A DNA stretch of 64,000 nucleotides from Anthoceros angustus (lineage: Eukaryota > Plantae > Anthocerotophyta), in contig MU008168.1 in the NCBI GenBank assembly GCA_010909165.1, positions 1,054,001 to 1,118,000 on the forward strand. The letters run 5' to 3'. This document shows, piece by piece, positions 1 through 64,000 of the stretch. A model generated the notes under the pieces. It searched no databases. It had not been told where the DNA came from and saw nothing but the letters and a program-made list of their open reading frames with translations. A program made the position numbers and the translations under genes. The number at the start of each line of letters is the position of its first letter. The first letter of the stretch is position 1.

Positions 1-10
1 TGATATGCAG

Positions 11-3000
11 GTACGGGATCCAATGCCTCCTGTGTTTTTCTTCCTGGTGGACGTGTCAATGAACGCTGTTCAAACGGGGGCTACAGCCGCAGCCTGCAGT
101 GCAATACATCGAGCTTTGGAGGACCTCCCGGTACTTGGTGGCTGTTGCTATGATATCTGATCTATGAGCATCTTATTGTCTCCTTTCACCCATTTTGACA
201 AACCATCCTCTTTCCAGGGAGGCGATCGGGCCAGAGTTGGTGTTGCCACGTTTGATACGTCTATACACTTTTACAATCTAAATAAACTCTTGCAGCAGGT
301 TATTTCCCACTATCAAGGTTTCTCTTGTTTCATGTTGGAGTTCCATGTTATCTGCTCTGCTCTTCCTGGTTGTGCATCAATCTTTTTTTGTCAGCTGACT
401 TTGTACATGGTGATGCAGCCTGCTATGCTGGTGGTTCCAGATGTACAAGATGTGTATACACCTCTGCACACGGATCTTATTGTTCCCATCGCTGATGTGA
501 GTTTATTATTGTGGATAGCAGCTACAATCTGCCTACATCTTCTCTTTATTCTTGGATCCTTGTTCTGACAGAGTTTGCATGAGTGATGGCCTTGGATATC
601 CTATGATGATGCTTCTGTTGTTTCCCAGTGTCGTGGGCATCTGGAGCAGTTGCTGGAAAATTTACCAAGCATGTTTCAAGACAATCCAATTCCAGACTCT
701 GCTTTCGGGGCTGCTATCAAGGTCCGTCAGACACTGCTGTCTGGCTGTTTCTCCTGTGTACAGTTTTGGTTCTTGCCATAAGTTTGTCTTTGGTGTGAGT
801 GCTCATTCCTACATTGGAATGATTTTTGATGGCTGCGCAGGGTGCTTATCTAGCCCTAAAGTCAACTGGAGGGAAGTTGCTAGTTTTCCAATCAGGTATG
901 GAGTACGAGTCCTTATTCTGGTTTCATAAGCATTGTGTGGATCTTTCATGTGCTGTGGTTCTCTGTCAGTAACAAAGCAAGCTCGTGGTTCCCCTATCCT
1001 GCAGTGTTACCATCTGTTGGGTTAGGTGCATTGACTGCAAGGGAGGTTGAAGGAAAGGTTGGCTTCACAGGCAATGAAAAGGTTCGACACGCATGTTGTT
1101 ATGCTGATATTAACTTCTATGTATCATGTGAGTCGCTTATCTTTTAATGTTTGTGTTTCAAGGAGGCGCACAAGCTACTCTTGCCAGCTGATAAAGTCCT
1201 AAAGACCATGGCTATTGAGTTTGCCGAGTTTCAGGTAAGGAATGTGGTTCCTAGCTAGGTGTTTGCAGAAAGTCTTAGGCGCTAGTTAGTGTTGGAAAGT
1301 GACTGAGGTGGGTGTGTCGCAGAGCTCCTGCACAATGAAAAGTTCTGACTGGTTACCCATGATAACACTCAGGTCTGTGTTGACCTATTTTTGACTACAC
1401 GGAGCTACGTCGATGTCGCATCTCTATCTGTTGTCCCTAGGACAACTGGAGGGCAGGTAGGCAGAAGAAATGGATTTGGACCATCGTGGATTCCCCTTTC
1501 AATGGAAAAGTCAGGGAGTTTGAAGGTTCCAGTGCTTTTACGAGTTGCTGCTTCAGTTGTAGTGAAAATTGATTGAGATGCTACGGGTGCAGATCTACTA
1601 TTATAACCAGTTCAATGCAAACATAGACTCTGCAAAGCTCTATAATGATCTTCGTTGGAACCTTACAAGGCCTCAGGGTCTGGAAGCTGTTATGAGAGTT
1701 CGATGCAGTCAGGTGGATTTCTGCGACTCTGCTATGAACAAGCTATTGGGATGGGTGGCTGCTGAGTTGACTGGTTTGCAGTCTGATCTGAACGTGTTCT
1801 TTTGTGCATTTTAGGGTCTTCAAGTACAGGAGTACTTTGGCAATTTTTGTAGGCGTACCATGACTGATGTCGATCTCCCAGCTGTAAGCGTTGGCTGGTT
1901 GTTGCTAGTAAGGGTAGCTCTTGATTTTGGCTCCCTGCCTTTTCTTGTTCCTGAACTGAATTGTGGTGGCCAGATTGACTGCGACAAGACTATAATGGTT
2001 ACCTTCAAGCACGATGAGAAGCTGCAAGAGGATGCTGAATGCTGTTTTCAGGTGAAGATGTTTTTGGTTGATCTAATCTATATGGCTGGCTGGAAGTCTT
2101 TTGAAGGCTTTGCAACTTCGTACTGTATTTACTGCAATTGTTGCATTGTAGCTTGGAATAAGCAAGGTAGAATCTGCTCCTACAGACATAGTATTATTTC
2201 ACAGACCTATTGCTGATTACCTTATTGCAGTGTGCACTGCTCTACACCACGTTATCGGGAGAGCGGCGCATCAGGGTGAGCACGCTCTCATTACCAGCTT
2301 CTGCTGTCTTGGTGAATCTATTCCGCGGAGCTGATCTAGACGCACAGTTCACTTATTTCTTAAAGAATGGTACGTTTGTGTTGTCCCACATCCTGCATGA
2401 ATCCTGTTTTCAAAAAAACTGCAGCATTCTGGAGCTGAGGTCCAACATTTGTGTGTGTGTGTTGCTGTGTACAAAATACAGCGGCAAACGATGTTACAAG
2501 CATCCCTTTGCTACAGGTAAAGGACAAAGTTGCCGAGGAATGTGTCAGCATTTTGTACACATACCGAAAATACTGTGCTAGTCAATCATCGTCTGGACAG
2601 CTTATACTGCCAGAAGCGCTGAAGCTGTTGCCACTCTACACTCTGGGTATGTCTTGGTTGATGACCTACTTTCTTGAGCCGTTTTTGGAAACATCCTGCA
2701 AAGTGGGAGAATGGAGACTTATCTTGCTACGCCTTACTTCATGCAGCTCTGACCAAGAGTCTGGGACTACGATCTGATGTCCGCATTGATGAAAGATCCT
2801 ACTGGCTCACGCGTGTCGCATTACTTTCAGCATCTCTGGCTGTTCCACTTGTCTACCCTCGCATGTTTGCCATTCATGACCTTGCAGCAAAGGTATACAG
2901 TCTTATAGCATTCACTCATGTTGGTGTCTTCCAAGGACCTTTCTGCACATAATCTATGGATAGAGTCATGAATAGCAGTTGTTTTCTGTGTATTGTGTTC

Positions 3001-3706
3001 TGTTAGGAGGAAGGAGGACAGGTGCTACCCACTCCTTTGCCATTGTCTAGTGACAATTTGGATCATGATAGTATTCTTTTACTTGAGAATGGAGAAGATG
3101 CATTTATCCTCGTGGCCAAAGCGGCATCAAGGGATACCCTTCATCAGCTCTTTGGTATCCAATCAGTCGATGATATAACGTCTGGACAAGTAAATAGAAC
3201 CAACCATCCTGGAAAATCAAGTAAAACTAACAATCTGACTTGCTTGTGTTTGTCTGGAAATTGTGCTACTGCTGATTGGCCTTGCCCTCTGCTTCACAGT
3301 TTTTGCTGCAACAGTATGACAATGAAGCCTCGAAAAGGCTGAACGAGGTTGTTAATGAGATTCGGCGGCAACGGAGTTCCTATTTGCGGTAGGTTTTTTT
3401 GTTGTTGTTCCATCTCCTTCATGGTCCTTGTGTTTGACCATGCATCTGACTACAAGATGCTCATTTGTGGCAGGCTGCGGTTGATTAAACGAGGAGATCC
3501 ATTAGGTGAGTTATTTTAAAGTCATGGAAGTAATTGTTTTGGGTTAAGGAATTTCCACAGAGTTGGCAAGCCCCTAAACCCTTGTTCTGCTCTTCGCAGA
3601 AATGTTGTTCTTCTCCCTTTTGGTGGAAGACAAATCTCAAGAGATATCATATGTGGAGTTCCTTGTTCGTGTCCATAAACAGATTCAAGTTAAGATGAAG
3701 CCATGA
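11..3706 (+). CDS. SEC24: COPII coat subunit SEC24 (SEC24C/CEF-like), multi-exon, 5' part lies outside the window
   Basis: Spliced exons read VRDPMPPVFFFLVDVSMNAVQTGATAAAC, GAYLALKSTGGKLLVFQS, LRWNLTRPQGLEAVMRVRCSQ, QCALLYTTLSGERRIRVSTLSLP, GQLILPEALKLLPLYTL and end YVEFLVRVHKQIQVKMKP* (TGA 3704-3706). GT-AG introns lie between the exons. Confidence 0.92.
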
Positions 3707-4113
3707 CTAAACTGTGTATTTTCACAGCAATGTCTAGTAAGGATGAGTGACTTGCTGTGCTTAGACGGGGATCTTTGCTCATGGTGGTTGAAAATCTAGG
3801 CAAAAGAGCCAAGGTTCAGGTTATCCCCTTTTGTATACCATTATTTTTTGGTGCTTCAATTGGAAAGTACTGCAGTGGGAAAGAAGTGGATGATGCTTGG
3901 CTTGAAGGTTGAAGGTGTGCTGCTTGCGTTGCCTGGTTTTCTTTGGTCAGTTGAGGGTCGTGTGTATGCCCCTACAGTTTTCGAGTCTGGATTGATACAG
4001 GAGAAAGAAAAGAGGGCGGCTTTGCAAGACCAGTATCAAGCCCTTCCCTGGCTCTTACACTGAGGCTGCCCGAAGTGTAAGTACTATTTTGTAGTAGAGG
4101 AAGGTGATTATAG

Positions 4114-4322
4114 TCGTCCATACATCTAGATACCATCTCAATTTTGTTTCTATGGTCAAAATTTCAATCGTATCTGGCTACTCTTTCTTTCAAGTGATTT
4201 ATCTCATCTGCCTACTTATTTTCTGGACCCAGCCCGAAGTATGTTCAAAGTTGTAGTGAAAGTGCTCTTTTGTAATAGATGATAGTAATTAATCGTCCAT
4301 ACATCTAGATACCATCTCAATT
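4114..4322. repeat. 30-bp exact direct repeat pair (4114-4143, 4293-4322)
   Basis: TCGTCCATACATCTAGATACCATCTCAATT occurs twice, 179 bp apart. Confidence 0.9.
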
Positions 4323-4802
4323 CATTCTTCTGAACACTCTATTCTCAGACTACCACGAACCTGTTATCCTTCTTCTGGAGAAGGCGCATGTGCATCGTGC
4401 AACGTGCTGTTACGCCAACGACAAACATTGACCTCGCTGTTCCTGACGTCATGTTTGAAATGGTTCGAGAAAGTTGATGTATGGTCTAGAGGGAGTGATA
4501 TGCATGCCTTACAAAATGGTCGGTTGGTAAGAGCAAACTTGTACTTGGTCCAAGTCTTAATAGCAGACGTGTTGCTCACTGGACTCTTGTCACAACTCGA
4601 TCTCTGGATAGGTTATTGTTGACTGCCCTAATTGGGCGGCAACAAGAGTAGCGGTATCCAAGGTTTCTAAACTTCAGAGAAGTGCAAATGGGCCACAGAG
4701 AAGTGCAAATGGGCCACTTCTTTATGGCAATTGCTGAGGAGACTAATGTAACTCTTAGCAAAAACCGCTTAAACTAATTCATACATTTTTTGGGTTATCA
4801 TA

Positions 4803-5370
4803 AATGTGTGTCCAAATGGCTTAGGCGAAATGGACACATTTATAAGGTGCTTATAAGGAGTGGGGGTTAGATCGGTACTTAGATGGGCTGCCTAGAAGGA
4901 GTGGGGGTTAAGCCCTAGAAGGAGTGGGGGTTAAGCATCATGGGCTTCGATCGGTACATAGATGTAGTGGGGTGCTTAGAAGGAGTACGGGTTAAGTATC
5001 TTGGGTTTAGATCAGTACTTAGATGGAGTGCGTTGCTTAGAAAGAGTGGGGCTTAGATTTATACTTAGATGGGGTATTTAGAAAGGGTGGGGCTTAAATC
5101 GGTACTTAGATGGAGTGCCAAGAAGGAGTGGAGCGCCTAGAAGGAGTGGGGCTAAGATCGGTAATTAGATGGGTGGTAAAAATGAGTGAGGTGCGTAGAA
5201 GGAGTGGGGCTTAGATCGGTACTTAGATGGGGTGCCTAGCATGAGTGGATGTTACAAGGTGTTAAACATCCTGCACTTAGATCAGTACTTAGATGGGGTG
5301 CCTAGAAGGTGTGGATGCCCTTGGAACATCGTCCTGTGTTTAGATCAATACTTAGATGGGGTGCCTACAA
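4803..5370. repeat. Imperfect ~40-bp minisatellite with a flanking hairpin; member of a dispersed repeat family
   Basis: About 9 copies of a consensus near GATCGGTACTTAGATGGGGTGCCTAGAAGGAGTGGGGCTTA, preceded by the inverted repeat TGTGTCCA...TGGACACA. Related sequence occurs at 15050-15270 (inverted) and 56120-56200. Confidence 0.85.
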
Positions 5371-5856
5371 GAAGAAATCTTCTTCAATGTATATAACTTT
5401 TATATTTGAGTTTTCATGAAAGGATTAATTTTTTTTTCTTTTTTCCTTCTAAGCAAAGCTCCATCTTAATTTTACTTAAAATTTTCTAATAAACTAAATT
5501 ATAAAAAGTTAAGTGTAATCAGAAATCTTTTCAAATCCGCCAAGAGACCTTTGAAATTCTATATGGAATCTCCGGTTTGAAAGACATGAGCGTGGGACAA
5601 AGCTAGTGCATGAGAGATGACTGTAGGGTCTAGCCTGTGCGTATATTCAATACACATGTTAGAATAACATAATAGATGCCCTTCGCCCCACCTACATACA
5701 TACATACATACATACATAATGTCTGGAGTGAGTGGGTTGAGGAAGTTGTAGGCCGGGTTTAGGATGTAATGTCATGTCGTCATTGCACTGTGATAGTACT
5801 AGGTGCAATTGCCTGGGAGACCGCCCTAGCATCGGACGAGCTTCGTAGTTTTTGTT

Positions 5857-8800
5857 TCAGGTCGAACAACTCCACCTGCAAGGTTTCACACTATCAGCTT
5901 GCAGGTCCTGAAGGCACTCGCAAATCAGAAGTAGGAGAAGTAGTCTCTCTATTTTCATCAACGCTACCTGATGTTCAAATATTTTGGAATGGAACTCGGT
6001 TATCTGCAATTCTTTGGCTTGAAGCTCCTGTATAGTGGAATGGCATCGGTCAGCAAAGGCGACGAGCAAATGGGTCTCGCATACAGAAAGGCGTAGTGCC
6101 ATACCCTTTGAGTTTCTTTGAGAGTCGTCTTCATCTGAGCAAGTTCCTTCTCCATCTTTGTCTTCTCTTCAGAGCTTGTCTGCGACTGGCACCTTGCTGC
6201 CTCCTGCTTGTGCATGGCTCCTAACACCTTCTCCTTCAGCTCTCTCTTTTCCTTGAGGGCAGTCGCCAGCTTTTCCTCTAAGACAGCCTGGCTGTTTAGG
6301 GCAGCTTTCAACCGCTGCTCTTGCTCCTCCAGTTTCTTCTCCAAGTCCTTTGTTGTTGTGTCCGTGTCCAAGGACTTGGCTGCACACAAGCTTTCTGTTT
6401 CTTCCAACATCCTTCCCTGGATCGCCAGTTTCTTCTCCGCCTCCTCCTTGAGCCGGAGAGTAGATCTCAACCTCATTTCTGCACTCTCCTGAAGCTGGGA
6501 AGCCACTTGTAGCTTCTTGTCGATCTCCTCGAGTGCCTTGAGGCTGGCCTTGAGCTTGGTCTCCATCTCTTTCTTGTTTTTCATCAGATTGAACACTTCT
6601 TCTTCCAGCTCGTCGATGGAGGCCATGGCAGACGTAAGCTTCTTCCTCATCTCCTCCTTCTCTGTCACAACTGCTTGGAGAGTTTTGTTGGCTTCGTAAT
6701 TTGTACTACGGGCCTCTGCCAGCTTGCCCTCCAGTTCTTCATTGATGCGCAGAGCTGTGAGGAGTTTATCGTGGAATTCAGCAGCTTGTGTTCTCCTCAT
6801 GCCATCCGAAGACGGTCTCGTATCCAGCGAGCTCATGTCACCAGCTTGCAGCTTGCGATCTTGCCACGATCCCTCAAGGTGTTCCTGTGCCTTGCGGCTG
6901 CCACCATTGGAATTGAAACTGTCACCATGGAAGTAGTCTTTGCTTGTGGTGCGTCGCGGCTCCTCCTCACCTTCGTACTGACCAGAACGCAGCATTGGCA
7001 ACACGTGAGTCTTCTTTAGTGGCCAGTTCTCCATCCCTTCTACACTGGCACCAGCTGCCCATGAATTCACAGGGAGAGACATACCTGCTCGAAGTCCTGA
7101 TTGTGCTGGTGACCTGAGTAGCCAGCTCTGAATTCTCTAGAGTCATCCACAAGCGAGCCATGGCCCTCCGACTGCGCAACAGAATAGACATCTTCCCTAT
7201 CCTGGTTAAATGCCACATCTTCTTCTTGGCCTGGACGACACGCGTCCCAGCGCAGGACGGCTGTTTTTGGGGATGGCGGGCTGAGATCCTGTCCTTCTGG
7301 TAGCGGTCCCAAGGGGGGAGCGGGTGGGAAGTTGAGGGATATGGAGAGGCTGTTCATCGATCCCTCCGACTTGCAGTCTTCCCCTGGCCGACCACCGACC
7401 CGTGGATGTGGTTGCACCAGCAATGCGTAAACCTGTGTGCAATGTTTTGCGTGTTTGAGATCATTCGTGCATCGCTAGGGACGAAGCCAGGAAAATGGTA
7501 GATGGTGAAGCTCAACCTGGTTGCTGAGGGATGCTCCATGCCCTCCAAAAGCCAGAAGAAAGGTCTTGTTGCTGCTTCGGACTTTCACCACACTGAGACC
7601 CTGAAAGCAAGCGGCAAGCGTAAAAACATTCAATTCTTCGCCGTTGGACATGTTGCAGAAGATTTGCTTCAACAGAGTACGTTGATCCTGGACCACACTC
7701 TTGGCAATCTGACCCCTGCAGCCGGTACTCACATCATTTGCAAGCGGTGATCCCGACCGAACGTTGTTCACCACCGACCATTCACGCTTCTCCAGATCAA
7801 ATGCTAGAGTCTCCTGCACTTCTGCAAATTGGAGGACAAAGGCGATGGAAGACCGAGGTGTGGAAGCACCCGGATCAGAGTGTCAGTAGCTGATCAAGCA
7901 TCACATGTGTTGATTTCAAGGTGAGAGAGAGAGAGGATCAGACCTTCGCCCCTGGACTCTCCCCCTACGATAAACCACTTGGATCCTGCAATGGCACCAG
8001 CTTGGCCTGCTCGTGGTTTGGGACTTGCTCCTCTCACTTTCTCCCGTGTCCATTCCATCTGCAATGGCCCAGGTGCGTGAATAGGCAGGCTGGCTGGCTG
8101 GAAGGTTGCAACGAGAGGTGGAAGATGAAGCAGACTCACAGTTTGGAAATCCAAGCAATGCACGTCATTGAGGTATCCGGCCCGGGACTTGCCCCCAAAC
8201 ACCCACATGTAGCGATCGCCGTAACAGGCAGCAGAATGGTCTCTCCGCGGTGCAGGCTTGGGTCCTCTGCAAAAAGAAGAGCTTCTGAAGGGTCCGCAGC
8301 CACAGTGTGACTTGTGAGCACGCCCAACTTCAAGTGGAGGCAATGGGGCACCTACGTGGTCTTGAGAGGAAGCCAAACCAGGTGCTTGAGGTCGAAGATG
8401 TGCAGGTCGTTCAAGATCCTGCCCTTGACATCTTCCCCTCCAAACATGATGAGCATAAATCCCACTTGTACGATGGTCTGCCCGCACCTTGCCGTCTGTG
8501 ACACTTGACCACATGTATTAATAATCAGTGTGGCCAGCTCAGTCTCAAGGGATCTGGATGAGCTCAGCTCAGTTTATGTCATGTGAATCCATTCCCCGCC
8601 ATGCCATATTACAGCTTGATTGAGTCACAGTCACAGTCACAGTTACTGCAGGCAGATCTACATACCGGTACATCACCCTTGGGGCAGACCAGGGACCAGC
8701 AGTGACTCTCCAAATTCAACCTGTGAACTGCAATCCGCAGGCTGTTTGTTCAGAACACATGTGTATAGAGATCTGCCTGGCCAGAAATTGTGTCAAGATT

Positions 8801-9633
8801 CAGAAACTCTGGACAACGTCCTGGTGTGCGATATCCTACCCGTGACTGAGAGGGAGGAAGGCTGGCTTTGCCCACCCACAACGAACAGCTTCTTCTCCCA
8901 GATCACAACTTGGTGGCCCATGCTTTGTGGGCCCCTCTCCACCGGCTGCAGATCTTCACCGGGAGATCGCTTATTTTCATTCCCCTGGCCGTGCCAGTTC
9001 AACCTCAGCCAAAGCCGCTTCTCTGCATGGAGCACCTGTAGGCCACACGCCACGGGGACGGTACTCGGAACCTCGCCGTCGAATGTGATGCTGAGCACGT
9101 GCAAAGGATGTATCACCACCCACCTGTACATCGTCAAGTAACCCGTTTGCGGAAGATCCACCCAGAACGAACATCCTGCGGCCCGCAATGGCTGCCGCGT
9201 GCTGTGATTGCCATGCCACGATTCAATCGTTGAGACGCCACTTGCGACGTCCAACAAGGTCGAGGTCGATCATCGATGGAGCGAAATGCAAACACATACC
9301 TTGGCCCGAGGACATGGGGGGGTGGAATTCACGAGCAGGAGCAGCTGACACCATTCATTTGGAGTCTGGATCTCATCCAGAGACTCCACGCTGCTGTTGC
9401 TCTTGGGCTTGTCCCGCCGCATCGGCACCGGCCGATACTCCTTTCAAGTCACAGCACCAAGCGTCAGTTCGGCGATGGTGAAGCTGCGCCGCGCCCCGTT
9501 TAATCAAACAAATCCAACACAACATGACAGCGTGTCTGTGTCTGGGCTGTACACTGAGGGGGCCGCTGTGGGAAGCCAGCTTGAACACGCTCCTGGAGAG
9601 CTTCTCAGCGGAGGCAGCGTCTCCAACTCCCAT
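5857..9633 (-). CDS. Kelch-repeat protein with C-terminal coiled coil (ACBP4/5- or Rab9-effector-like kelch family), multi-exon
   Basis: Kelch blades HAAAIAGRRMFVLGGSSANGLLDDVQV, GHQVVIWEKKLFVVGG, MFGGEDVKGRILNDLHIFDL, RDHSAACYGDRYMWVFGGKSRAGYLNDVHCLDF and PRAGQAGAIAGSKWFIVGG. A long E/K/L-rich coiled-coil exon lies at about 6100-7080. The start (ATG 9633) and last exon are inferred by eye. Confidence 0.8.
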
Positions 9634-10848
9634 GGAGAAACAATGGAGATGGGAGGAAGGAAGGCGACGGAGATGGTCAGGATACAAGCGCCAGGAAGCA
9701 AGCGCCAGGAACCGGGACGGCACTTGGCCTTCGGCCCAAGGCGAGGTGCCCAAGGTGGTATGACCCACTTTTGGGCGACAAATGCCATGCTCCCTGCTCT
9801 CATTTATTAACGGCCACCACAGCTGCTACTTGTACAAATCTGGATTCTGGTGGAACATAGTTTGTGCCATCATAAGCAGAGCATAGGCCAGGCTCCTCCA
9901 CTAGCATCCGACGTGAGACGCTGCTTGAGACGGTTCACACGGTCCAGGAATCCGACAGCCGCGCTTCTTGCATCGAAGACATGGGTTCTTTTCGGTCTTC
10001 TCGCCTGGGTAACATCCATCGCCACTTGAGTGTGAGAGTGGGTACCGGGCAGATGTTCCCGTGTGCCTCGATCTGCGTCAACCTGTACAACTTTTGGTCA
10101 GTCTTTGTCCATGAGACTACTGTACCGGCTATCGGACATGACAAATGAGAAAGATGATGCCCGGCAGTGCAACCATGCCGATATTGGATCACCTGCAGAC
10201 TGCGGAGCATCACTTCACACACTGTTTCGTGCTTCAATGGAAACAACTGTTCCAAGAACCGAGCTAGGCCTGCAACATGAACTGATCATGCTGTTGATAT
10301 ATCGGATAGGAAACAGTTTTTTCTCCAGTTATCCACGACATACTTGAAAAAACTTTCATTAAGATTGTCTTACCTGCAAAGCTTATCTCCGTCTTGCGCC
10401 CCTTGGCCTGGGTCTCGCTGAAGGAGTCTGCTGCTACACAAGACAAGCCGCCATTTCAAGCATGACACTCTAAATCCAGGATGCTCCAACCCCACAGAAG
10501 AACGGTTGGTAGAGAGAACGAAACCCACACAATGATGGGCAGTTACTTCTACACCTACTTAGCTGAGTACAGAGAGAGCTATGGGGAATCAAACTTCCAC
10601 GAACAGTTACCCACAAATCCAGAAGGGGTAATTTACATTTCTATGCATGCTACTCATGCATGTAAGCTCAGTGGTCGGATCTAGATCTCTTTCAGTAAAA
10701 ACCCAAAAGGTAGACAAGGGAACGGGGTGCTAAGCTGAGACAATGCATGGTTCACAGAGCTAGTATAAGTTTACAATGTTATCCACAATATAACACAGGT
10801 GCAACTACGCCACCACCTACTGTCCAGTACTTAAAAGGAGAAACTTAC

Positions 10849-12967
10849 AGTTGATGCAAGTCCTGAACCCAGGAGTGAACCTCCGGTATTAGGAGCACCT
10901 GCAGACAAGCGCATCCAACTCAAACCACTGAAAACACCCTGATCCTGAGAACCCTGCGGCTGGCAAACTGACAAGGATGATTTCAAAATTTACCGAACGC
11001 AGGTGATGGGGTGCCAAACAGGTTCGATGAAGTTTGTCCAAACAAACCGCCACCTGGTGCTGCGCCAAACGGACTAGCAGTGCCGGGAGTTGGAGTTGCA
11101 CCGAATGGGGTACCAGTGCCAGGGGCAGGAGTCGCACCAAATGGGGTACCAGTGCCGGGACCTGGAGTTGCACCGAAGGGGGTAGCAGGAGTACCTCCGA
11201 AGAGGCTCCCTGGTGTAGAAGCTGGACAAGAGCGTGACAAAAAGTGTTAGCAAAGGCATGTGAAAACAACTGCTGCCAGTAAAAGCAGGAGACAGAAATG
11301 AAGCAACCTGTCGCACCTCCACCAAATGCCAGTCCAGGAGACGGTGAAGGAGTTCCAAAAGAAGGCGCAGTAGACCCAAACAATGATGGCGTTGTGGACC
11401 CAAAAGTCGGGCCCGATGGAGTTCCGAACAACCCAGGGTTTGAGGAGCCAGGTAACCCAGGCGTTGAGGACCCAAATAACGATGGCCCAGGGGAAGGGGT
11501 TGCAGCCGCTTGACCGAACGATGTTTGGCCCCCAGCTCCAAAGAGAGATTGCTGTGCAGGAGTCGCTGATGTCCCAAACATGGATTGTCCTGACCCGAAT
11601 AAGGAGGTTGAGCCGGCTGGTGCTGGAGAGGGATTCCAAGCTGTCGAAGGGGTAGCCTGCTGGTTACTTGCGAACATAGAGGGACCCTGCAATGCCCCTA
11701 GTTGACCTGTGGCAATGTTCATGGAAGTTGCATTCAACGTCGGGTGCACGCGCCTCGCAGCAGCTTCTTGCTTGGCGGCCTCTCGTCTGTCAGCCTCAAC
11801 AAACGGATCACTATCATCCCCCCTGCGACGTCTATCTGCAAGAAATGCAGTCCGCAAGACTCCCATTTGTTGGTGAAGAGCCTCCACCTGGGTAAACCAG
11901 TAACAAGCAGCACCGGTCGCTAAGAACTCAAAGTAAACAGTTTCTCCACAGAAACTGTGCAGCTTAAAGAGCCAAGAGACTCACCTCCGCAGCAACGTGG
12001 ATGAAAAAGTCGTGCACATTGGACATGACTGTTGGCAAAGACTGAAGCATAGAGTACTCAGCACCGTTGGTACCGTTTTCCTTGTCCGCACCAGACAGGA
12101 GCAGCCGCTCCAGCTCTTCGATCCTTTGCCGATATTCTGACAGATCATGCTCGAACCTGGCCACGGTCTGCTGCAAAAATGGAGACGGCTTCACGGGCAC
12201 GCCACAGTAAAACTCCACTGCAGGTGCTGGCGCCTGCGAGGGAGGTGGCGCAGCAGGCGACATAGCAGCCGAGAAGAGGAGAGAAGCTGGAGCAGCCGTT
12301 GTTACGGGAGCAGCGGATGCAGTGGCAACCGAGGGCCGGACAAGCCGCTGGCGAAGAATTGTGAAGGAGCGCACAGCAACCTCTGCATTGCGAATCAACT
12401 CCTTGGCCACATGCATGAGGTCCTGCACAGAGGTGTGCTCGCGGTCCACGGCAGCCGAGATGCCACTCAGCTCCTGACAGCCCACAGAAGGAATTCAGGG
12501 GTAACGCAAAAAAAAAAAACCAGTGCGCAAGGAACCCTCGCCTCACCCCACCCCGCCTGCACACTCGTTCCGCACCTGACAAATTCGAGCTGCATCAGCT
12601 TCGAAGCCTTTGTGCAGCGCCGAAGTGTCGTAGAGGCGCTGGCACTGGTCCAGGCGCAGGCTCTCGTCTCTGTACTCCAGAATCCGTGCTCTGCAATAAC
12701 ACCCAAGGCCTCTGAGAGATCGATGACAACCCCTCCTTGCAAAGCATGAATCCATGTCAAGGGCACTCACTCTATCTCCAGCAGCAGGCGTTGCGAATCG
12801 GGATGAATGTCGCTCCACTTGGCCTGGTAGGAGAGCGGATTGCCGTCTGCGCTGGCCAGGTGCAAACCTTGTTGCTGTTGCTGTTGCAATTGCTGCTGCT
12901 GCTGCTGCTGCGGACTCAGAAAGGGAGACAAATTGGATCCAGCTTGCGGGAATTTTAAGAAAGACAT
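10849..12967 (-). CDS. NUP58: Nucleoporin NUP58 (p58/p45) homologue; 3' terminal exon not resolved
   Basis: MSFLKF...polyQ...AKWSDIHPDSQRLLLEIE / RILEYRDESLRLDQCQRLYD / NAEVAVRSF / PSPFLQQTVARFE / HDFFIHVAA, followed by SLFG/PFG repeats, match the plant Nup58 layout. Confidence 0.87.
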
Positions 12968-13106
12968 TCTTCGCACAGCTCCAGTGTAATCGCTGGAGCT
13001 ACAGGCGGCGGCTCATCAACAGCAGCTCGAGCGGGCGCTCGCTTGCTTACTGCTGCTGATGAGAGAACACTTCCACGGCAGAGAAGACTAACAACACAGC
13101 TCCCTA

Positions 13107-13115
13107 AAACCCTAA
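13107..13115. promoter_or_regulatory. telo-box (AAACCCTAA) about 140 bp upstream of the NUP58 ATG
   Basis: Exact motif in the short nad7-NUP58 intergenic region. Function is inferred from known plant telo-box promoters. Confidence 0.45.
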
Positions 13116-13383
13116 TTTCGCACCCTGCAGCTACACAGAATTCAAAGCAGGCGGGAAACCGGAAGTCCCGGGGATTACCGGTCAGAATTCCTGAATGCCA
13201 GCAGCGTGACAAAGACTCAGGCTACAAACATAATATAATCATAGGTGAGATTGAGAGGAGACTGCTTGCTTGCATTTGCTTCCTTTGCTTGCATTTGGAA
13301 CAAGAATGAAGATTTGTTACATACAAAAGAAGAGCTCGGAGAAGGCGTGGTGAGCTACACATGTGCACTCCGGCCGCTGTAGG

Positions 13384-14763
13384 CTATCTATCAACCTCGC
13401 CGAAGACAATGTCCTGAGTCCCGATGATGGTAACCACATCCGCCAGCATGTGATTCTTGGCCATGAAATCCAGACCCTGCAGATGCCCGAAGCCAGGGGC
13501 ACGGATCTTACATCTGTAGGGACGATTGGAGCCGTCGCTGACGAGGAAGACGCCAAACTCGCCCTTAGGAGCCTCGACGGCGGTGTAGGTGGATCCCGGA
13601 GGAACAGTGAAACCCTCGGTATAGAGCTTGAAGTGGTGGATCAACGACTCCATGGACTGCTTCATCTGGGATCTGGAAGGAGGCACCAGCTTGCGGTCAT
13701 CCGCCTTGATCATGTCCCCGGACGGCATCTGGTTGAGGCACTGGATGATGATCCTCAGGCTCTGCCGCATCTCCTCCACGCGGCAGCAGTAGCGGTCGTA
13801 GCAGTCCCCAGACGTCCCTACGGGAATGTCGAAATCCAAGCGGTCATACACATCATACGGCGAGGCCCTGCGCAGGTCCCAGCGCACTCCAGATCCCCGC
13901 AACATGACGCCGGAGAAACCCCAGTCCATGGCGTCCTTGGCCGACACAACCCCAATGTCCACCAGCCGCTGCTTCCAGATACGGTTGTTGGTGAGCAGCT
14001 CCTCAATCTCGTCGATCCTGGACGCGAACTGTTGCGCGAAGAGGAAGATGTCCTCGCTCAGGCCGAGAGGCAAGTCCTGCGCGACCCCGCCGGGGCGGAT
14101 GTAGGCGGCGTGCATCCGCGCCCCGGACACCCGCTCGTAGAACTCCATCAGCTTCTCCCGCTCCTCGAAACCCCAGAGGAAGGGCGTGAGCGCTCCTACG
14201 TCCATGGCATGCGTGGTTACGGCCATCAGGTGGTTCAGCAGGCGCGTGATCTCGGAAAATAGCACCCGGATGTACTGCGCCCGCAGCGGGACCTCCACGT
14301 TCACCAGCTTCTCCACGGCCAGGGAGTATGCGTGCTCCTGACACATCATGGAGACGTAGTCCAGGCGGTCGAAGTAGGGCAGCGCCTGGAGATAGGTCTT
14401 GTACTCGATCAGCTTCTCCGTGCCTCTGTGGAGGAGGCCGATGTGCGGCTCCGCCCGCTCCACCACCTCGCCGTTCATCTCCAGCACCAGCCGCAGCACG
14501 CCGTGAGCAGCCGGGTGCTGCGGCCCGAAATTGAGCGTGAAGTTCTTGATCTGCTTCTTCTTCTTGCTTGCGGGCTCCATGGCGGTGGTGGCCGAGGTGG
14601 AAGCCCATGCTGCTGCTCCTGCTCTGCCTCCTGCTAGATCATTTCCCGCTCCAGCTCCAGCTCCAGCTCCGGCGGCAGCAGCCAGGGCGCCATCCCGCAG
14701 CGCGGCTGACAGTGCGGCAAGGCCGCCTCGGAGAACGCCCTTGCCTGCCTTCACCAATGCCAT
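13384..14763 (-). CDS. nad7: Nuclear-encoded NADH dehydrogenase subunit 7 (complex I 49-kDa subunit) with N-terminal targeting extension, intronless
   Basis: [27 protein letters not shown]...[11 protein letters not shown]...[18 protein letters not shown]. The first ATG (14763) adds about 60 aa of Ala/Gly/Arg/Leu-rich sequence. The ORF-track start at 14919 is a TTG. Codon third positions are GC-rich. Confidence 0.97.
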
Positions 14764-15049
14764 CGTCGACTTCCCCTTAGCTCCTCCAGCTAGAACCTCC
14801 TTCTTCTTGCTGCCACCGGTGAAGGAGGCACTTTTTAGGGTCACCCGGAACACAACATTCCGCTTCTCAGAATTTGCATCCGGCACCGGCAGCGCTTTCG
14901 CAACGAGCGGGACAACCAACTGGCCCGTAACTTTTCTTCACGTGGATTTTCCCAAGCTCAATTCCGTATGGATATTAACTCAGATTTTAATTTACCGCGC
15001 GGACGTAGCATCTTCAATTTTATTTAAGTCCACTAAGGAGGATATTCGT

Positions 15050-15270
15050 CATGGGACTTAGTACTTAACAACTTGTACCATGGTATGCCTAAGCTACTTG
15101 CATGAAGGGCATCCATTCCCGTACTTAACAACTTGTAACATGGTATGCCTAAGCTACTTGCACCAAGGGCATCCATTCCCTTTAGGCACCCCATCTAAGT
15201 ACCAATCCAAGTACAGGATGCTTAATATCTTATAAATGTGTGTCCATTTGGCCTAAGCCATTTGGACACA
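15050..15270. repeat. Inverted copy of the 4.8-5.4 kb repeat family, containing a 60-bp tandem duplication
   Basis: The reverse complement of 15181-15272 matches the GTACTTAGATGGGGTGCCTA unit and the TGTGTCCA hairpin at 4803-4842. 15061-15120 is approximately repeated at 15121-15180. Confidence 0.8.
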
Positions 15271-17961
15271 TATTAACTCAAGAGCAACGTATTATCCTTG
15301 TTTTTCTCACGATAATGAGAAATTTTATGAACGATACTACTGAACCATTTCACCTAAGGACTACTGAACTTCAAAAATGGAGAGACTTTATGTAGAAAGA
15401 AAAGAGATCATCTACAACCGAAAAACAAGGGGTCAACCCGACAAAGGACACTAGGCCAAGGGGGACTAACTCCGTGATCGCTTTTCTCAAAACTACATAT
15501 TGAACTTTCCCCTACACGATGTGGATTGATCACTCACACGCTTCATAGGGTATGATTATGCTAACGCATATTAAGAACGAGGTAGAACTCTCCTTAAACT
15601 TAAAGCATTAGTTCTCACATCACCTTCCCTTAGGTCAGCCATTGGATATTGTTCGACAAATCGCGTTTCTTTTTTTACTTTTAAATTTGAAACACCAAAT
15701 CAGGAGAAAACAATTCGTATCAATTTGTCTTTAGGCTTCTCGAATCCTGTATCAATTTGTTTTTAGGCTTGTCTGATCCTGTGGTGCCGGCAAGGGACAC
15801 TGCTATTCCTCGAGTCTCTGTTTTACACTGTGCTAAAACGCTGTGCTCCTATCCTATAGAGGACTTGTGGGGAAACGATTTCTCAGTTCTCGTCTGTTTT
15901 ACGCAGTGCTAAAACTCTGTAGGATCTCGTTTTGGGGCAACGAGTTCATGACCTCATTGCTGGCAGACTCGGGTACGATGGCATGTGTCCAGGAGGGCAT
16001 GGATGTGTTCACCAGGTCGGGCAAACCAAATGACCGCGCGAGATCGACTGCTGTCCATAGGTCGGCCTGCTGACAGCCGTCGGCAAATGCCGCACGCTGA
16101 GGAAGATTCAGCGTGGGGCATTTACCGATGGCAGCCAGCAGGCGCCCCTGCCTCTGTTTGCTTTCTGAAGATGGCAACCCGGCTGAACATAACCACTGGA
16201 AGGCAGCCAGCGCGACCACCTTTCTTCATCCCACCTATCCGCCAGCCTTGTTGCCGCTGGTCACTCTGAAACCCTAAGGCTCCTTCAGGCTTCATCTATT
16301 CACTGCATCAACGTTGGCTCCTTCAGGCTTCAGCTATTCACTGCATCAACGTTGATCAGTTCATCACTACGTGTCGCCGCTTCTGAACTCAGGTATGCTG
16401 CTCTGGTTGCTTCAACAGCTGACTGTAAGCCTCCGATCAGACTTGGTGTGAGGACTTCCAGAATTTTCACCTTTTGGTACTGTGGCCGGCAGGACCTCCA
16501 GAATTGTGACCAACCAGCGGGTAGTCGGGTGCAGAGGATGAGGAATCGATAAGTAAGGATCTGCAAGTTTGCCCTAACTTGGTATTCGGCATCCCTTTTG
16601 TTGTCAGATCGAGGTGAATGAGCCCCGGATGCCCAGCTCAGGTGTTGGATCCATTTACCTACACGCTTCACTTGTTGTCAGAAACCCCAGCGGTTCACAG
16701 TGCCTGATCAAGCTCATCCTTGCTTCAGTTTCGGTTCTACACTTGCTTCCCTGGGGTGAGCCCTCTGCTCCCTATGAGCTACCGCCTCTTTTCGATTCGA
16801 GGAGCCGCACTTGGTGAGGAAGCTAGTGTTGGGGTTGAGGCGCTGGATGCCTTCGTATGTTCCAATATAATGTTAAATGTCTTTCAGATCACCATCAAAA
16901 AGCCATCCGAGGTGCATGTTCTTCCAGGAGGCCTGCGTCAGCAGGGAACTGCTTTGCAGCAACTACAGTGGTTTTCGTGTGCAGCAGATCTTTGGCGTTA
17001 TCACGTCATCCGCATGTATGCCGCTCTGCCCTTGGGAGGTTGGAGGATGCATTGCATGAGTTAAATGGAGGGATTGCTCCCCTATTTCAGGATGCGACAG
17101 TCATCCACTGAATTGCTAGATAACCGATGATTCGCTAAACAAGAATGTCTAGGCACATGTGGGGAGAAGGGGACTCACTGCACTATTACCATGGTTGCAG
17201 GTAAGCCTTGAAGGTCTCACAGTTTCCAACACATACTGGATATCCTGCAACGTGGTCATCAGCCCAGAAGTGTGTACCCAAGTCTGGCAGTTAGTCTTAC
17301 CCCAAGTCTGGCTGTTATAGTCATACAACAAACAGGTTCGCTTGATGGGGCCACAGAAAGCTCAAGACTCAAGGATTATTAGCCAGGCTGGAGGGAATGC
17401 TCCAACATTCTTAATCTTCCACAAGACTTCCTCACAACAGCAATGGAAGTCCTCACACAGCAGGTGGTTGATACACAACACACACCAGTACAGAATCACG
17501 AGAGACCAAGGACCACCATACCCAGATACGTGCATTAACTTTGCCTCTATGATTGCAGAAGGCTCCCTTCTTGGAGCTCTGCTCTTCCCAAAATCGTCCC
17601 CCTTCATCAAAGTGGCGGCTATTGGCATTTTAGCTGCCCCGGAAATATTCTGCTCAAGCGGTCAGCTTTGTTGGCCAAACTCCCCACCTTCCCACATCAG
17701 CATTCCTGGCCAAACGCTCCCTTTTCTGTCAGGACGTACATGGCAGCTCGTTGGGGGACGATCGATGAAGGAGCCAACAACGCGCAAGCGTGCTCCTGCA
17801 AGCAACTGGCCAGTGTGTGGCTCTCCGTGCCTGACATAAAAACGGAGCACAGGCCGCCCCGGGCCGTCCCTTTCTCTCATTCTCCTCTTCGAAGCTTGGA
17901 GGAGAAACTGGAGCCTGCTTAGGAGAGGTGTACAGTGTCTGGACAGCTTGGAGTGGGAAAG

Positions 17962-20900
17962 ATGGAGCCCGACGAGTTTCACGTGGCCCCCGCACAACAA
18001 TGGGTCGCAGGAGAAAAGTTTTCCGCGTTCCTGGAGGGACTGAAGCAACGGCTGCTGTCCCTGTCTCCTCTTCGTCCTGAAACAGTACGAAAGGCGTCTC
18101 ATTTTGCCAGTCTCGGGGAACGCTTGTCGCACGGCCAGGCGCTGGCGATGGAGAAGGATTTTGAGAGCCGCCCTAATCCAGAAGCTCGGGTGGGAAGGCC
18201 GGTCTCGGAGTCAATCCGGAAGGTGGTTGTTGATATGATCGATCATCTGGAAGCAGTCTCCATGGAGGATGTGCGAGGAGTTGCTCGGCGCCTTGATCAT
18301 AACTTCATGGGATGGCCAGCGGAATTGGCCGAATGGGTTAATAAGATGGATTACTGGACGTGCTTTGTGCTGTCGGTGATTGGGCGTGGCGAGCGCTCGA
18401 ATCTGAAGGAACTGTCTCTCGGAGCGTTGCGCGATGACGAGTGGCTTGCTCTTTCTGTCAATTTGAGCTCCAACTCCAAGGTGCAGATTCTCAGCTTGGA
18501 TCCGGTGGATGACATCTTCCTGCCAGAGGTTCTTGGCGAAGCCGTGAGACTGAACTGCTCTCTCAAGTCTCTTTACCTCCATCCGTACGGCTTCGCGTCG
18601 ATCAGGCCATACCTGGCGACCCTCACACCGGGATTGGATGGGGCCGATTCCACCAGCAACATCACGATCGAGAGTCTGGGATTGAATTTCCGAATTTCCA
18701 GGGGATTCCAGGATCCGGGATGTGAGTGTGGTTTTAGCTGCCATGATCTCCAGGAACATGACTTTGACTAGTCTGACTCTTATTGGGACATGTTTCAACG
18801 TAACGGATTGGTTGGAGAAGTTGATCCCTGCGCTGAAGGAAAATGCTAACCTCAAGGTGTTGAATCTGAAGGGTAGCGTGTTTGCTGTACGAAGGGAGTC
18901 GGAGGTTGAGTTGATTGAAATTGAAGCTTTGAACGAAGGTTTCAGAGATCTGTTGCAGTCGCGCAATGGTGGTCTGGAAGATATCAACTTTCAGGACACA
19001 GTCCTGGACCTGTATGCAGGACAGTTCAAGGAGATTTTGAGGATGAAATGGGCATACCGCGGCAAGTTCCAGGAGCAGGCTAGGGTTTCACTCACCTGTG
19101 GCCGAATTGTGCTCTGTGGCTACGAGCATGCCGGTTTGCACCTCCGTCCCAACTTGAAAGTCAGTTGCCATTGCCAAAGGTGCTTGGACATTTTTGAAGG
19201 AATTCATGTGAGATTTTGTTGTTGTACATAACAGGAAAAACCACGCTCTGTGAGACTATGGTACGAAGCAGGTATGGCAGTCACGATTCTTGTTTCCAGC
19301 CTTGGAAAGTGGTGTGGAAAATGGTGTGGAAAAAGATCATGATCAGATGTCCTGGGCTTCGAAGATTGTTGTTCGGGAGTCGAGCTGCCGAAGAATTGAC
19401 ACATCGAACTCGAGGAGTCGACATTGTAGTGCTCCGTGAAAGACCTCGAAGGACTTCGTTATGGGACTTCGCTGGGCAGACCGAGTACTACGCCCTACAC
19501 GATTATGTCTTCCCTGATGTTAAGAACTCTTGCTTTTTGTATGTGTGCAGTGCCATACTGCCTCCAGGTGACGCCCGTGTGACACCGTCAAGGAAATTTA
19601 TGGTCAAGGGTGAACAAGAAATGAAAGCAGAACTTGTGTACTGGATGCGTTTTATAGCATCCAATTCCAAACCTGTCAGTGATCCAAGTCGACTCCCAAG
19701 AGTGATATTCGTTCTCACCAACAGGGATAGATTGGACGAGGTGCAGTTGGCAATAACAACCATGTGGGCTAAGAAAGTGATAACAGAATTGGGTGCACAA
19801 TTCACTGGTAGAATAAGATTGGAACAGATACTCGAAGTTGTAGATGCACATTCACCCAAGGATGTGAAACCGGTACTGGCAAGAGTTGAAAAGAGTCTGA
19901 AGGAATTATTGGATCTCACCACAGAGTATGCGGTATGTGAACACGTGCGTAACGAGCTGCAAGAATGGTGTGCTAAGAATCCTAATCAACCCATTATAAA
20001 TATGAAGATTTTTGAACAGGAGATTTGTATTAAAGTGAGGGGAAGAGCCTGGGACGAGGCCGTAAAGGCCTTGGCTGAAATTGCCCATCGCGAGACAGTC
20101 CTTACCTACTTGAGCGAAACAGGAGATGTCATGTTTTCTCCTTATCTTGGTTTCATCGTGGTGAATCCTCGATGGTTTGGACTCGGTGTATTGGGATCGT
20201 TGATAGATGCTTTTGATTATCGAGATAAAGAAAACAAATCAACAGCAGAATGGGCAAGGTCTCTTACTTGTTTGCATACTATCAAGACATATGGAGGATT
20301 GGTCCATGACAAAGGCTTTGTCACAAGGGAACATATTGAAAAGTTTTTGAACACGTCATTGCAGATTGTGCATCTTACACAGGGCATATGTGCAGAGGAT
20401 TTGATAAAGCTAATGATCCATTTGGAATTGTGTTTTGAAGAGGAACCAGGAAAACCCGAGTCTCGCATTTTTATTCCTAGTGTGTTTGATGACAAAGACT
20501 TAACTGATGCCAAGGGCAGACGACAGCTGCGCTGGAAACTACACCCTCCGTCAGATGCAGATGTAATCCACTTTGGTCGGCGTTTAGAATGTATGAATAC
20601 ATCTCTCACCTTTCTCACGCCCGGATTCTTCCATAGGGCGCAGGTAAACCTTCTACCCTGTCAACATGAGATTAGCTCGATCTGTTACAGCATATCTGGC
20701 AGACAAAGATGTCTTGTCAAGCAATCAAGTCGACAAGAAGAGGCTTTCTTGCCTCTGGAGACGAAGCTTCTTATGTGGAGGTGAGTAGTACAACTGATGC
20801 AAATGTTGTGTTTGGGTCACAGGTGCGTCTGCGGAATTGTGTGCACACAAACTATTGGGATAACGCTTTCCAAGTGGATAAGCATCTGTTGGGCTTTGGA

Positions 20901-21889
20901 GAAAATGGAGTGGAAGTGCTGGTGGAATATAGTGGCCACATAGGCTACTTCGTGGACATCTTGGTCAAGTCCAGTAAACCATTTGCACAAGCACTGGAGT
21001 TTGTGCAGGACCACGTAGTACAGAAGCTTCGTGAGTTTTGTGCTGAGCCACAGGGCTGCCAGGGCGTCTTGTTGGAGGAATATGTGATCAGACCTATATG
21101 TGTGAGGAGGCTTGATGTGTGTGAGGACAGGAGAGACCAAGCTGAGAAAGTTTCAGTCCTCAAAGACAAGTTGGCGGCAGACCCAAGGTACGAGTATTGT
21201 TGGAGGGTGGATGATCAGACAGACTAGGGGATTGACTTACTGGAAGGAGAAGGCTCGTATTGCAAAAAGTACAGGGAGCCAACGCAGGCAGTCCAGACGC
21301 CGGAATTAGTCATGGTGGACGTAGCTACCAATATGCCCCCCGTAACCTTTACTTCGCGGCTGATGGCAATTGGTTCACCTCTATCGTGTCTAAGGGTGAC
21401 TATGGCCCCGTCATGTCCATGAGGCTGTATGCCAAGTGTGACTACGGGCACCATGAGGTGGACAACCAACCTGGGCGGCTTCTGCAGATTAAGGGAAGGG
21501 ACAACATTGAATTAGTCAAGTATGGGGCCAACCTAGTTGGACTGGTAGTACGCGCGGGTGCAGAAAAGTTCCTAGGTGCGGAAGCTGCGAGCAAAGCAGT
21601 GGACCACTTTGTACAGAAACCGTTCAATACTCCTTTGCTGCCTGTTCCTATGGAGACATTATTAAAGGAGTTCGTGAATACAGGCAAACGTGCATCACTT
21701 GGGGATGTTATCCGTGCGCTCCAGGTCTACGTGCAGACGGAAGATTCAAAACGATGGCTTTCAACGTTCTTTGATGTTGACAAAGGTGACAAAAGATTTC
21801 GACACGATTTCAAACTTTGGAAAGCAAGGCGTACTTATCTAAACCAGGTCGTTTGGGCATGTGATGCATGCTACAACTGTGGAATATGA
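17962..21889 (+). CDS. TORNADO1-like ROCO protein (LRR-Roc GTPase-COR-C-terminal domain); disrupted, possible pseudogene
   Basis: LRR-like segments LKELSL, LKSLYL and LKVLNLKG. P-loop CGYEHAG|KTT is split by an intron at about 19134-19233. Roc motif WDFAGQTEYYALHD, COR segment IVVNPRWFG and TRN1-type C-terminal PRNLYF...RLYAKCD..HEVDNQPG are present. There is a frameshift near 18720 and a stop or weak intron near 21225. Confidence 0.75.
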
Positions 21890-24800
21890 AAGTTTGGGCA
21901 CTCCTACTTTTTGGATCAAAAAGGATCAAACTAGAGCAAAACTAGAGCAGAGCTGAAGCGAACGGGAGAGAATTGAAGTGAAGTGGAAGAGAATTGTCAG
22001 AAGATCTTGAGGCAATTTGTTGGAGAATGAGGAGTAGAGGGTGAAGGCAATTAAGCCAAGGAAGTAGCTTGAGGTTGCTGCACAAGCAGCTGTTGATAGG
22101 CTTGCAGAGGCAAAGGCCTGATTATTGGGGACCACCACCAAGTTTGAGGGGAAGGCAAAGTAATTTGCCACATGTGTGGAAGAAGTGAGACATGGGCAGG
22201 TGCTCATATTGCTGAGATTTTGCAGTAAGGAGGACTGCTAGGTAGAGATGTGTGGCAAGGGTTGCTGCAGGAAGATGGGCCAAGTGCCCGTAATGGTGGA
22301 ATTGTGCAGGATCTGCTGCAGGGCTCTAGGTTGGGAGCTCAGCATGCGAGAGAGGAGCAGCAATCGGTGCAAGGATGGGAGCGAGGAGCTCATGTTCAGG
22401 GTGAGCAGCCACAAGGGTTGCAAGAGGAGGCCATGGCGGTGCCGAGGCACATGGAAGTGCTCTCAATGGAGTCACGATGTGAGGATGGCATGATAGGGCC
22501 GTGTGTTGAACTAGGAAAGGCCATGGTAGAGCACTCACGGCAGGCTGAATTTGTAGCTGGGCTGCAAGATGGAGGTGTGGCCAAACCATAGGAAGGCAGT
22601 GTTGCAGGTGGGCTGCAACATGGTGAAGGGATCACAACGGGGTGTGCATCATGACGGCGGAATTTGCAGTGGGGCTGCAAGTCAAAGTGAAGGGAGGCCG
22701 TTGTGGTGGCCGCGAGGAGAAATGGGTAGCAAGGAGGGTTGATACGAGATGTTGTTGAGGTGTGAGGAGTTCATCGGGGAATAAGTCCAGTTTATTCAAG
22801 TTGAGTGTTGTGCACAAGCCAATTGGGTGTGTTGGACAATGGAAGTGTAAGAACTCCAAAGTTAAGCGTCCTAGGGGTGGATCAGTACCGGGATGGGGCA
22901 CCTTTTGTGTGAGGTGTTTCAGCTTATTATATTTGCAGAAGTCACATGAGAGCCCTAGGGGTAGGTGTAGGGTGATAGTTGGTACAAGAATGGAGGGGCT
23001 CCTACATGGACGGAAGCCAGTGCATAGGGTGTCAAAAGCTGGTACGTGGGGGTGGCTACGAATGGAGGGGCTGTACGTGGGGTGGTACAAGAATGGAGGG
23101 GCTCCCTACATGGTAGGATGTAGGGTGTAGTGGGTAGGTAGGTAGATAGGTAGGTAGATGGTAGTGGGCGTGGGGCATGGCACTCCCTCGTGGGAGGAGG
23201 TGCACCCTACGAGGGAGGTGCACTCTATGTATGTATGTATTCATGTATATGGGTAGGGTGGTGTGGGGTAGTATAATGGAGGGGCTCCCTACATGGTAGG
23301 GAGGTGTAGGGTGTAGTGTAGGGTAGTAGGATGGTAGTGGGTAGGGCATGGCACTCCGTAGGGAGGAGGTGCACTACGGAGGGAGGTGCACCCTACGGAG
23401 GGAGGTGTGTGCATGTATGTGTATATTCATGTATTCATGTATTCATGTATATGGGTAGGGCAGTGCGTGTCCATAGGCACCGTCCCCACCGATGTAGGGA
23501 ACAAGTAGGGGATAGAGATGCGGTAGGTAGGGTGACTGTGGTGGCCCTACATGGTAGGATGTAGGGTGGTGGACTCACCAGAACTAGGTAGGTAGGTAGA
23601 TGGGTAGGGTGAGTGTCTCCCTGGTAGGGAGAAGTGAGGTCTCTCCCTAGGCGGCGGAGTGGGGCGACACCTACTTGGATACTTGGGAAGCAAGCTTAGA
23701 TTAGGCGGTTTCGTGTTTCAACCTAGGAAGTTGTTAAAAAGGGCTATATGCAAGGTTGAGGATAAATAGGGTATATTAGGAATAATAATCCATAAATATG
23801 TAAGGTGGTGTGGGGTGTTTATAACAAGTAGGGCTACTAAATCGAGGACGGTGGAAATAGTGCCACATGGCAAGGAATCAACGGTATATCAAGAGTTTTT
23901 GTCACTACCAAAGGCCATGCAAGCGGGTGTGTGAGTGGCACCTAGGAAGTGAGGAATCGCGAGGAAGAGCTTGGGCATGCAGGAAAGCTAGAGCAAGGAC
24001 TTGGTGGGAGCGGTGCCGTGTGTGTGCAAGGAGAAGGAGGTGTGCGTGCGTAAGGAGTTGTGTGTGAAGGATTTGAAACTGGTGAAGAGAGCAAGGGCGC
24101 TGATTTTGTGTGCCTAACCTTGCAAGTGAGGGATTTGGGCGTAAGGAGGTGTATGTTGTGAGGACATCAAGTTTGAGCTAGGTGGGATGTGGAGTGAAGA
24201 GGAAGTAAGTGGAAAAGTGAAGTTGCTCTCTTGGTGGATTTTGTGTGGCAGTGAAGAAAGCTTGCAATTGTGCGTGGGGCGGGGAGCCGGAGAAGAGCCC
24301 AACACATCCGGCGGTATATGGAAGGTAGAGGATGACTCGGAGGAGGAAGAGGAAGGCATGGAGCAAGATCCGCTCACGGGAGACCTTCTTGGTGGAGGCG
24401 TGGAGGCGGTAGGGCCATAAGAAGTGACCCTCGTCCGTAGGAGGTGTAGAGGGTGGCCCTACATCCGTAGGATCACCGAGGCGACGCATCTAGAGGTAAT
24501 TGAAGAGGGTGGTGGTAGCTTGGAGGCTGGGCTCATTGCTTGGGGAGACTTTTCTTTAGGAGGACAGGCATTAATGCTTGTCAACCCAGTGGGGTGTGAC
24601 TAGCTGGATAGGAATGTTGACAGAGCCATTAAGGCTCACATAGGTGAAGTTGCTAGAATAGAATTTCACCCAAGATGCTTGGATGTCGAACTTAAAAACG
24701 AGGATACACTAAAATAAGGAGTGAGGCGGTGCGGAGGGCGCGCCGAGGAGGCTGTGAGGACCTCCTACAAAAGGAGGGAGCTTGTGAAGTAAAATTATCG

Positions 24801-27800
24801 TGTCTTGCGCTCCCACTCATGAGTCCTTTGCTCCTTGTGAAGGAAGTTCGTGCGTGCAAGCTAACGTGGTCTGGTAGAGAGGGAGTTTGCGGTGAGTGCT
24901 TGGCGGAGAGCTCGCTCCTTGCGGCGCCTGCAGTTGCTCCTTGTGAATGGTTCTTTGTGAAATTGCTTTGCTTTGGGTGTGTGGCGATGCCCAAGGAACT
25001 CTCGGCTTGAGGGTAGACTACAGGAAAGACTCGGAGGTTCTCATTGTCGGTGCAAACTCATAGCAACCGCCCAAGGAAGAACTTGTTGGCTTGTAGGCGG
25101 ACCCAGGCGGTGCCGTGTGTGCAAGGGCGAGCTAGGGCCGGTGAGCTTGAAGTAAGGTTAGATTAGGAGGATGAGGAGTTGAGTTGAGGTGAGTGTATGT
25201 TGAGGAGAATGTGGAGCTGAATGTTGAGTAGAGGAGTAGGTAGAGATTAGGAGTAAGAAGAAGGCCCAAGTCGAGCCTAAGGGAGGGGTCCCAAATGCAC
25301 CAAACCGAGACCGGAAGCTAAGGTCTCAAAATCACGGGTGGAGAAGTCGCGCTACGTAGGGGGTCCCTGTGCGTGACGGTGGACCTATAGTCGTGGGGTG
25401 TGGACCTATAGTCGTGGGGTGTCGTTGTAGGTCCGTGGAGTGGTGGCGGAGCGGCGTCGAGGGTGAGTTGTGGTTGAGGTGTGCCAATTGTGGGAAGGCG
25501 ATGGGAAAGGAATAGTGGACGATCACGGGTGGTGAAGTCGCTGCAACGTAGGGGGTCCCTGTGGCCCGACCTACCGTGGGGTGTGGACCTATAGTCGTAG
25601 GGTGTCGTTGTAGGTCTAGAAGCGGTGATTGACGGAGCAGCACGGTGAGGCGTGGCTGCTGTATGTGGAGTGAGTTGAAGTTGCTCCAGCTGTGTGAGGG
25701 AGCTTGGGGGTGTGAAGAGGTGTGTGGTTTGTGCCTTGGATGCTGGTGACCTGACAAACAAGAGTCTCATGGGACGAAACCTATTGTACTTAGCGACAGT
25801 GGGATAAGTGTGGCCACTAGAGGGTGAATCTCGGAAGCCCCGGGTTTTCCTCCCACATTTTTGGCGCGCCGTTGGGACTCTTTGCTTTGGCAAGTCGGTA
25901 GTGGAAGAGGCATGAACATTGTTGAGAATCTCTAATCGGGGATGAGAAGAAGAAGTTTTATTGCGGGGCATAGAGAGGAGATCGCCGCTGATTTTTGCAA
26001 GTGGTGTGAGAGTTGCATGACGTGTAGAGGAAGAAGGCGAGAGAGAGCTCTTGCGGAGGAAGCTACATGTGCTAACATCTTCAAGGGTTCATGAGGAAGA
26101 AGAGGTAGTTTCTAAGAGCGGAGAAGGATGTGCTCACGGACAACAAGAGGAAGGAGGTTCTGTCTGGTGCAAACTCATAGCAACCGCCCAAGGAAGAACT
26201 TGTTGGCTTGTAGGCGGACCCAGGCTTGTCAAGGGCGAGCTAGGGCCGGTGAGCTTGAAGTAAGGTTAGATTAGGAGGATGAGGAGTTGAGTTGAGGTGA
26301 GTGTATGTTGAGGAGAATGTGGAGCTGAATGTTGAGTAGAGGAGTAGGTAGAGATTAGGAGTAAGAAGAAGGCCCAAGTCGAGCCTAAGGGAGGGGTCCC
26401 AAATCGCACTACCGGAAGGTCGGCTAAGGTCTCAAAATCACGGGTGGAGAAGTCGCTGCAACGTAGGGGGTCCCTGTAGACGGTGGACCTATAGTCGTGG
26501 GGTGTGGACCTACAGGATGTCGTTGTAGGTCCGTGGAGTGGTGATTGACGGAGGCGGCGGGAGTGGCCGCGCGAGTTGGTGGTTGAGGTGTGCCAATTGT
26601 GGGAAGGCGATGGGAAAGGAATAGTGGACGATCACGGGTGGTGAAGTCGCTGCAACGTAGGGGGTCCCATGTGCCGACCTCTACCGTGGGGTGTGGACCT
26701 ATAGTCGTGGGGTGTCGTTGTAGGTCTAGAAGCGGTGATTGACGGAGCAGCATGGTGAGGCGTGTGGTTGAGGTGAGTGAGTTGAGGTTGCTCCAGCTAT
26801 GTGAGGGAGCTTGGGGGTGTGAAGAGGTGTGTGGTTTGTGCCTTGGATGCTGGTGACCTGACAAACAAGACGAAACCTATTGTACTTAGCGATAGTGGGA
26901 TAAATGTGGTCACTAGAGGGTGAATCTCGGAAGCCCTGGGGTTTTCCTCCCACATTTTTGGCGCCGTTGCCGGGGGACTCTTTGCTTTGGCAAGTTGGTA
27001 GTGGAAGAGGCATGAACATTGTTGAGAATCTCTAATCGGGGGATGAGAAGAAGAAGTTTTATTGCAGGCATAGAGAGGAGATTGCCCCCGCTGATTTTTG
27101 CAAGTGGTGTGAGAGTTGCATGACATGTAGAGGAAGAAGCTGAGGAGAGAGCTCTTGCGGAGGAAGCTACATGTGCTAACATCTTCAAGGGTTCTGTTGA
27201 GGAAGAAGAGGTAGTTTTCTAAGAGCAGGAGAAGGATGTGCTCACGGACAACAAGAGGAAGGAGGTTGTCGAGGAGTTCTTGACCGGTGAGGGTCAAGAA
27301 TTGAGCCAGTTAGTAATTTCGAGGGATTTGGAGGTCGAGCTAAGAATGCGAGCATGAGAGCGCTATTCTGCGTGGGGCGTTGGTTAGAAGAAAGAGCTTG
27401 AGAGTGGGCATATGTTGTTGCTTCCGCCCAAGATTTCATGAGGATGATGTCTAGGAGGAAGTGGAGGTCGTGCTCTTGACCAATGGATAGTTTATGGAGG
27501 CTAGGTGGTGGAGGGCTTTACTTTGAGGAAGAGGGCCCACCGAGGGGACATGCTCAAGGTTCTGTTGCCTTGACTGTGGTTGAGAGGAGAACTTGAATTC
27601 GAGCTTGGAGGGCTTGGATGCTTCTTTTGGCATCAAGGAGGAAGTAATTGACGCCATTGAGCAGGTTGTGTAGCTATTCGCTGGGAGATGTCTAAGGCCA
27701 TTGAAGAGCGGGCGAGTGCTTCCAATTTATTGTCGTGGAGTGTTCTTGTTGTATCGTGACGGGTTGGTACCGTGCTCAAGATGGGGTTGCCTATGTTGCG

Positions 27801-30800
27801 AGGAGTCAAGTGGAGGAGCTATCTCAAGGAGGTTGCTTCAAGTTGCATCTCGAGGCTTTGCTTTGTCTTGATAGGAGCAGATTGGAGATGGAAGACGACA
27901 AGGAACGAGGTGGGGAGAGAGTCACTTGAAGGAATTTGGAAGAAATTTGGGGAGGAATTGTGGATTGAAGTGGACATCTTAAGGGAGGAGTGACGACCAA
28001 AGCCTTGAAGAGAGGAATTGCAAGCTTTGGAAGTTGCTGCGAAGGATTATGTGGAAATTTGGTGGGAGGCTTGGGAGCATTCATGGCACATTTAGGAGCT
28101 CTGAGGTCTTGGAATTTGGAAGATGTCCCTTCCACAACATGCACAGACAACGAGATGGAGAGGTTGTGTTTCTGCAAGGAAGTGATGTTTTGTATTTTCA
28201 CGGGAAAGTGTACGTAGCTAGGGAATCTAACATGACAACCACTTGTCACTACGATGAATGGCTGGAAGGCGATGGAGTATCTACAATGGTAGGTTGTTTG
28301 CGGGGACGCAAACAAGTGAGGTGGGGAGTATGTGGAATATGAAAGTTTGGGCACTCCTACTTTTTGGATCAAAAGGATCAAACTAGAGCAAAACTAGAAA
28401 TGAGCGAGCAGGAGAGAATTGAAGTGAAGTGGAAGAGAATTGTCAAGATCTTGAGGCAATTTGTTGGAGAATGAGGAGTAGAGGGTGAAGGCAATTAAGC
28501 CAAGGAAGTAGCTTGAGGTTGCTGCACAAGCTGATGATCTTCGCAGGCAAAGGCCGATTATTGGGGACCACCACCAAGTTTGAGGAAGGCAAAGTAATTT
28601 GCCACATGTGTGGAAGAAGTGAGACATGGCGGTGCTCATATTGCTGAGATTTTGCAGTAAGGAGGACTGCTAGGTAGAGATGTGTGGCAAGGGTTGCTGC
28701 AGGAAGATGGGCCAAGTGCCCGTAATGGTGGAATTGTGCAGGATCTGTTGCGGGGCTCTAGGTTGGGAGCTCAGCATGCGAGAGAGGAGCAGCAATTGGT
28801 GCAAGGATGGGAGCGAGGAGCTCATGTTGAGGGTGAGCAGCCACAAGGGTTGCAAGAGGAGGCCATGGCGGTGCCGAGGCACGTGGAAGTGCTCTCAGTG
28901 GAGTCACGATGTGAGGATGGCATGATATGGTCGTGTGTTGAACTAGGAAAGGCCATGGTAGAGCACTCACGGCAGGCTGAATTTGTAGCTGGGCTGCAAG
29001 ATGGAGGTGTGGCCAAACCATAGGAAGGCGGTGTTGCGGTGGGCAACATGGTGAAGGATCACAACGGCGTGCATCATGACGGCGGAATTTGCGGTGGGGC
29101 TGCAAGTCAAAGTGAAGGGAGGCCGTTGTGGTGGCCGAGGAGAAATGGATAGCAAGGAGGGTTGATACGAGATGTTGTGAGGCGTGAGAAGTTCACCGAG
29201 GATAAGTTCATTTTATTCTTGATGAGTGTTATGCACAAGCCAATTGGGTGTGTTGGACAATGGAATGTAAGAACTCCAGTTAAGCGTCCTAGGGGTGGAT
29301 CGATCGGATGGGGCACCTTTTGTGTGAGGTGTTTCAACTTATTATATTTGAAGTCACATGAGAGCCCTACGAGTAGGTGTAGGGTGATAGTTGGCCCTAC
29401 AAGAATGGAGGGGCTCATGGTGTGAAGGGAGGTGCATAGGGTGTCAGGTGAGGTGGGATGGTGTGGGATGGTAGTGGACGTGGCATGGGAGGTGTGGGAT
29501 GGTGTGGGATGGTAGTGGACGTGGGGCATGGCACTCCCCGTAGGAGGGAGGTGCACCCTACGGAGGAGGTGCACCTACGTGGAGGCGGTGAAGGAGGTGC
29601 ACTCTATGTATGTATGTATGTATTCATGTATTCATGTATTCATGTATATGGGTAGGACGGTGCGTGTCCATAAGTAGGGGCACCTTGTCCCTACAGGTAG
29701 GAACAAGTAGGGGATAGAGATGCGGTGGTATGTAGGGTGACCGGTGGCCCTACATGGGTAGGATGTAGGGTGAGGTCTCCCTACGGGGTAGTTAGGTAGG
29801 TAGATGGGTAGGGTGAGAGTGTCTCCTCCCTGTAGGGAGAAGTGAGGTCTCCCTCATTGGGCGGAGTGGGGGTGCGACACCTACTTGGATACTTGGGAAG
29901 CAAGACTTTCAACCTAGGAAGTTGTAAAGAGGCTGTATATACAAGGTTGAGGATAAATAGGGTATATTAGGAATAATAATCCATAAATATGTGGGGTAGT
30001 GTAGGGTGTTTATAACAAGTAGGGCTACTAAATCGAGGAGTGGAAATAGTGCCACATGGCAGGAATCACGGTATCAAGAGCTTGTCACTACAGGGCCATG
30101 CAAGCGGGGTGTGTAGGGAGTGGCACCTAGGAATCTGTGAGGAATCGCGAGCTTGGGCATGCAGGAAAGCTAGAGCAAGGACTTGGTGGGAGCGGTGCCG
30201 TGTGTGTGCAAGGAGAAGGAGGTGTGCGTGCATAAGGAGTTGTGTGTGAAGGGATTTGAAGCACAGTGAAGAGAGCAAGGCGCTGATTTTTGTGTGTGGA
30301 CCTTGCAAGTGAGGGATTTGGGCGCGTAAGGAGGTGTATGTTGTGAGGACATCAAGTTTGAGCTAGGTGGGGCTGGAGTGAAGAGGAAGTAAGTGGAAAA
30401 GGGGTGAAGTTGCTCTCTTGGTGGATTTGTGTGGCGAGTGAAAGCTTGCAATTATGCGCGTACAAGGCACCGGGGAGCGGGAGAAGAGCCCAACATCCGA
30501 GGTATATGGAAGGCCGTGAGGATGACTCGGAGGAGGAAGAGGAAGGCATGGAGCAAGATCCGCTCACGGAGACCTTCTTGTGGAGGCGTGGAGGCGGTAG
30601 GGCCATAAGAAGTGACCCTACGTAGGAGAGGTGTAGAGGGTGGCCCTACATCCGTAGGATCACCAGGCGGTGCGACGGCATCTAGAGGTAATTGAAGAGG
30701 TGGTGGTAGCTTGGAGGCGTGGGCTCATTGCTTGGGGAGACTTTTCTTTAGGAGGACAGCATTAATGCTTGTCAACCCGAGGGGTGTTGACTAGCTGGAT

Positions 30801-32050
30801 AGGAATGTTGAGAGCCATTAAGGCTCACATAGGTAGAATTTGCTAGAATAGAATTTCACCCAAGATGCTTGGATGTCGAACTTAAAATCGTGAGGATACA
30901 CTAAAATAAGGAGTGAGGCGGTGCCGGAGGCGCGGAGGTATGTGAGGACCTCCCTATAAAGGAGGGAGCTTGTGAAGTAAAATTATCGTGTCTTGCGCTC
31001 CCAAACTCATGAGTCCTTTGCTCCTTGTGAAGGAAGTTCGTGCTGCAAGCTAACGTGGCGTCCGGTAGAGGGAGTTTGCGGTGGTCGGAGTGCTTGGCGG
31101 AGGCTCGCTCTTGCGGGCGCCTCTGCAGTTGCTCCTTGTGAATGGTTCTTTGTGAAATTGCTTTGCTTTGGGTGTGTGGCGATGCCCAAGGAACTCTCGG
31201 CTTGAGGGTAGACTACAGGAAAGACTCGGAGGTTCTCATTGTCAGTGCAAACTCATAGCAACTGCCCAAGGAAGAACTTGTTGGCTTGTAGGCGGACCCA
31301 GGCGGTTGTCGTAAGGCGAGCTAGGGCTTGAAGCTTGAAAGGTTAGATTAGGAGGATGAGGAGTTGAGTTGAGGTGAGTGTATGTTGAGGAGAATGTGGA
31401 GCTGAATGTTGAGTAGAGGAGTAGGTAGAGATTAGGAGTAAGAAGAAGGCCCAAGTCGAGCCTAAGGGAGGGTCCCAAATGCACCAAACCGAGGGCGGAA
31501 GGGGCTAAGGTCTCAAAATCACGGGGTGGTGAAGTCGCGTTGCAGCGTAGGGGGTCCCTTGAGCGGTGGACCTACCGGTGGCGGGACCTGTTGGGATGTC
31601 GTTGTAGGTCTAGAAGCGGTGATTGACGGAGGCGGTCAGGAGTGGCGCGCTGCTGTCGAGTTGGTGGTTGAGGTGTGCCAATTGTGGGAAGGCGATGGGA
31701 AAGGAATAGTGGGCGATCACGGGGTGGTGAAGTCGCGTTGCAGCGTAGGGGGTCCCGTGTGGCCGGACCTCTACCGTGGGGTGTGGACCTATAGTCGTAG
31801 GGTGTCGTTGTAGGTCTAGAAGCGGTGATTGTGGAGGCGGCATGGTGAGGCGTGGCATGCGTGGAGTGAGTTGAAGTTGCTCCAGTGTGAGGGAGCTTGG
31901 GGGTGTGAAGAGGCGTGTGGTTTGTGCCTTGGATCTTTGGTGACCTGACAAACAAGAGTCTCATGGGACGAAACCTATTGTACTTAGCGACAGTGGGATA
32001 AGTGTGGCCACTAGAGGGTGAATCTCGGAAGCCCCGGGGTTTTCCTCCCA
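21878..32050 (-). mobile_element. Degenerate retroelement-like unit (~5.3 kb) in head-to-tail tandem with an extra internal ~1.1-kb duplication; class uncertain
   Basis: 21878-25870 recurs at 28330-32050, and 25040-26150 recurs at 26160-27250. The + strand is strongly G-rich. Only weak minus-strand protein hints are visible (zinc-knuckle-like CMLWKGHL near 28130; RT-like WVKFYSSNFTYVSLNGS near 24640). The duplications are certain, but the TE class is not. Confidence 0.55.
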
Positions 32051-35000
32051 CAACAACTCAGGGAGAGTCAGTGGAGCATTGCAGTGAACATGTAAATTCT
32101 GACGTTGAGTTTCATAGCACCTCAGTTTGGGCAGCTGGATGCAGCAAATAGGACAAGAAGCTTGATATTGCATTTGCTGTCAGCTGACTGGAGAACATGT
32201 TTGTGCAAAGCGGTCTAGTGGGGGATCATAGGGTGCTTGACGGGCTGCCCACAAATATGCTCTTCCTTTGAAGTGTCGTCTGTGAAGTATGGCAACATTC
32301 GTTCTCAACAGATTCTTTCTCGCGAAAGGTGCTCTTGGAGCCCATACTATATTTCTTTTGGGCACAGCCTGGGGTACTTGAGAGCATTGCGGTGAACTGC
32401 CTTCTCTTCTGGCATCAATCTCAGACATGTATTGGCAGGAGAACTCCACAGATCAACAAGGCGATAAGAGAGCGGAATGAAAACATGAATGCATCGGGGA
32501 AGAGATCGCTCGAGACAAGCTTTAGGTTGTCCTTTTATTCCCGTCATGGCGATATCCAAATCGGATCCACCCCCTTTATCATTGTCCAATTCCCTACTTG
32601 GGGATCACACACCAGCTCAATTTTGCTGGACTAGGGTCCGTCACGGGCACACAAGCGATGGGCACAGGCAGGTGAGCGTGTGCTTAGCTTTTATTCCAGC
32701 AAGTAGATATTCCAGATACATGGCAACTTGGCACACTACACTAATCACATTTTGTGCACTAACTTAGTGTATTATCAATCCTAACACTCTCGTTCGGACA
32801 CAAGTTAGACAAGCCCAAGTCTTTGCATATAGCGTCTGAGCTTCTCAGTAATAAGGGGCTTCGTTAAGGCTTCTGCAGGCATCTCCAGAGTGCTGCAGAC
32901 GTCAAGTGTTATTTCTTTACCTTCAAGTTTCTCCCTTAAAGAAGTGATGATGAATCTCCATGTGTTTGCTCCTCGCATTGAATATTAGATGGCACTTTGG
33001 CCATCACTGAAAATGAGGGTAGGCCCAACCTTTCGTTGACGAGTGTCTCTCAACAACTGTCGCAGCCACAAACCCTCCTTGGCCACAAAGCCTCCTTGAT
33101 AGCTTCTATTGCTGCCAAGTATTCTGCTTCCATAGAGGACAATGCGACTTTAGGCTGCCGCATGCTTTGTTAGAAAATGGCACCACCATTCATCAACATG
33201 AATAAGTATCTAGTAGTTGACCTCCATGTGTCACGATCCACCCGATATGTGAATTCCTCAAGTTTCACCATGCCATTCCTACCTCCTCCACACCTTAACT
33301 TAAGATTTTTGTCCTTATAGATATTATGACACCCTCTTAGCACCATCGGGCGCTCCCTTAGGTTCTCCAAGTCTTGGGCTTAACACCTCTTTGCGACCAT
33401 CCAATGGCGCTCCTTGGGTTCTCCAAGTACTTAGCGGCGATTGGGATAAGTGTGGCCACTAGAGGTGAATCTCGGAGGTTTTCCTCCCACAACAACTCAG
33501 GGAGAGTCAGTGGAGCATTGCAGTGAACATGTAAATTCTGACGTTGAGTTTCATAGCACCTCAGTTTGGGCAGCTGGATGCAGCAAATAGGACAAGAAGC
33601 TTGATATTGCATTTGCTGTCAGCTGACTGGAGAACATGTTTGTGCAAAACAGGTCTCGTACTTGGGGATCATAGGGTGCTTGACAGGCTGCCCACAAATA
33701 TGCTCTTCCTTTGAAGTGTCGTCTGTGAAGTATGGCAACATTCGTTCTCATGATTCTTTCTGAAGGTGCTCTTGGAGCCCATACTATGGCCTTGTGGGCA
33801 CGGGGCTGAGCTACGAGGAAGCCATTCTTGGAACTGCCTTCTCTTCGCATCAATCTCAGACATGTATTGGCAGGAGAACTCCTGAATCCCAGCAAGACGA
33901 TAAAGAGGTTGAAACGGGACAGAAAACATAGGAAGAGGTACGCCCAGGGAAGAGATCGCTCGAGACAAGCTTTAGGTTGTCCTTTTATTCCCGTCATGGC
34001 GATATCCAAATCGGATCCACCCCCTTTATCATTGTCCAATTCCCTACTTGGGGATCACACACCAGCTCAATTTCTTTGGACTGTAAAATCCGCACCTGGC
34101 GATGGGCACGAGGCGGTGGCGTGTGCTTAGCTTTTATTCCAGCAAGTAGATATTCCAGATACATGGCAACTTGGCACACTACACTAATCACATTTTGTGC
34201 ACTAACTTAGTGTATTATCAATCCTAACACTCTCGTTCGGACACAAGTTAGACAAGCCCAAGTCTTTGCATATAGCGTCGAGCCTTCGAATAAGGGGCTT
34301 CGTTAAGGCTTCTGCAGGCATCTCCAGAGTGCTGCAGACGTCAAGTGTTATTTCTTTACCTTCAAGTTTCTCCCTTAAAGAAGTGATGATGAATCTCCAT
34401 GTGTTTGCTCCTCGCATTGAATATTAGATGGCACTTTGGCCATCACTGAAAATGAGGGTAGGCCCAACCTTTCGTTGACGAGTGTCTCTCAACAACTGTC
34501 GCAGCCACAAACCCTCCTTGGCCACAAAGCCTCCTTGATAGCTTCTATTGCAGCCAAGTATTCTGCTTCCATAGAGGACAATGCGACTTTAGGCTGCCGC
34601 ATGCTTTGTTAGAAAATGGCACCACCATTCATCAACATGAATAAGTATCTAGTAGTTGACCTCCATGTGTCACGATCCCCACCCCAGTCGGCATATGTGA
34701 ATTCCTCAAGTTTCACCATGCCATTCCTACCTCCTCCACACCTTAACTTAAGATTTTTTGTCCTTATAGATATTATGACACCCTCTTAGCAGCCATCCAG
34801 TGGCGCTCCCTTAGGTTCTCCAAGTACTGGGCTTAACACCCTCTTTGCAGCCATCCAATGGCGCTCCCTTGGGTTCTCCAAGTACTAGGCTTAAAGCTCC
34901 CATTGAAGCATACATGTCACGCCTGGTAGCTAGCATCAAATACGTTAAGTAACCAACTAGCTTATTGGCTTAAAGCTCCCACTGAAGCATATATGACATC

Positions 35001-35690
35001 TTCTTAGACAAATCTCTCATTAGGAATCATCGGGGTGCTCATACATTTGCAATTTACGAGCCCAAACTTTTCAAGTAAGTTGGCCACATGCCTCTCTTGC
35101 CCTAGGTGAATCTCCCTTGTTTCTCTGTTAAAGGACAATGATTGCTTTGCTTTCAGCTTTGCAATCAAGTTCATATCATTGCTCGCTAAGATGAAATTAG
35201 CACAAAGGATATCAACACATACTTCACGTAAACGTTATGATCAGATCACTTCTCACAAATCCTTCTACCTTGAAAAAGAGATAAATCAGCAAGTACCGTT
35301 GATGTGATGACTGTTTAAGCCCATAGATGCACTTCTTCAGCTTCAATACATACCTTTCTCGTCCTTTCACCACATACAGCTTCGGCTGTCATATAAATCT
35401 CTGTAAGTCTCCATGTAAAAATGCCATAGTGTCGTCCATCTCTTAAAGCTCCAAGTCTTACTCAGCAGCCAAAGGTAACAGAGTTCAAATTGATGTCAAC
35501 TTTGCAACCGGAGAGAAGATTTCGTTATAGCCAACTCCTTCTATGTTCGCATATCTTTTGCAACGAGCCTCGCTACCTCCTTTTTCGGTCCAAGAAGCTC
35601 CCGACAAAGTTAGGGCAACTGGCAACCGAAGGAATCCAAAATGCGGCGAAGCTATTTTTCTCGGCAGGCATCCCAACCTAGAGTCGTCCG
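32050..35690 (-). mobile_element. Ty1/Copia LTR-retrotransposon remnant (RT and RNase H), with the RNase H/3' segment duplicated
   Basis: Minus-strand remnants: RT-like EGVGYNEIFSPVAKLTSI (about 35490-35550), RNase H QPKVALSSMEAEYLA, and REKLEGKEITLDVCSTLEMPAEALTKPL. 32050-33350 is repeated at 33490-34790. ~56-bp tandem units occur at 34790-34900. Confidence 0.8.
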
Positions 35691-36313
35691 CCAGCGGAGG
35701 GAAGACATGGTCTCCCTAGGGGACCATCGGGGCTGTAGTGAGCGATTGTTAAGAGAGCACCGCCCAAAGTGATAAAGCAGATTGCAATATAAAGACGACA
35801 ATTCATTGACGAGTTGGAGCTCGTCCTCCAAACTTTCAGTCTCGATTTGGCACACCCATTGCAAGTGAGTTGTAGATTGACGTTGATAGCTTGTGCAGGC
35901 TGCCCGCAACATGCACTCTAGAAAAGGCTTGGCGTCCGCCAACCTGCCATGCGGAGGATTACATTCCCATGATGTGATTGGCCAACGATGCATTCGAGCC
36001 GCACCCATTATTGGGCTGCCAGAGCATGAAGGCGGCACAGGGCAGATCCTTTTCTGCCATGCACATTTTGAGGACACACAAAAAGAGCATGTCGGAGACG
36101 ATGGCACCCTCGCTGCACCAGGGTGTCCATCTACGTATTTGGCAACCATGTTAGACTGCGTTCCAATTGTTTGGTTTTGGTGTCCAAAAGGACATGGGTA
36201 CCCATTACAAAACCGTCTTCACTGCCCTTCAGGGTGGTGTGGTGATATACGGTACCTGGGCATCCTGCCATAGTCTGTTTTTAGACTCATCTTCCGACAG
36301 GGGTCCCTCAACG

Positions 36314-39300
36314 ATGGCCACAGTATGGCAACCGGACCCGTTGTGGACCCAACAAATTGGTGTGTGTACAGGGATACTAGCAGGAGCTCCCGCTCACCTC
36401 ACCTCAGGGAGTCAAGCCCTGGCAAACGACCAAGCCTTCAGGTGCAACAGTGTAAGGAGCACAGCACTTCCACTTCCGACAAAATGTGTGGGTGGGGACG
36501 GATTTTCGAGCGATCGTCGGCGCCAGGAGCAGGAGCACTTGTGGCAACAATTTTTCTGGACCCTGCAATGTGGTGGGACAGCAGACGAGATAAGATGAGC
36601 TCCCGTTCCCCTGACTTTCGGTGTAACGGGTCTGACGAGGTCCTGTGGTTAAACAACATGTTCAAGCCTGCTTGGGTTGATGAGCAGCTCGTTTCCTTGG
36701 ATATGCAGATGGGCCATGGTGCCTTTCCTTCCAAGTCGAGCTCTCCGGAGAAGCCTGAACCTGTCAGGCGTGCAGGATCAGAAATGGGCGTCGTAACGGC
36801 TGGAACCGTGAGCATGTTATGTCAGCAGGGGAAGCTTTGTGAGGCCGCTGAAGCCCTGGAATCTCTGGCGCAGACAGATTCTGCCATTTCTCAGTCCCTG
36901 TTTTACACCGTGCTGAAACTGTGTGCAGCTAAGAAGGATATGGTTGTGGGGCGACGAGTACATGATCTCGCTGCCAAACTTGGGTACGAGTCTAATACAT
37001 ATTTGGGGAACCATATCTTGCGCATGTATGCATGTGGAGGTAGGCTGCAGGATGCCATGCACGTGTTCACTAGGGTGGGCAAACCAGATACCTTCATGTG
37101 GTTTTCCATAACGCTAAACATGGGAAGCCTGAACAGGCCATACAACTGTACCATGAGATGCGTGGATCAGGAGTGAAGGCGAATGGTCACGTCTTTGTAG
37201 CAGCCCTTCAAGCTTGTGCATTTGCCACCGACTTGGAATCTGGCAGACAAGTGCACAGTGATGTGTTGCACTGTGGCATTCCAACTAACTTGTTTGTTGG
37301 CACCTGCCTGGTGGACATGTATGCAAGATGTGGCGAACTGGAAGATGCACGCCGGGTTTTTGAAAGCTTGGCCACAAAGGATGTGGTGACATGGAATGCC
37401 CTGATTGCTGGGTATGCACAGCAAGGGCTCGGAAAGAGGCGCTTGTTGTATGGACAAATGGAGCAGGAGGCCTGATTTTGGCTAACCATGTTACTTTTGC
37501 TTGCCTTCTGAAGGCCTGTGCAAGCACTGGTGCCTTACAGAAGGGCAGGCAGCTGCACTCACAGATTGTTGAAAGAGGACTGATGTAGTGGTGGGCAACT
37601 GCCTGGTGGACATGTATGCAAAATGTGGTGAACTGGAAGATGGCCAGGTTTTGACAGCTTGGCCACAAAGGATGTGGTGACATGGAATGCCCTGATTGCT
37701 GGGTATGCACAGCAAGGGCTCACAGAGGCGCTTGTGTATGGACAAATGGAGCAGGAGGGCCTGATTTTGGCTAACCATGTCACTTTGCTTGCCTTCTGAA
37801 GGCCTGTGCAAGCACTGGTGCCTTACAGAAGGGCAGGCAGCTGCACTCACAGATTGTGGAAAGAGGCGCTTGTGTATGGACAAATGGAGCAGGAGGGCCT
37901 GATTTTGGCTGACCATGTTACTTTTGCTTGCCTTCTGAAGGCCTGTGCACTGGTGCCTTACAGAAGGGCAGGCAGCTGCACTCACAGATTGTTGAAAGAG
38001 GACTGCTGGATGATGTGGTGGGCAACTGCCTGGTGGACATGTATGCAAAATGTGGTGAACTGGAAGATGGTTTTGACAGCTTGGCCACAAAGGATGTGGT
38101 GACATGGAATGCTGATTGCTGGGTATGCTCAGCAAGGGCTCGGGCAAGAGGCGCTTGTTGTTAGACGAATGGAGCAGGAAGGCCTGATTTTGGCTAACCA
38201 TTTTACTTTTGCTTGCCTTCTGAAGGCCTGTGCAAGCACTGGTTCCTTCCAGCAGGGCAGGGAGCTGCACTCACAGATTGTTGAAAGAGGACTGCTGGGT
38301 GATGTAGTGCTGGGCAACTGCCCGGTGGACATGTATGCAAAATGTGGAGAACTGGAAGATGGTTTTTGACAGCTTGGCCACAAAGGATGTGGTGACATGG
38401 ACAGTGCTAACTGCTGGGTATTCCCAGCAAGGGCTCGGACATGATGCACTTTTAGTGTATGGACAAATGGAGCAGGAGGGGGTGATTTTGGCCAACCATG
38501 TCACTTTGCTTGCCTTCTGAAGGCTGTGCAAGCACTGGCGCCTTACAGATGGGCAAGCATCTGCACTCACAAATTGTGGAAAGAGGACTGCTGGATAGCA
38601 TAGTGTTGGGCAACTGCCTGGCGGACATGTATGCCAAATGTGGTGAACTGGAAGATGCACGCCAGGTGTTTGACAGCTTGGCCACAAAGGATGTGGTGAC
38701 ATGGAATGCCCTGATAGCTGGGTATGCACAGCAAGGACTGGGCTAGGAGGCGCTTATTCTGTCTGGACAAATGGAGCAAAATGGTCCCACTTTGGCTGAC
38801 CATGTTACTTTTGCTTGCCTTCTGAGGGCCTGTGCAAGCACTGGGGCCTTACAGATGGGCAGGCAGCTGCACTCACAGATTGTCAAAAGAGGACTGCTGG
38901 ATGACGTAGTGTTGGGCAACTGCCTCGTGGACATGTATGCCAGATGTGGTGAACTGGAAGATGCACGCTGGGTTTTTGACAGCTTGACCTCAAAGGATGT
39001 GGTGACATGGACGGCGCTGATTGCTGGGTTTGCTCAGCAAGGGCTCGGACTTGAGGCCCTTGTTGTGTATCGACAAATGGAGCAGGAAGGTCTGACCGTC
39101 GCTAACCATGTTACTTTTGCTTGCCTTCTGAAGGCCTGTGCAAGCACTGGCGCCTTAAAGATGGGCAGGCATCTCCACTCACAGATTGTGGAAAGAAGAC
39201 TGCTAGATAATATATTGGTGGGCAACTGCCTGGTGGACATGTATGGGAGTAAACTAAAGGGAGTAGGATGGGAGGTCCCATTAGAAGAATCCCATTTATA

Positions 39301-39761
39301 GAGTTCCCAATTAGGGGGGGCCGACTGTACATCGATTTTTAGTGGGAGAAAGAAGAGAGGACATTGCGCTTAAGGCAGAGATCACGAATGCACGTGTGAA
39401 GCAGGAAGGAGGCCACGTACCTCACACAAAATTGGTGTGGAGGCCACTGTGTGAGAAGGAAAAGGAAGATGCGCTTTGTGGGCATGCCGAGAAGCTAGCT
39501 CTGGCGTTTGGTTTTTGAACACTCCAAGTTGGACACCTCTGGTGGTAACGAAAAATCTACGCATGTGCAGTGATTGCCACAGTTCCAACAGTCAACACAC
39601 TGTTACTCGTCGGACTCACAAAGCACCAAAAAGTACTCTGTGGAGGTTTCCAGCCCACGGAGATCATGTCGAGGGTTGAACAGAGAGACATTGTTGTTAG
39701 GGATGGGTACCGTGTCCATCGATTTGCAGTTGGCTCTTGCAGTTGTAAGGGTCGACTGTGA
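36314..39761 (+). pseudogene. PLS-class PPR gene with N-terminal PDF-like motif and DYW:KP-type deaminase (ends GRL*), disrupted (locus A)
   Basis: MATVWQPD...LWQQFF/LDPAMWWDSRRDK...SPDF. P-L-S triplets VVTWNALIAGYAQQGLG / HVTFACLLKAC / GNCLVDMYAKCGELEDA. Deaminase motifs GHAEKLALAFG, KNLRMCSDCH and HRFAVGSCSCKGRL*. The locus has multiple frameshifts, has lost the E domains, and has a 70-bp insertion in the DYW domain. Confidence 0.88.
37380..39245 (+). repeat. Tandem array of near-identical 306-bp PLS-triplet units (6 units plus one partial)
   Basis: GATGTGGTGACATGG starts at 37380, 37671, 38093, 38386, 38690 and 38996. An intact unit is 306 bp (P36+L35+S31 aa). Confidence 0.92.
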
Positions 39762-42409
39762 GAATAATGAAGAACTAGCCATTGGTACCTTATTCTTCTT
39801 GCTTAACCCCAGAAGAGTCACGCGCACATTTACGGGGTAGGTAAAAGCCGTAGAATGTGGAAAGAATTATACGTCATTTTATTCGTGTTTATCTATTTTA
39901 TATGCGTTTGTAAACCTAAAACCTTATTTACATAATAACTCTAAACATCTAGAACCCAAAATGGGGGATATGGAGACTACGTAAAAAACCCTAAATAGGG
40001 AAACATGGAGACTCTAAAAAAATTCAGAGATGCCAAGTCCCATCCACATGGAGGCCATGGCAAAAATCCACTAGAAGGCACCTATTTTATATACGTTTAT
40101 ATATATAAAATCTTAAACACACAGTTACAAGTTACATATGTGAAACCCCAAAATACACAAACCCTAAGCACGCACTTACCCGATGGGATACATAAAATTC
40201 CTAGAACGTGCAAAGAATCATTTTTTGAAGACTTATGTGATGATACATAAGGGGTATTACTTTTTGTAGGCTTATCGGCTACAAAAGGGCCATCTTCATA
40301 AGGATCTGGCGTAGATGGAACATCATCATAGGGATTTGGCTCGCCTGCTATAGGTGGGCCATCTCCAAAAACTTCATTGGGTGCATTTGCAAAAGCCATC
40401 GGGCCATTTTCAAAGGAATTGGAGATGTGGCCCAGCAGGATTAGAAGTAACATCATCTACATTTTGTATGAAATCTAAAATAAAATCAATAAATTCTTCA
40501 ACACTTGATAGTCTAGGAACAACATACTTCGACATCGCATTGAAAATCAATTGGTCTGCATCTTGCCTTGGATGGAATTGATCAAACCAAACATCATCAC
40601 TTATATCAATGTTGCAAATGTTTGCAGTAGCATTGCATCAATGTGATGAAGCATCGACCCTAAACCCTGCTCCACAACAAACTACATTCTTCTTAAAGCT
40701 ATGTACGGCGGGATTATGAGATATATCATATGTCACATTGAACAATGGCGCAATGTGAATCTTTCACTCAGGAAATTATGATTGAAACTGGTCACACTTA
40801 GTTGGAAGTTCTACATTGAATTCATGTACCCACTTGTTCACATGATAGACACATCTTGAAGTATTTGTTTGTTTAAAATGTGCTGTGATATAAGGCACAC
40901 AACCTAGTGTTGGAATATCATGTCCGCTATGGAAAAGAACCAAGCCCCTAAACCACTTAGATTCTTAAGAAAGCGAGTATAAAATTTTCCCAAGCACATT
41001 CGGCCCTAAATCCGTAGTTAGATTATGACCAGCCATTATATGTTGTGTTATGTCATTTGTTCCCACCGAGATATGAAATAAGCTTCTTTTAATATGAGCA
41101 GTAGTCTCCTTAGATCTAATTGATATTTATAATGAAGTTAACATATCCTCACTGAACAATAAAAGTTGTTTTGATAATAGAATCACGTTACTATAATGTT
41201 TACCAATACCATACTGAACAACAAAAGTTGTTTCGATAATGGAATCATGTTACCATAAGTTTTACCAATATCATCAAGCAGGCTAGCACTTGATGATTCA
41301 AAATTGATATGTGGACCTACAACAAATGCGAGATCGGTCGCATGAAGAAAACAAGAGGATAATAAGGGAGGTTTAATTTAGGGGCCAACATGTCGATAAG
41401 AAGTTTTCCATTAGATTTTTATTACCAACATCAATTATTGAATCTCGAAATATTGTCATTCGTATTGCCACATTATCATTACAAGCTACTATAGTTACCT
41501 AAAAATAGCGGCAAGTTACCTAAAAATTTAGTTTTCTCCAAAAGCCATAGCCCTTTGCCTGTACAATAAATGAAAGATGATATGCAAAAGCCCATAAATA
41601 TCCTCTAGAAAATTCGATCGTAAATGTGAACGCAAAAGCCCATAGACATCCTGGATCAAAGCCGGCCGCCAGAGTGAGAGCGAGATAAGTGGCCTTAACC
41701 GAGATAATTTGGTATTTTGAAAATATTAATGAAATTAGTTTAGTATTCCATTTTTTGTAGGTAGGAATTCATCATGAACAGCCACGTCTTCCTTACGTCT
41801 TCCCGTCACCTTTTGCCAACGGCAGGAAAATACAGTGCAGTAGTGTACACTGGGAATGAGGGTGAAAAGCTGTGGTGATATTGAAGTTGAAGAGAGCTCG
41901 TGTGTGAGAGATGGAATTGGCTTGTGCATCTACATCGGAAAGCAGAAAGCGGAAAGCGGACATGAAGGACACAGGGAGAAAGACTGAGGAAGGAAGACAA
42001 TCTGTTCCGTTCCGTTCCGTTCCGTTCCCAGCCACCCCACCTGATTGAGGAGGTGGGAACAATTGTTGGACACTTCAGCCGAGATCCACCACACTGATGG
42101 TAGGGAAGGTGCGGGAGAGCAAAGAGCCATTCTCCCTCATCATTTTCAAAAATGCCGCTGGCTGTCACTCACCCAATGAAGGTTACACATTCAGGGCAGA
42201 GCAGGGGAGGGGAGGGCAAGGCAGGGCAAGGCAAGGCATGGCAAGGCAAGTAAACGCCCAGGCCACGGCAGGGCCGAGGCAGCAGGTGATGGATGGATGT
42301 GAATGGGTGGATGAATGGATCTCATGGGTCATGGATGAACGGATCTCATGGGTCATGGATGGATCATGGATGCCGTCACCTACAACAACGCTACTGTGCT
42401 GCTAAGGAA

Positions 42410-43858
42410 TCAAATCAAGCTCTGCACTTTTCTGGATTTGGACATGCTGAGGTTACGCACCACCAGTTTGCCGGACACGCCATAGAGGTCGATAGAGTAC
42501 TGCACCAATCGCTCCTTCACGGAAGGCAGCCGAATGCAAGTGCCACACAACAGGAACTGGAAGTTGCCGTTCAACCTCTTCCTCACAAAAAACTCGCCAA
42601 TTCTGCCGCACACCCTGCAGGCGTGCCGGAAGTATAGCGATCTCCACTGCATTGCAAATTGCAAATCGTAATTCCGTTAGCCCAGAAGCAGCAATGTAGG
42701 CAGCCACAGAAAGCAGAAGCCAATGTTTGTTCGTACAGGAAATGCCGTGGTAGACCATCGAGGATGTCTAGGCAGCGCCCACCCGTTTTGCTGACATTCA
42801 CGCTTGAACACGATCTCGCATTGCCTGGCCCAAGAGCGGCAAACCTGGTGACAGACGTCACAAACAGCATCACATTTAGCACCACGGCAGCAGCATCATC
42901 GGGCTACCCGAGGACTGCTCCAACAGAGAGAAGAGATCTGCACCAACCCGAGATGCTTGCAGCAGAGTTCCTGGAGGAAGCTTCTCCAGGACGAGCAACA
43001 AGAGGTTCTCCTCGCCCAACTCGGTGAGCCTCTGCACCACGCCCTTGGCAGCCTCGGCCAGCCCGGCGCCGTTGCCCCGTCTGCAGAGCTTGCAAGAGGT
43101 GGTGCATCCTTCACCTGGAGGCAGCGCTGTCAGCCCATCACATCACAACCCAACATCCTCCAGCATGCAATCCGACGGCACGTACCGAGCCCTCGAGCAG
43201 AAGGAGTCGTCCCCGTGTCCAACATCCGATCACGCTGCGCAGCAGCAACATCTCCCTCCCTCACATCTCTGGCCAAGCACGCAGCAGCGGCGGCTGCCGC
43301 TGCCTTCCTCCTGTTTCTGCGTCTCTCGGCATCATCCAATTCCTCGCAGCATCGCTTCCGCTTGCATTTCTCAAACAGCCTGGCGCTCTTTCGCAGCTTC
43401 TTGGCCAGCAAGCGCGCGCTCTTCCTCCTCGAGTGCGAGCAGCTGCTGCCGCCCTTCCTCTTCCTGTCCCCGGACGGCAACCCAGAAGCAGGAGGAGCGG
43501 GAGCCGCGGGCTCCGTGGCCGGGGGCTGGACGTGGCACTGCGGGAGCTTGCATCGCTGCATCCCGCAGTTGGGCAGCAGGTACTCCGCCAGATCCTCCTC
43601 CGGCAGCACGCACTCCGGGAGCTTGCAATTCAGGAGCCCGCAGCGCGGGATGTTGCACTCCGGGATGCGGCAGTTGCGGATCCCGCACAGCGGCAGCCCG
43701 CTCTCCCGCATGATCTGTGCCTTGCTGCGCATCTGGAAGCGGACCACCTTCATCTTCGTCTTGCGCTGCGCCCGCCTCCTAGGCCTGCTGCTCCTGCTAC
43801 CGTACTTCTTCTTCCCCATCAAAGATCGCAGCCGGCCTTGCAGGCGCGAGCGCATCAT
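42410..43858 (-). CDS. F-box protein with a basic, Cys-periodic N-terminus and a CxxC...CxxC C-terminal region; 4 exons
   Basis: Exons join in frame through GT-AG introns: ...PSARGL|ALPPG...LTELGEENLLLLVLEKLPPGTLLQASR|VCRSWARQC...TTAFP|WRSLYFRHACRVCGRIGEF...LLCGTC...SLI*. The F-box pattern L..L....LL..L..LP...L..A.RVCR.W is present. First ATG is at 43858. Confidence 0.72.
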
Positions 43859-45463
43859 CCTCGTCCACCGTCTTGTACAGGATTCCACCGCGTGAGCTGT
43901 TGGGTATGCATCAATTCAGTCCAACCTTTGCAATGTGTGTGCACACGAGTGACTGATCCATGTTCATGACAAGACGAGAGTGCGGTGCTGTGGTGGTGGT
44001 GGCCAGCACTTGCTTCTTCTTCCTTCCCGCTGCCACAACATCCTCATCCTGGAGATGGAGTTCAAGGCAGCACACATGGATGTTTGTTTCTCTTCACTTC
44101 CTCCAGAGCCACTCCTCCATCATCCGCTTCTGGGTGCCATCACAGAATGCACAGCAAGAATCCTAGCAATGCTCGGCAGTGGGCACAGCACAGCAAGTGG
44201 AACCAAGCTCAAGGAAGGAATTGCGCAGGCAGATCAGGTGCACAGATAGATATCTCTCATCTCCTCTGGACAAGGTCCCGATTTTACATGTGCATGTGCA
44301 TTGGGTCCTCCTTGCCCTTGCACTTGCCCTTGCCCTTGCCCTTGCTTGCAGCAGCGGGACACACATCCAACACACACATGGTCATGAACCTGAACCAGGC
44401 CGCTTCAAGGATACGAATCCATCTCAGAATCTTCATTGAACGGAACGGCTGGTGTGTGTGCTGTGGTTATGTAGCATTGGATTGGTTCAGTGCTGAAGCA
44501 TGCCCGACCAAGAAAAGAGGAACAAGAGGAGACAGATGTGTTGCAGGGGGTGCAGGGCTCCCACCTGTTGGAGATGGGGCTCCGAGGTGACGACGTGGTG
44601 GTGGGTGGTGGTGATGGTGCTCGTACTGGGTTGGTCTAGGGCATTGCATTATTCACACGCCCCATCATCCAAGGAGAAGGGAGAGGGGCGGGGCGACCAG
44701 CAAACACCCTGATCCTGCACTCACCGGCATGACCAAGGGGCTGCCTGGCGAGCAAAGGGCTCTCAGAGGCCCGAGAGAGGCGCGGAGATCGCAGAGGACC
44801 GACGCCTCCACGACACTTCACCTACATATAAATACCCGTGCATAAAATCATATTCGATTTGCACTCCCGTTACGTAAAATTCGCTTTTGCTCTCGTCAGC
44901 TTGCTTCGTCGGCAGGTCCGTATGTGGATACCTCAACAAACCCTGGAAAGCCCGCCCTTTGCCCGTTCCCCCCGGAGGTCGCCCATCCTATGTCGGTAGT
45001 ATTTGAGTTCAGTAGAAACTCAGGCGATGGAAGGAAGACATACATATTTGGACGATGTACTCAGCGTCAGACGAGGTACGTACCAATCGAGGTAATGTAC
45101 TTATTGTCGATAGATTGTATCACTAAAGCAAAACTATTTACATCAAGGCAGCCTACACAAAACCAACTGCCATTGGTGGTGGATTCAGAGAAAGGAAGCA
45201 GCGCACGCCGTGATTCCCAAGACTTACAGACCTACTGGACAAGAGTGTTGAGTTTCCTAATAGGAGTGTGGGATTCCTCGCTCGTCATCGGTACACCTCC
45301 AACTTCTGCATACCACGGTACAGAAATGTGTCCTGCTCAATTCCTAGCATGTGTTAGTCTCGGTCACTGTGAGCTCGTGTGGCACTCAGCAGCAAGAAGA
45401 AGAGTGGGAGGTGACTCCCAGCAAGACCCATCTGACAAGCATGGGACGATTTCTCTCAATGGT

Positions 45464-45472
45464 TTAGGGTTT
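45464..45472. promoter_or_regulatory. telo-box (TTAGGGTTT) upstream of NRPA1
   Basis: Exact motif 100-220 bp upstream of the candidate ATGs. This fits the known enrichment of telo-boxes in ribosome-biogenesis promoters. Confidence 0.5.
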
Positions 45473-45685
45473 AAGGCGGTGTGGAGATATTAGTATGTGG
45501 CTAGCAGGAGATTGGCGAGGACAAAGTTTTGAGATGTCAAAATAATAAGGGGGGATTCTTGGGGAATTTCAAACCATGGCTCGGCTTCAGGGACGCCCTG
45601 AGGTGGGTGTGGCTCGCTTGTGCGCAGCTTGTTGGAGTTGAATGATTTTATGTTCTATGCTCCTGGATGGTGACAGTGGGAAATT

Positions 45686-48600
45686 ATGGTGCTGCGTCAG
45701 GCTGTGAGCGCACAGGTGGACGCCGTCAGATTTGCATTCTACACCGATGCAGAAGTACGCAGGATCAGTGTAAGGCAAATTACCAGCCCTGTCTTATTCG
45801 ACAGTTTAAAGATAGCTGTGAAGGGCGGCCTATATGACCCTGCTCTTGGTCCCGTCGAGCAAAATGTCAAGTAAGCCCCTGCTTTTCTGTCACTTGTGAC
45901 TGAACCCGGGCTAGGCTTCACTGACTTCACGACCGTGGCTCTTGACCCGCTTCTCTGATTGTCATTCTCTCCGTGATCAGGTGTCCTACCTGTGGGGAGA
46001 ACACTTTCCAGTGTCCTGGACATTTTGGGCATATCAGCTTGATTCTGCCTGTATACAACCCCATGGTTTTCAAGATGCTAGTCAAGACACTGCGTTGCAT
46101 ATGCATCTACTGCCATCATTTCAGGATGAAGAAGGATGATGTAATATTTACCTCCTGCTGGTGGGTTGGAAAGTCTTTCTGCGCATCTTCAGTTCAAGAA
46201 CATTGACCCCTTGTACATGACACAGGTGGCTGCATTCGCTAAAAAACTTGCTCTTGTAGCAACTGGTTGCATGGTGGAGGCTATGGCCATCCGCACACAG
46301 AATACACAAAAGGATGAGGAAGGCAATGAAGATGTCCAAGAGATTAAAATGCTTGATGATTGGGGAGCTATATCATATGCAGACAAAGCTGAGCTGTCCA
46401 AACCGGAGGGTGAGGGTGAACTGCGCTTGACTTCTGTTCAGGTGTCTTCTCTGAAGGACATCATCAAGCAGTTTTTTGAAGCCATGCCGAAGCAAAAATG
46501 TGGCAATTGTGACGCTAATGTTCCTGCTTTCAAACCTGAAGGCGTTGGGAAGATTTTTCAGGTGCAGCAGTGCGCATGCATAGCTTGTGCTTCTGGGTGT
46601 GTGCACGTTGGGGAGCTTGTATTCTAGGATATCACTGTCCTTGTTGTATTGTTAACCTGTTGGAAATGTTGTAGATACCTCTTGTCAAGAGCCGCCTCCT
46701 TGCAAACCTCATGAAGAATAAGGTGTTTGATCCAAAGACATTCTTGAGGGGGATTGCAGTGAAGGGCGATCCTTCTGAGGAGGAGGAGGAGGAGGAGGAG
46801 GAGCGGGAGGATGAGCTCCGTGAGGACTTACGGCCTTCAGATGGAAAGAAAAGGAGAAATGGTCATGGAGTGTCAGGGCATGTAGATGTTGTTCCGAAGC
46901 CGCCGAAGGGAAAGAAAGCAGCATATGCCATTAACCCTAAGGATCTAGAGCAGCGCAGTGAGCCCCGGTTCCTGACAAGCATGGAGGTCATCTTCCTGTG
47001 TAGAAGAGTTTCTGCAGTCTTCTGGCCTGTTACTTGGTCCACATTGTTCTGACAATGCTGCCTTGGGAGTGACATCTTGGTCTTGTCATTCACAGGTCAG
47101 GGAACACATGAGGCTGTTGTGGGAGCGAGAGGCCCAGATCTGTTCTCTTATTTGGGGAATTAATCAGTTCAGAGAGTCTACAGCTGCCTCTCCTGACTCA
47201 ACAAACAGTTCCTCAATGTTTTTCCTCCATGACATTCTTGTTACCCCCAATAGGTTTCGTCCCCCAAACAAGATGGGTGAAGATGTAAGTTTCTTGCTCG
47301 TTTGGAGTTTTTAGCATTTGTTGCTTGGTTGTAGTGTTGATTCCTATTTGTGGGTACTGTCCTCCAGCTCTTAGAGCATCCACAAAACGTCTTCTACAGT
47401 AAGGTTGTTCAAGCAAATATGACTCTCACAGAAGCAGCAAGAAATCCAAAGGTTGACTTGTCCAAGGCAACTCAATTGTGGTTGAATTTACAAAACAGCG
47501 TGAATGCACTGTTGGATAGCTCCACTGGTAAGCACCCAACTCCTCTGCAAACTTATTTCAACTATGTGCAGTTGCAGCTTGCATCCACTTTGTCTACTGT
47601 AGCTGGAGTTAGCATGGTGTATGGTACATGCTACATCACTGTCTCTTTCCTGGTCAAACAGCTGGTAAGCAAACTGCTGACACGGGAGCTGGAGTGCGGC
47701 AATTGCTGGAAAAAAAGGAGGGCTTGTTCCGTATGAACATGATGGGAAAGCGTGTCAATTATGCGTGCCGTTCTGTCATTTCGCCTGATCCTTACATTGC
47801 TGTCAACGAAATTGGCATTCCTCCGTACTTTGCTACGCGGTTGACGTATCCAGAGGTGAGGAGCTAGTCTTGAGATTCTGGAGTTCTTTTATTTGCTTGA
47901 GGCACCCAGCTGGTTTATGGTATGACGCCCTTGTGGCAGAGAGTGACACCTTGGAATGCTCAAGTAATGAGAAAGGCTGTGGAGAATGGAGCAAATGCTC
48001 ACCCGGGGGCAACTCATGTTGAGGATGAGCAAGGAAATGTCACTAGCCTGGATCGTCTTCCCAAGTTCAAAAGAATCGCTCTTGCAAAGACACTCCTCTC
48101 TACACCTGGAGCTGCCACTTCTAGCACTCCTGGTGGGTCTCATTCTGAAATCGCGAATGGGGGGAAAGCTGCAGGGAAAATCGTGTATAGGCATTTGAGA
48201 GATGGAGACATCTTACTGGTCAATCGACAGGTGAGGGGAGCCAGCCTCCAGTGCTGTTGTGCCATGCAGGTAGGACTGCGTAATTTTCAGTTGTCTGTTA
48301 AGAAGTCGCTGACACATTTGGTTGTGCCAATCAGCCAACTCTTCACAAACCAGGAGTGATGGCACATCGTGCGCGTGTTCTCAAGGGCGAGAAAACGCTT
48401 CGATTGCATTACGCAAACTGCAGGTGCTGATGTGGGACTGTACGAGTGCACTCATCGATTCTTGAGTGCAATATGACATCTTATTCAGCCTTGTTGTTGA
48501 TTTGAAAAGAAACTCTGTTTGGTGTTATCTTCAGCACGTACAATGCAGATTTTGATGGGGATGAGATGAATGTTCATTTCCCGCAAGAAGAAAAGGGACG

Positions 48601-51600
48601 AGCAGAAGGGTATTACATTGTGAATGCAGATCAGCAATATGTTGTGCCAACTAGTGGTTCTCCTCTGCGTGGACTTATTCAGGTAAAGTCATATGGTGGG
48701 GATATCAATTGTTGTGGGGATATCAATTATTGTGGGGATCCTAAACGTGGTGAGATCATGGAAAATTGTGTTACTGAACCTGTTAGTGGTAGTCAGCATG
48801 TGAAGTTTGTACAGCTCCGTTTTCTTAAGTTGCACTTTTGAATAGCGCTCTGGTATACTTTTCAGGATCACATTGTCAGTGCAACTCTTCTTACAAAGCG
48901 CGACACATTCTTTACCAAACAAGACTACAACCAGCTGGTTTATGCAGCTTGTGTTTCATCTGCACCAGCACATCCTTTGAAACAAAGTGGTGTTGTGGGA
49001 ATAGTTGAAAGAGATCGGACAATTAGGTCACTTCCTCCAGCTGTTCTCAAACCCCAGCCCCTATGGACGGGAAAGCAGGTGGTGTCTGAGCTTTGGTGTT
49101 TGTGTCTTCTCCTGAGCTGGTGCTCAGTGCGGCATGCCTGCAGGCTTTCTGGGTGTTTGCTAACAGTATTCTTTTTGAGCAGGTAATCACAACCGTGTTG
49201 AATTATATAACAACCGGGTCTCGTCCCTTTTCCTTGAAAGCAGCAGGAAAGGTGTCAGGGGATTATTGGGGGAAGACAAGTGGTGAACTAGAAGTACTCA
49301 TTAGCAACAATGAGCTTCTGTGTGGTGTGATTGATAAAGCTCAGTTTGGCCAGTATGGGTTGGTCCATACGTTCCAAGAGTTATATGGACCTGAAGCTAC
49401 TGGATGCCTACTTTCTATGTTCAGTCGTTTGTTCACCTCCTATTTGCAGGTTTGTGGTGTTTCGTTCTTTCGCTCTGTGATCTACTGGACATTTCTGACC
49501 GAAGCTGATCCTATGATTTCATGCAGATGCATGGGTTCACATGTGGTGTGTCAGACTTGCTCTTGATGCCACATGGAGAGCAAGAACGGTCCATGAAGTT
49601 GCAGAAGGCTGATGAGCTAGGGGACGATGTCCATAGTAGATTTGTGGGCAGAGAAAGTGACAATATAGGTAAGGATCGTAGTTCGTTGTGGTTCTCTGAT
49701 TTTGCTCCTGCATCGTGCTGAACTGTTATCTGGTAGCTGCACTAGAACTTTGTGTTTCAAGGTTGTTGTTGATGTTTTGATTTTTACATGAATAGATTCG
49801 GAGACACTTAAACTGGAAGTTGAGAAGATTTTGCAGACAAAGGGAGATGCTGGGCGTGCACGGCTAGACATGTTAATGACAAGTGCCCTGAACCGCATTA
49901 CTTCTGATGTTAACAACTCTCTGTTTCCAAGACAGCTTCTGAAACCTTTCCTTTCGAATTGGCTAGCATTGATGACCGTGACAGGGGCAAAGGGTGGGTT
50001 GGTGAGTACAAAGCTGTTCAGCTATCCAATCTGTCTTCTCCTTCAAAGGTTCCTACCAGCTGGGACAACATGAATGATGTCGCAGGGTTGGTGGAGATAC
50101 TTACTTCGCTCACATCTGCAGGTGAACTTCACTCAGATTTCTTCCCTTTTGGGTCAGCAAGAACTGGAGGGGAAACGTGTACCACGTATGGCTTCTGGGA
50201 AGCCTCTGCCAACCTTTTCTCCTTGGGATACTGGAGCTCGGGCAGGTGGTTTTATCAGTGATCGTTTTTTAACTGGTTTAAGGCCTCAAGAATACTACTT
50301 CCACTGCATGGCAGGTCGCGATGGGTAAGACGAGGTTTGGTGTGCTAAGCAGACGGTTGTATGCTTTTGTATGCTTTGTGATAATTCTTATACTGCAACC
50401 TGTCTTACAGGTTGGTAGACACTGCGGTGAAGACATCAAGGAGTGGCTATCTACAAAGATGCCTTGTGAAAAATCTCGAGTCATTGAAAGTGCACTATGA
50501 TTACACTGTGCGAGACTCTGACAATTCCATCATACAGTTTCGCTATGGAGAAGATGGTGTCGACGTAACGAAATCTGGATTTGTAAAACAGTTTGAGCGA
50601 CTTGCGATCGTGAGACACTGATATTCCTTGTGCTTTCCTTTTCATGCAGTAGATGTCTGAAATGTGCAGGAACATTGTGATCTAAGTGCACTTGTTTTTT
50701 TCCTCCTGTAGAACCAAGATCTTGTGGCAACTCGCTTGGCCAGAGATGACTTGCTGCAATCCTCTTTGGAGAAGAGTAGCAAGAAGAAAAAGCGACGGTC
50801 TGGGAAGGTTGATACTCAGAACAGTGACCCCCTTGAGAGTGTGTCGGAAGCATACAAGCAGGCACTGGATGACTTCATTGCACGTGTGGACTCTTCCTCA
50901 AGACGAGAAAGGAAACATCTGCAGTTGCGACATACCTATCAGAAGGAAAACTTCAAGAAGTTGATGGAAATGAAATATGTGTCAAGTCTTGCCAACCCTG
51001 GGGAACCAGTGGGTGTGGTTGCTGCCCAGTCTGTTGGCGAGCCTTCGACGCAAATGACGTAAGTTTCTTTGTTGGAAGGCTAAACTAACCAGTCTTGTAT
51101 ACAGTATCGGACTTCAGCAGCGCCGTTGCGGGATGGGTGCATTAGACTCATTGGTGTGTGCAAACACTGATACAGGCTGAACACTTTTCACTTCGCTGGA
51201 CGTGGAGAGATGAATGTGACTCTTGGCATTCCGCGCCTTCGAGAGGTTTTAATGACTGCATCAAAGGAGATATCTACACCTATAATGACTTGCCCATTGC
51301 GAGCTGGTAGAACAAGGTGTGGACTCTGACAACCTGATCTTGTGACCTTGCATGCTGTTAGATTTAGAACAGTTGTTTTGCCCTTCTTTTCTGATTAGGC
51401 TACCCAGTTCTGTGTCCATTTGGTTACCTGTGTTCTGCTGGCACTCAGGGATGACGCAGAGAGAATAGCCATGCAGCTGAGGAAGCTCAGGCTAATAGAT
51501 CTTGTTGAGAGGGTTGAAGTCTCCGAGGTGCCTTTTTGGGTGCACAACGGTGTGGCTCACAGAGTCTACAAGGTGAAGCTGCACCTCTATCCTCCAGAAA

Positions 51601-52923
51601 GGTTCCCAGCATATCTGAACCTTGGACTGGAAGAGTGCGAGCAGGTAGTTCGGGACAAATTTTCTCCTCGGCTGTTGAAAGAGATGACTCGGGCCTTTGG
51701 AGCTTCAGGCAAAACTCGAAACGAAGCTGTGCAGATTGCAACCGTTTCTCAATCCGAGGGCAGCAAAGAGGAGCCACAAGGAGATAGTGAAGGGCCAGAT
51801 ACTGGAAAACCTGGGGCAAAGAAAAAAGGCCAGGACGATGAGGAGGGAGACGACGAGGATGAGGACGAGGATACAGATGAGGAAGGTGCTGACGCAGAGA
51901 AGAGGAGAGGTCAAGGGACTGACGAGAGAGGATATGATGATATGCAAGATGAGGAAGAGGAGGCAATTGCGAAGAAAACGTTGGAAGGGGATGAAACAGC
52001 TATCGAGGAGGGGAAGGAGGAGGAGGAGGAGGAGGAGGAGCAGGGGAAGAGGGATCGTGAGGGCAATGGAGGAACTGCTGAGTCTGATAGTGATGCTGGT
52101 GACGCTGAAGGAGAATCGAGTGGGAGAAGCACTGTACATCAAGCTTACGTGAAACTACCTTCCACTGGTGGAGTCGGGAAAGAGAAGAAGAAGAAAGAAA
52201 GTGATGTAGAGAACAGTTTCTCTGCCAAGGGGTCAATGTTTGAGATCCGACACACCGTCAACAAAAAACATCCTCCGATCATGTTGGCAGAGGTAACAGC
52301 ACTTTGGCAGAACGTGCGTGCATGACCTGCTATGGTGTTTGTACTAATGAGTGGTGTGAACGCACTCGCAGATTGTTGAGAAGGTGGCCAGGCAGGTTAC
52401 AATACGGTCTGTTTCAGGCATCGAACGGTGTGCGGTGATTGACTACAAAGGCGATCCCAACACCCCAGCCTTGCAGGCAGACGGTGTCAACTTTGAGGGA
52501 CTGTGGGCGTTTGAGGAGGAGTTAGATCTAAACAGGCTAACCACAAACAGCATCGGAGCCATGCTTCAGGTGTACGGGGTGGAAGCCGCTCGGGCGACAA
52601 TATTGTCGGAGGTGCAAGCCGTGTTTGGGCTGTACGGTATTGCTGTGGACAGCCGTCACCTGGGTCTCATTGCCGACTTCATGACCTTCGGCGGAGGCTT
52701 TCGGGGATGCAACAGAACTGGCATCCAGTCCAGCCCCTCCCCCTTTCTCAAGATGAGCTTTGAGACGGCCACGAGCTTTCTTATGGATGCCACCCTGCAG
52801 CAGGAAACCGACACGTTGGAGTCTCCCTCTGCCCGTATTGTCATGGGCCGTGTTGTACAATCCGGCACGGGCTCCTTCGATTTGCTTCAGCAGGTGGACG
52901 GCTTGATCAAGAGCTACTGCTGA
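45686..52923 (+). CDS. NRPA1: DNA-directed RNA polymerase I largest subunit, multi-exon
   Basis: [14 protein letters not shown]...[30 protein letters not shown], catalytic [27 protein letters not shown]|[28 protein letters not shown]|LNTFHFAG and SPSARIVMG. An alternative start at 45576 is possible. Confidence 0.96.
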
Positions 52924-53341
52924 CGAGCCAAGGGGGTATCCATGGCTTGACTACTGTCTTGACCACCAGCCTGCCTTGAAGTGATTTGAACATCACTTCA
53001 GGAATCGGTCCGGGTGCCAAATCATGGCAGAGTGATCTTTCCAAACTGCTTCGAAGGCGAAGAGATGAGAAACGGAGAGAAGGGAAAAGAGGACAACGAG
53101 GCAACAGAGAGGAGGTGGATTTGCCATGCAAGTAGCACGAGGAAAGGCCCGCAATTTTGCAGGAACAATTTAGAAGCGTGCGTGATGTATGTATGAGTCA
53201 CAATCCAAACTTGTCGGCCTCAACAGGTCGTTTGTTGAGGGATGCAATGTCTGTGTGTACATACGCGGAGAGCAATTCAATGAAAAACCTTGAGCAAAGT
53301 TGGACAAGCTGCTGCCGCTGCTTCTGCAGCCAGAGGAGTGG

Positions 53342-53875
53342 TCAGTTGGACACCAGAGTAGGCAGAATGTCATTGATCAAAGCCTCGAGCTTCTGCCGGG
53401 AAATGGCTCCCTCTTTCCGGCTCCCGGAGACTTCCTGGCCATCCTTGAAGATGATCAAAGCCGGCAGGCCATAAATGCCGTATCTCTCCAGCAGCGATTC
53501 GTCGCGGCCGGCTTCCACCTTCACCACCTGCAGCTGGCCGTCATACTGCTGCGCCGCCCAGTCCATGAGAGGCGCCACCAGCTTGCACGGCCCGCACCAG
53601 TCGGCCCAGAAATCCACCAGCACCGGCACCTCCGACTTGAGCACCACCGACTCGAACTCCGACACCCCGACGCTGGCCGCCTTCTTGGCCGCCGCGCACA
53701 CCTGCCATTTCCGCGGCTCTGCTCGCAGCGACACAAATCGAGGCCCTGATCCCAGGCTTGCTGGCCCTAGGCAGGAGCTGGAGCTGGAGCTGGAGCTCGG
53801 GCTGGGGCTGGCGATGGCGCGGCAGCAGGCGGACGCAGACGCGTTGGTCACGGCGGCCATGGCAGCCATGCTCAT
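53342..53875 (-). CDS. TRX-x: Chloroplast thioredoxin, x-type, intronless
   Basis: Ser/Ala-rich transit peptide, VLVDFWADWCGPCKLV, and the C-terminal YGLPALIIFKDGQEVSGSRKEGAISRQKL typical of Trx x. Confidence 0.9.
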   Translation of the reverse strand: MSMAAMAAVTNASASACCRAIASPSPSSSSSSSSCLGPASLGSGPRFVSLRAEPRKWQVCAAAKKAASVGVSEFESVVLKSEVPVLVDFWADWCGPCKLVAPLMDWAAQQYDGQLQVVKVEAGRDESLLERYGIYGLPALIIFKDGQEVSGSRKEGAISRQKLEALINDILPTLVSN

Positions 53876-55129
53876 CAAGAGCTCAGTGCACGTTTGGCTA
53901 CCGTTGGTCGCTGCTCCGACTCGGTACGAGACCCACCAGTCACCGTCTGTGAGGGTCGCTGCCGGTCACTGCGACCCTCACCACACTATTTTGTTCTTGT
54001 TTTTCTTCATTTATCTGCACTAGGTAGCTATGGGGTTTCGATCCCTGGTCCCTGCCTGTCTTGTTTGAAGGGTTTGGGCTTAAGTCGAACCCGCTAACCA
54101 AGAGGTCCCTCGTGCTTGGAGTGGGGATCGACGGACATGCATATCTGCTCTTGCGCAGACCAGCAGTCAGCTCTGGTTACATAGCCACTCTTGCGTATCT
54201 GCTCCAAAGAAATGGTCTCTCTTCCGTCTGCTCATCCTCTTTGAACACTCATGCTGATCCAGTTCTGAGTCATGACTACAGGGCCCAATGGATTGAAAAC
54301 ACACCATCACCTTGCACGAAATGTTCTCAAGACATGACTTGCGTCTTTCTCTACGAAACAAAAGGAATGAGCTGTGTAAATCCTTATCGAGTACACAGGT
54401 CAGATACCTTCCTTCCAGCTGGGCATTTCCTTGGACCCTCTATCACCGCCCCAAGTTTGCCCCCAAACCAAAGACAACGCACAACCCTCACTTGTGCATG
54501 TTGGAGTGACAAGTCTCATTGCATTTCACACACAACCGGGTTTACGAACGAATTCAGCAGATGTGATGACACACAACACGTCCCCTGCCTGCCTCATGGT
54601 GCACCTGACAGGACCGTAATCAGCAAGTGCCGCCAACGCTATCAGCTGGCTGGCCTTCTGCTGCCCGGGTTTGCCATTGGAGATCTGCTGCTTTGCCGCA
54701 TCCGCCTCAGGCAGCCTCAAACCCGAATCCCTCTCTAAGGACAAGAAACCTCTCAGCAGGCTTCCGTGCCTTGGCCAGACTCCGCAGCGAAGGTGTAGGG
54801 TGAACGGGTGAACATGCCCATTAGGGCAAAAATATCATACCATACACAAGAGCAGACACGAGTGATGCAATGCTTCCGCGAGCCATTCAAATCAATACAG
54901 ACTACGAGAATTCCTCACTCGCGCTAGAGGCAGCCTTCTTGCTTTGCGTATCACTCTCCCCAACAACAAACAGGTTAGTAACGCCTACTCCAACGTAGCT
55001 TCTTGACACACAACAACTCTTCAAGTTCAAAGCTACTGACCGTCCTGGCTACTCAAACTCATTTGAGCTTGGCGTTTGCTTCTTCCAAATTTTTTGCAGG
55101 CTTCTTTACAAGAACTTCAAAAAGGCAGA

Positions 55130-58100
55130 ATGCCTCGTGAAATTATTACCATCCAGTGCGGTCAATGCGGCAATCAGGTACTACTTCTGGCCCACATTCC
55201 ATCGAATGCAACTTCTCCCTGGACCAATATGTTGCCAGATTTACGTTCTTCGCCTCTTGTTTTTTTCTCTCCTGCAAGATTGGATGCCGATTTTGGGAGC
55301 TTGCTCTCAGGGAGCATGCCACCTGCAATACCAAAGCAACTTACGATCATGCTTTGAGCAGGAAAGCAAGCTTCTCATTATGTTGAAATGGCAAAACATT
55401 TACGATTTCAGTACACGCCTTGATTTAACAAGTTCAACCATTTTATTTCATGACTACAGCTTCTTCAGGCATGTTGATAGCCGACACGACCCTCCACTCG
55501 AGCTACCTGTTGGAGCAGGCGATACTCCTATTCATTCTTTGAAGGTTAAATCATTATGGTTTGAAGGATGAAGTTTTCCTTGTGGAGATTTTGTTAGAAA
55601 TATAGTAGTCTTGCTCAATGTAAAGTGAGAAGCAGTGAACCTTTAATTTCTTATGTATATATAATGTCTTACAGGCTAGAACAATTTTGATCGATATGGA
55701 AGAAAATGTTATTAATAATATTTTAAAAGTAAGTTGTTGATCTTTAATATAATATAACTTTAATATTCATATCAATCAGATAAAATCTAATCTAATTTTT
55801 CTGGTCTAATCTAGGAAAATATTGCGGATCTCTTTGACTCAAAACAACTTCTAACTGGAACATCAGGTTCTGGGAACAATTGGTGAGTACAATCTTTTTT
55901 TGTTCATGTTCATATTTTTTTTTAATTTTATTTCATCTTATATCGTTTTCTTTAATCCAGGGCTCATGGATATGGACTATATGGACCTCAATATATCGAT
56001 AGGATTCTTGAAAAACTAAGGATGGAGGTAAAAGATATATACATATGATATAGTATTTATTTATCCCTTCCCTATTGTAGACTGTAACATCTTGGGAGTG
56101 GCATGTAGTTTGAGGATAGACAATGGGGGGCCTAGAGGGAGTGGATGCCCTTGTTGCTAGTAGCTTAGGCACACCATGGTACAAGTTGTCAAGTACCAAG
56201 TCTCATGATGGGAAAAATTTCATTCAAGTGGGCTACAATAGACCTAGTTTTCTTCTTCTTCCCCCCTTCGCCTAGGGCCTCTAGAAGCTTGTTCCCCATC
56301 GCCCTAGTGTAGATGAGACTTCTCATCTTTGCATATTTTTAAAGTCTCCATGTTCTCCTTTGTATTTATAGATATTATATCAAAATAAAAAACGTGTTTC
56401 TCATTTTGTAGGTGGAACGTTGTGAGTCCCCCCAAAGTTTTTTCTTGCTCCATTCATTAGGTGGAGGTACTGGGTCGGGTCTTGGAAGCTATATAATGGA
56501 GACTTTACATGTACGTCATGTTTTTTTTGTGTTCTGTATATGTACTTGTCAAATAAGCTTTCAACTAAGTTTGTACTTTGTCAGGATATTTATCCCAAAC
56601 TATATAGATTGACAACATCAATCTATCCATCAGTGGATGACGACGTGGTGACATCTCCTTATAATAGGTGGTGCTATAGTCTTATTTATTAATATAAATA
56701 ATATCTATAGGGTTCAATGTGCAGGGTTAATTCAATTCTCATATATTTAATCTATCAATTAGTTTTTTATTATTCTGGTGGTTTTTTTAATTAGTATTCT
56801 CTCTACTACGGCTTTAGCTGAACATGTGGATTGTGTTCTTCCTATCGAGAATCAAGCATTACTTGATATTGTCAGGTATGCATTGCTTTCCATCACAAAT
56901 AACATTTTGTTATGTATTTCTCTCTAAATTGTTCATTCTTACATGGACAAAAAAATTCTCACTAGAAAAAATGAAGCTTCAGCTGCAAAGAAGAATTTTT
57001 CTACATCAAAAGCCAAATCGAAGGTCAAATTGCAAGCATTTGATTCCATGAATGAAATAGCAGCTAACCTCTTGCTGAATTTGACAAGTTCCATCCGTTT
57101 TGAAGGGCCATTAAATGGTAGGTCCGCATTATCTCATGGGAGTCTAGTAAACTACTTGATTTTGTTTATAAATGTGCTAGCTTATAATAATATCACCTCA
57201 TTATCTCATGAGAGTGTGGTAGACTAAGTGATTTCGTTTATGAATGTGCTAGCTTATAATATTATCACCTTACCATGTTTACTTGTATCGTTTTGTGTAT
57301 TCAATTTCCAAGTGGACTTGAATGAGATAACAGCGAATCTTGTTCCATTCCCCAAGCTACATTTTCTCCTTTCTAGTATGGCACCATTGAGCATGGAACC
57401 AACATGTGGTAAGGTGTAAGAGATTATGAAGATATTGATAAGATTTATGAAGTTTTAATCAATATTTTTAATGAAGCTAGCATATTTTCTTGGATATTAA
57501 TGAATAAATGGGGTGCCCCTTCTTGACTTGACTAGACAAAATAACATCTCAATCGCAAAGAGTAGATCAGGTGAGTCTTTATTGGAAAAAGCACCTTAAT
57601 TAGATATCTATGGAGGATCAATATTTTCTATTTGCATCCCAAGTGCAAACTATCTCATACAAAAGTGAAAATTGTGTGCACAGATCTTCAACGAAGTCTT
57701 TGGGAAGGAAAACCAACTTTTAAAAGTTAATCCTTCTTCTTCTATGTACTTGGGATGCGGTCTTCTTTTACGCGGAGGTGTGTGCAATATTTCTGATTTG
57801 AGCCACAATCTACTACGTATGAAGCACCGATTTAAAATGGTAATGGTATTGGATGATATGGAGCCTAAATTGTGTTTCAGGGAAAAAAAAACTTTGAGTT
57901 CTTCCATTAACTATGTGGAAGTAGATCTTCTTAAAGCTACGGACTAATAAAACTCTTGCTGCAGGTGCATTGGAACCAAGAAAGCTTCAAAATTGGCATT
58001 TGTCACCAACCACCAACAAACACTAATTTATCACTTCTTTGCCTTGCAAATAACACAGCTTTCAGGTATGTCATAATATTGTATTGGATTTTGATGGTGT

Positions 58101-58519
58101 CGGTTTATTCTCTTATATTATACTAATATTTATTTTTATATCTGTGGTGTAAAATCTAAACAGCAAGAAGCTCATAACCATGAGAGAGACCTTTAACAAG
58201 CTATACAAGAAACGTGTTTTTATTCATCATTACAGCCAATTTATGGATATAAGTTACTTTGAGAATTGCTCTGGTACTGCATGTCTTAAAATCTGAGATT
58301 CATTAATTATTTTTAATATGGATTATAATAAATAAGACCTACAAACAAAATACATAACCACATTACCTTTTAACGCTTGCTTTATCCATGTTGTATGACA
58401 AGAAGTACTGATATTTCGCAGATCAAGTGGATGATTTGATAGCTCAATACTCTGAAATCGAATCAATGACGTCACCTCAGCAAGTCATGAGATTGAAACC
58501 CATCATCTTGTCATGCTAA
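55130..58519 (+). CDS. TUBE1: Epsilon-tubulin, multi-exon
   Basis: MPREIITIQCGQCGNQ|IGCRFWELALREHA, ARTILIDMEENVIN, SGSGNNW|AHGYGLYGPQY, HSLGGGTGSGLGS, DDDVVTSPYN, FEGPLN|VDLNEITANLVPFP, WNQESFKIGIC and LYKKRVFIHHYSQFM. These are epsilon-type rather than alpha/beta/gamma signatures. Confidence 0.92.
56120..56200. repeat. Third copy fragment of the 4.8/15.1-kb repeat family, inside a TUBE1 intron
   Basis: GGATGCCCTT...AGTAGCTTAGGCACACCATGGTACAAGTTGTCAAGTAC matches the reverse complement of 15061-15180. Confidence 0.75.
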
Positions 58520-58743
58520 AATATAACAAATTAATCAAAAACATATCAGATTTCATTTCTGCGTTTTTATGAAGTATGATACAATCGATTCTGATTTTCT
58601 GTGTTATGATGAGAATTCAAGTAGTGTTAGCCATCCATCTCGGTTTCTACAGGGATGGAGTTCAGCAACAACATTCACCCCCAAGAAAACAAGCAATGTT
58701 CTCTGGCGCAGACACTTGATCGCTGGCTATTTCTTCATTTTTC

Positions 58744-61391
58744 TCACGGCCGACCCTGACAACTGCAAGAACCAGCAGCGAATCGATGCACACGGTACCC
58801 ATCCCTTACAACAATGTCTCTCTGTTCAAGCCTTGACATTATCTCCGTGGAACTGTGGCAGTCACTGCACATGCGTAGATTCTTAGTCACCACCAGAGGT
58901 GTGCCACTCGGCATGTTCAAGAGACCATAGGCCAAAGCTAACTTCTCAGCATGCCCACAAAGCGAATCCTCCTTTTCCTTCTCAGACAGTGGCTTCAACA
59001 CCAACTTTGTCTGTGGTATATGGCCCCCTTCCTGCTTCAGACGTGCATTCGTGGTCTCTACCTTGAGCGCAATATCCTCTCTTCTTTCTCCCACCGCAAA
59101 TGTATGCACCTGCTTATTCACCTCAATGGTCACCACTGCAGGTTTCTTGTTAGCTCCTGCCACCATTCTCTGTGTTTCAACCCTGTCTACATCGCTCCAC
59201 CTACCTGCATCTGCGTAGGCATTGGCCATGAGCGCGTATGCGGGCGCATCCTGGGGGTCCAGCCTAACAATGCTTTCAAAACACCAGATCGCCCTCTCTA
59301 TATCCCCATGACTTTTGCAGGCATTCAACAAACACCTTAAGCACACAAGATTACTTTGGCCCTCGCATTGAGCATCTTCTCTGCTTCATCTAAATGGCCT
59401 GCACGTCCAAGCAGATCAATCATGCAAATGTAGTGCTCAATAGTAGGTTTGATGCCGTGCTGTTCAGCCATGGGATCAAAGTGCTTACAACCCTCGTGGA
59501 CCAGTCCCCCGTGACTGCATGCTACCAAAAGGCAAGTAAAAGTAGCATCATTAGGCTGAATACCGGCAACTAACATCTCCTCAAAACAAGCTAGTGCTTT
59601 GTGACCTTCATCACAAGTACCATAACCCGATATGAGGGCCGTCCATGTCACTACATCCTTTGTGTCCATGCTGTCAAAAACCTGCCGGGCAGCGTCCACT
59701 TCACCACATTTTGCATACATGTCCACCAGGCAGGTGCTCAACACTACGTTACCCAGCAGTCCTCGTTCCACAATCTGTGAGTGCAGCTGCCTGCCCTTCT
59801 GTAACGCACCGGTGCTTCCACAGGCCTTCAGAAGGCAAGCAAATGTCAAATCATCAGCCAAAATGAGGCTCGCCTCCTCCATTTGACCATACACAACAAG
59901 CGCCTCTTGGCGGAGTCCTTGCTGAGCATACCCAGATATTAGGGCATTCCCTGTCACCACATCCTTCGTGGCTAAGCTGTCAAACACCTGGCGTGCATTT
60001 TCCAGTTCACCACATTTTGCAAACATGTCCACCAGACAGTTGCCCAACAATGGGTCATCCAGCAGTCCTCTGTCAACAATCAGTGAGTGCAGCTGTTTGC
60101 CCTTCTGTGAGTCACCAGTGCTTCCACAGGCTTCGAGAAGGCAAGCAAAAGTAACATAGTTAGCCAAAATCAGCCCCTCCTGCTCCGTTTGTCCATACAG
60201 AACAGTGCCTCATGTCCGAGACCTTGCTCCGCATACCCAGCTATCAGGGCATTCCATGTCACCACATTCTTTGTGTTCATGCTGTCAAAAACCTTGCGAG
60301 CATCTTTCAGTTCACCACATTTTGCATACCCAGATGTAATTTGGTATTTTTGAAAATAAATCAAAACAACCCCGGGGGAACAATCAGCTCGCCACATTTT
60401 GCATACATATCCAGCAAGCAGTTGCCAACGAACAAGTTACTAGGAAGACCACTGTGCAACACATCACGGTGCACTTTTCTGCCAGATTCCAAGTCGGCTG
60501 CAAATGCACAAGCTTGAAGGGCAGCTACAAAGACATGCGCATCCGCCTTCACTCCTGACCTACGCATCTCATGGTACAGTTGTATGGCCTCAGTTGGTTT
60601 CCCATGCTTAGCATATGCAGAGATTATGGAAAACCACATGAACGTATCCATGGCCTCCTGAAGACTACCTGCTCCTGCATACATGCGCAAGATATGGTTC
60701 CCCACGCATGCATCCGACTGGAGCCCAAGTTTGACAGTGAGATCATGAACTCGTCGCCCGACAGCCAGATCCTTCTTAGCTGCACACAGTTTTACCACAG
60801 TGTAAAACAGAGACAGAGAAATGACAGCGTCTGTTTGCGCCAGAGATTCAGGGCTCCGACGGCCTCAGAAAGCTTCCCCTGCTGACATAACGTGCGCACG
60901 GTTACAGCCGTTACGACGCCCTTTCCTGATCCTGGACGCCTGCCAGGTTCAGGCTTATGCGGGGAGCCCGACTCGGAAGGAGTGGCACCATGACCCATCT
61001 GCCTATCCAAGGAAACGAGCTGCTCATCAACCCACGCTGGCTTAAGCATGTTGTTTAACCACAGCACCTCGCCGGACCCCTTACGCCGGATGTGAGGCGA
61101 ACGGGAGCTCTTCTTATCTCGTCTGTTGTCCCACCACATGGTAGGGTCCAGAAAAAATTGTTGCCACAATCGCTCCTGCTCCTGGCGACGACCATCGCCG
61201 GACAGCTCGTCCTGACCCACAGATTTTCTGGAAAACGGAAGCACTGGGCTCCTCACACTGCTGCACCTGAAGGCTTCGTTTGCCAGGGGTTGAGGCTCTG
61301 CAGTGAGGTGAGCGGGAGCTCCTGGTAGAATCTCTGTACACACACCAATTTGTTGGGTCCACACCGAGTCTGGTTGCCTTACTGTTGTCAT
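58744..61391 (-). pseudogene. PDF-like motif + PLS PPR + E1/E2 + DYW:KP (GRP-type) putative U-to-C editing factor (locus B); frameshifted in this assembly
   Basis: LWQQFFLDPTMWWDNRRDK...EVLWL...PAWV; PLS triplets; P2-L2-S2; E1/E2; then KKPAVVTIEV...GHAEKLALAYG...KNLRMCSDCH...HRFAAGSCSCQGRP*. Single-base frameshifts lie near 60850, 60200 and 59350, and there is a ~55-bp insertion at about 60330-60384. Confidence 0.9.
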
Positions 61392-62370
61392 AGTTTAAAG
61401 ATTGCTGTCGGACGAGTCTAACAACATCCTAGCAGGCTGCTCCTACCTGTGTATGACCACACCACCCTGAAGCAGAGGGCAGACGGTCTTCTACTTTTAC
61501 AGACAAAACTTATGCTTGCAACACCGTATTCATTAGATCTACATATGTAAAGTTTTATCGGAAGCGAAGGGATTACGCGAAGACGCAGATGTTGGCATAG
61601 CCCATACAAAACGTGGCTGGTCCGCTTGAGCGGAATATTTTCTGAAAGTAGGGGTCCCTTAGAAAGCGAATAGTCAGCCACATTAATGATAGGGAAGATT
61701 GAGGAGGAAATGGGGCAATAAGAAAGAGCTCTGAAATTGTGCCGGAAAGTGAATACAAGTGCTTGGGCATGGCTCTTGGGCAGTGTGTGTGTCTGTGCTT
61801 CAAGCAGATATAGATATCCATTGCTGTTGCTAAGACTACTATGAAAAGTGAAGAAGACTACGGATTCTCTCCTACCTAGTTGTTTATCCTCGAGGTTTCT
61901 GTGCTGTGAATGGTTGACCTTACCCCCATCGTATATTATATGACTAACTACTAGAGTCAGGTTCACCTTCTTGGTTGACGGTGACGCGGCATATTTAATG
62001 TGTGACTGGTTGGAAACTGCGTGAAGTTACAAGGGTTGCCTCCATCTCTAGATCCTGTGAGTCCCTCCCTTTACCTACCAGACTTGGAGACACCCTTCTT
62101 AGCCGATAGTCACGCTACATATCTAGTGTGCGGCCGTTGGAAACTCTGTGACCTTCCAATGCTTGGCCACAATTGTAGTCATTGTGAGTCAGTCTCCCCA
62201 CACATGTGATTAGCCATTTTCGCTTGTTGAATCATCGAAGTCACAGAAGCATGAAGCCCTGAGAATGCCATCACCTCTTGTCCTCCTGCTTTTGCCTTGG
62301 GAGAAAGTCTCTGTTAACAATTTCTTCATTCCCGAAAGAGAGGAAAGTTAGTGCAAGCCCTCCATGTCCG

Positions 62371-62559
62371 GTTTCAGTTTGGACTGGAATTCTTGCGTGT
62401 AAGAAGGTTAGAAGGGCCTCTGTAAGAAGGTTAGAAGGGGTTTCAGTTTGGACTGGAATTCTTGCGTGTAAGAAGGTTAGAAGGGCCTCTGTAAGAAGGT
62501 TAGAAGGGGTTTCAGTTTGGACTGGAATTCTTGCGTGTAAGAAGGTTAGAAGGGCCTCT
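62371..62559. repeat. 69-bp tandem repeat, about 2.7 copies
   Basis: GTTTCAGTTTGGACTGGAATTCTTGCGTGTAAGAAGG... starts at 62371, 62440 and 62509. The subunit TGTAAGAAGGTTAGAAGGG occurs 5 times. Confidence 0.92.
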
Positions 62560-62899
62560 GGGCCATTAAGGACATGCATCAGGCCCTCTTGGGCTAAATG
62601 AATTTTGAGTTGAATGGAGTCAACTGGTTTGGATTGGATCCTAGACTTCGTTATATTAATCAACGTACACTGGCAAAATACTCATGACTTGCGTATCAAA
62701 AAGGGAGAATCCTTCAATTGCAAAAGACTTGGGATTTGTTTTTGAGAACGAATACTAGAATGCTGCGATTATAAAATACTCAATTGAAGTGATGATGAGT
62801 ATGATAAGTATTTTGGGAGTCATGATAGAGTATTGATAACGTACCATGGTGACAATGACCGCACTGACTGCACTGACTGCATTGACTGCACTGACTGCA

Positions 62900-63620
62900 C
62901 ACAACATTTCTCTCTGACAACCTGTCAGACACTTAAGATACATCCATTAAGCTCCTTCGCTTAACAAAAATATTTGAGTCAATTCCCCTTTGCATATTTG
63001 TAGCATGAATTTCTCTACCTTGTCGAAGTGGCCACAACTTAGCATATCTATGACTGCCATAATCTCATTTTCTGCATGGCTGCCACATGCGCCCAGATAG
63101 CTAACAGACGTTCATACATTGAGCATGACACCTGCCTTTTCCTCTGCTCATAAAGTGGAAAGGCATTTTCTTGTAGTTATGTTGAGCCATCATGGCAGTA
63201 AGTGCTTTCAATTCTTACAGAACTATCTGGAGCCTTGAGGCACATCGAGTCCCGCAACCACATGACCAGGGAGGGTCTAAGGGAGTGCCTTGACCCTGAG
63301 CTGGCCAGTGAATCTCCTTTAAGCAAGTTCTCCTATGGGCAATCTTTGGGCAACCATATGGTAGTGCTAGTGTTTCAGCATGTCCACTCAAAGCATCTTC
63401 ATCTTCATACAGGCCATTGCAGTCAACCTCCGCTGTCAAAATTAGCTGCTTTGTATTTATCCCATGGCTGCACCCTTCCATCCTCCAACTGCTATTGCAT
63501 ATTCTAGTTGTGACACTCCGTAGCATATGCCTACATACCTCCTCATTTATGAATCCCCTGCTTGTGGCAAGCAGGCAAGAGAGTGCAGCCTCATCAGCCT
63601 CACCACCTTCAAGTTGACTG
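62900..63620 (-). pseudogene. Highly decayed PPR/DYW:KP remnant (locus C)
   Basis: Minus-strand fragments DEAALSCLLATSRGFINEE (L2-like), EDEDALSGHAETLALPYG (compare EDSLCGHAEKLALAYG in locus B) and VIDMLSCGHFDKVEKF (compare MIDLLGRAGHLDEAEKM). Confidence 0.5.
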
Positions 63621-64000
63621 ATGCATCTCTTTCGAGAATATGCAATGCAAAAATAATGTTAGCTCTACAAGACCATTTTTGTCATAACATTGTGTGGTCT
63701 TGTTTCTGATTTGCTCATCCATCTCTCTACCATGGATGGTCCATATCATAAGCAGGACTACACAAAGATCAAAGATCATTCTCCGATAAAGTTGTGATGG
63801 TTCATCATGTGTATCGGTATCGAAGGGCCCCGAATTGTCCAATTGATAGAAATGATTTAAATCTAAATGTATACCAAAAACATAGCGCAGTAGAAGGTTG
63901 AGGCCTGCTCGGATGGAAGTCCTTCAGCGATTCTTTAGCATCTGGAATGGCCATAAATGCCAAGCATGTGTGAGCGGGTATCCATGGTTCTCACAGGCTG

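Follow-up and report, generated by a model that had tools for sequence, protein, structure and literature searches.

The usual picture of a PPR editing factor is that of a targeting peptide followed by a PPR array, with E/DYW domains at the C-terminus. One such group, the GRP subgroup of PLS PPR-DYW:KP proteins, is a hornwort subgroup (PMC9478123) of candidate and designer U-to-C editors in which a PLS array and E motif are joined to a DYW deaminase that bears a KP box as well as the HxE and CxDCH motifs and ends in GRP; U-to-C editing itself has been shown only for the designer KP proteins (PMC9478123). The descriptions of this subgroup consulted here cover the PPR array and the C-terminal domains and do not mention an N-terminal PDF. 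To date, the PDF motif is known solely from a different set of organelle-targeted plant proteins, the OSB proteins, which act in organellar DNA maintenance and carry it in one to several tandem copies of ~50–60 residues with near-invariant W, P, W, D, R, K, P-D-F, L-W, P and W positions. In OSBs the PDFs are preceded by an OB-fold-like domain, and PPR, E and DYW parts are lacking. The PDF of OSB1 was reported to be sufficient for ssDNA binding (PMC6963530; PMC6451138), and ssDNA was reported as the preferred ligand of recombinant OSB1 and OSB2, ahead of dsDNA or RNA (PMC4166229). A third comparable system is provided by RRM-PPR fusions and ORRM proteins, in which a sequence-specific PPR tract is likewise accompanied by a second, general nucleic-acid-binding domain. 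RRM-PPR-type fusions have been catalogued across plants (PMC13386178), but that catalogue was built from domains that are hallmarks of editing factors already known, and PDF/OSB is not listed. Consistent with the initial annotation, whose author did not know the architecture to have been described, our full-text literature search found no published account of a PDF on PPR proteins, with a mention possible in Zaegel 2006, Gerke 2020 and Gutmann 2020.

OSB-type PDF motif in locus B

Locus B (58744..61391, minus strand) lies in the window, the whole 64,000-nucleotide stretch of Anthoceros angustus DNA analysed here. Its N-terminal piece, a 199-aa ORF (60792-61391(-)), contains the segment at 61005-61169 that the initial annotation had assigned to the OSB-type PDF motif, and the minus-strand translation of this segment is exactly the 55 residues quoted there. 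The assignment was checked, as had been proposed, with an HMM derived from OSB-type sequences only (183 PDF motifs from 125 non-PPR proteins). In a six-frame translation of the window, this model matched the locus B segment at 83.2 bits (E 6e-25), and its sole other match was locus A, an inverted paralogue, at 65 bits. Furthermore, a phmmer search with the 199-aa piece against a library of 1.84 billion representative proteins yielded 452 matches at E<=1e-3, 89 of them at E<=1e-10. Among the best 150 of the 452, nearly all best-scoring matches fall within query residues ~50-145, that is, the PDF motif, and 'protein OSB3, chloroplastic/mitochondrial-like' is found among the named non-PPR top matches. 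Both searches bear out the assignment. Thirteen columns of the PDF are invariant or near-invariant, and locus B retains 11 of them. The signature triad is altered: the conserved Pro-Asp-Phe, present as P-D-F in locus A and in intact relatives and with D-F retained in P0104 (an intact relative, see below), reads P-H-I in locus B, the D and F having been lost.

Pfam does not contain a PDF model and is therefore blind to this domain; accordingly, a Pfam scan of the N-terminal piece matched no family, and domain censuses based on Pfam overlook the PDF-PPR fusion. The initial annotation had also remarked that no SSB domain is visible, and our searches agree: the 64 residues preceding the locus B PDF have no Pfam match, and when the sequences that precede the PDF in 15 OSB-type matches were used as tblastn queries, nothing significant appeared in the window, and locus B and the regions upstream of the two PDFs gave no match at all. 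We also considered that the PDF might be contributed by an adjacent OSB gene. This was ruled out, as there is no OB-like domain and the PDF and PPR motifs share a single ORF in locus A. Compared with OSBs, PDF-PPRs have the PDF at the N-terminus, lack the OB-like domain and pair the PDF with an RNA-editing PPR array.

Domain layout and decay of locus B

Locus B is a PDF-PLS-E-DYW:KP (GRP-type) editing-factor pseudogene made up of five ORF pieces in different frames, which give Pfam matches to PPR, E_motif and DYW_deaminase and are colinear (tblastn) with residues 81-753 of P0104. All features lie on the minus strand. The first ORF starts with an ATG and a leader (residues 1-64; 61200..61391), conserved with locus A and without a Pfam match, which is presumed to be an organelle-targeting presequence. 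It is followed by the PDF domain as delimited by the OSB-only HMM (residues 65-137; 60981..61199, including 61005-61169) and by a stretch (60876..60980), recognized from its sequence, in which a Gly/Pro/Ser-rich low-complexity linker leads into the first PPR-like helix pair. The PLS-type PPR array (59367..60855) is detected by Pfam PPR/PPR_2 on three of the pieces and by tblastn with P0104. Downstream lie the E motif (59122..59310; PF20431, 45.4 bits) and the DYW:KP deaminase domain (58747..59025; PF14432, 112.6 bits). A KP box, KKPAVV, in place of PG, is found just upstream of the deaminase domain (59131-59148), and the domain itself contains the zinc-ligand motifs HxE, as HAE (58927-58953), and CxxCH, as CSDCH (58849-58869). 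The C-terminus reads ...QGRP. The PLS array, E motif, HxE, CxxCH, KP box and GRP end characteristic of PLS-class PPR-DYW:KP proteins of the GRP subgroup are thus all present.

A continuous ORF is absent, and stop codons occur at 60792-94, 60361-63, 60170-72 and 59337-39. Four frame breaks separate the pieces. The first (60849..60850) is, in the A/B DNA alignment, a GG-to-G change leaving one base fewer than in locus A, and the residues resume in another frame. The second is a 56-bp insertion within a PPR motif (60329..60384), seen as a gap between P0104 tblastn matches and flanked by a duplicated YAKCGEL-coding stretch. The third (60202..60203) is again GG to G, one base lost compared with locus A, and the fourth (59362..59363), placed by its spacing relative to P0104, falls immediately ahead of the E motif. 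In addition, the first L-type motif carries a 9-residue in-frame deletion relative to both locus A and P0104. Introns were ruled out as a cause of the frame changes: the homology carries straight on in the next frame, and the intact relative has no introns. Taken together, the four frame breaks, the insertion, the deletion and the PDF-to-PHI substitution make it highly likely from the sequence that locus B is a pseudogene, with the caveat that assembly errors could account for two of its frame breaks and for the break inside the locus A motif, at each of which a short single-base run differs in length. The order of PDF, PLS repeats, E and DYW:KP first proposed holds; the split into five pieces, which the initial annotation did not mention, and the P-H-I triad correct the picture.

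Locus A and the ancestral reading frame

Locus A (36314..39761, plus strand) is also a pseudogene, with at least five frame changes and an insertion in the DYW domain, and its PPR array has been expanded by tandem duplications of ~300-bp PLS triplets. Its PDF core, with the P-D-F triad intact (36550..36705, plus strand), shares a 283-aa ORF with the first PPR motifs; just upstream of the core, the loss of 1 bp in a T-run severs the LWQQFF start. DNA alignment shows that loci A and B carry differing 1-bp lesions. The lesions are independent, and therefore the ancestor had one continuous ORF. Neither window copy encodes a protein any longer, which sets both apart from the described GRP-subgroup proteins: they are frameshifted pseudogenes.

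An intact counterpart was found on a Logan contig from a hornwort-like sample. This protein, P0104, is encoded by an intronless 753-aa PDF-PLS-E-DYW:KP ORF, of the kind for which the initial annotation had suggested searching. Together with the shared 283-aa ORF of locus A, it supports an in-frame fusion of the PDF to a PLS-E-DYW:KP protein. Overall, we regard the identity of the motif and the ancestral PDF-PLS-E-DYW:KP architecture as very likely.

Distribution of PDF-PPR proteins

About 15 of the best 150 of the 452 phmmer matches are PPR proteins with an N-terminal PDF. Among the matches listed, the named genera are Adiantum, Ceratopteris, Pteridium, Selaginella, Diphasiastrum and Sphagnum, and no seed plant is represented among the named PDF-PPRs in these best 150 of 452. 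A search with a Diphasiastrum query recovered at least 62 distinct Diphasiastrum PPR proteins with 1–3 N-terminal PDF copies, and the corresponding gene models sit on many chromosomes. Among the Diphasiastrum paralogues, conservation of the PDF equals or exceeds that of the PPR tract (median identity of 75.9% versus 68.1%). The locus B gene falls within a PDF-PLS-PPR subfamily that has many members among non-seed land plants and appears to be undescribed so far. The lineages concerned are those with the heaviest editing, some of them with U-to-C editing. The C-termini of PDF-PPRs vary, being of the E, E+, DYW:PG or DYW:KP type, and the fusion is therefore not peculiar to DYW:KP proteins or U-to-C editors. 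Indeed, the role in U-to-C editing that the initial annotation had envisaged is disfavoured as a specific one, since the same PDF is found on Diphasiastrum, fern, Selaginella and Sphagnum PPRs with E-only, E+ or canonical DYW ends. In a poorly resolved tree built on the 61-column motif, PPR-linked PDFs cluster, and neither a single clade nor a single origin of the fusion is rejected. A word-indexed homology search, restricted in query length and word matching, gave no match for the 199-aa piece of locus B, and with the P0104 PDF region it returned P0104 itself as the sole match.

Predicted structure of the PDF

AlphaFold predicts the PDF core to adopt a helix-strand-strand-strand-helix arrangement with short strands (pLDDT 85-96). 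In the P0104 model, the same fold is followed by a disordered linker (pLDDT<50) and then by confident PPR helices. As modelled, the PDF of intact members folds on its own as a mini-domain and is tethered through a disordered segment to the N-terminal end of the PPR solenoid. A profile search of PDB sequences found no match to the PDF, and Foldseek found no neighbour of the predicted fold in the PDB (best E 5, TM<=0.25). The order of the helix, three strands and helix brought to mind a dsRBD-like fold; this idea was dropped, as Foldseek did not support it.

Possible roles of the PDF in PPR editing factors

Our best explanation, to which we assign a probability of roughly 0.55, is that locus B is a decayed PDF-PLS-E-DYW:KP gene copy whose PDF served as a clamp. 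Specifically, locus B is a decayed copy of a nuclear gene that encoded a PPR RNA-editing factor of the PLS class and of the hornwort 'GRP' DYW:KP type, and its ancestral ORF very likely specified, in this order, a leader peptide, one OSB-type PDF, a flexible linker, a PLS PPR array, E1/E2 and the DYW:KP deaminase. Presumably, the subfamily goes back to a fusion, early in the history of land plants, between the PDF module of an OSB-like gene and a PLS PPR gene, and then spread with the PPR expansions. PPR arrays bind RNA in parallel, with the N-terminus toward the 5' end, and the PDF is therefore expected at the 5' side of the bound RNA. There it could act as a sequence-independent clamp for single-stranded nucleic acid, so that the editing factor would bind its transcript with higher affinity or stay on it longer, or it could hold the RNA upstream of the cis-element unfolded. 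We infer that an auxiliary binder of single-stranded nucleic acid is the most likely role of the PDF. That the nucleic acid is RNA is a tentative part of the proposal: the ssDNA preference of OSB1 and OSB2 favours a DNA rather than an RNA ligand and thus counts against an RNA clamp. A conserved N-terminal nucleic-acid-binding domain, predicted to fold on its own and present on dozens of PPR editors, would represent a new, unstudied part of the editing machinery, and the use of the PDF would extend past DNA recombination surveillance. An extra clamp improving natural or designer editors is testable now, as is nucleoid tethering of editing factors, and both are relevant to engineered PPR editors.

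Such tethering is the alternative that fares best, although we consider it rather unlikely. Here the PDF would bind organellar ssDNA in transcription bubbles, R-loops or replication/recombination intermediates and thereby concentrate editors for co-transcriptional editing. The reported sufficiency of the OSB PDF for ssDNA binding and the preference of OSB1/2 for ssDNA over RNA are consistent with this, as is the retention of near-invariant aromatic and basic OSB PDF residues in PPR-linked copies; moreover, the linker, predicted to be flexible, would suit a localisation module. However, efficient editing is achieved by PPR editing factors that lack a PDF, also in bacteria (PMC9478123), and tethering is therefore not needed for the chemistry. 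A bolder version, in which PDF-PLS PPRs form an ancient, numerous and undescribed class of organellar editing factors in hornworts, lycophytes, ferns and some mosses, with the PDF either coupling editors to nucleoid ssDNA (transcription bubbles/R-loops) for co-transcriptional editing or replacing the MORF helpers of seed plants, is unlikely as a whole.

MORF proteins are editing helpers of seed plants, and the PDF could instead be a MORF-like protein-protein module that oligomerises PPRs or recruits partners, such as OSBs or, in the case of E-type factors, a DYW protein in trans. The presence of the PDF on E-only PPRs, which need a deaminase in trans, would fit such a role, as would the non-seed-plant origin of all named PDF-PPRs among the matches listed and the assembly of OSB2 as a tetramer (PMC6963530). 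Yet OSB oligomerisation may rest with the OB-like domain rather than with the PDF, the conserved Trp, Arg, Lys and Phe residues of exposed type resemble a nucleic-acid-binding surface, and the seed-plant absence that would make the module MORF-like refers to 150 of the 452 matches. We therefore consider this role quite improbable.

Even less credible is the absence of any function, with the N-terminal PDF being carried along passively in evolution or reflecting a chimera created during annotation or assembly. Both window copies are indeed pseudogenes and the PDF triad of locus B is mutated, but for the family this reading is largely refuted by the intact intronless ORF of P0104, by dozens of independent Diphasiastrum gene models and five other genera with the fusion, and by a PDF that occurs in up to three copies and matches or surpasses the PPR tract in conservation; loci A and B are the only cases to which it applies.

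Finally, the suggestion in the initial annotation that the PDF directs the DYW:KP enzyme to ssDNA, resulting in DNA editing or mutagenesis, can practically be set aside: all that speaks for it is the juxtaposition of an ssDNA-binding motif and a deaminase in proteins of the locus B, locus A and P0104 type, whereas most PDF-PPRs found have no deaminase (E/E+ ends) or a canonical C-to-U DYW, and the PDF and the catalytic domain lie at opposite ends of a long, RNA-specific PPR solenoid.

The PDF domain of locus B

Positions 61005-61169 lie in locus B, a copy of a PPR editing-factor gene with a PDF-PLS-E-DYW:KP arrangement (58744-61391, minus strand), and their minus-strand translation corresponds exactly to the 55 residues which the initial annotation had assigned to the PDF motif of organellar OSB proteins. 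The motif is part of a 199-aa ORF (60792-61391, minus strand), in which a Pfam scan detected no family, a PDF model being absent from Pfam. Searched exhaustively with phmmer against 1.84 billion representative proteins, this ORF retrieved 452 proteins with E ≤ 1e-3 (89 with E ≤ 1e-10 and 8 with E ≤ 1e-30). Among the 150 of these matches that are listed, the best-scoring ones nearly all fall within query residues ~50-145, that is, the motif; multiple matches to the motif within one protein are frequent, and ‘protein OSB3, chloroplastic/mitochondrial-like’ is among the best named non-PPR proteins. Furthermore, an OSB-type PDF HMM, a test already proposed in the initial annotation, was built from 183 motifs in 125 proteins that lack PPR repeats and run against the six-frame translation of the window. 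It gave 83.2 bits (E 6e-25) for locus B and 65 bits for its inverted paralogue, locus A (36314-39761, plus strand), with no further match in the translated window, and the OSB-type assignment is thus borne out. In an alignment of 45 PDF sequences, two columns (D and R) are invariant, and conservation reaches 90% or more in 11 others (W, P, W, K, P-D-F, L-W, P and W). Locus B retains 11 of these 13 columns, the family P-D-F being replaced by P-H-I.

In OSBs, the PDF comprises ~50 residues and is located downstream of an OB-like domain (PMC6963530, PMC6451138, PMC4166229), whereas none was found in locus B. Only 64 residues are ahead of its PDF, and when the OB-like regions preceding the PDF in 15 OSB-type matches were used as tblastn queries, the only matches were scattered and at chance level; none fell within locus B or ahead of either PDF, in agreement with the earlier observation that no SSB domain is visible. 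Locus B has a domain in common with OSBs, yet it is not an OSB. Downstream of the PDF, on the minus strand, Pfam identifies PPR repeats, an E motif (45 bits) and a DYW deaminase domain (113 bits). The deaminase displays the KP box KKPAVV, HAE and CSDCH, and terminates with GRP, the ending after which one of the two DYW:KP subgroups of hornworts is named (PMC9478123).

Decay of loci A and B and their ancestral reading frame

Locus B is split into five ORF pieces in different frames. The breaks, all on the minus strand, comprise a 1-bp loss relative to locus A at 60849/60850, a 56-bp insertion at 60329-60384 with a duplicated YAKCGEL-coding stretch flanking it, another 1-bp loss at 60202/60203 and a shift at about 59362-59363. 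In addition, nine residues of an early PPR motif are missing, although they are present in locus A and in P0104, an intact 753-aa relative with the same domain arrangement. Introns were rejected as the cause of the frame changes: at every break the homologous residues resume directly in another frame and P0104 is intronless, so the breaks represent lesions. Both single-base losses affect GG runs and might conceivably be assembly artefacts, but the 56-bp insertion, the nine-residue deletion and the PHI substitution cannot be explained in this way, which makes locus B a pseudogene. A perfect 69-bp tandem repeat (62370-62560, 2.8 copies, 100% identity) is found ~1 kb upstream of its start codon.

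Locus A, inverted and ~19 kb away, is homologous to locus B over a stretch that begins ~100 bp before the ATG and extends ~20 bp beyond the stop, with ~91% DNA identity in the N-terminal region. It is a more heavily damaged, frameshifted PDF-PLS-E-DYW:KP pseudogene, in which the frame changes at least five times and the DYW domain carries an insertion; the protein can no longer be encoded by either locus. The last residues of locus A are GRL, and tandem duplications of ~300-bp PLS triplets (306 bp x 4.6 copies and 288 bp x 1.9 copies) have enlarged its PPR array. The PDF core of locus A (36550-36705, plus strand) keeps P-D-F and shares a 283-aa ORF with the first PPR motifs. The frameshift near this PDF is a contraction of a T-run within LWQQFF, and the first 1-bp loss of locus B is a different one, ~300 bp further on. 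As the lesions are independent, the common ancestor had one continuous ORF in which the leader was followed by the PDF, a linker and the PPR array; together with the ORF shared in locus A, this substantiates the in-frame PDF-PPR fusion proposed for locus B.

Distribution and evolution of PDF-PPR proteins

An intact PDF-PLS-DYW:KP ORF, which the initial annotation had suggested looking for, is present in a 9.1-kb Logan contig from run SRR33208241. It encodes P0104 without interruption, with a PDF at residues 78-146, a PLS array, an E motif and a DYW:KP domain with terminal GGRP, and is colinear with locus B (36-65% identity). Another locus from the same run (L003, 6001-8506, plus strand) contains a leader and PDF ORF, P0035, followed by a 657-aa PPR-E-DYW ORF with a KP-like box; the two are separated by 44 bp and differ in frame, and there may be a short intron or a frameshift between them. 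A 1007-aa PPR gene is found upstream (2066-5089, minus strand), head-to-head with the P0035 locus.

An N-terminal PDF is present on PPR proteins in ~15 of the 150 representatives listed from the 452 phmmer matches. Named PDF-PPR proteins among the matches listed come from Adiantum, Ceratopteris, Pteridium, Selaginella, Diphasiastrum and Sphagnum compactum, that of S. compactum having a canonical ...DYW end. Querying with a Diphasiastrum PDF region yielded 62 different PPR proteins of D. complanatum, 641-1386 aa long and encoded on many chromosomes, with 1-3 PDF copies each and C-termini of E, E+ or canonical GDYW type. Given so many genera and such varied C-termini, the fusion is common, old and independent of the KP deaminase type. 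Thus, the PDF-PPR-deaminase chimera exists, as in P0104, but is not specific to KP. Three tandem N-terminal PDF copies are found in some PPR proteins, P0001 (L002, 455-4570) and Diphasiastrum P0169-P0173, paralleling the PDF copy-number expansion in seed-plant group III OSBs. The 910-aa PPR protein P0078 of Selaginella moellendorffii (XP_024517303.1) has a PDF domain at its N-terminus; a review table lists no OSB genes in Selaginella (PMC4166229), and PPR proteins may be the main or even the sole remaining carriers of the PDF in this lineage.

In our phylogenetic tree of 203 PDF motifs (61 columns), loci A and B cluster with P0104, fern PPR proteins and P0001 (97% SH-aLRT). Eleven of the 13 rows of this clade are PPR-linked, P0035 being one of the remaining two. 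The PPR label is strongly clustered on the tree, with 10 changes compared to 19 in shuffles, and a single clade of all PPR-linked PDFs is not rejected by the AU test (p 0.57, ambiguous fragments removed), which, at 61 columns, allows one origin without proving it. In Diphasiastrum paralogues, the median identity is 75.9% for the PDF and 68.1% for the PPR tract, and in 1634 of 1830 pairs the identity is higher for the PDF. Conservation at least as high as that of the PPR tract indicates that the PDF is under constraint and argues against a decaying passenger.

The claim that this architecture is undescribed is consistent with our full-text literature searches, which found no PDF-PPR link in the papers covered, although a passing mention elsewhere is possible. 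A 2026 survey of OSBs is restricted to proteins with both OB and PDF domains (PMC13393729), and neither PDF nor OSB appears in a kingdom-wide survey of domain fusions in editing factors, also from 2026 (PMC13386178). Public databases name PDF-PPR proteins ‘hypothetical’ or generic PPR. Overall, a known domain and a known family are joined in a widespread, apparently undescribed combination.

Predicted structure and possible function

The AlphaFold model of the window PDF, obtained with the PDF alignment, has a mean pLDDT of 83 (85-96 in the core) and a pTM of 0.67, and displays a confidently predicted small domain with a helix, three short strands and a helix. P0104 is predicted likewise, the PDF fold being followed by ~15 residues with pLDDT < 50 and then by PPR helices with pLDDT > 93. 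Such a low-confidence stretch between two confident parts suggests that the PDF is a separate module, flexibly tethered to the PPR array. Neither a profile search of PDB sequences nor a Foldseek search of PDB structures (best E 5, TM ≤ 0.25) found PDF relatives, and the predicted fold has no solved counterpart visible to these searches.

PPR arrays bind RNA in parallel, so the N-terminus is directed towards the 5' side of the target. In intact PDF-PPR proteins, the tethered PDF would provide sequence-independent binding of single-stranded nucleic acid beside the specific PPR footprint. We infer this function from the role of the domain in another family, where the PDF of OSB1 was reported to be sufficient for ssDNA binding (reviewed in PMC6963530, PMC6451138, PMC4166229). 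We rank first an auxiliary RNA clamp, because RNA is what editing factors act upon and the PDF occurs together with all types of PLS C-terminus, E-only ones among them. A nucleoid or ssDNA tether is placed second, since OSB1 and OSB2 reportedly prefer ssDNA over dsDNA or RNA (PMC6963530, PMC6451138, PMC4166229), and a protein-protein role comes third. The earlier suggestion that the PDF redirects the deaminase to DNA is unlikely, as most PDF-PPR proteins found have either no deaminase or a normal C-to-U one.

Other features of the window

A ~10-kb region (22000-32000) is purine-rich and G-rich, with a very strongly positive GC skew (~+0.4) on the plus strand, and its ORFs have no Pfam matches. 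The ORF at 7897-8514 (minus strand) contains Kelch repeats of the KLHDC2/KLHL20 type (E 4e-17) and is probably a single exon of a nuclear gene. An uninterrupted 511-aa ORF (13387-14919, minus strand) contains a full Complex1_49kDa (NAD7) domain (414 bits), preceded by an N-terminal extension of ~240 residues. This ORF is apparently a nuclear copy of nad7, which is mitochondrial in most plants.
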